Both the position numbers and the translations under genes were made by a program. Shown here piece after piece: positions 1 through 24,000 of a DNA stretch of 24,000 nucleotides. The first letter of the stretch is position 1; the number at the start of each line of letters is the position of its first letter. The stretch spans positions 1 to 24,000 of the forward strand of contig NZ_JBLRWZ010000018.1 in NCBI RefSeq assembly GCF_047920995.1, in the 5' to 3' direction. Under the pieces are notes generated by a model. The model saw only the letters and a program-made list of their open reading frames with translations. It was not told the DNA's origin and made no database searches. The stretch comes from Aliidiomarina sp. GTDB taxonomy: Bacteria > Pseudomonadota > Gammaproteobacteria > Enterobacterales > Alteromonadaceae.

Positions 1-24
1 GAATTGGACCGCAACAATCCCTAA
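1..24 (+). CDS. 3' end of an ORF running off the left edge (last residues ...ELDRNNP, then stop); possibly the precursor gene of the MNIO cluster
   Basis: Frame 1 is open from nt 1 to TAA at 22-24. That stop overlaps the ATG of the next gene (TAATG, 22-26), which suggests translational coupling. Seven residues are too few to identify the product. Confidence 0.3.
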   Translation, partial: ELDRNNP

Positions 25-896
25 TGGCCGATTTCAACGCAAATAGTTTGCCACGCTCTGTACTTGGTGCCGGTGTTAGCCTAAAACTTCAACACTATCC
101 GGAAGTACAGAGCGCAGCGGCAGATGGCATTTGGTTTGAGGTGCACACGGAGAACTTTTGTGGTATCGGTGGCGCTAGGCTTGAAGCTCTGCAGGTGATG
201 GCGGAAAAATTTCCTTTAAGTCTCCATGGTGTTGGAGCTTCCCTTGCGGGCCCTGATCAGCTGAGTAAACAGCACTTGTTATGGGTTCAAAATTTAGTTG
301 AACGTATTCAGCCAGCACTTATTTCAGAACATGCAGTTTGGTCGGGTATTCAGGAAGCTTATTTTGCAGATTTATTACCTTTTCCAAGAACCAAATTCAT
401 TTTACAACAATTAGCTGAAGGCATACATCGCTATCAAGAAACAATCGATAGGCCTTTATTAATTGAGAATCCAACACATTACGTTAATTTTTGCCATGAG
501 ATGAGTGAACCAGATTTCATGCTAACACTAGCTAAAACTACTGGATGTGGTTTGTTGCTCGATATTACCAATTTGTATTTAAGCCAGATTAACTGTGGCG
601 TAAATGCTCGGCAATACTTAGATCAAATTCCTCCTCACCTAGTAGGTGAACTGCATGTAGCTGGTTTTTCAAGCGACCCAATTGAAGGCGATCGTTTATT
701 AATTGATAGCCATGATCATGCACCGAATGAAGAAATACTAAGCTTACTAGATTATGCATTAGCGCGTTTTGGTATGAGGCCAGTTTTATTAGAGTGGGAT
801 GATCAAATTCCTGAACTAAATGTGCTTCTGCAGGAACGCGAGCGCATTCAAAGTGTGTTAGATCGGCATTTGGATAGCGTAGATGCAGCAAGTTAA
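24..896 (+). CDS. DUF692/UPF0276 family protein: multinuclear non-heme iron oxidase (MNIO, MbnB/BufB-like) RiPP-modifying enzyme
   Basis: 290-aa ORF with TIM-barrel DUF692 hallmarks in the translation: EVHTENF, LSLHGVG, ISEHAVW, LLIENPTHY, LLLDITNLY, ELHVAGF, LIDSHDH, LLEWDD. These are His/Glu/Asp-rich strand ends. Its stop is overlapped by the following DUF2063 gene. Confidence 0.85.
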   Translation: MADFNANSLPRSVLGAGVSLKLQHYPEVQSAAADGIWFEVHTENFCGIGGARLEALQVMAEKFPLSLHGVGASLAGPDQLSKQHLLWVQNLVERIQPALISEHAVWSGIQEAYFADLLPFPRTKFILQQLAEGIHRYQETIDRPLLIENPTHYVNFCHEMSEPDFMLTLAKTTGCGLLLDITNLYLSQINCGVNARQYLDQIPPHLVGELHVAGFSSDPIEGDRLLIDSHDHAPNEEILSLLDYALARFGMRPVLLEWDDQIPELNVLLQERERIQSVLDRHLDSVDAAS

Positions 897-1659
897 TGAA
901 TCGTTCTATCAGCAACTTATCGCCTATTTGCAGGGTGAAACTGCAACTAATTTAACCCCATGGGTGGGATTCAAACCGGAAGACCTGAGGCGATTAAAAA
1001 TTTACCGCAACAGCAGTATGAAAGCTTCGATACAAGCTTTAGTTGATAATTTCCCAGTGAGTGGTTCAGTAATACCCATTAACCAATTCCGGCATTTAGC
1101 TAAAGAATATGTACTTAAAAATCGGCCTACTCACCCTGTATTAGCTTGGTATGGGCAGGATTTCCCAGATTGGTTACTAAAACAAATAGATCAGCATCAT
1201 TGCTCATGGCTGGCCGACTTAGCTAAGTTAGAACGTTGTTGGCTTAATTGTTTACTGGCTGAGGATCAACAAGCCGTATCAGGAGAGGATATTGCCCATC
1301 TCGCAAGTGAAGGTATCGATATTCAATTACTCACCATGAGCTTGTGCGCGCATGTTGAACTATTAGAAACACATTTTGATGTTTGGACCTTGTGGTTACA
1401 ACAACGCAACAATTCAGGAAACGTTCAACTTTCCTCGATTGCTGCCGAGAAAACACGAAGGATGCTATGGCGACAAGCCAACCATACTGTGCAATACCGA
1501 TTATTATCGGATGCTGAATGGACATTTATACAAACTTTGAAAAAACAACCTTGCTCTTTGCAGAACGCAGTAAGTAAGGCATGGGAAGTAGACAAGCTCT
1601 TTGATGTTAGTGGTAGCTTCGCGGGCCTTTTACAAAACCGCTTGTTGCGCTTAATTTAA
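883..1659 (+). CDS. DUF2063 domain protein (BufC-like MNIO partner / putative precursor-recognition subunit)
   Basis: 258-aa ORF whose ATG at 883 overlaps the DUF692 stop by 14 nt. N-terminal DUF2063-type motifs are visible (LKIYRNS, ALVDNFP, YGQDFPDWL). The DUF692-DUF2063 pairing is the canonical synteny. Confidence 0.8.
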   Translation: MQQVNESFYQQLIAYLQGETATNLTPWVGFKPEDLRRLKIYRNSSMKASIQALVDNFPVSGSVIPINQFRHLAKEYVLKNRPTHPVLAWYGQDFPDWLLKQIDQHHCSWLADLAKLERCWLNCLLAEDQQAVSGEDIAHLASEGIDIQLLTMSLCAHVELLETHFDVWTLWLQQRNNSGNVQLSSIAAEKTRRMLWRQANHTVQYRLLSDAEWTFIQTLKKQPCSLQNAVSKAWEVDKLFDVSGSFAGLLQNRLLRLI

Positions 1660-1677
1660 CCTAAAAGGAATCAGATT

Positions 1678-2217
1678 ATGACCTTGGTAACTGTTATACA
1701 GGAACGCTATTACCAACTAGCTATGTGGTTAGAGCGTTTGTTTGAACCTTTTGCTCTATTAGCTATTCGATTATTAGTTGCTCAGGTTTTTTTACTCTCT
1801 GGATTATCAAAATGGACTGGCTTTTTGCAGTTTGATGTTAACAAGTATGAACTTTTTTTATATGAGTTTTTCTGCCCTGATCCTATTCGGCCAGGCGCTT
1901 TGTTACTATGCAATCCAGATACATTGGAATATACAGAAGGTTCTTTTGGTGTTTGGTTAGCGGAAACAATGGCGGTGATGGCTGGGGTGGTTGAAGTAGT
2001 ATTACCTATACTTTTAATTCTAGGTTTATTTAGCCGTTTTGCCGCTTTTGGTTTATTGGGTATGACGCTTTTTATTCAATTTGCTGTTTATCCAGATTGG
2101 AGCCATTTTTGGAACCCTGCAGCATGGTGGGCTGGAGTGTTATTTCTCATAGTTGCTAAGGGGCCTGGGCTGATTTCATTGGATCGTTGGTTACGACTAG
2201 AGCGTAAAGCTAGTTAA
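1678..2217 (+). CDS. DoxX family integral membrane protein
   Basis: 179 aa with about 4 hydrophobic helices and the DoxX N-terminal signature (LLAIRLLVAQVFLLSGLSKW). An AAGGA RBS lies 8 nt upstream of the ATG, 18 nt after the DUF2063 gene. Confidence 0.85.
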   Translation: MTLVTVIQERYYQLAMWLERLFEPFALLAIRLLVAQVFLLSGLSKWTGFLQFDVNKYELFLYEFFCPDPIRPGALLLCNPDTLEYTEGSFGVWLAETMAVMAGVVEVVLPILLILGLFSRFAAFGLLGMTLFIQFAVYPDWSHFWNPAAWWAGVLFLIVAKGPGLISLDRWLRLERKAS

Positions 2218-3134
2218 CTATGAACCGATCTGAATTCGCCTGGCGACAATGTTTCGTGTTGCTTAAAAAACCGAATAAATGCAGTAGCTGAGTGATAGCC
2301 AATTTGCTCTGCAATACTCTCTAGGCTGAGTTCACTGTGGATCAGTAGGTAACGGCATCGTTGTAATCGTATTTCGTCTAATAGTGACTTTGCCGTCATT
2401 ACCATCACTTTATGGCAGCGCTCAGCGAAAGCACTTTTAGACAAATATGCTAAAGCTGCCATATTCTCCACTGTCCAATCGGCACCCGGCTTATCCATAA
2501 TAGAAAGAACAACTCGGCGAAGAGCAGGATCTTTTAATGCCGCTAAAAGGCCTTGGTTCATGCTGTCGTCTGTTAATACTTGGCGCAATAAATGCAGCAC
2601 AATCACATCACTTAATCGGCTAATTGCAGCTTGATATCCCGGCTGCCGATCCTTCGTTTCCTGCTGAATCAACTGTACAAGCAGGTTGAGCGGGCCACAC
2701 TGCTGATTAACGGGTAAATGAATATAATCGGGCATCGCCTGAAATAAATTAGCTGTTGATGATGATTTAACGGCAATGTCATAACACACCAGGCCACGCT
2801 GCAGGTGTTGAGGAATACAAAAACCTTCAACATTTACCTCACTGGTATGTTCATCCACAGGCTGGTCGCTAAGCCAATGACGGAAACTATGGCTAAAAAA
2901 AACAGCATCACCGGCATGCAGCTGAATTTGTTCTTGGAGCTGGCCAGGGATTGCCATCCACACGCTACCCTGGGTAACAATGTGCAACGCTGCTTTACTC
3001 GATTTACTAGTAAGCAGGTTCCAGTTGTCACAAAAACCTGATTCAAAATGCAATTCAGAGCCAAACGCCAACTGAGATAACAATTGTTCTAGTGGTTCTG
3101 GTGTTTTGGTAGATGGTGCAGATGTTTTGGTCAT
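2214..3134 (-). CDS. AraC family transcriptional regulator with N-terminal cupin-like sensor domain
   Basis: 306 aa. The C-terminal double HTH is typical of AraC/XylS (LSKSAFAERCHKVMVMTAKSLLDEIRLQRCRYLL ... SLESIAEQIGYHSATAFIRFFKQHETLSPGEFR). The N-terminal half is beta-rich and cupin-like. Confidence 0.9.
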   Translation of the reverse strand: MTKTSAPSTKTPEPLEQLLSQLAFGSELHFESGFCDNWNLLTSKSSKAALHIVTQGSVWMAIPGQLQEQIQLHAGDAVFFSHSFRHWLSDQPVDEHTSEVNVEGFCIPQHLQRGLVCYDIAVKSSSTANLFQAMPDYIHLPVNQQCGPLNLLVQLIQQETKDRQPGYQAAISRLSDVIVLHLLRQVLTDDSMNQGLLAALKDPALRRVVLSIMDKPGADWTVENMAALAYLSKSAFAERCHKVMVMTAKSLLDEIRLQRCRYLLIHSELSLESIAEQIGYHSATAFIRFFKQHETLSPGEFRSVHS

Positions 3135-3230
3135 TGTAGGTAGCTGTAGAGTTTCCTAAACTTGGTTAGATAGTTAGCGTATGCAAGTTGTAACACAATA
3201 CCATTACAAATCAAAGAATGAGAGGTTGCT

Positions 3231-4163
3231 ATGCTGCAGTGGTTACAGAAGTTTGAAAAAAAACGGACGTTGCCTGTCCAACCTGAGCAAGTGAACAAAG
3301 ACTTACTCGCTAGCTTAATGATAATGGCGTGGTTTGTAGAAGCAAAAGATCCTTACACTGGCGGTCACTTATGGCGCGTTTCGCGCTATGCCAATCTGTT
3401 GTGCAGAGCTGGGGGGCTTCCGGAAGCTGATATCGCCCGAATCACGCTAGGCGGATTTCTACACGATCTTGGGAAAGTAGCCATTCCCGATTCAATTTTA
3501 AATAAGCGTGGTAAACTCGATGAGAATGAATTTGCCATCATAAAAACGCATCCTGAGGCTGGAGGCCGGCTGTTAGCGGGGCATCCGCTTCGTCACATCG
3601 TAGCGGCAGCAGTTGAATTGCACCATGAACGACCCGATGGCGGTGGCTATCCATATGGCTTGAATGCCAGTATGATTCCAATAGATGCTGCGATCATCGG
3701 GATTTGCGATGCTTTTGATGCGATGACGAGTTTACGTTCCTACCGCTCGCCTATGCCTGTAGAAAAGGCTCTAAATATTATGCGCGAAGAGTGCGGAAAA
3801 CAATTTAATCAATTCTGGTGTGAACAATTTTTAGCACTGGCCGAGCAAAACCTTCTCAATGATATTATGGGCCATAGCGATAACGGTATTCCACTGCATA
3901 CGTGTCCGCTCTGCGGCCCAACTGTGCTCCAACAACGCGATAATAAGCCGGGTGATTTACTCGCCTGTTCAGTTTGCTATAGTGAAATGGAATTATGCAC
4001 TGAACATGGGTATCTAACAGTTAAGCCAACTGGAAATAAAGCCTCTGCCGCGCAACTGCAGCCGAAAGCAGATAACTTATTAATCAAGCAATTGATTGAA
4101 GAATCTATAGGGCATATTCCATTGGAACAAGTAATTCAATTTTCCAGCCATAAAAACCAATAA
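3231..4163 (+). CDS. HD-GYP domain phosphodiesterase (cyclic-di-nucleotide hydrolase) with C-terminal Cys4 zinc-ribbon-like extension; no receiver or sensor domain upstream
   Basis: 310 aa. It carries the HD motif (FLHDLGK) and the HD-GYP signature (HHERPDGGGYP). The C-terminal CPLC-x17-CSVC motif lies at residues 225-249. A GAGAGG RBS precedes the ATG. Confidence 0.9.
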   Translation: MLQWLQKFEKKRTLPVQPEQVNKDLLASLMIMAWFVEAKDPYTGGHLWRVSRYANLLCRAGGLPEADIARITLGGFLHDLGKVAIPDSILNKRGKLDENEFAIIKTHPEAGGRLLAGHPLRHIVAAAVELHHERPDGGGYPYGLNASMIPIDAAIIGICDAFDAMTSLRSYRSPMPVEKALNIMREECGKQFNQFWCEQFLALAEQNLLNDIMGHSDNGIPLHTCPLCGPTVLQQRDNKPGDLLACSVCYSEMELCTEHGYLTVKPTGNKASAAQLQPKADNLLIKQLIEESIGHIPLEQVIQFSSHKNQ

Positions 4164-4183
4164 TAACGACGGGAAAACACAGC

Positions 4184-4675
4184 ATGACTGTGATAACACA
4201 TAATTTACAGCAACTGGATGTATTGAACACTATTGTACAACTAGTAAAACCTGAACATTACTCACAAGAACTGAACTGGCCGGGGACCCCCTCAGTAGGT
4301 AAGCATACGCGCCATGTATTGGGGCATTATCAGCAGTTGAGGTTAGCATTCGAGAACAAGCAACTCGATTATCGCTCACGAGTGCGTGATGAAGATATAG
4401 AAACCCAGCCGGCTAGAGCAATACAATGGATTGAAGGGATTCGTAGTTGGCTACAATCTTTGCACAGAGCAGATATTGAATGCACCATCCAGTATCAGTT
4501 TTCTGAAGGCAAAACATTTACTAGCTTACATCGTGAATTGGATTTTGTTGCTAGCCATTGTGTTCATCACTTAGCGCTCATCCATTCTATATTAGAAAAA
4601 TGGGATTATAAATGGCCCGAAAATGCTGGAGTGCATAGCTCAACAGTAGAGTATCAAAAACAATGTGCACTCTAA
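4184..4675 (+). CDS. DinB/YfiT-like four-helix-bundle protein (putative metal- or thiol-dependent enzyme)
   Basis: 163 aa, predicted helical. There are two His-rich motifs, GKHTRHVLGHY near the N-terminus and ASHCVHHLALIH near the C-terminus, resembling the DinB-fold His triad. It starts 20 nt after the HD-GYP gene, and its stop overlaps the next gene by 13 nt. The family call is by eye only. Confidence 0.6.
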   Translation: MTVITHNLQQLDVLNTIVQLVKPEHYSQELNWPGTPSVGKHTRHVLGHYQQLRLAFENKQLDYRSRVRDEDIETQPARAIQWIEGIRSWLQSLHRADIECTIQYQFSEGKTFTSLHRELDFVASHCVHHLALIHSILEKWDYKWPENAGVHSSTVEYQKQCAL

Positions 4676-6273
4676 GCTGGTGGTATAACAATCAGCGAAT
4701 ACACATCTTATTTAATCGAGATGAGCGAAAAAGTAGAGCACCTGCCATTTGGCCAAAGTGCTATCGAGAGGGTGATGTTGACGCTATCATGCCAATAGAT
4801 CCCGAAGGTGAAGGCAGCTGGATAGCTGCAAATTCGTTAGGCCAAGTATTTTGTTTGCTCAATGATTACATTTCCGCGAAGGCGGATACTTCGCTAACTA
4901 GGCAAAGCAGAGGGAAATTGTTGCGAAGCCTAGCACATAGTAAAGATTGGGCGTCGGTTGATGCCATGCTGCAACCCGAACTTTTAACTTGTTATGCACC
5001 ATTTCGGCTAGTAATTTTTACCGGCACACAGGAACCTACACTTTGGCATTGGAATGGGCAGTCAATTCACCAACAGTTTGCTCCCTCCTCTCCTATATCT
5101 AGTTCCAGTACTTTGCCGGGCTGCATACCGCTAATGCGCGAGTATTATTGGCGGAGCGAGATGCGAAAGGCGCCGTCATTACAAACGCTACGCAAGATAC
5201 ACCAGCAAGATCGTCCATGGCATGCTTTCAGTGGAATTGCCATGCAACGACGCTTAGTTGCAACCGTTAGTTTAACGCAGGTGGATGTTAGCGATAGCAC
5301 CGTTACCATGCAATACTGGGATGGCCATCCCAGTCAGCATAGTGAAACAGCAAACAAACGCATACAGTTAAACATAGGCGAAACTGAGCCAGTTGTTTCA
5401 ACTTTTACCTCTCAGTTCAATGTTAAGTCGTTGCTGCAGCGCTATAATCCGCCATTAGCGCAGCGCCTAACCGGCTGGCGCGGTCGCTTTTTAACCTGGT
5501 TGCTGGCAGAAAAAAAGGTAAACACAGTATTACAGGCTTTAAATCAACAGCCAGCAGAACGCTTTTGTGATTTGGCTTTACAACGATTGAATATCGTACC
5601 GCACATTATTGCTTGTCGCTGGCCGGCAGCAGATAGCAGGCCGGTATTTGTTTGTAATCATCCTACCGGCGGGATTGATGGGCTACTTTTAATTAGTGTG
5701 CTGCAAAAACGCTACCCAAATTTACGGGTGATTGCCAATGAAGTTCTCACAGAGATACAACAACTGGCCCCCTTACTCATACCAGTACCCGTATTTGGAA
5801 AACCTAAAGATGCACTACCAGCATTACAAGAAGCATTCGCTAGTAATGCGCCGCTATTAATATTTCCAGCCGGTAGAACTGCACGAATCAACACGAGTGG
5901 CATTCTCGATGACGGCCCGTGGGCGAAACTCGCAGTTACTTTAGCTAGCAGGCAACAGCGGCCGATAACAGTAATGCATCTGGATAACAAAAACTCTCGT
6001 TGGTTCTATTGGTTGGCGCGTTTACGTACCACATTTAAAATCGCTGCTAACCTAGAAATGCTATTATTAGTTCGAGAAATGTTGAATCCAACCAAGAAAC
6101 AACCACGGCTTTTTGTTGATATACCAATGCGGCCGATCGAACTCAGCGCTATTGCCGATCAACATACAGAGCGAATGGCATGGTTAAAACGACGTTGTTA
6201 CCAACTACCATTTATTTACCGGGAGAATACCGATGCAACAGTTAAATTCGGTTGCAGAAGCAGAGCCAATTGA
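4663..6273 (+). CDS. Fusion protein: N-terminal NRDE/TANGO2-family domain plus C-terminal PlsC-type (OlsA/GlsA-like) lysolipid O-acyltransferase
   Basis: 536 aa. The N-terminal domain aligns by eye to human TANGO2 landmarks: MCT start (Cys2), ILFNRDERKSRAP (the NRDE motif), EGSWIAANSLGQVFCLLNDY (matching GGTWLG...ALTNY), SRGKLL and YAPFRLV. The C-terminal half has acyltransferase blocks: VFVCNHPTGGIDGLLL (NHxxxxD-like block I) and LLIFPAGRTAR (FPxG block III). Confidence 0.85.
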   Translation: MCTLSWWYNNQRIHILFNRDERKSRAPAIWPKCYREGDVDAIMPIDPEGEGSWIAANSLGQVFCLLNDYISAKADTSLTRQSRGKLLRSLAHSKDWASVDAMLQPELLTCYAPFRLVIFTGTQEPTLWHWNGQSIHQQFAPSSPISSSSTLPGCIPLMREYYWRSEMRKAPSLQTLRKIHQQDRPWHAFSGIAMQRRLVATVSLTQVDVSDSTVTMQYWDGHPSQHSETANKRIQLNIGETEPVVSTFTSQFNVKSLLQRYNPPLAQRLTGWRGRFLTWLLAEKKVNTVLQALNQQPAERFCDLALQRLNIVPHIIACRWPAADSRPVFVCNHPTGGIDGLLLISVLQKRYPNLRVIANEVLTEIQQLAPLLIPVPVFGKPKDALPALQEAFASNAPLLIFPAGRTARINTSGILDDGPWAKLAVTLASRQQRPITVMHLDNKNSRWFYWLARLRTTFKIAANLEMLLLVREMLNPTKKQPRLFVDIPMRPIELSAIADQHTERMAWLKRRCYQLPFIYRENTDATVKFGCRSRAN

Positions 6274-7123
6274 GCTGATACGGCAGGAGCTAGCAACATT
6301 AGCGCCTTTAGTAACCGTGCGAGGTTTGCATGTATACAGTGCTCGGGCAACGGAAATTCCGGTAACCATGCGAGAGATAGGTAGGTTACGGGAAATTATT
6401 TTTCGCCAATCGGGGGCTGGACGCAATATGGCTCGCGATCTCGATGACCTTGATTATGGCGAAGCGGCTTATTACCAATTGTTAGTTTGGGACCCGAAAC
6501 GCTTTGAACTAGTAGCCATGTATCGATATCAACTAGGTTGGGCATCAACAGAGCACGGCTATGCTATTTTACGAACCCACCAGCTATTTGAGTACAGCAA
6601 CGCAATGCGCGAACAAGTACTTCCATATGGTATAGAACTGGGCCGCTCTGTGGTAAATTCACAAGCTAAAGCTCGTAGCTTGGGGTTTTATGCATTGTGG
6701 GCTGGGCTGGGAACTTTAGCGCGAATGTATCCGCAGTTACGATATTTTTTTGGTAATGTTTCGCTATACCAAAACCTTGGCCGAGATGCCTTAGATTGTA
6801 TGGTTTCATTTTGTGAGCAGCTATATGCTCCACCAGAATCGATGATGTTAGCAAAAGCAGGTTTACAATATCATCCCACTCAATCGCTCAATTGCACAGC
6901 ATGGGAACCACTGAACCCCTCAGCACGCATCCGTGAATTGCAACATATATTGAAACAGTTCGATTGTCGATTACCACCAATTTTGCAATCGTATTTAAGT
7001 GTGGGCAACGATATTTGGTTTGATGACGCTGCACTCGATGATGATTTCGGACAAGCTTATGAGCTGAGTATTATAGTACCGCTCTCTGCAGTAAGCGGTG
7101 TTATTCGAGAACGCTTTTTATAA
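6233..7123 (+). CDS. GNAT-fold N-acyltransferase of the OlsB/GlsB (Acetyltransf_5, hemolysin-like) type; putative N-acyl amino acid synthase
   Basis: 296 aa with motifs typical of the OlsB-like family: IGRLREIIFRQSGAG, DLDDLDY, YQLLVWD, GIELGRSVV, FYALWAGLG, YFFGNVSL, LPPILQSYLSVG, DDDFGQAYELSIIV. A GGGAGA RBS precedes the ATG. It overlaps the preceding gene by 41 nt. Confidence 0.85.
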   Translation: MQQLNSVAEAEPIELIRQELATLAPLVTVRGLHVYSARATEIPVTMREIGRLREIIFRQSGAGRNMARDLDDLDYGEAAYYQLLVWDPKRFELVAMYRYQLGWASTEHGYAILRTHQLFEYSNAMREQVLPYGIELGRSVVNSQAKARSLGFYALWAGLGTLARMYPQLRYFFGNVSLYQNLGRDALDCMVSFCEQLYAPPESMMLAKAGLQYHPTQSLNCTAWEPLNPSARIRELQHILKQFDCRLPPILQSYLSVGNDIWFDDAALDDDFGQAYELSIIVPLSAVSGVIRERFL

Positions 7124-7308
7124 CTATTCATTAGCGCTAAGCTGAAATACGGTCCGAGCCAGTTGCGGCCATTTCGCGTTTCCGATGCGCTAAGCGCGCC
7201 AGCGCACAGACACCTTTAAAGCATCCCTGCATAGTCGCTTCCATGTAGATTTCTACAGCATACGGGTGTTGCATATATCCCGTATAACTTTACTGCAAGG
7301 ATATCCAA

Positions 7309-9663
7309 ATGCGCCCTACAATACTTTTCTTCTCCAGCCTGCAAAAATGGCTGATATTAGCCATAGCTGGTTCACTATTAATGGCCTGCAATGATGCGGG
7401 CCGTGATCCTATTCTCGGTGCAGATGGCAATGTTGCACTCGCACCAACTGTAGTAATGGTAACGCCGGCGAACAATGCTACCGATGTTACTATTACGGAT
7501 CCTACAATAACCGCTGAATTCAGCGTTCCGGTAGCCAGTTTGAGCGCTGCCAACTTCACAGTAACATGCGCAAGCCCCTGTACAGCGCCCTCTGGCACCA
7601 TTGAAATGAATTCGGCCAATACTGTGGCTACTTTTGTTATCGCTGAATCTGACATCCTAGAGCCACTCACTGAATATACCGCTACCATCCATACTGCCGC
7701 TAGCAGCGAAACTGGCATCGCCATGGATAGCCCGTACATTTGGCGATTCACCACCGGGGCTGCTCCGATTGTTGATGAGGAAGAAGAAGAGGAGGACGTG
7801 CTTCCACCCCCACCGCCTCCTGCACCAACCGTAATCATGGTAACTCCGGAAAACAATGCAACGAATGTTGATATCGCAAACCCAGCTATAACGGCCGAGT
7901 TCAACGAGCCGGTAGATAGCTTAACCGATGCTGATTTTACGGTTACATGCGCAAGCCCGTGTACGAATGCCTCTGGCACCATTGAAATGAGTGAAGAAAA
8001 TACCTTCGTAACTTTCAACATTGCCGAGTTTGATACTCTTGAACCACTCACTGAATATACGGCCACCATTTATAATGCTACTAGCAGCGAAAGCGGCGTA
8101 ACGATGCAAGACCCGTATATTTGGGAATTCACAACTGGCCGTACGCCAGATACAACTCGCCCACGGGTGGTTGCAACAAATCCGCTAACAACAGATCCAG
8201 GCCCTACTCCAAATGTTCCAGCTAACACGGTTATTTCCGCTGCATTTAGCGAAGAGATGTTAGCTACCACGATCAATGATACGAGCTTTATTGTTACCTG
8301 TGAGTTGCCATGTGCATCACCTGCAGGCGCCGTGTCATATGTGTCTGGATCTAACAGTGCTGTATTTACACCAGAAGAAAACCTTGCTGAAGGCGCAACA
8401 TACACCGCTACAGTTACTAGTGACGTTACCGATTTAGCGGGTAATCGGCTTGCTGGTAACCAAGCCCCTAGCACAAGTGCTAGTGATTACATCTGGGCAT
8501 TCACTACGATGGCAGCCATTGAGCCAGAGTTTATTTCTATCCTCTCTACCGATCCAATTGATGGTGGTGTAATTGCGGTTTGTGAGAACGCCAGTATTAA
8601 TGCAACCTTCGATATACCTTCTGGCCTGCGCCTTAATCCAGAAACCGTTAACAACATGACCTTTCTGATTGTTGAAAACAACGAACCAACGAATACCGTA
8701 GCCGCTGAATCTATCAAAGTTGATTTAGATACCGGCACCATCATTACCTTTATTCCAGAAAGCGACCTCGTGGAAGGCATGATTTACCGCGCTACGATCG
8801 TAGGTGGAGAAAATGGCGTGAAAGATCTAATGCTTCCTGGCAATCAACTGGAAGAAGATTTCGTTTGGACCTTTACATCAGAAGAGCCTGTTGATGGCTG
8901 TTTACAACCAGCGGATCTTGGCAGTGCTGCACCATTTGGTACATTCGGTGGCAGTGCAGGCGTAACCAATCAGGGTTTACTCACCATTATTAATGGCGAT
9001 TTAGGCACTACGGCTACATCAACATTAGTAACTGGTTTTGTTTCTGAGCCTGGCTGTGAATATACCATTACAACGTTAAATGAAGGCCAAGTGAACGGTA
9101 AAATCTTTACCGCGCCACCGCCGCCAACCGTTGCTTGCCCGCAAGATGGTACTGCAGCTACCGAGGCCATCGCGATTCAGGCGCGCCTTGATGCTGAAGC
9201 GGCATTCATCGCGCTTTCACCTGCCAATATGCCAGGTGGACAAGATCCAGGTAATGATAATCTTGGCAGTCTTACCTTAACGCCAGGTATTTATACCGCC
9301 CCAAGTGGCTCATTCATGATCCAAGGTGGCGACCTAACCTTAGATGCGCAAGGTAATCAAAATGCCGTATGGGTTTTCCAAATGGCAACCACGCTTACGG
9401 TAGGCGGCCCCGGTGCTGATTTCCCACAAAGTGTAACGCTTATCAATGGCGCTCAAGCAAAGAACATCTTCTGGCAAGTTGGCAGCGCAGCAACAATTAA
9501 TGCAGCAGGTGGTGGCACCATGAAAGGCACCATAATCGCGCAAGATGGCGTGAGCATTTCAACCGCTGGCAACGTGAACATCGTTACTTTAGATGGTAGA
9601 GCGTTGTCGCTTACCGCCTCGGTTACGGTTGTAAATACCGTGATTAACGTACCTGCAGAGTAA
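7309..9663 (+). CDS. Surface lipoprotein with four Big_5 (SbsA-type Ig-like) domains and a C-terminal DUF3494 ice-binding-protein-like beta-solenoid domain
   Basis: 784 aa with a signal peptide and lipobox (SLLMA|C27). There are four roughly 105-aa Ig-like modules ending in (Y/F)(I/V)WxFT(T/S). The C-terminal domain matches the DUF3494 pattern: LGSAAPFGTFGGSAGVTNQG..INGDLGTT, LTLTPGIYTA, LTLDAQGNQNAVWVFQ, AKNIFWQVGSAATI, GTIIAQDGVSI, LDGRALSLTASVTV. Confidence 0.9.
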   Translation: MRPTILFFSSLQKWLILAIAGSLLMACNDAGRDPILGADGNVALAPTVVMVTPANNATDVTITDPTITAEFSVPVASLSAANFTVTCASPCTAPSGTIEMNSANTVATFVIAESDILEPLTEYTATIHTAASSETGIAMDSPYIWRFTTGAAPIVDEEEEEEDVLPPPPPPAPTVIMVTPENNATNVDIANPAITAEFNEPVDSLTDADFTVTCASPCTNASGTIEMSEENTFVTFNIAEFDTLEPLTEYTATIYNATSSESGVTMQDPYIWEFTTGRTPDTTRPRVVATNPLTTDPGPTPNVPANTVISAAFSEEMLATTINDTSFIVTCELPCASPAGAVSYVSGSNSAVFTPEENLAEGATYTATVTSDVTDLAGNRLAGNQAPSTSASDYIWAFTTMAAIEPEFISILSTDPIDGGVIAVCENASINATFDIPSGLRLNPETVNNMTFLIVENNEPTNTVAAESIKVDLDTGTIITFIPESDLVEGMIYRATIVGGENGVKDLMLPGNQLEEDFVWTFTSEEPVDGCLQPADLGSAAPFGTFGGSAGVTNQGLLTIINGDLGTTATSTLVTGFVSEPGCEYTITTLNEGQVNGKIFTAPPPPTVACPQDGTAATEAIAIQARLDAEAAFIALSPANMPGGQDPGNDNLGSLTLTPGIYTAPSGSFMIQGGDLTLDAQGNQNAVWVFQMATTLTVGGPGADFPQSVTLINGAQAKNIFWQVGSAATINAAGGGTMKGTIIAQDGVSISTAGNVNIVTLDGRALSLTASVTVVNTVINVPAE
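7441..8139 (+). repeat. Intragenic tandem duplication: two 318-nt Ig-like-domain copies (7441-7758 and 7822-8139), period 381 nt, separated by an acidic/proline linker
   Basis: Copy 1 reads APTVVMVTPANNATDV...TCASPCTAPSGTIEM...EPLTEYTATI...PYIWRFTTG. Copy 2 reads APTVIMVTPENNATNV...TCASPCTNASGTIEM...EPLTEYTATI...PYIWEFTTG. The linker is DEEEEEEDVLPPPPPPAP (about 7774-7821). Confidence 0.85.
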
Positions 9664-9698
9664 TAGATAAAGCGCACACGCTTTTAGTGGAGAACAAA

Positions 9699-11144
9699 AT
9701 GAAAACGATTATAAAAACACAGGCGATTGTTACTCTTGCTCTACTTGGCATCACAATGCCAGCTCTAGCAACCGAACAAAACCGATGGTACTTCGGCGCA
9801 GGCGGTGGGCTTACGCTCGCCAACATCGCCCAGCAAGAAATTATTGCCGACCTACTTGGGGCCGGTTATGAAACAACTGAGTTTCGCGATAACGATAGTG
9901 ATTTCGGTTACAAGCTCTATGTAGGTTACCAATTCAACCCATACCTCGCTCTTGAAGGGGGGTATTTTGATCTTGGTGAATTTGATTACACCGCAACTAC
10001 CATTCCCGCGGGCACTAAAACCGGCTCCTTGAGTTTTAGTGGTTGGAATATGGATGCAGTAGGAACAATTACATTAACCGAGCGCTCTTCACTGATCGCC
10101 CGGGTGGGTTTGCATGAAGGCACAACAAAAACCCAATTCGCCGGCACAGGCGCGGTTAACGTGCTGAACTCGGATTATCGCAACAAAGACATTGATTACA
10201 AAATTGGTGTTGGCTATCAATATAAAGTAAATGATGCTTGGAGCTTACGCTTAGAAGCGGAACGTTTTCGTATTGATGATGCTGTGGGCAATACCGGCCA
10301 TGTAGATCTGTATTCACTGAATGTGGTTTACCGCTTTGGTACTCGTAAACATGCGCCAGTAGCCGCAACCCCGCCGCCGCCAGTACAACAGCCCGCGCCG
10401 CGTCCAATAGCAGTAGCAACTGAGCAATACTGCAGCGAACTGGGTATCCAATTTGAGATTGGTAATGAAAATATTGAGCGAGTAAACCGAGAGCCAATCT
10501 TAGTTCTTGCTACATTCTTAGAAAAGTACCCTGATACTACTGCAATCATTCAAGGGCATACCGATAACGTTGGTACCGCAGCTGATAATCAGCGTTTATC
10601 TGAGCAGCGTGCAAGTAGCCTACGCAATTACTTAATAGGTGAGCATGGCATTAACGCAAGCCGCTTAACGGCCGTTGGCTTCGGTGAAAGCCAGCCGATT
10701 GCCAGCAATAGCACCACCCAGGGGCAACAAGCGAATCGCCGAATTAACACCGTAATTGATTGTGCTACCGATATTGCTGGCCTCAGCACACTGCCAGCGC
10801 GCACAACATTGGCGATGGCACTTGAATTCGAGGTAGAAAGTTCAGCTGTGCAATCGAAGTATCATTTACAATTAGAAAGCGTTGCAAAATATATGCAACT
10901 CAACCCTGATGTGATGGTTACGCTCGAAGGGCATACCGACAATGCGAATCCTGCTACTGCGCAAAGAATATCGCAAGAACGAGCACAAAGCGTAGCGGAT
11001 TATCTTGTGCGAACGCTTAAAGTTGATCGTTCACGTTTGCATGTTGAAGGGTTCGGTGCAACACGCCGCGATACATACAATATCACTGCTTCGCACCGCC
11101 AAGAAAATCGCCGTGTAAATATCGTAATTGGTTACCCTAACTAA
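9699..11144 (+). CDS. OmpA family outer-membrane protein: N-terminal beta-barrel, Pro-rich hinge, two tandem OmpA_C peptidoglycan-binding domains
   Basis: I prefer the ATG at 9699 (MKTIIK...) because GGAG lies 6 nt upstream; the track start at 9687 is a GTG inside that RBS. The signal peptide ends ALA|TEQ. Barrel strands are visible (YFGAGGGLT, YVGYQFNPYLALEGGYFDLG, IGVGYQYKV, LNVVYRF). The hinge is PPPPVQQPAPRP. The first OmpA_C domain has GHTDNVGTAADNQRLSEQRA...VGFGESQP and the second has GHTDNANPATAQRISQERA...EGFGA. It lies 35 nt downstream of the lipoprotein gene. Confidence 0.9.
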   Translation: MKTIIKTQAIVTLALLGITMPALATEQNRWYFGAGGGLTLANIAQQEIIADLLGAGYETTEFRDNDSDFGYKLYVGYQFNPYLALEGGYFDLGEFDYTATTIPAGTKTGSLSFSGWNMDAVGTITLTERSSLIARVGLHEGTTKTQFAGTGAVNVLNSDYRNKDIDYKIGVGYQYKVNDAWSLRLEAERFRIDDAVGNTGHVDLYSLNVVYRFGTRKHAPVAATPPPPVQQPAPRPIAVATEQYCSELGIQFEIGNENIERVNREPILVLATFLEKYPDTTAIIQGHTDNVGTAADNQRLSEQRASSLRNYLIGEHGINASRLTAVGFGESQPIASNSTTQGQQANRRINTVIDCATDIAGLSTLPARTTLAMALEFEVESSAVQSKYHLQLESVAKYMQLNPDVMVTLEGHTDNANPATAQRISQERAQSVADYLVRTLKVDRSRLHVEGFGATRRDTYNITASHRQENRRVNIVIGYPN

Positions 11145-11162
11145 TTACTGCCGATTATGAAT

Positions 11163-11205
11163 AAAAACGTGTGTTGAGGAATCATTCCCAACACACGTTT
11201 TTTTT
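11163..11205. terminator. Bidirectional rho-independent terminator between convergent genes
   Basis: The sequence is AAAAA-CGTGTGTTGaGGAATcATTCCcCAACACACG-TTTTTTTT. It forms a long interrupted stem flanked by an A-run and a T-run. Confidence 0.85.
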
Positions 11206-11212
11206 GCTTGAG

Positions 11213-11962
11213 TTAGTAGTTAGGTGTGTAGTGCAATAATCGATTGCATTCTACTTTAACAACCTCATAGCACTCACAGCTTAGCTTCTCGAGCGCTGGC
11301 CGATTGATTATGGTTAAACAGCCTCGATGATATTCAATAATACCCGCTTTTTGTAATTTTCCTGCCGCTACCGATACCCCTTCCCTGCGCACTCCTAACA
11401 TATTAGCAATGAGCTCTTGGGTCATGGTAAGTACGTTGGTTGGAATTCTATCGAGTGATAACAACAACCATCGGCACAATTGTTGATCCACAGAGTGGTG
11501 GCGATTACATACCGCAGTTTGCGCCATCTGGGTCATGAGCGATTGCGTATAGAGCAGAAATAGGGAGCGGAATTCCTTGCTTCGATCAAATTCCTCTTTT
11601 AACACCTGAGCAGGCAACCGATAAGCCGCGCCTGCACTTTGCACTACTGCTCGATGTGGCGTGCTATCACCACCCAAAAAGAGTGATTTGCCCATCATGC
11701 CATCATTACCGATAACCGAAATCTCTGCTGAATCACCGTTTTCCATCACATAAACCAATGAGATTATTGAGTTAGTTGGGAAAATAGCATATTTAATTTT
11801 TTCGCCAGATTCATATAGCGATTCCCCCAGCGGTAAATCCACTACTTCTAAATGTGGCTTTATCCGTACTTTCACCATTTCGGGTAACGCACTCAATAAG
11901 TAGTTTTGTTCGCATGTTGATTCTGGAAACTCCCCGTTGTCCATCATCTGTATTGAATCCAT
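11213..11962 (-). CDS. Crp/Fnr family transcriptional regulator (cNMP-binding domain plus HTH_Crp)
   Basis: The C-terminal HTH reads LTMTQELIANMLGVRREGVSVAAGKLQKAGIIEY, and the N-terminal beta-roll reads IFPTNSIISLVYVMENGDSAEISVIGNDGMMG. There is no N-terminal FNR Cys cluster. The track start at 11977 is TTG, so I prefer the ATG at 11962 (MDSIQ...), with GGGGAA upstream. The start remains uncertain. Confidence 0.85.
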   Translation of the reverse strand: MDSIQMMDNGEFPESTCEQNYLLSALPEMVKVRIKPHLEVVDLPLGESLYESGEKIKYAIFPTNSIISLVYVMENGDSAEISVIGNDGMMGKSLFLGGDSTPHRAVVQSAGAAYRLPAQVLKEEFDRSKEFRSLFLLYTQSLMTQMAQTAVCNRHHSVDQQLCRWLLLSLDRIPTNVLTMTQELIANMLGVRREGVSVAAGKLQKAGIIEYHRGCLTIINRPALEKLSCECYEVVKVECNRLLHYTPNY

Positions 11963-12086
11963 GGAAGATTTCCCCAATGTTGGACAGCACGTTTATATAC
12001 TGGCGGTTCAGTAATTTTGGTGGCTAGTTATACTCGAGTAATACAACAACTACAACGCAAATCAGGCCTTACTTCCACCTTTACGA

Positions 12087-12129
12087 GTTATTAACATTCA
12101 GCTATTAACTTAAGTTATTGTTAAATAAC
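12087..12129. promoter_or_regulatory. Cluster of AT-rich palindromes in the crp-family/gpx divergent intergenic region (candidate operator)
   Basis: There is a perfect 12-bp palindrome TAACTTAAGTTA at 12106-12117. It sits within a 5-4-5 layout, TTAAC-TTAA-GTTAT (12105-12118), as in CRP/FNR-type sites. It overlaps a perfect 6-4-6 inverted repeat GTTATT-gtta-AATAAC at 12114-12129, and GTTATTAAC occurs at 12087-12095. Confidence 0.3.
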
Positions 12130-12279
12130 CCGATAAACGTAGTAACTTCGGGTCATACTTTAGCACCCTGAAATTTTCCAATAACCTCAAGGCAAATGTG
12201 ATCTATATCGTCCATTTTGAACTACTATAAATGCTACTATTTCTTTATTAATGCGTGCTTAATCACGCGTAGGCTTATC

Positions 12280-12936
12280 ATGAAAAATATCGTGCAAAAT
12301 AACCTTACTATGGTGGGTTTTACTGCCCCTACAGCAGCTAAAATTGCAGCATATATGTTGCTACTAGTGCTTGCCGCTTTCGCCTCATTCAATGGGCACG
12401 CCCAAGAACGTTCGGCCTCAAATAGGGCGCAGTTCTCGCAAACCGAACAAGGCTGTTTAGATACGTTTAACCACTCCTTACGTGCACTACACTCTACAGA
12501 ACAGCATGATTTATGCGAGCTTACTAAAGATAAAGTGGTGCTCGTGGTGAATACCGCAAGCCAATGTGGTTACACCGGGCAGTTTGCAGATTTAGAAGCG
12601 CTCTACCAAGAGTATCAATCGCAAGGCCTTGTTATTCTTGGCTTTCCTTCAGATAGCTTTCGCCAAGAGCATGCCGACGAAGCGGCAACCGCTGATGTTT
12701 GCTTTCGTAATTTCGGGGTAAGCTTTCCGATGATGGCCACCTCATCAGTTACAGGTAACAATGCCAACAACATCTTTAAAACACTTACCCAAGCTACTAG
12801 CGAAGCGCCCGGCTGGAACTTTCATAAGTACCTAATTTCTGCGAATGGCGAGCAAGTTACCAGCTTCGCCAGTGCGGTAAAACCTACCAATGGGGTAATA
12901 GTTAAAGCAGTTGAAGAGCTATTAAAAGCGCGGTAA
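12280..12936 (+). CDS. Glutathione peroxidase family protein (Cys-type), exported/periplasmic
   Basis: GPx motifs are present: NTASQCGYTGQF (peroxidatic Cys), LGFPSDSFRQE, WNFHKYL. I prefer the ATG at 12280 (MKNIVQ...), which is followed by a hydrophobic signal/anchor (AAKIAAYMLLLVLAAFASF). The track start at 12217 is TTG. Confidence 0.9.
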   Translation: MKNIVQNNLTMVGFTAPTAAKIAAYMLLLVLAAFASFNGHAQERSASNRAQFSQTEQGCLDTFNHSLRALHSTEQHDLCELTKDKVVLVVNTASQCGYTGQFADLEALYQEYQSQGLVILGFPSDSFRQEHADEAATADVCFRNFGVSFPMMATSSVTGNNANNIFKTLTQATSEAPGWNFHKYLISANGEQVTSFASAVKPTNGVIVKAVEELLKAR

Positions 12937-13007
12937 TTCGTAAAGTTTTTAGTTACCAGAGCGGACACACAAAGCAATGAGCACTGCATATTACCCCCAG
13001 CAAAACA

Positions 13008-13031
13008 GGCAGCTAGTAGCAACTAGCTGCC
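13008..13031 (-). terminator. Hairpin terminator candidate downstream of the Ntn-hydrolase gene
   Basis: A perfect 10-bp stem GGCAGCTAGT/ACTAGCTGCC encloses a 4-nt loop. On the minus strand it is followed by TGTTTTG, a short T tract, and it lies 11 nt after the stop at 13042. Confidence 0.5.
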
Positions 13032-13041
13032 CGCTTATCTG

Positions 13042-14094
13042 CTACAAGCCCTGAAACTCGAATGGCGCTGAAGCTACAAAGTTAGCACTAGCCTCACCTG
13101 CGTAGATTTGCCCCTCATCCAACGCCAGCTTTTTCACCTCAGCGCCAGCACTGAAGTTCACTTTGCTGAAATCTACCCAAACGGTATTTGGCGTAAGTAC
13201 ATTCTCGAAGTAGTACACCAAATTACGCTGATCTGCCACTACGCGCCAACGCGTATTCGATAAGTGTGGCTCTTCTGGCGTGCCGATACCATAGGGTACT
13301 GATACGTTGCGCACTACGCTAAATACACTCGCGGCAGCAATTTGCGGATCGCTCGTTTGCGGAATCATATCTAAATAGTACGAAGCTCGCACAAAACGAT
13401 CAGCCGCTTTACCGGTGCCAGGCAAAAACGCTTTACCAGGTACACTTTGCCAATAGCTCTTTATCGCCAGCTGTTCCGCAAAAGGTGGATCGTTGGTCAT
13501 TACTTGGTAATCGCGGCTATGGTGGATTTCTAACTTACCGCCAATATATTCAAATATGGCGCTATCACCGCTAGCATCTGAGAGTGATAAATGCACAGTG
13601 GTGAACTTATCCGTGCCGGGTATAAAATCAGAAACAATCGCAAAAGGTACGTCGGCAAAAAACTCAACTGCCTCGGCCACGGTAGCAAAGTTATCTAACG
13701 TATACTGTGCCCACGCTGAAATGGTAAGCCCTGGGGCATCGCCGTACTGATCAAATTCTGGATATTCAGAGGCTACTAACCATAACAAGTTGGCTACCAA
13801 ACCTTTTTCATTCATACCATCTGGGGTAGCAATATCCCACGAGCTAGCGGCAACGCTGCCATATTTTGAGCGCCAAGTAATAGAATTTGGCCCTACTTGG
13901 CCATGCCGCTCCATACCACGTGGGAAAATCCATAGGTTGGCGGGAATATCAATTGAGAAATCCATACTGCGGCCAGTAAGCACGGTATCATTTGGGCCTA
14001 AATAAACCAAACGAGTGCAAGCCTCTGCTGGGGTTGGCGAGGCAACAACAGCTGCAAAAATTGCGGCCGCTAGTGTAGAAACAACTTTTTTCAT
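13042..14094 (-). CDS. Secreted linear amide C-N hydrolase, choloylglycine hydrolase / penicillin V acylase family (Ntn hydrolase)
   Basis: 350 aa. The signal peptide MKKVVSTLAAAIFAAVVASPTPAEA is immediately followed by CTRLVY, so Cys would be the new N-terminal nucleophile, as in this family. Conserved stretches include GRSMDF, NEKGL and a C-terminal NTRWRVVAD-type segment. Confidence 0.88.
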   Translation of the reverse strand: MKKVVSTLAAAIFAAVVASPTPAEACTRLVYLGPNDTVLTGRSMDFSIDIPANLWIFPRGMERHGQVGPNSITWRSKYGSVAASSWDIATPDGMNEKGLVANLLWLVASEYPEFDQYGDAPGLTISAWAQYTLDNFATVAEAVEFFADVPFAIVSDFIPGTDKFTTVHLSLSDASGDSAIFEYIGGKLEIHHSRDYQVMTNDPPFAEQLAIKSYWQSVPGKAFLPGTGKAADRFVRASYYLDMIPQTSDPQIAAASVFSVVRNVSVPYGIGTPEEPHLSNTRWRVVADQRNLVYYFENVLTPNTVWVDFSKVNFSAGAEVKKLALDEGQIYAGEASANFVASAPFEFQGL

Positions 14095-14208
14095 ATCAGC
14101 ATACTCTCTATCAATAAGGTTACCCCATTAATAGGTAATAGCTGTTATGGTGTCAAACTGTAATAACCATACTAGAAACATCCAGAAATGAGCCGCAAAA
14201 GGCTGCTT

Positions 14209-14619
14209 TTAGGCTGCAGCCTCAGCGTGGGCTCTGATTTTTGCCACAATTGCGCGTAAGCCATTACCGCGGGTAGGGCTAATATGCTGCTCTAAATCGA
14301 GGGTTTGGAAGTACTGATCAATATCAAAGGCTAAAATTTCGCTCGGTGTACGCTGGTTATATACCGACATCACCAAACCTAATAAACCTTTCACGATCAT
14401 GGCGTCACTATCTACCGAAAATTCCAATTTGCCATCGTTGTTTTTGCTGATTAGCCACACATCGCTTTGGCAACCTTTCACTTTATAGATATCCAGCCGT
14501 TGTTCCGGGCTAAGCGCAGGAAGCGCTTTGCCTAAATCGATAATGTATTCGTAACGATTTTCCCAATCATCGAGAAACTCTAAATCTTCTAAGATTTCTT
14601 CATGGCTTGGTAATTTCAT
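14209..14619 (-). CDS. sufE: Cysteine desulfuration (sulfur acceptor) protein SufE
   Basis: The SufE active-site context KVKGCQSDVWL is present. The ATG at 14619 (MKLPSHEE...) has AGGA 7 nt upstream and gives a typical length of about 136 aa. The track start at 14676 is TTG. Confidence 0.9.
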   Translation of the reverse strand: MKLPSHEEILEDLEFLDDWENRYEYIIDLGKALPALSPEQRLDIYKVKGCQSDVWLISKNNDGKLEFSVDSDAMIVKGLLGLVMSVYNQRTPSEILAFDIDQYFQTLDLEQHISPTRGNGLRAIVAKIRAHAEAAA

Positions 14620-14696
14620 AACGCGTCCTAGTTTATCGATTTCAGTTTTGTACGGAAGGTTGTATACATTCGGCAAGAGCTTTTTAATGGCGGTAG

Positions 14697-15227
14697 TTAA
14701 AAGAACATGCCGGTTTCAAGCTGCGCTTCTTCGCTCATCATTTCGCGAGACCAGGCTGGGTCAAACACAAGATCAACTTGCACATCACGCACATTCGGTA
14801 CCATCGCTACGCGTAATTCCACATCGCCAACGAGTACCGGCCCCATGCCACAACCGGGAGCTGTGAGCGTCATCTCAATATTCACAATGCCGGTATCTTG
14901 ATGGATATCTACCTTATAGATCAGCCCCAAAGATACGAGGTTAATGGGAATTTCTGGGTCGTAGATACTTTCTAGCGCTTCCCAAACCTGATCCGGATTA
15001 ATGTTGCCATCACCGGCATCTTCGAAATCCAGCACCAGTGCTTGGCGGCCAATCGCATCGGCATCAGTGCCATCAATGCGGTACATATTACCTTTCCAAG
15101 TTACGGTATAATTACCGCCTAACTCTTGGGTAAGGGTAACGAATTCGCCTTGTGGTATTATTTGTTTCTCGCCTTGCGGCACGCGCCGAGCACGCACCTC
15201 ACGCGAGGTAGCCATCATTTTTTGCAT
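14697..15227 (-). CDS. sufT: Fe-S cluster assembly protein SufT (long DUF59/MIP18 family)
   Basis: 176 aa with a C-terminal DUF59 core (IYDPEIPINLVSLGLIY, LTAPGCGMGP). Its ATG overlaps the sufA stop (TAATG). The position inside the suf operon supports the call. Confidence 0.85.
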   Translation of the reverse strand: MQKMMATSREVRARRVPQGEKQIIPQGEFVTLTQELGGNYTVTWKGNMYRIDGTDADAIGRQALVLDFEDAGDGNINPDQVWEALESIYDPEIPINLVSLGLIYKVDIHQDTGIVNIEMTLTAPGCGMGPVLVGDVELRVAMVPNVRDVQVDLVFDPAWSREMMSEEAQLETGMFF

Positions 15228-15586
15228 TAATTATTCACACTAAAACTTTCACCACAGCCACACATATCAGCTACGTTCGGGTTATTAAACTTCACCACAC
15301 CATTTATGCCTTCGCGCACATAATCAATTTCTGTGTTGCGCAGTAAATTCACCGAATCGCTGGCAATCGCCACGATTAGGTTGTTATTTACCTGCACCAC
15401 TTCATCATCGCTTGCCGGCGCCTCTGCCATATCCAGCACATAAGCGTAGCCAGTGCAGCCGTTCACTTTCGTGCTTACACGCACAATTTTACCCGGCTCA
15501 TTTGCCAACTTATTGGTGAAATGCCGCACCGCACTCTCGGTGAGCGTTATAATATCTTTGCTTGGAATATACGCTTCAACAGACAT
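15227..15586 (-). CDS. sufA: A-type Fe-S cluster carrier (HesB/IscA/SufA family)
   Basis: 119 aa with the three family Cys residues: VNGCTGYAY and C-terminal CGCGESF. Confidence 0.9.
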   Translation of the reverse strand: MSVEAYIPSKDIITLTESAVRHFTNKLANEPGKIVRVSTKVNGCTGYAYVLDMAEAPASDDEVVQVNNNLIVAIASDSVNLLRNTEIDYVREGINGVVKFNNPNVADMCGCGESFSVNN

Positions 15587-15600
15587 AATTTGCCTCCAGC

Positions 15601-16824
15601 TTACAGCAACATCGATTGAGCTTTCTTCAGCCCAGCGAACAAGCGTTCAACTTCTTGTTCCGTGTTGTAAATAGAAAATGAAGCCCGCGCTGTGCCTGGC
15701 ACATTTAAACGGCGCATCAGTGGCTGGGCACAATGTTCGCCCGTGCGAATGGCAATGCCTTGGCGATCTAGCAAAAAGCCAATATCGGCAGGGTGAGCGC
15801 CTTCTAGCACAAAGCTTAAGATGGCCACTTTATCTGCCGCTGCGCCTACTACCCGCATTGCCGGCAGCTGTTCAGCTAATTCTAACGCGCGCGCTAACAG
15901 TAATTTCTCGTGCGCTTGCATAGCCACTACATCTTGTGCGGCTAACCAATTCACTGCTGCGCCTAAACCAATAACACCGGCAATATTTGGCGTGCCAGCC
16001 TCTAACCGATTAGGTAGCTCACCCCAGGTAGCATCCTGATAGGTAACACTTGCTATCATTTCACCACCGGTTAACCAAACGGGCCAATCTGCTAATACTG
16101 ATTTACGGCCCCATAATACACCCACACCTGTAGGTGCGAATAGCTTGTGGCCAGAAAATACGTAAAAATCAGCACCTACTGCCTGTACATCAACACCACC
16201 ATGGGCAACGCCTTGGGCACCATCAATTAATACCAGCGCAGCGGGCGCTTTCACGCGTACCTGAGCAGTAAGTTTTTGCACTGCATTTACCGTACCTAGC
16301 GCGTTGGAAATGTGCGGCATCGCCACCATTTTCACGTTTCTGTTCAGTAATGCCGTAAATGCTTCCTCATTCAAGCTACCATCATCAAAAATGGGCGCGA
16401 TTTTTAACGTTGCACCGCTCGCTTTACAGGCTTGTTGCCACGGAATAAGGTTGGCATGGTGTTCAAGCTCAGTAACAATTACTTCATCACCTTCTTGCAA
16501 CCGCTCGCTCATACCTTTGGCAATAATGTTAATGCTTTCGGTAGTACCGCTGGTCCAAATTACTTCCGCTCGGCTACTTGCATTAATAAACGCAGCTACA
16601 TCATCACGGGCTTTTTCATAACGCCGCGTAGCTTCATCAGAAAGCTTATGCGCACCACGGTGCACATTCGAGTTGCACTCGGTATAGAATGCTAAAATTG
16701 CATCTAGCACTGCTTGTGGTTTTTGCGTAGTAGCGGCGTTATCCAAATATACCAGCGGTGAACCATTTACTTGCTGCTGTAAAATTGGGAACTGCGCACG
16801 AATGGCCTCTACATCCCAGCTCAT
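15601..16824 (-). CDS. sufS: Cysteine desulfurase SufS (group II, PLP-dependent)
   Basis: 407 aa with the PLP-Lys motif SGHKLFAPTGVGVLWG and the catalytic Cys loop RTGEHCAQPL. Its start overlaps the sufD stop by 4 nt. Confidence 0.95.
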   Translation of the reverse strand: MSWDVEAIRAQFPILQQQVNGSPLVYLDNAATTQKPQAVLDAILAFYTECNSNVHRGAHKLSDEATRRYEKARDDVAAFINASSRAEVIWTSGTTESINIIAKGMSERLQEGDEVIVTELEHHANLIPWQQACKASGATLKIAPIFDDGSLNEEAFTALLNRNVKMVAMPHISNALGTVNAVQKLTAQVRVKAPAALVLIDGAQGVAHGGVDVQAVGADFYVFSGHKLFAPTGVGVLWGRKSVLADWPVWLTGGEMIASVTYQDATWGELPNRLEAGTPNIAGVIGLGAAVNWLAAQDVVAMQAHEKLLLARALELAEQLPAMRVVGAAADKVAILSFVLEGAHPADIGFLLDRQGIAIRTGEHCAQPLMRRLNVPGTARASFSIYNTEQEVERLFAGLKKAQSMLL

Positions 16825-18098
16825 TCAGCCTCCATCGCCACAAAGCGCTCACGCAAAATCGGCAGTAACCAATCCGCTAAGCTGTGGTTAGGCATTTGCG
16901 TGATTAGCTCCTGAATAAAACCAAAACTAAGCATTACTTTCGCTTGGCTAGCACTGAGCCCGCGCGAACGTAAGTAATACAGTGCTTCTTCATTTATTTC
17001 CGCTACCGTGGCACCGTGAGCACACTGCACGTCATCGGCATAAATTTCTAACTCAGGCTTAGTATTCACGCGCGCACCACGGGTGAGCAACAAATTACGG
17101 TTGTTCAATTCCGCTAACGTTTTCTGCGCATAACGGTGAATATGAATACGCCCGTTGAACACAGCCACGGCTTTATCGCCCACAATACCGCGCGCGTTTT
17201 GCTCAGTAGTGCCATTTGGCACCGCGTGTTCAATCGAACTATGGAGATCAAAATGTTCGTTGGGAGCTAACAAATAAATATTGTTAAATTTCGCAAACGC
17301 ATGCTCTCCGGCATGGTGAATATCCGCATCAATACGCGAGATCTGGCTACCATAGCCTACCAAGGTAGAGTTTAAGCGCGCTTCGTTGTGCAACTGAAAA
17401 TGGCTACCGCCAATGTGAATCACCTTACCGCCATGCAGAGCTAAACGATAGTGTTCAAGCTGCGCTTTATCGCCAATAAGGTATTCTGCAAAAGCCGTAT
17501 TGAATGCCGCCGTATCTGCACCACTTAAAGTAGCACCATGCTCAATAACAACAGCTTTCGCGCCAGCGCCTAAACGCACCAAAATACGGTTATGGCTTTC
17601 TACACCGGCGGTTACATAATTCACGATACGAATAGGTTGCTGCACCTCAGCGCCAGCCGCGATATCAATAATAATCCCTTGCTGCGCCAACGTATCATTC
17701 AGCAAACCAAACAAATGCTTTGCAGGTTTTACCTTAGTGAAAACGGCTTGGGCTACTTCTTTTGCTGGCGCATCGGCGTTGCTAAAACTGCTAACACGCA
17801 CACCACTTGGCAGTTGCAAGGCTTCGATTGCTGTTTGCAATTCGCCATCTACCAACACGATATCCAAGCTATTCAAACCAGCCACGGCAGGTGCATCATC
17901 TTGTTTAACAAGGCCAGAAGCTGAAGTGAGCGCTAACTTATCAAACGCATGCAAAGAGGTGTAACGCCATGCTTCAGTGCGGCGCCCAGGCCATTCTTGC
18001 GTTGCCAATAACGCCAGTGATTCTTTCCGCTGCGGCTGCAGCCAATCATTTACCGCACTGGCTCGTGCAATTGCTTGCGCTAACCACGATTGGCTCAT
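16821..18098 (-). CDS. sufD: Fe-S cluster assembly protein SufD
   Basis: 425 aa with a SufD-type beta-helix. The N-terminal EAWRYTSL motif is present and the C-terminal region parallels SufB (LEIYADDVQCAHGATV). It overlaps the sufC stop by 4 nt. Confidence 0.92.
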   Translation of the reverse strand: MSQSWLAQAIARASAVNDWLQPQRKESLALLATQEWPGRRTEAWRYTSLHAFDKLALTSASGLVKQDDAPAVAGLNSLDIVLVDGELQTAIEALQLPSGVRVSSFSNADAPAKEVAQAVFTKVKPAKHLFGLLNDTLAQQGIIIDIAAGAEVQQPIRIVNYVTAGVESHNRILVRLGAGAKAVVIEHGATLSGADTAAFNTAFAEYLIGDKAQLEHYRLALHGGKVIHIGGSHFQLHNEARLNSTLVGYGSQISRIDADIHHAGEHAFAKFNNIYLLAPNEHFDLHSSIEHAVPNGTTEQNARGIVGDKAVAVFNGRIHIHRYAQKTLAELNNRNLLLTRGARVNTKPELEIYADDVQCAHGATVAEINEEALYYLRSRGLSASQAKVMLSFGFIQELITQMPNHSLADWLLPILRERFVAMEAE

Positions 18099-18853
18099 TC
18101 TGCTTTCTCCCCAGCCTTTTCTAACCAGGCATAGCCGGTTTTCTCAACTTCTTTGGCCAGCTCAGGGCCGCCACTTTTAGCAACCTTGCCATCGGCAAGA
18201 ATGTGCACAAAATCCGGCTTAATGTAATCCAACAAACGCTGATAATGGGTAATGATGATAAAGCTGCGCTTGCCATCGCGTTGGCTATTTACGCCATTCG
18301 CCACTACTTGCAATGCATCAACATCCAAACCTGAATCCGATTCATCCAAGATACAAAGCTTCGGCTCTAACAAAATCATTTGCATAATTTCGTTACGCTT
18401 CTTCTCACCACCAGAAAAGCCTTCGTTTACACCGCGCTTCAAGAAATCCAGTGGCAAGTTCACTTGCTTGGCTGCTGCTTTCGCTTTCTTTAAAAACTCC
18501 GCTGCACTTAACGATTCTTCGCCACGCGCTTTGCGCATTACATTCACAGATTCTTTCATGAATTCCATGTTGCTTACGCCAGGAATCTCTACCGGGTATT
18601 GGAATGCTAAAAACAATCCGGCTTGAGCGCGCTCTTCAACTTCCAGATCCAACAAATTGGTACCGGAAAAATCAATGTTACCAGCGCTAGCTTCATAACC
18701 ATCGCGGCCTGATAACACATACCCGAGGGTACTTTTACCAGCGCCATTTGGGCCCATAATCGCATGAACTTCGCCCGGCCCAACTTCAAGATTTAAACCT
18801 TTTAAAATGTTCTGGTCTTCTACATTCGCATGCAGGTTTTTAATCGATAGCAT
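18095..18853 (-). CDS. sufC: Fe-S cluster assembly ATPase SufC
   Basis: 252 aa with Walker A GPNGAGKST, ABC signature FSGGEKKRNE, Walker B LCILDESDSGLD and H-loop ITHY. Confidence 0.95.
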   Translation of the reverse strand: MLSIKNLHANVEDQNILKGLNLEVGPGEVHAIMGPNGAGKSTLGYVLSGRDGYEASAGNIDFSGTNLLDLEVEERAQAGLFLAFQYPVEIPGVSNMEFMKESVNVMRKARGEESLSAAEFLKKAKAAAKQVNLPLDFLKRGVNEGFSGGEKKRNEIMQMILLEPKLCILDESDSGLDVDALQVVANGVNSQRDGKRSFIIITHYQRLLDYIKPDFVHILADGKVAKSGGPELAKEVEKTGYAWLEKAGEKAE

Positions 18854-18856
18854 TAC

Positions 18857-20293
18857 TTACCCCACTGAGCCTTCTAAACTGATTTCCAATAACTTACCGG
18901 CCTCAACCGCAAATTCCATAGGTAACTCTTTGAATACTTCTTTACAGAAGCCATTCACAATAAGCGATACCGCTTTCTCTGCATCCATTCCGCGTTGCTT
19001 GCATAAAAAGAGCTGATCATCACTCACCTTCGAGGTGGTTGCTTCATGTTCAACAATGGCGGAAGGGTTGCTGCTCTCAATGTACGGAAAGGTATGCGCC
19101 CCACACTGATCGCCAATTAACAGTGAATCACACTCGGTAAAATTACGGGCGCCATCAGCATTTGGCCCCATGCGCACCAAACCGCGGTACGCGTTACTAC
19201 TGCGCCCCGCTGAAATACCCTTGGAAATAATGGTTGATTTGGTATTTTTACCTAAGTGAATCATCTTCGTGCCAGTATCGGCTTGCTGCATGCCGCGGGT
19301 AAGGGCTACCGAATAGAATTCGCCAACACTATTATCGCCTTTCAGAATACAGCTTGGGTATTTCCAAGTAACCGCTGAACCCGTTTCTACTTGGGTCCAA
19401 GAAATCTTGGCATTCTTCTCGCAAATACCACGCTTGGTTACGAAGTTGTAGATACCGCCTTTACCGTTTTCATCACCTGGATACCAGTTTTGTACGGTTG
19501 AGTACTTAATTTCTGCATCATCTAAAGCCACTAACTCAACCACCGCCGCATGGAGCTGATTTTCATCGCGCTGAGGTGCGGTACAACCTTCCAAGTAGCT
19601 AACGTAGCTGCCCTCTTCGGCAATAATGAGTGTACGTTCAAACTGCCCAGTATTCAGCTCGTTAATACGGAAATAGGTAGAGAGTTCCATTGGGCTACGT
19701 ACACCTTTTGGAATGTATACAAAGGAGCCATCGGTAAACACAGCTGAATTCAACGCAGCAAAAAAGTTATCGGCCCGTGGAACAACGGTGCCAAGGTATT
19801 TCTTCACTAACTCTGGATATTTTTTAATGGCTTCGGAAATGGGGCAAAAGATTACGCCCGCTTCTTCCAGCTTCGCGCGGAAGGTAGTTACCACCGATAC
19901 CGAATCGAACACGGCATCTACCGCAACACCCGCGAGCATCTCTTGCTCATGCAGTGGGATACCTAGTTTTTCATAGGTGCGCAGTAATTCCGGATCTACT
20001 TCAGCAAGCGATTGCGGCTTATCTTTCATACTTTTCGGTGCCGAATAGTATGAAATTGATTGGTAATCAATTAAATCATAGCCGATATGTGCCCAATCTG
20101 GTTCAGGCATCTTCTTCCAAAGTTCAAATGCGCGCAAGCGCCATTCGAGCATCCACTCGGGCTCTTCTTTCATTGCAGAAATGTGCCGAATCACATCTTC
20201 ACTGAGGCCTGGCGGCAAAGTGTCTGATGCAATATCAGAAATAAAGCCGGCTTCATATTTTCGCGCGATGGCCTGGTCGATTTGTTCACTCAT
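18857..20293 (-). CDS. sufB: Fe-S cluster assembly scaffold SufB
   Basis: 478 aa. The C-terminal region is highly conserved SufB ([58 protein letters not shown]). It is the first gene of the operon. Confidence 0.95.
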
Positions 20294-20330
20294 GATAAAC
20301 CTACTTAGTTTCTATCAAGGATGCCTGAAT

Positions 20331-20362
20331 TATATATTACCCGAGTATTTCACTCAAGTATT
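20331..20362 (-). promoter_or_regulatory. Candidate suf promoter/operator: -10-like TATATAAT (minus strand) directly downstream of a repeated CyCrAGTATT motif
   Basis: The minus strand reads AATACTTGAGTGAAATACTCGGGTAATATATAATTC, about 35 nt upstream of the sufB ATG. On the plus strand CCCGAGTATT and CTCAAGTATT repeat 13 nt apart. The half-site ATTACCCGA fits the AxxxCCxxA half of the IscR type-2 pattern as I recall it; the second half does not fit. Confidence 0.3.
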
Positions 20363-20813
20363 AAGCGGCGCATATTGCTCGCGCGCCAAAAAGGCCAATT
20401 TAAGCGTATAAACCACATCAATTGTAAAAGGTTTGTAGAATATTCACGTGCCAGCAAAAAATGGTGCTTATTGTACCATTAAATGGGCATTTTAGTTTAC
20501 TTTCAGAAAGGAATTAAGCGCAGAAGTGGCAACCAACAATGCTGGTTACCACTCTTGGAGTAGGTGTATGCCAGAGCAAAGTAGTTAACTGAAGAGCCCA
20601 ATCGTTGAACATTCCTCGTAGTATTACAAATTTATGAAGTTAATATGGCGGAATGTGCAGTTTATGCTTTTTCTCACTGCAACTTCATGGATATAATGGC
20701 GGCTCAATTAACCAATAGAGCAGAGCTCGGCGCAGTAAATTTACGATTTGTTGAGGGATTCACCGATCTTGCCGTTCAACGAATCAATACTGTTCTGAAT
20801 CTAATAAGAGCCT

Positions 20814-22550
20814 ATGTCCTACTCATTTTTTGATTTTCTACAATTAATCGGTTCATTGGGTATTTTCATTTTTGGAATGAAGATTTTCAGTGAAGGGCTA
20901 CAAAAAATTGCTGGCAGCCGCTTAAAAGGCATTCTCGGCGGCATGACCCAGAACAGAATATCCGGTGTGGTTACTGGCTTCGCAACCACCGCTATTACCC
21001 AATCCTCCACTACCACAACGGTTATGGCAGTAAGTTTCGTAAACGCTGGTTTGCTTACCTTTGTGCAATCCACCGGTGTGATTATGGGGGCCAATATTGG
21101 TACTACCATCACCGCTTGGATGGTGGCAATTTTTGGCTTTAAAACACAGATTACCCCCATCGCCCTGGCCGTAATTGGTATTTTCTTCGCTTTCTTGTTT
21201 TCCGGTAATAGCCGCTTACGCAATATTGCCGAAACTATGGTTGGCTTTGGTATCTTGTTTATTGGTCTCGAGTTTATTAAAGGCTCAGTGCCAGATATCA
21301 ATGCCAATCCAGAGATTTTCGCCTTTTTAGACAGTTACACTGATTATGGGTTTCTTTCGCTCATATTGTTTGTAGTTGTTGGTGCGGTTCTTACCTTACT
21401 TACCCAAAGTTCCTCGGCTGCCACCGCCATTACCTTGGTAATGCTCTTCGAAGGATGGGTGCCGTTCCCCATCGCTGCCGCCATGATCTTAGGTGAAAAT
21501 ATTGGTACCACCGTAACCGCCAATATTGCCGCATTAGTAGGCAATGTGCATGCGAAAAGGGCGGCACGATTCCACTTCTTCTTCAATATTATTGGTGTGA
21601 TTTGGATGCTCGTGCTTATCTACCCATTCCTGCACTTGATGGATATTGCCATCCAGTACTTCTTCGCAACTGATGTATCCGTAATGGGAACTACCGCAGA
21701 AGCACGAACCAACGGTACCTTAGCGCTATCGCTGTTCCATACATCGTTTAATATTCTCAACGTGCTCTTGCTGTTTGCCTTTGTGCCCATGTTGGTGCGG
21801 TTTGTGGAATATATTCAGCCGGATCGTGGTGGCGAAGATGAAGAGTTCCACTTGCGCTATATCAGCGCGGGGCCAATGACATCACCAGGCTTCTCTGTTG
21901 AGCAGGCGCATAAAGAAGCCCAGCAAATGGGTGATATCATCGAGAAGATGCATCATTCAGTGCAAGAGCTATTGTTTGATCCAAAAGCAGATAGAGCCAA
22001 GCTGGTTGATAAGATTCATAAATATGAAGAAACCACAGATCAAATTGAAGTGGAAATTTCTGATTATTTAGTACGTATCAGTGAACATACTAACTTGGAA
22101 CACTCGCTTACCGAGCGTATTCGTTTCATGCAAACCATGATTAATGATATGGAGCGTATCGCTGATATCTATTATCAAATCGCTAAACTTACTGAGCGTT
22201 TCGATGAATCAAGCTCAAGTTGGCCAGAAGTGGCATCAAGTGAAATGGCGGAAATGCTGGAAGCCGTTGGTAAAGCGATTGTAATCATGCAAGAGAACCT
22301 TGCCGCGAACTCAGGTAATGCAAACCTTGATAAAGCGCTGGTTGCAGAACAACACGTAGATGCCACGCGCGATCAATATCGTGATACACACTACGCCCGT
22401 TTAGAAGCAGGCGAGTATGCGGCGCGGGCCGGGGTTATTTTCATTGATATGCTCAACCGTTTAGAGCGTATTGGTGATCACATTCTTAACGTGAATGAAT
22501 CGGCTGCAGGCCGCCGTTTAAAAGCAGTGCGCACCGATGGTGATGATTAA
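20814..22550 (+). CDS. Na+/phosphate cotransporter family protein with C-terminal PhoU-like domain (NptA/YjbB type)
   Basis: 578 aa. The N-terminus is FLQLIGSLGIFIFGMKIFSEGLQKIAGSRLK. There are two Na_Pi_cotrans repeats (TQSSTTTTVMAVSFVNAGL and TQSSSAATAITLVML...GENIGTTVTA). The C-terminal helical PhoU-like repeats carry MERIADIYY and LERIGDHILN. Confidence 0.9.
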   Translation: MSYSFFDFLQLIGSLGIFIFGMKIFSEGLQKIAGSRLKGILGGMTQNRISGVVTGFATTAITQSSTTTTVMAVSFVNAGLLTFVQSTGVIMGANIGTTITAWMVAIFGFKTQITPIALAVIGIFFAFLFSGNSRLRNIAETMVGFGILFIGLEFIKGSVPDINANPEIFAFLDSYTDYGFLSLILFVVVGAVLTLLTQSSSAATAITLVMLFEGWVPFPIAAAMILGENIGTTVTANIAALVGNVHAKRAARFHFFFNIIGVIWMLVLIYPFLHLMDIAIQYFFATDVSVMGTTAEARTNGTLALSLFHTSFNILNVLLLFAFVPMLVRFVEYIQPDRGGEDEEFHLRYISAGPMTSPGFSVEQAHKEAQQMGDIIEKMHHSVQELLFDPKADRAKLVDKIHKYEETTDQIEVEISDYLVRISEHTNLEHSLTERIRFMQTMINDMERIADIYYQIAKLTERFDESSSSWPEVASSEMAEMLEAVGKAIVIMQENLAANSGNANLDKALVAEQHVDATRDQYRDTHYARLEAGEYAARAGVIFIDMLNRLERIGDHILNVNESAAGRRLKAVRTDGDD

Positions 22551-22596
22551 CCACTAGCGTGGATACAGCAGCCCTGTATATCAACCTAGTTCAAGT

Positions 22597-22622
22597 AAAG
22601 GAGCGCTTCGGTGCTTCTTTTT
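22597..22622 (+). terminator. Rho-independent terminator candidate for the Na/Pi cotransporter gene
   Basis: The stem AAGGAGC/GCTTCTT (one G-U pair) encloses the loop GCTTCGGT and is followed by a T run. It lies about 47 nt after the stop. Confidence 0.55.
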
Positions 22623-22657
22623 GTTAGCATCGGCCACTCATTGTTAGCAACAGCCAC

Positions 22658-22692
22658 GAAAAAAGGAGGCGCTATATGGCAACCTCCTTTTT
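22658..22692. terminator. Bidirectional rho-independent terminator between convergent genes
   Basis: The sequence is GAAAAAAGGAGG-cgctatatggcaa-CCTCCTTTTTG: a perfect GGAGG/CCTCC core extended by complementary A and T runs. It lies 36 nt downstream of the prpF stop on the minus strand. Confidence 0.7.
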
Positions 22693-22727
22693 GCTTTTCT
22701 TACTGCATCACTAAAGCGTTCTATACC

Positions 22728-23903
22728 CTAGATATTAATAGGCGGAATTCGTACCCAACCTTCCATCAACACCCGCGCGCTGCGGCTCATGATTGCTTTA
22801 GTAACCTGCCAATTGCCTGCTACTTGCTTTGCTTCTGCGCCTACCCGTAACGTACCAGAAGGATGGCCAAAGGTAACGGCAGTACGATCACCGCCACCAG
22901 CGGCTAAGTTAACTAAAGTGCCCGGTACCGCCGCAGCAGTGCCAATTGCCACTGCCGCAGTGCCCATCATGGCATGGTGCAGTTTACCCATAGAAAGTGC
23001 ACGCACATTCAGATCGATATCCGCAGCATTAATATTTTTGCCACTCGAAGAAACATAACTTGCCGGCGGAGCTACAAACGCGATCTTCGGTGTATGCTGG
23101 CGAGCCTCGGCTTCACTCACATCACTAATTAAGCCCATTTGTAATGCGCCATAGGCCCGTAACTTTTCGAAAAACGCCAATGCTTCTGGGTTTTCGTTAA
23201 TGGCACCTTGCAATTCAGTACCCAGATACCCGATATCAGCGGCATTCACAAAAATAGTGGGAATGCCGGCGTTAATCATGGTTGCTTTAAAAGTGCCCAT
23301 GTTCGGCACATGCAAATCATCGATTAAGTTACCGGTAGGGAACATCGCTCCTTCGCCATCGGCAGGATCAAGAAACTCAATCGGCACTTCTGCAGCTGGA
23401 AAAGTAACCCCATCCAGCTCAAAATCACCAGTTTCTTGCACTTCACCATTACTAATGGGCACATGGGCAATAATGGTTTTCTTGATATTTGCCTGCCAAA
23501 TCCGTACCACGGCAGTGCCATTTTCAGGCACCCGGTTGCGATCTACTAAACCACTGCTTACGGCGAACGAGCCTACCGCAGAGGTTAGGTTGCCGCAGTT
23601 ACCGCTCCAATCGATAAATGCTTTATCAATAGCTACTTGGCCAAATAAATAATCCACATCGTGATTGGCTTGGCTGCTCGGTGACAAGATCACAGTTTTA
23701 CTAGTACTAGACGTAGCACCACCCATACCATCGGTATGCTTACCATATGGATCCGGCGAGCCAATTACCCTTAGTAACATTGCATCACGCTCCGGCCCCG
23801 GTTGCTGTGCAGCCGTTGGTAAATCAGCAAGGCGGAAAAACACACCTTTACTGGTACCGCCACGCATATAAGTGGCGGGAATCTTAATTTGCGGTTTATG
23901 CAT
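22728..23903 (-). CDS. prpF: 2-methylaconitate cis-trans isomerase PrpF (AcnD-accessory protein, methylcitrate cycle)
   Basis: 391 aa. The PrpF N-terminus is IPATYMRGGTSKGVFF, the diaminopimelate-epimerase-like fold motif is WSGNCGNLTSAVG, and the C-terminus is HPSGTLRVGA. Confidence 0.9.
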   Translation of the reverse strand: MHKPQIKIPATYMRGGTSKGVFFRLADLPTAAQQPGPERDAMLLRVIGSPDPYGKHTDGMGGATSSTSKTVILSPSSQANHDVDYLFGQVAIDKAFIDWSGNCGNLTSAVGSFAVSSGLVDRNRVPENGTAVVRIWQANIKKTIIAHVPISNGEVQETGDFELDGVTFPAAEVPIEFLDPADGEGAMFPTGNLIDDLHVPNMGTFKATMINAGIPTIFVNAADIGYLGTELQGAINENPEALAFFEKLRAYGALQMGLISDVSEAEARQHTPKIAFVAPPASYVSSSGKNINAADIDLNVRALSMGKLHHAMMGTAAVAIGTAAAVPGTLVNLAAGGGDRTAVTFGHPSGTLRVGAEAKQVAGNWQVTKAIMSRSARVLMEGWVRIPPINI

Positions 23904-23941
23904 CTAGCTATCCTCTACGCATGTGCTTGCAAAAGCGATAA

Positions 23942-23968
23942 GCGGCTGGGCATTAGCAGCCCAACCGC
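23942..23968 (-). terminator. GC-rich hairpin upstream of prpF (possible intercistronic terminator/attenuator after the upstream gene)
   Basis: The minus-strand RNA would be GCGGUUGGGC-UGCUAAU-GCCCAGCCGC (10 bp including one G-U), followed by UUAUCGCUUUU. All three minus-strand frames hit a stop between 23995 and 23953, so an upstream gene ends in this stretch. Confidence 0.35.
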
Positions 23969-24000
23969 TCATAGGGTGCACACCTTGTTACGTTAAGCGT

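Follow-up and report, generated by a model that had tools for sequence, protein, structure and literature searches.

The locus lies within a 24,000-nt stretch of DNA from Aliidiomarina sp. (hereafter the window, meaning the whole stretch analysed). Four consecutive ORFs occupy the + strand from 3231 to 7123, with spacings of +20, −13 and −41 nt. They encode a 310-aa stand-alone HD-GYP phosphodiesterase whose C-terminal region carries a zinc ribbon (3231–4163; HD_5, 112.8 bits), a 163-aa DinB/YfiT-fold protein (4184–4675; DinB_2, 29.6 bits), a 536-aa TANGO2-acyltransferase fusion (4663–6273; TANGO2, 31.5 bits; Acyltransf_2, 108.6 bits) and a 296-aa GNAT of the GlsB/OlsF-C type, a predicted amino acid N-acyltransferase (6233–7123; Acetyltransf_5, 36.8 bits). 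The next + strand gene begins at 7309, which leaves a gap of 185 nt 3′ of the group. In a consensus scan neither intergenic junction showed a terminator-like site, all matches lying within coding sequence, and six promoter-like matches were observed against 8.7 expected. The overlap between genes 2 and 3 contains ATGTGCACTCTAA, while GGGAGA sits 7 nt 5′ of the ATG of gene 4. Judged from its sequence, the group is a real operon whose genes would be co-transcribed. The initial annotation had described the same strand, spacings, hairpin-free junctions, divergent AraC gene upstream and 185-nt downstream gap, all of which agree with the coordinates and the scan; its domain identifications were also correct, every call exceeding the Pfam gathering score.

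Upstream, on the − strand, is a gene for an AraC-family regulator (2214–3134; Pfam Cupin_6, 105.1 bits; HTH_18, 63.7 bits). The protein is distantly RclR-like, and assignment to the RclR equivalog was ruled out at 98.6 bits against an NCBIfam cut-off of 400. Its orthologues in L081, L082, L092, L094 and L089 (E-values 1e-100 to 1e-177) are likewise transcribed away from the DinB-TANGO2 operon, and this orientation is kept whatever gene comes first in the operon. The 96-nt divergent control region (3135–3230) has no Rfam family match; it aligns with its equivalents in L081, L082, L092 and L094, sharing the conserved block CTTCCTAA.CTT...AGTTAGTCTAAGG...TTGCAA. The first gene behind it is the HD-GYP gene in the window, a 150-aa gene in L081, L082 and L092, and the DinB gene in L094. 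The AraC protein is the probable regulator of the operon.

The DinB-TANGO2 cassette and the acyltransferase pair

The structural model of the DinB-like protein (pLDDT 88) matches YjoA (3dka), YfiT (1rxq), DR0053 (6iz2) and mycothiol and bacillithiol S-transferases in Foldseek, and no PDB match was found at the sequence level. Its invariant residues are H41, H44, H125, H128 and H129. In the fusion encoded by gene 3, residues 1 to ~240 (4663–5382) form a TANGO2/NRDE domain of the Cys-Ntn hydrolase fold, which begins with MCT and carries NRDE at residues 18–21. Foldseek matches of this domain include human TANGO2 (9bwa/8sv7; E 1e-8), isopenicillin N acyltransferase (2x1d), bile salt hydrolases and acid ceramidase. 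Of the 140 nearest TANGO2 representatives, taken after exclusion of the known fusion homologues, 136 have Cys2 and 139 have [NST]RDE. The fusion from Natronospirillum (L001) has neither Cys2 nor NRDE, so the domain can be non-catalytic.

A DinB homologue was found directly upstream of TANGO2 in every locus with readable upstream sequence, including loci of Marinobacter and Salinivibrio where TANGO2 stands alone, and the 13-nt DinB/TANGO2 overlap recurs in several lineages. The TANGO2 subfamily comprises 1458 representative clusters at E ≤ 1e-10, mostly of 230–280 aa, and fusions to an acyltransferase are a minority form (~20 of the top 150 representatives). On these gene neighbourhoods, the conserved unit is the DinB-like and TANGO2 pair, usually without acyltransferases. 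Some stand-alone cassettes also have lipid-related surroundings: VTT/DedA genes lie near them in L115, L117 and L118, and a PgpA gene in L115. The order DinB-like, TANGO2-acyltransferase, GNAT holds in ~10 fusion loci, which are all those with both neighbours readable (the contig of a Spirochaetaceae MAG fusion locus stops before the GNAT position); their fusion proteins, that of Natronospirillum included, are only ~30–60% identical, which makes the arrangement more than a chance one. The obligate pairing of DinB-like and TANGO2 genes, which the initial annotation had missed, is the most interesting part of the locus.

The C-terminal part of the fusion is a GlsA/OlsF-N-type lyso-aminolipid O-acyltransferase domain (5419–6273) with fold matches to PlsC (5kym) and GPAT (1k30). 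Within its NHPTGGIDG motif H333 is invariant and D339 nearly so. The model of the whole protein (pLDDT 91.2, pTM 0.90) indicates that the TANGO2 and acyltransferase domains are held in a fixed position relative to each other, and its last 15 residues, which overlap the start of gene 4, are disordered. Residues 252–515 of gene 3 correspond to positions 2–265 of the OlsF model, and residues 5–295 of gene 4 to positions 277–568 of 570. The C-terminal half of gene 3 and gene 4 thus span the whole model and are assigned as a split aminolipid synthase of the OlsF/GlsA-GlsB type. The best equivalog models are GlsA (162.7 bits; cut-off 260) and GlsB (176 bits; cut-off 300), and the OlsF scores are 123.6 and 158.3 against a cut-off of 620; since every cut-off is missed, the lipid head group is not assignable. 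A GNAT gene adjoins 68 of the 78 GlsA-type loci. These models bear out the suggestion in the initial annotation of an OlsB-like GNAT with a PlsC-like partner, as an O-/N-acyltransferase pair of the aminolipid type. The product of the operon, to go by these family assignments, is most likely an amino-acid membrane lipid; it could instead be a secreted N-acyl amino acid.

The HD-GYP gene and alternative readings

The HD, HHExxDGxGYP and DxxDxxT motifs of the HD-GYP protein are all canonical and align with those of its solved relatives PmGH (4mcw; E 1.3e-33) and V-cGAP3 (5z7c; E 6.9e-31). The zinc ribbon (CxxC...CxxC, residues 225–249) has CPLC at 225 and CSVC at 246. The protein had been called sensor-less, which holds insofar as REC, GAF and other N-terminal sensor domains are all missing; it is not a bare catalytic domain, since the zinc ribbon is present. 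Its homologues number 4476, and ~300-aa relatives with 50–58% identity occur across gamma- and betaproteobacteria, in non-lipid contexts as well; the member in Sulfuritalea directly follows a GGDEF gene. Inside the operon the gene was found in four loci (the window, L081, L082 and L092), confined to Aliidiomarina, Alkalimonas and Alishewanella. It also stands behind the same AraC gene in L089, an Idiomarinaceae genome. In the close relative L094 it is absent, and the AraC gene and control region lead directly into DinB, fusion and GNAT. The four genes are therefore syntenic in one clade only and the quartet is not the conserved unit, an outcome that the initial annotation had named as counting against its proposal, and by this comparison the HD-GYP gene is a lineage-specific addition. 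The 150-aa and NrtS-like genes of the relatives are absent from the window, whose operon may thus be a reduced form.

The main proposal of the initial annotation was that lipid remodelling is coupled to second-messenger turnover. In its broad form, c-di-GMP turnover and the lipid module would be one functional system across bacteria, in which the sensing of a membrane signal alters c-di-GMP and the same circuit includes the DinB-TANGO2/aminolipid output. By raw count, 6 of 11 lineages have a c-di-GMP enzyme no more than ~7 kb from the cassette, and four of these have one no more than ~3 genes away. GGDEF-EAL genes stand beside the module in Salinispirillum and Marinobacter-type loci, and the protein P0039 is an acyltransferase-GNAT-GGDEF fusion. 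A small membrane protein of the NrtS family is encoded between HD-GYP and DinB in L081 and L082, directly upstream of DinB in L089 and by a gene standing separately in Marinobacter-type loci; in L083 an NrtS-like domain is fused to the N-terminus of a GGDEF-EAL protein adjoining the GNAT. The recurrence of these enzymes beside the module upholds part of the proposal. However, L094 has no HD-GYP gene, five distant lineages (L086, L001, L002, L108 and L115) have no c-di-GMP gene within ~7 kb, the enzyme type is inconsistent (HD-GYP or GGDEF-EAL), the window has no NrtS-like gene, and the host genomes are rich in c-di-GMP genes generally. A single system across bacteria is consequently rather unlikely, although a regulatory link between c-di-GMP and the cassette is plausible.

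It is less probable still that DinB and TANGO2 form a thiol-conjugate pair, a metal-dependent thiol S-transferase with a Cys-Ntn amidase, for which EgtB/EgtC and mercapturate chemistry offer an analogy. In this operon they would build or trim an unusual head group, which the GNAT then N-acylates. The S-transferase matches of the DinB model, the Cys-Ntn amidase fold of TANGO2, the RclR-like regulator and the thioredoxin and DsbD genes that recur nearby (L081, L082, L089, L094 and L108) all fit such chemistry. Against it, nothing points directly to a thiol substrate, the majority of cassettes stand by themselves with no GNAT, and the nearest DinB structures are of uncharacterised proteins.

The initial annotation also considered recruitment of the HD-GYP protein to a different phosphoester in the lipid pathway; this, or action on cGAMP rather than c-di-GMP, is improbable. 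The cGAMP-specific V-cGAP3 is the second-best solved relative, close behind PmGH, and a receiver or other classical sensor domain is lacking. The motifs are nevertheless canonical, the family is widespread, tightly conserved and found without lipid genes, pathways of the OlsF/GlsAB type have no phosphoester intermediate (PMC12971839), and PADLOC returned no defence matches. A chemical role for c-di-GMP enzymes in the lipid pathway is not plausible. Least likely of all is an operon for haem or cytochromes in which TANGO2 is a haem-trafficking module like HtpA (SO0126) of Shewanella, reported as a haem-binding homologue (PMC10470608): L107 has a cytochrome c-like gene after a stand-alone TANGO2, but here the domain is fused to and packed against an acyltransferase, Cys2 and NRDE are almost invariant, HtpA neighbours a metal transporter and not DinB (PMC10470608), and the haem role is disputed (PMC13044924; PMC12782551).

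Proposed function and comparison with known systems

The reading favoured here, with some reserve, is an envelope-lipid operon combining a split synthase, a DinB-TANGO2 cassette, AraC control and co-regulation of an HD-GYP enzyme, its activities being predicted from family and fold assignments and conservation patterns. Gene 4 would N-acylate an amino acid, probably with a 3-hydroxy fatty acid by analogy with GlsB/OlsB, and the C-terminal half of gene 3 would O-acylate the resulting lyso-lipid to give an acyloxyacyl amino-acid lipid. For OlsF, the acyl donors are not established (PMC12971839). DinB-TANGO2 would be an older two-gene cassette, usually found on its own and now working with a lipid synthase, its DinB-fold member translationally coupled to a TANGO2 domain that is fused to the O-acyltransferase. 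TANGO2 has the Cys-Ntn fold, its substrate is not established (PMC13044924), and it binds acyl-CoA (PMC11867700). The pair may act on an acyl thioester or N-acyl amide, with Cys2 serving as nucleophile in the manner of acyl-CoA:isopenicillin N acyltransferase or bile salt hydrolase/transferase, and could supply or edit an acyl group, or else process the head group. The divergent RclR-like regulator would control the operon promoter, behind which a canonical HD-GYP c-di-GMP phosphodiesterase appears to have been placed in the window lineage, so that lipid remodelling and c-di-GMP lowering would be switched on together. The HD-GYP and lipid genes would share regulation, not a chemical pathway.

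As the initial annotation supposed, the gene combination does not appear as a characterised system in the papers examined. A 2026 review of aminolipids does not mention TANGO2, NRDE, DinB, HD-GYP or c-di-GMP; the terms “fusion”, “operon” and “gene neighbourhood” are absent from the human TANGO2 structure paper, and both that review and the TANGO2 papers examined are silent on the fusion and on the cassette. The conserved core of the operon contains a bacterial relative of TANGO2, a disease protein in humans, joined to a lipid acyltransferase.

The bifunctional ornithine/lysine lipid synthase OlsF and the Bacteroides glycine lipid synthases GlsA/GlsB have the same two domains, O- then N-acyltransferase, and the coupling of genes 3 and 4 by overlapping reading frames is a further likeness. 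Unlike OlsF, the window synthase is split and falls below all equivalog cut-offs; its O-acyltransferase also has a TANGO2 domain added at the N-terminus, and a DinB-like gene comes before it. The 78 GlsA-type loci show neither addition.

The TANGO2 domain resembles human TANGO2 and HtpA in passing the PF05742 gathering score and in its N-terminal Cys2 and NRDE motif, and its alpha-beta-beta-alpha Ntn fold matches that of the human protein. Identity to human TANGO2 is only 12–14%, however, the domain is covalently joined to a lipid acyltransferase, and a DinB-like gene accompanies it in every readable locus, a pairing reported for neither protein. Acyl-CoA:isopenicillin N acyltransferase and bile salt hydrolase/transferase, which hydrolyse or transfer acyl groups on amide bonds (PMC13044924), share the fold and N-terminal cysteine nucleophile without detectable sequence similarity; unlike in those enzymes, precursor self-cleavage is not needed because the cysteine follows the initiator methionine. 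The DinB-like protein has the four-helix bundle and conserved histidines of the DinB/YfiT superfamily, with HxxxH in the last helix, but at ~8–17% identity to solved members it represents a distinct subfamily defined by TANGO2 linkage. Finally, the HD-GYP protein shares a complete catalytic domain and all metal-binding and GYP motifs with PmGH, PA4781, RpfG and the V-cGAPs, and differs from them in its C-terminal zinc ribbon, in lacking REC, GAF or any other sensor at the N-terminus, and in that its relatives adjoin a gene for an NrtS-like membrane protein.

Operon layout and genomic setting

The operon comprises four forward-strand genes, encoding an HD-GYP protein (HD_5; 3231–4163), a DinB-like protein (DinB_2; 4184–4675), a Pfam-annotated TANGO2–Acyltransf_2 fusion (4663–6273) and a GNAT protein (Acetyltransf_5; 6233–7123), with successive spacings of +20, −13 and −41 nt. 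An AraC-type gene (Cupin_6/HTH_18; 2214–3134, −) is transcribed divergently 96 nt upstream of the HD-GYP gene, and a 185-nt gap follows the GNAT gene, with the next ORF beginning at 7309. These ORFs, spacings and flanks coincide exactly with those of the initial annotation, and its domain identifications also hold; all five domains (HD_5, DinB_2, TANGO2, Acyltransf_2 and Acetyltransf_5) exceed their Pfam gathering scores. The DinB-like start is preceded by a weak GGGA, the overlap of genes 2 and 3 reads ATGTGCACTCTAA, and GGGAGA lies 7 nt 5′ of the gene 4 start codon. A consensus scan, which is weak evidence either way, detected no terminator-like sites in the junctions; promoter-like sites were fewer than in shuffled sequences, and hairpins were weak and all intragenic. 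The spacing, the Shine-Dalgarno sites, the junctions without terminators and the kept gene order point to a probable single transcription unit spanning 3231–7123. The least conserved junction is that between the HD-GYP and DinB-like genes, where relatives carry an NrtS-like gene. An Rfam screen returned no riboswitch or RNA family, and a PADLOC screen no defence system.

Two public proteins from Aliidiomarina sp., P0042 (HD-GYP) and P0162 (DinB), match their counterparts in the window from end to end at 100% identity. The deposited form of gene 3, P0002 (343 aa, “hypothetical protein”, Aliidiomarina sp.), has its start placed at the internal Met194, so that this record lacks both the TANGO2 domain and the stretch shared with the DinB-like gene. 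The 536-aa ORF (4663–6273) is intact in the window and in relatives.

The next gene downstream of the operon (7309–9663, +) encodes 784 aa comprising four Big_5 domains and, at the C-terminus, an ice-binding-like domain. It is followed by a gene for an OmpA-type protein (9687–11144, +) in which a beta-barrel is combined with two OmpA domains. Long antisense ORFs over the 784-aa gene, such as 7290–8069 (−), look spurious. The region 11213–20293 has a redox-stress flavour: it contains a Crp-like regulator (11213–11977, −), a glutathione peroxidase-like protein (12217–12936, +), a suf Fe-S assembly cluster (−) encoding SufE, FeS_assembly_P, SufA-like, SufS, SufD and SufC, and, within the suf stretch, a 478-aa ORF (18857–20293). 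Approximately 6 kb downstream of the operon, a choloylglycine hydrolase family member (13042–14094, −; CBAH, 143 bits) is encoded, the second enzyme of Cys-Ntn type in the window.

The DinB-like/TANGO2 cassette

TANGO2 mutations lead to a severe metabolic disorder in humans. What the protein does at the molecular level is disputed: it has been proposed to chaperone haem, to bind acyl-CoA and to be a Cys-Ntn hydrolase. The TANGO2 domain of gene 3 scores 31.5 bits against a gathering score of 22.6 (Pfam PF05742). The fusion protein begins Met-Cys-Thr and carries NRDE at residues 18–21, and its structural model has a pLDDT of 91.2 and a pTM of 0.90, the latter implying that the two domains would be packed in a defined arrangement. 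In Foldseek searches, the TANGO2 domain matched human TANGO2 (9bwa and 8sv7; E 1e-8 and target-normalised TM 0.63 for 9bwa) as well as acyl-CoA:isopenicillin N acyltransferase, bile salt hydrolases, penicillin V acylase and acid ceramidase, while the C-terminal domain matched PlsC and GPAT in fold. A profile-to-PDB sequence match for the TANGO2 domain reached only E 0.12. The features expected of a TANGO2/NRDE protein are all present, namely a score above gathering, Cys directly after Met, NRDE and an Ntn alpha-beta-beta-alpha fold. Among the 140 nearest representatives, excluding those already found as fusion homologues, Cys occupies position 2 in 136 and [NST]RDE is found in 139. The fusion of Natronospirillum (L001, 6992–8485) has a degenerate TANGO2 domain in which MDAL replaces MCT and NRDE is gone; its DinB-like and GNAT neighbours are kept.

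The DinB-like protein scores 29.6 bits against a gathering score of 24.8 (DinB_2), and a PDB sequence search with it gave no meaningful match. Its model (pLDDT 88) aligns with 3dka, 1rxq, 3gor and 6iz2 at TM 0.6–0.77, the fold matches comprising YjoA, YfiT, DR0053 and the mycothiol and bacillithiol S-transferases. H44, H125 and H129 are invariant and include an HxxxH motif; the protein has the four-helix bundle and the putative metal-binding His triad of the DinB/YfiT family.

Approximately 38 full-length relatives of the fusion protein were found. Genomic contexts were examined in Alkalimonas, Alishewanella, Salinispirillum, two Idiomarinaceae-type genomes, Natronospirillum, a Spirochaetaceae MAG and several metagenome contigs, and in every one of them a gene 2 homologue (E-values 1e-15 to 1e-70) lies directly 5′ of the TANGO2 fusion. 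The identical 13-nt DinB/TANGO2 overlap recurs in several lineages, and the conserved “CA[PL]” at the DinB C-terminus arises because the codons that specify MCT in the following gene are there read in another frame. Scanning metagenomes with just the TANGO2 domain (5-sequence alignment) revealed a second, larger group, in which a DinB-like gene precedes a stand-alone TANGO2 gene of approximately 245 aa with neither acyltransferase nor GNAT; Marinobacter and Salinivibrio genomes have the same arrangement. An exhaustive search placed 1458 representative clusters in the TANGO2 subfamily at E ≤ 1e-10, and the best 150 of these are mostly 230–280 aa in length, with about 20 fusions. Since a word-index search with the DinB-like protein gave only 11 relatives, the size of its family is better gauged via the linked TANGO2 search. 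Across the neighbourhoods examined, what is conserved is the DinB-like plus TANGO2 core and not the quartet.

Genes of membrane-lipid metabolism neighbour stand-alone cassettes, with VTT/DedA in three lineages (loci L115, L117 and L118) and PgpA in one. ATP-grasp ligases flank stand-alone cassettes at L107 (4544–6949), L117 (3568–5979) and L115 (8740–11334); in Marinobacter-type loci the flanking ligase is an 800-aa TTL-family protein, and in L115 it is an abhydrolase-VTT-RimK fusion. The ATP-grasp and VTT/DedA neighbours may hint at the substrate of the cassette. One recent paper assigns TANGO2 a Cys-Ntn fold whose substrate is unknown (PMC13044924), and another describes it as binding acyl-CoA (PMC11867700). 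The terms “fusion”, “operon” and “gene neighbourhood” are absent from the human TANGO2 structure paper (PMC13044924), and the Shewanella HtpA paper makes no mention of DinB. We infer that the DinB/TANGO2 pair would handle an acyl thioester or an N-acyl amide through Cys2.

The HD-GYP gene and possible links to c-di-GMP

The product of gene 1 has an HD_5 match of 112.8 bits and aligns with the active enzyme PmGH (4mcw; E 1.3e-33) and the cGAMP-specific V-cGAP3 (5z7c; E 6.9e-31). HDLGK, HHERPDGGGYP and CDAFDAMTS align with both, leaving all HD-GYP motifs in place; judged by sequence, the catalytic domain is canonical and the protein is a predicted c-di-GMP phosphodiesterase. The proposal of a sensor-less HD-GYP protein was right as to domain identity, but the domain is not bare, as a CxxC...CxxC zinc ribbon lies C-terminal to it at residues 225–249. 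A literature search on this HD-GYP zinc ribbon returned nothing useful.

The family is widespread across gamma- and betaproteobacteria (~300 aa, 50–58% identity), and its neighbourhoods vary. A Pseudomonas member has patatin, DUF547 and ECF sigma genes nearby, and in the Idiomarinaceae genome HL-53 the HD-GYP gene comes after the AraC gene, on the other strand from the lipid operon. Its presence inside that operon is restricted to the window, Alkalimonas, Alishewanella and L092, another relative that carries it. In the close relative L094, the DinB-like, fusion and GNAT genes come straight after the AraC gene and conserved control region, with no HD-GYP gene between them. Because the placement of the HD-GYP gene varies in this way across relatives, it is the AraC gene that constantly accompanies the operon, and the HD-GYP gene is a member of that control region that can move.

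Upstream of the lipid operon, a bufferin-type RiPP operon (24–2217, +) encodes MbnB/DUF692 (24–896), HvfC/DUF2063 (883–1659) and DoxX (1678–2217); its BufA precursor gene (PF10048 in the Alkalimonas/Alishewanella loci L081 and L082) is cut off at the left edge of the window. There is a minor possibility that the HD-GYP gene belongs to this operon rather than to the lipid operon, as the HD-GYP gene of Sulfuritalea, directly after a GGDEF gene, likewise adjoins a bufferin-type operon; however, in the Idiomarinaceae-genome locus L089 the gene is kept with the AraC gene and the lipid operon where the bufferin operon is missing.

By raw count, six of 11 lineages have a c-di-GMP enzyme no further than about 7 kb from the cassette, and in four of these six it is within about three genes. 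Relatives have a small gene between the HD-GYP and DinB-like genes that scores above the cut-off for the NrtS family (NF038050), and in Salinispirillum an NrtS-like module forms the N-terminus of a GGDEF-EAL protein whose gene adjoins that for GNAT. This protein (L083, 9582–11393, directly 3′ of GNAT; NrtS-like domain at residues 13–62) is a Rosetta-stone link of NrtS-like proteins to c-di-GMP enzymes. Marinobacter-type loci encode the NrtS-like protein as a separate gene, and one distant relative, P0039, unites acyltransferase, GNAT and GGDEF in one protein. Relatives also carry two extra genes. One encodes a protein of 150–168 aa (L081 4887–5339, L082 4901–5350, L089 4436–4942; 43% identity between L081 and L089) that has no match in Pfam or NCBIfam, the other the NrtS-family membrane protein of 68–82 aa (L081 6287–6535, L082 6298–6522, L089 4209–4415). 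A tblastn search of the window found no remnant of either. Taken together, the recurrence suggests that the association of c-di-GMP enzymes with the cassette is real but facultative and regulatory; the envisaged coupling of c-di-GMP turnover to lipid remodelling stands as a recurring neighbourhood, but not as a universal one.

The predicted aminolipid synthase pair and comparison with known systems

Residues 252–515 of gene 3 match positions 2–265 of the OlsF model, and residues 5–295 of gene 4 match positions 277–568 of its 570 (NCBIfam). The best equivalogs are GlsA for gene 3 (162.7 bits, cut-off 260) and GlsB for gene 4 (176 bits, cut-off 300), while the OlsF equivalog gives 123.6 and 158.3 bits (cut-off 620); as all scores fall below the curated cut-offs, they convey family membership only and cannot name the head group. 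The reading frames of the two genes, with Acyltransf_2 at 108.6 bits and Acetyltransf_5 at 36.8 bits, overlap by 41 nt, and the O-acyltransferase motif NHPTGGIDG conforms to NHPxGxxDG, with H333 invariant and D339 nearly so. The C-terminal half of gene 3 and gene 4 together are a predicted split OlsF/GlsAB-type aminolipid synthase, and the OlsF model coverage and GlsA/GlsB best matches bear out the O-/N-acyltransferase pair recognised in the initial annotation. As a negative control, a contig scan with the full fusion alignment yielded, among the matches listed, 78 GlsA-type loci, mostly of Bacteroidota. The acyltransferase-GNAT pairing is the known one, since GNAT adjoins the acyltransferase in 68 of these 78 loci of other phyla, and a DinB or TANGO2 gene occurs in none of the 78 listed. 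A 2026 aminolipid review (PMC12971839) notes that it has yet to be determined which acyl donors OlsF uses, and it makes no mention of TANGO2, NRDE, DinB or c-di-GMP. A literature search on Aliidiomarina aminolipids returned nothing useful.

Most likely, the operon makes an amino-acid lipid with the help of the uncharacterised DinB/TANGO2 enzyme pair under a putative RclR-like AraC regulator, and the HD-GYP c-di-GMP phosphodiesterase would be co-expressed with it in the window's lineage. The original interpretation is thus partly supported, and the observation behind it confirmed. A bolder reading, which we consider less likely than not, is that the cassette is an undescribed two-component bacterial enzyme whose substrates are acyl thioesters or N-acyl amide lipids, with c-di-GMP signalling wired in via NrtS-like membrane modules. 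If true, the natural joining of TANGO2 to an aminolipid O-acyltransferase would show what this human disease protein catalyses, a matter of long debate, to be acyl transfer or editing in lipid metabolism.

The main value of the locus is the TANGO2-acyltransferase fusion with its obligate DinB partner, and less so the HD-GYP coupling. The fusion, its intact nucleophile and the obligate DinB-fold partner offer a genetically tractable route to the TANGO2 substrate and open the biochemistry of TANGO2 to experiments in bacteria. HD-GYP or GGDEF-EAL enzymes and NrtS-like modules emerge as recurrent, not universal, companions of an envelope-lipid cassette. Compared with known systems, the AraC protein resembles the reactive-chlorine regulator RclR only in its Cupin_6 and AraC architecture (98.6 bits against an NCBIfam equivalog cut-off of 400), and the nearest equivalog models for genes 3 and 4 are those of the Bacteroides glycine lipid enzymes GlsA and GlsB. 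For the aminolipid field, the operon defines an OlsF/GlsAB-type variant with two additional conserved components.

Follow-up and report, generated by a model that had tools for sequence, protein, structure and literature searches.

What is a domain of the NRDE/TANGO2 family doing in the same polypeptide as a lipid O-acyltransferase? The question is raised by a gene in the window, the 24,000-nucleotide stretch of Aliidiomarina sp. DNA that was analysed here. It has a bearing on human biology, as the biochemical function of TANGO2 is contested and carries clinical weight: its loss leads to TANGO2 deficiency disorder, and the current candidates are acyl-CoA binding, hydrolysis of fatty-acid derivatives by a Cys-Ntn enzyme, and heme trafficking.

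The fusion gene and its neighbours

The features of the locus to which the text refers are as follows.

2214..3134, minus strand: AraC/Cupin_6 regulator gene, divergent (Pfam; conserved in Alkalimonas)
3231..4163, plus strand: HD-GYP-type phosphodiesterase gene (HD_5, HHERPDGGGYP; domain search), separated by 20 nt from the DinB-like gene that follows it
4184..4675, plus strand: predicted DinB/YfiT-fold, His-rich protein, 163 aa (Pfam DinB_2, AF2/Foldseek)
4663..6273, plus strand: complete fusion ORF, 536 aa (ORF listing, Pfam/NCBIfam, orthologues, AF2)
4663..5382, plus strand: NRDE/TANGO2-like Cys-Ntn domain, residues 1 to about 240 (PF05742, Foldseek, profile alignment)
5383..5418, plus strand: interdomain linker, residues about 241-252, the most variable and insertion-rich region of the 30-orthologue alignment (columns ~280-380), with pLDDT falling to 71 at residues 241-250 of the AF2 model
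5419..6216, plus strand: GlsA/OlsF-N-type lyso-aminolipid O-acyltransferase domain, residues about 253-518 (PF19576, NCBIfam)
6233..7123, plus strand: GlsB/OlsB-type N-acyltransferase gene, 296 aa (PF13444, NCBIfam GlsB)

In the ORF listing of the window the fusion gene is a single ATG-initiated frame without interruption, and its translation includes every motif that an earlier note on this DNA had quoted, namely the MC start, FNRDERKSRAP, EGSWIAANSLGQVFCLLNDY, SRGKLL, YAPFRLV, CNHPTGGIDG and IFPAGRTAR. That note had read the frame as an NRDE domain joined to an O-acyltransferase, and the fusion is confirmed as real: approximately 30 full-length orthologues (28-71% identity, 523-605 aa), from both isolates and MAGs, have an identical architecture, and the AF2 model shows two confidently packed domains (pLDDT 90.3, pTM 0.90). 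An artefact in which two neighbouring genes were merged by sequencing or assembly error might be read from the NCBI record of the same MAG, which holds a 343-aa C-terminal product only (P0002). However, a contig from an independent assembly (L170) is 100% identical across 6742 nt and has the same 536-aa gene call, whilst P0002 begins at internal Met194 of the fusion protein and therefore reflects a mis-called start rather than a frameshift. Given the independent assembly and the orthologues, the artefact is so improbable that it was rejected.

The C-terminal half is an acyltransferase, as had been proposed, but not of the family that had been expected. PF01553, a related family, remains just under its cutoff (22.3 vs 23 bits) and a PlsC/OlsA identity was therefore rejected, whereas PF19576 (Acyltransf_2) matches residues 258-515 at 108.6 bits (cutoff 27). 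The best NCBIfam matches of this domain, GlsA (162.7 bits) and the N-terminal half of OlsF (123.6 bits), both lie below their equivalog cutoffs, that of the glycine-lipid-specific GlsA model NF053697 being 260, so that the domain belongs to the same family but its head-group specificity is not assignable. It carries the blocks NHPTGGIDG (H333 to D339) and FPAGRTAR; H333, P334, G336, G340, G404, T406 and R408 are invariant across 30 orthologues, and D339 is conserved.

The following gene was correctly described as an overlapping OlsB/GlsB-like GNAT. Its start overlaps the 3' end of the fusion ORF by 41 nt behind a good GGGAGA ribosome-binding site, and its product matches PF13444 (36.8 bits, cutoff 22.4), GlsB (176 bits, below the cutoff of 300) and the C-terminal half of OlsF (158.3 bits). 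The activities represented by PF19576 and PF13444 are common to GlsB/GlsA of the Bacteroides glycine-lipid pathway and to OlsF of Serratia, Flavobacteria and Vibrio cholerae (VC0489, VCA0646), and the gene order in the window, O-acyltransferase followed by N-acyltransferase, is the domain order of OlsF. This is not a bifunctional OlsF, the two activities being encoded by separate, overlapping genes whose OlsF-half scores compare with a cutoff of 620 bits, and, unlike GlsA and OlsF, the O-acyltransferase in the window bears an extra Ntn domain of 240 aa.

The DinB-like gene, which had been left undescribed, also belongs to the cassette: it shares its final 13 nt with the beginning of the fusion gene, an arrangement suggestive of translational coupling. 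The product matches DinB_2 (29.6 bits, cutoff 24.8), and its AF2 model (pLDDT 94.4) resembles YjoA (3dka), 3gor and YfiT (1rxq) at a TM of approximately 0.7 in Foldseek; mycothiol and bacillithiol S-transferases follow lower in the ranking (E 0.02-0.05). Among 56 homologues H41, R43, H44, R68, R117, E118, H125, H128 and H129 are invariant. The profile match and the model place the protein in the DinB/YfiT superfamily as a predicted four-helix bundle with a putative His metal-binding triad (H41/H44, H125-x3-H129). Positions 4184-7123 are best explained as a three-gene aminolipid cassette in which successive genes overlap, by 13 nt and 41 nt.

The NRDE/TANGO2-like domain

The expectation that the N-terminus would match PF05742 (TANGO2) was borne out, with 31.5 bits over residues 1-148 when the whole 536 aa are searched and 34 bits when the domain is searched by itself (cutoff 22.6), the match spanning only profile positions 1-157 of 257; the profile was also matched in all 27 subfamily members tested. 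The protein begins MCTLSW and has an FNRDE block in which NRDE occupies residues 18-21. The proposed structural comparison likewise led to the Ntn hydrolases, the first four Foldseek ranks being taken by human TANGO2 (9bwa and 8sv7; E ~1e-8, TM 0.60-0.63 normalised to the target), followed by acyl-CoA:isopenicillin N acyltransferase, CV2077, bile salt hydrolases and penicillin V acylases. The AF2 model has a four-layer alpha-beta-beta-alpha Ntn fold resembling the solved TANGO2 structures; by this prediction the domain has the Cys-Ntn fold of the NRDE/TANGO2 family in full, and it keeps the Met-Cys start. A cysteine at position 2 is compatible with removal of the initiator methionine by methionine aminopeptidase. 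The crystallised TANGO2 lacks Met1 (PMC12359130).

Profile alignment places NRDE onto N25-E28 of TANGO2 and N67 onto Asn75, one of three residues proposed to be catalytic there, with Asn157 and Lys166 (PMC13044924). Sequence alignment to human TANGO2 is limited to residues 1-122 (~14% identity) and does not extend into the second half of the domain; profiles of the domain matched TANGO2 at E 0.04-0.15 only, over residues 12-91, and a phmmer search of the domain against PDB sequences returned nothing relevant. As only residues 1-122 align, what is inferred for the bacterial protein carries over to TANGO2 only weakly. In the Asn157/Lys166 region, where the sequences do not align, S148 and R159 are positional candidates: in the AF2 model S148 directly follows strand 145-147 and R159 starts helix 155-169. 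Ser148 seems to replace the oxyanion Asn157 of TANGO2, an equivalence drawn from spacing and secondary structure only.

The domain also exists as a free-standing protein. Unfused members of approximately 245 aa, which cover the whole of it, gave 6693 matches, 1939 representatives among them at E<1e-30; this subfamily is a divergent branch of the TANGO2/NRDE family, and the fusion is a minority form within this large, mostly unfused group. Cys2, R19, D20, E21, N67, S148 and R159 were present in 83 of 83 unfused relatives, conservation of a strictness more in keeping with catalysis than with passive binding, and Cys2, Arg19/Asp20, Asn67, Ser148 and Arg159 are taken as the candidate active-site residues. 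Further invariant residues are specific to the subfamily (W6, R25, D46, W53, W130, H180 and TVS201-203).

With TANGO2 and its Shewanella relative HtpA (SO0126) the domain thus has in common the Met-Cys start, the NRDE motif, the Asn75/N67 position, the four-layer fold and a suspected link to lipid or acyl-CoA. In contrast, coupling to a DinB-like protein, aminolipid-synthase neighbours and fusion to an acyltransferase have been reported for neither. The Cys-Ntn fold, accompanied by a weak NF040521 match, is also common to isopenicillin N acyltransferase (IAT) and the C45 family, the choloylglycine hydrolases (BSH, PVA), NAAA and acid ceramidase. These enzymes work on amphiphilic N-acyl amides by way of a covalent acyl-Cys, and for IAT and BSH acyl transfer is a further activity. 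The NRDE-like domain is not a member of these families at the sequence level, and its nucleophile would be exposed by Met removal, whereas IAT, NAAA and acid ceramidase use internal autoproteolysis.

Genomic context of the fused and unfused forms

The survey of fusion occurrence that had been suggested shows that the fusion is conserved between genera and even between phyla. Clustering at 50% identity gives 17 clusters or more, and carriers are found in Alkalimonas, Alishewanella, Arsukibacterium, Salinispirillum and one Spirochaetaceae MAG. Across this range the fusion loci have a DinB-like gene upstream and a GlsB-like gene downstream, the latter directly after the fusion wherever the contig extends far enough. 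In some fusion lineages (Natronospirillum L001, P0035) Cys2 and the NRDE motif have been lost and the domain kept, which suggests that it has a structural or binding role too. A profile search of genome contigs with the full-length alignment returned mostly Bacteroidota GlsA matches and two fusion loci; the remaining GlsA matches served as a control set of 78 ordinary GlsA loci, and an NRDE-like or DinB-like gene was found in 0 of these 78.

The metagenome scan used a tight alignment of unfused members as its query, so the neighbourhood frequencies describe one subclade, on contigs that are phylogenetically non-independent; within this scope a DinB-like gene lies directly upstream in 45 of the 60 unfused loci with room for one, as it does in 7/8 fusion loci, and among 19 unfused loci flanked by 4 kb or more on each side, 16 have a DinB-like gene, 14 have VTT/ATP-grasp genes and 12 have an OlsF-like or OlsA-like acyltransferase within 5 kb of the NRDE-like gene. 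The DinB-like protein is the most constant partner of the domain, and any mechanism must therefore include it. ATP-grasp-VTT fusions also occur in the neighbourhoods, where thiol/redox genes recur (thioredoxins, DoxX/MauE, AhpC, an AhpD-like CMD domain fused to an ECF sigma factor, Pyr_redox_2 and a YHS (seleno)protein). Searched with HMMs, the window contained no ATP-grasp, VTT, MauE-like or YHS protein, and the only such gene lying up to 6 kb from another fusion locus was a YHS gene at L086, so a model of the extended cluster is not directly applicable to Aliidiomarina.

All four modules of the window have homologues in the vca0646-0651 cluster of V. cholerae, described as a HapR-activated 'operon of unknown function', which runs VTT, ATP-grasp, DinB-like, NRDE-like, YHS, MauE-like and OlsF (VCA0646). 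The NRDE-like protein there (33% identity over 246 aa; presumably vca0648 or vca0649) is unfused, unlike that of the window, OlsF combines the two acyltransferases, O- and N-, in one protein, and the VTT/DedA, ATP-grasp, YHS and MauE-like genes are additional. VCA0646 is a proven ornithine-lipid synthase which acts alone in E. coli (PMC12186959), so that the part played by the NRDE enzyme must be an accessory one and not a core synthetic step. In V. cholerae, VCA0646 is active at low salinity. Cell death on overexpression needs vca0646 and vca0647, with vca0648 and vca0649 dispensable (bioRxiv 10.1101/2024.09.23.614608).

The earlier note had taken the fusion as Rosetta-stone evidence that the NRDE domain acts on acyl-thioester or acyl-lipid substrates, by hydrolysing, editing or transferring an acyl group. 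The 12/19 unfused loci, the V. cholerae cluster and the empty control set tie the domain strongly, and independently of the fusion, to aminolipid metabolism; hydrolysis, editing and transfer, on a thioester or on an amide, are its candidate activities.

Possible functions of the domain

By homology to GlsB/GlsA and OlsF, the GlsB-like GNAT would N-acylate an amino acid, for which ornithine and glycine are precedents, with a 3-hydroxy fatty acid, and the C-terminal domain of the fusion would esterify the 3-hydroxyl with a second fatty acid. Removal of Met would expose Cys2 to form a covalent acyl-enzyme, and the N-domain and its DinB-like partner may then act on the lyso-aminolipid or aminolipid made by the neighbouring enzymes, either at its N-acyl amide or at an amide of its head group, serving lipid turnover, editing or tailoring rather than core synthesis. 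The chemistry is one that we infer from the closest characterised folds, which all use a Cys acyl-enzyme to make or break amphiphilic N-acyl amides (for NAAA and acid ceramidase, PMC13044924 and PMC12359130) and so point to an amidase or transacylase; the bond made by GlsB is of this type. We tentatively favour, at a probability a little short of even, the domain as an accessory Cys-nucleophile amidase/transacylase working with the DinB-like protein on an acyl-amide or acyl-thioester of an aminolipid. Against this, an amidase on the enzyme which builds the same lipid runs against intuition, the reading does not explain what the DinB-like partner does, vca0648/vca0649 are dispensable for the cell-death phenotype, and some fusion lineages have lost Cys2 and NRDE.

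A second possibility is that the domain handles the acyl donor, binding or cleaving acyl-CoA or acyl-ACP, possibly via S-acyl-Cys2, and either passing the chain to the fused O-acyltransferase or buffering acyl-thioester supply; retention of the domain without catalytic residues fits binding. Such a role would extend the acyl-CoA-binding and thioesterase proposals for TANGO2: the purified human protein binds C16:0- and C18:1-CoA and requires the NRDE motif to do so (PMC11867700), the crystal papers propose that it acts before the LPLATs, on acyl-CoA or fatty-acid derivatives (PMC12359130, PMC13044924), the structural match ranked second for the domain (2x1d) takes its acyl group from acyl-CoA, and it is specifically the O-acyltransferase half which is fused, in a confident two-domain model. 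However, OlsF VCA0646 works in E. coli without such a helper (PMC12186959), the near-obligatory DinB-like partner and the ATP-grasp/VTT genes are left unexplained, the strictly conserved full Ntn-type residue set exceeds the needs of binding, and the order of NRDE then O-acyltransferase may mirror an ancestral operon (NRDE ... OlsF). We regard donor handling as unlikely.

The recurrent thiol/redox neighbours favour a third, still less likely possibility, in which a metal-dependent thiol S-transferase (the DinB-like protein) would be paired with a conjugate-trimming amidase (the NRDE-like protein), as in MST/Mca and BstA/Bca. Such a redox or electrophile stress pair might be co-regulated with aminolipid remodelling or act on thiol adducts of membrane lipids. 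Mycothiol and bacillithiol S-transferases are among the structural relatives of the DinB-like protein, and one transcriptome table (PMC7600106) shows the V. cholerae cluster going down together with trx2, grx, msrAB and copA/copG. The closest DinB structures, however, are uncharacterised 'putative metal-dependent hydrolases', with the thiol transferases ranking lower, and neither the conserved, packed fusion to a GlsA domain nor the OlsF-like/OlsA-like adjacency is accounted for.

A broader scheme, which we consider speculative and rather improbable, would make the DinB-like/NRDE-like pair and, in many lineages, ATP-grasp-VTT(DedA) an unrecognised system for aminolipid head-group or acyl remodelling, and the TANGO2/NRDE superfamily lipid amidases/transacylases. 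Ornithine lipid or a related lipid would receive an amide-linked group from an ATP-grasp ligase and be flipped by the VTT/DedA domain, and the Cys-Ntn NRDE enzyme and DinB metalloprotein would remove or exchange the amide-linked acyl or aminoacyl group via acyl-Cys2. The arrangement resembles what we take to be an analogous one, MprF with the aminoacyl-PG hydrolases AcvB, PA0919 and AhyD, in which a head-group ligase/flippase stands beside a reversing hydrolase, although the protein families are unrelated. If true, it would give a concrete candidate reaction for human TANGO2.

Heme binding or trafficking is very improbable: heme is bound in vitro by both HtpA and TANGO2 (PMC10470608) and the Salinispirillum locus has a ferrochelatase gene three genes upstream of the cassette, but TANGO2 heme binding was judged nonspecific in a crystal study (PMC13044924), a role in heme biology is disputed (PMC12782551), the ~90 neighbourhoods examined show no recurrent heme or cytochrome genes, and HtpA sits in the canonical branch, outside the NRDE-like subfamily.

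The architecture had not been recognised as described, and in literature searches on TANGO2/aminolipid, NRDE/DUF833/acyltransferase and OlsF/ATP-grasp/DinB/DedA neither the fusion nor the cluster turned up. The fusion and its conserved neighbourhood tie a bacterial branch of the TANGO2 family to a defined two-step lipid pathway, whose substrates and products can be tracked in either E. coli or V. cholerae with LC-MS, and add to aminolipid metabolism accessory enzymes absent from a 2024 review of the field. Their significance is limited mainly by how far the subfamily has diverged from canonical TANGO2. They also offer likely roles for vca0646-0651, of which vca0646-0649, 'four genes of unknown function' in a 2024 preprint, are linked to quorum-sensing-controlled cell death and polymyxin tolerance.

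Upstream of the cassette, the HD-GYP gene, which has an equal position in Alkalimonas (L081) and is absent from more distant fusion loci, is possibly a regulatory neighbour conserved in close relatives only, and the AraC/Cupin_6 gene is a candidate local regulator.

The fusion gene and its cassette

The cassette is made up of three overlapping genes, the first of which was not described in the earlier note:

4184..4675 (+), DinB-like (DinB_2) protein, ending 13 nt inside the fusion ORF (...CAATGTGCACTCTAA)
4663..6273 (+), fusion ORF: TANGO2/NRDE-like N-domain (residues 1 to about 240) and GlsA/OlsF-N-type O-acyltransferase C-domain
6233..7123 (+), GlsB/OlsB-type GNAT, preceded by a GGGAGA ribosome-binding site and starting 41 nt inside the fusion ORF

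The ORF listing and translation gave a single ATG ORF of 536 aa containing all of the motifs quoted in the earlier note, and the overlapping GNAT gene described there was confirmed. As had been expected, Pfam placed PF05742 (TANGO2) on the N-terminus (residues 1-148; 31.5 bits, gathering score 22.6). PF01553, predicted for the C-terminus, fell narrowly under its cutoff (22.3 against 23), the C-half being PF19576 (Acyltransf_2; residues 258-515, 108.6 bits); in NCBIfam it came closest to GlsA, which O-acylates lyso-glycine lipid (162.7 bits), and to the N-half of OlsF, a protein joining O- and N-acyltransferase in one polypeptide, both scoring below the equivalog cutoffs. The whole-chain AlphaFold2 model (pLDDT 90.3, pTM 0.90) indicates that the two domains would be packed in a defined way. 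The DinB-like protein was modelled as a DinB/YfiT four-helix bundle (pLDDT 94.4) with invariant H41/H44, H125, H128, H129 and several Arg; its nearest structures are uncharacterised "putative metal-dependent hydrolases", the mycothiol and bacillithiol S-transferases lying further off.

An assembly artefact was ruled out, as an independently assembled contig (L170) matches this DNA at 100% identity over 6742 nt, and the Logan gene call on it is 536 aa. The NCBI record of the same MAG ("Aliidiomarina sp.") lists the gene product, P0002, as a "hypothetical protein" of 343 aa whose first residue is the internal Met194 of the 4663-6273 product, a mis-called start which hides the TANGO2-like domain.

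Searching 5.8 billion proteins recovered about 35 full-length relatives with both Pfam domains (28-71% identity, 523-605 aa). Among them are isolates of Alkalimonas, Arsukibacterium, Alishewanella and Salinispirillum, under the NCBI name "NRDE family protein", and the fusion is also found in a Spirochaetaceae MAG (L002). Alkaline or soda-lake habitats are the source of many carriers, among them Alkalimonas, Arsukibacterium ikkense, Natronospirillum, Salinispirillum and soda-lake sediment MAGs. In an alignment of 30 fusion sequences, two conserved blocks flank a hypervariable linker rich in insertions. Fusion loci carry a reduced cassette, with the DinB-like gene upstream in seven of eight and a GlsB-like gene downstream wherever the contig was long enough; no ATP-grasp, VTT or MauE-like genes were found within 6 kb. 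In the orthologue of a Natronospirillum sp. MAG (L001:5990-6700) the N-domain is kept, with Cys2 (VDALTW), the NRDE motif (SSRDSAT) and the LLN Asn lost; what remains resembles a pseudo-enzyme domain, maintained beside an intact acyltransferase. The N-domain of the fusion protein P0035 is degenerate too, and that of P0027 partly so.

Genes for cyclic-di-GMP proteins recur next to the cassette in several lineages: an HD-GYP gene directly upstream (window 3231-4163; likewise in Alkalimonas), a GGDEF-EAL gene directly downstream in Salinispirillum (L082:8582-10393) and a dCache-GGDEF gene nearby (L083:12280-13620). One OlsF-like protein (P0039, 720 aa) has an additional GGDEF domain.

Unfused relatives and the aminolipid gene neighbourhood

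The N-domain profile matched 6693 of 1.84 billion representatives, 1939 of them at E<1e-30. Fusions made up 17 of the best 150 of these 6693 matches; the others were free-standing proteins of about 245 aa matching the whole N-domain (E 1e-57 to 1e-80). Every invariant residue of the N-domain is common to the free-standing proteins, with Cys2, R19, D20, E21, N67, S147, S148 and R159 present in 83/83 unfused sequences, and PF05742 matched all 27 unfused members tested.

The DinB-like protein is a constant partner of the NRDE-like domain. Its gene lay directly upstream in the first two unfused loci looked up, the products being homologous to that of the window (hhalign 99.9% and 99.5%). Among 80 metagenome loci with unfused members it was upstream in 45 of the 60 with room for it, counts which, like those for the 19 loci below, represent a single subclade of metagenome contigs and carry no phylogenetic correction; the spacing was -9 to +61 nt in 44 of the 45 and +156 nt in the remaining one.

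Neighbours of 19 unfused NRDE-like loci with at least 4 kb on each side
DinB-like: 16/19
VTT/DedA + divergent ATP-grasp (sometimes one fused protein): 14/19
Aminolipid acyltransferase: 12/19
MauE/DoxX-like membrane protein: 11/19
YHS (seleno)protein: 5/19

The NRDE-like domain is repeatedly fused to or clustered with aminolipid synthases, and its link to aminolipid synthesis, originally proposed from the fusion, does not depend on it: an aminolipid acyltransferase is present at 12/19 unfused loci, whereas in a control set of 78 ordinary GlsA loci (mostly Bacteroidota) neither an NRDE-like nor a DinB-like gene lay within 6 kb of any (GlsB was present in 70). Eight of the 12 acyltransferases are OlsF-like (about 585 aa; NF052615, 436 bits) and four are OlsA-like PF01553 proteins. 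As unfused loci have OlsF-like neighbours and fusion loci GlsB-like ones, the same domains occur in two arrangements across lineages, NRDE beside a joined O- and N-acyltransferase, and NRDE joined to the O-acyltransferase beside the N-acyltransferase.

The VTT/DedA membrane domain and the divergent ATP-grasp, which resembles the cyanophycin-synthetase region, are encoded by adjacent genes or, in several lineages, by a single 570-900-aa protein, once with an added alpha/beta hydrolase (L093:2716-4433; L123:5744-7453; L148:5744-7498; L157:6253-8952; L171:5198-6912). The pairing calls to mind a possible ligase-plus-flippase design.

Members of the DinB-like family occur commonly in Vibrio, Aliivibrio, Marinomonas and Shewanella. 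In V. cholerae (L171) the gene order, with lengths in aa, is VTT (193), ATP-grasp (378), DinB-like (180), NRDE-like (248), YHS (147), MauE-like (149) and OlsF (580/581). The NRDE-like protein (MCSVTW...FNRDE) is 33% identical to the window N-domain over 246 aa; vca0648 and vca0649 are the two candidate tags for its gene. Between the NRDE-like gene and olsF lie genes for a YHS "(seleno)protein" (NF041384, 166 bits) and for a membrane protein of the MauE/DoxX-like kind (L171:8300-9196; also L093:5760-6648). VCA0646 is the 581-aa OlsF, which alone yields ornithine lipid in E. coli (PMC12186959). The genes vca0646-0649 were reported as HapR-activated "genes of unknown function" in a 2024 preprint (bioRxiv 10.1101/2024.09.23.614608), where overexpression of vca0647, by position probably the MauE-like gene, together with vca0646 led to cell death. 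In a transcriptome table, VCA0650-1 ("D-alanine-D-alanine ligase, hypothetical"), VCA0648-9 and VCA0646-7 were co-downregulated with trx2, grx, msrAB and copA/copG (PMC7600106).

Public databases already contain the fusion architecture, labelled with a generic name; a TANGO2/NRDE-aminolipid gene link was not found in the literature searched, and a 2024 aminolipid review makes no mention of TANGO2/NRDE proteins. We rate the result as two known domains in a conserved combination and a gene cluster, both undescribed.

Possible chemistry of the N-domain

The N-domain has a complete Cys-Ntn fold, and its candidate active site is strictly conserved. Foldseek against the PDB ranked human TANGO2 first (9bwa, 8sv7; E ~1e-8), followed by acyl-CoA:isopenicillin N acyltransferase, CV2077 and then numerous bile salt hydrolases and penicillin V acylases. 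By profile searches and hhalign, Cys2, N25-E28, Asn75 and GRG of human TANGO2 correspond to Cys2, N18-R-D-E21, N67 and SRG82-84 of the N-domain. The human sequence used for hhalign agrees with the residue numbers of PMC13044924 and the 8sv7 fragment. Alignable sequence stops at about residue 122; for human Asn157 and Lys166, which fall in the unalignable region, the invariant Ser148 and Arg159 are candidates by position only. Within PF05742 the subfamily forms a divergent branch, so that any carry-over of these findings to human TANGO2 is tentative.

As published core ornithine-lipid synthesis runs without an NRDE enzyme, its role is accessory. After removal of Met, Cys2 would form an acyl-enzyme, and the domain may serve as an amidase or a transacylase whose target is the N-acyl amide or a head-group amide of a lyso-aminolipid or aminolipid, for turnover, editing or tailoring. 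This reading is suggested because the characterised close folds (isopenicillin N acyltransferase, BSH/PVA, NAAA and acid ceramidase) all perform acyl-enzyme chemistry on amphiphilic N-acyl amides, and GlsB forms such a bond. There is the possibility that the N-domain instead handles acyl-CoA or acyl-ACP for the fused O-acyltransferase, as favoured by the acyl-CoA binding data for TANGO2 (PMC11867700), a proposal in PMC12359130 and the persistence of the domain in lineages without Cys2 and NRDE such as Natronospirillum. A thiol-conjugate module, in which a DinB S-transferase and an amidase are co-regulated with lipid remodelling, would fit the recurrent thioredoxin, DoxX, AhpC, AhpD and Pyr_redox neighbours. 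Heme trafficking receives no support from the gene context.

Other genes in the window

A second Cys-Ntn amidase, of the choloylglycine-hydrolase family (13042-14094 (-); PF02275, 143 bits), has no evident link to the cassette. Its signal peptide ends ...PAEA|CTRLVY, so that the mature protein would begin at the nucleophile Cys26, a predicted N-terminal Cys similar to that of secreted penicillin V acylase/AHL acylase.

A complete Suf iron-sulfur assembly operon (14209-20293 (-): SufB, SufC, SufD, SufS, an FeS_assembly_P protein and SufE) lies near genes for a glutathione-peroxidase-domain protein (12217-12936) and a Crp-family regulator (11213-11977). The 784-aa product of 7309-9663 (+) combines four Big_5 repeats with an Ice-binding-like C-terminal domain and also contains an acidic/proline linker (EEEEEEDVLPPPPPPAP). 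Long ORFs antisense to it, one of 259 aa (7290-8069 (-)) plus others, are probably by-products of its repetitive composition. At 24-2217 (+) are an MbnB/TglH/ChrH-type RiPP-modifying enzyme, a DUF2063 (HvfC-like) protein and DoxX, a set that resembles a bufferin-type metal-binding RiPP operon with its precursor gene just beyond the window edge; the equivalent block in Alkalimonas has a BufA1 precursor gene and thioredoxin ahead of it.
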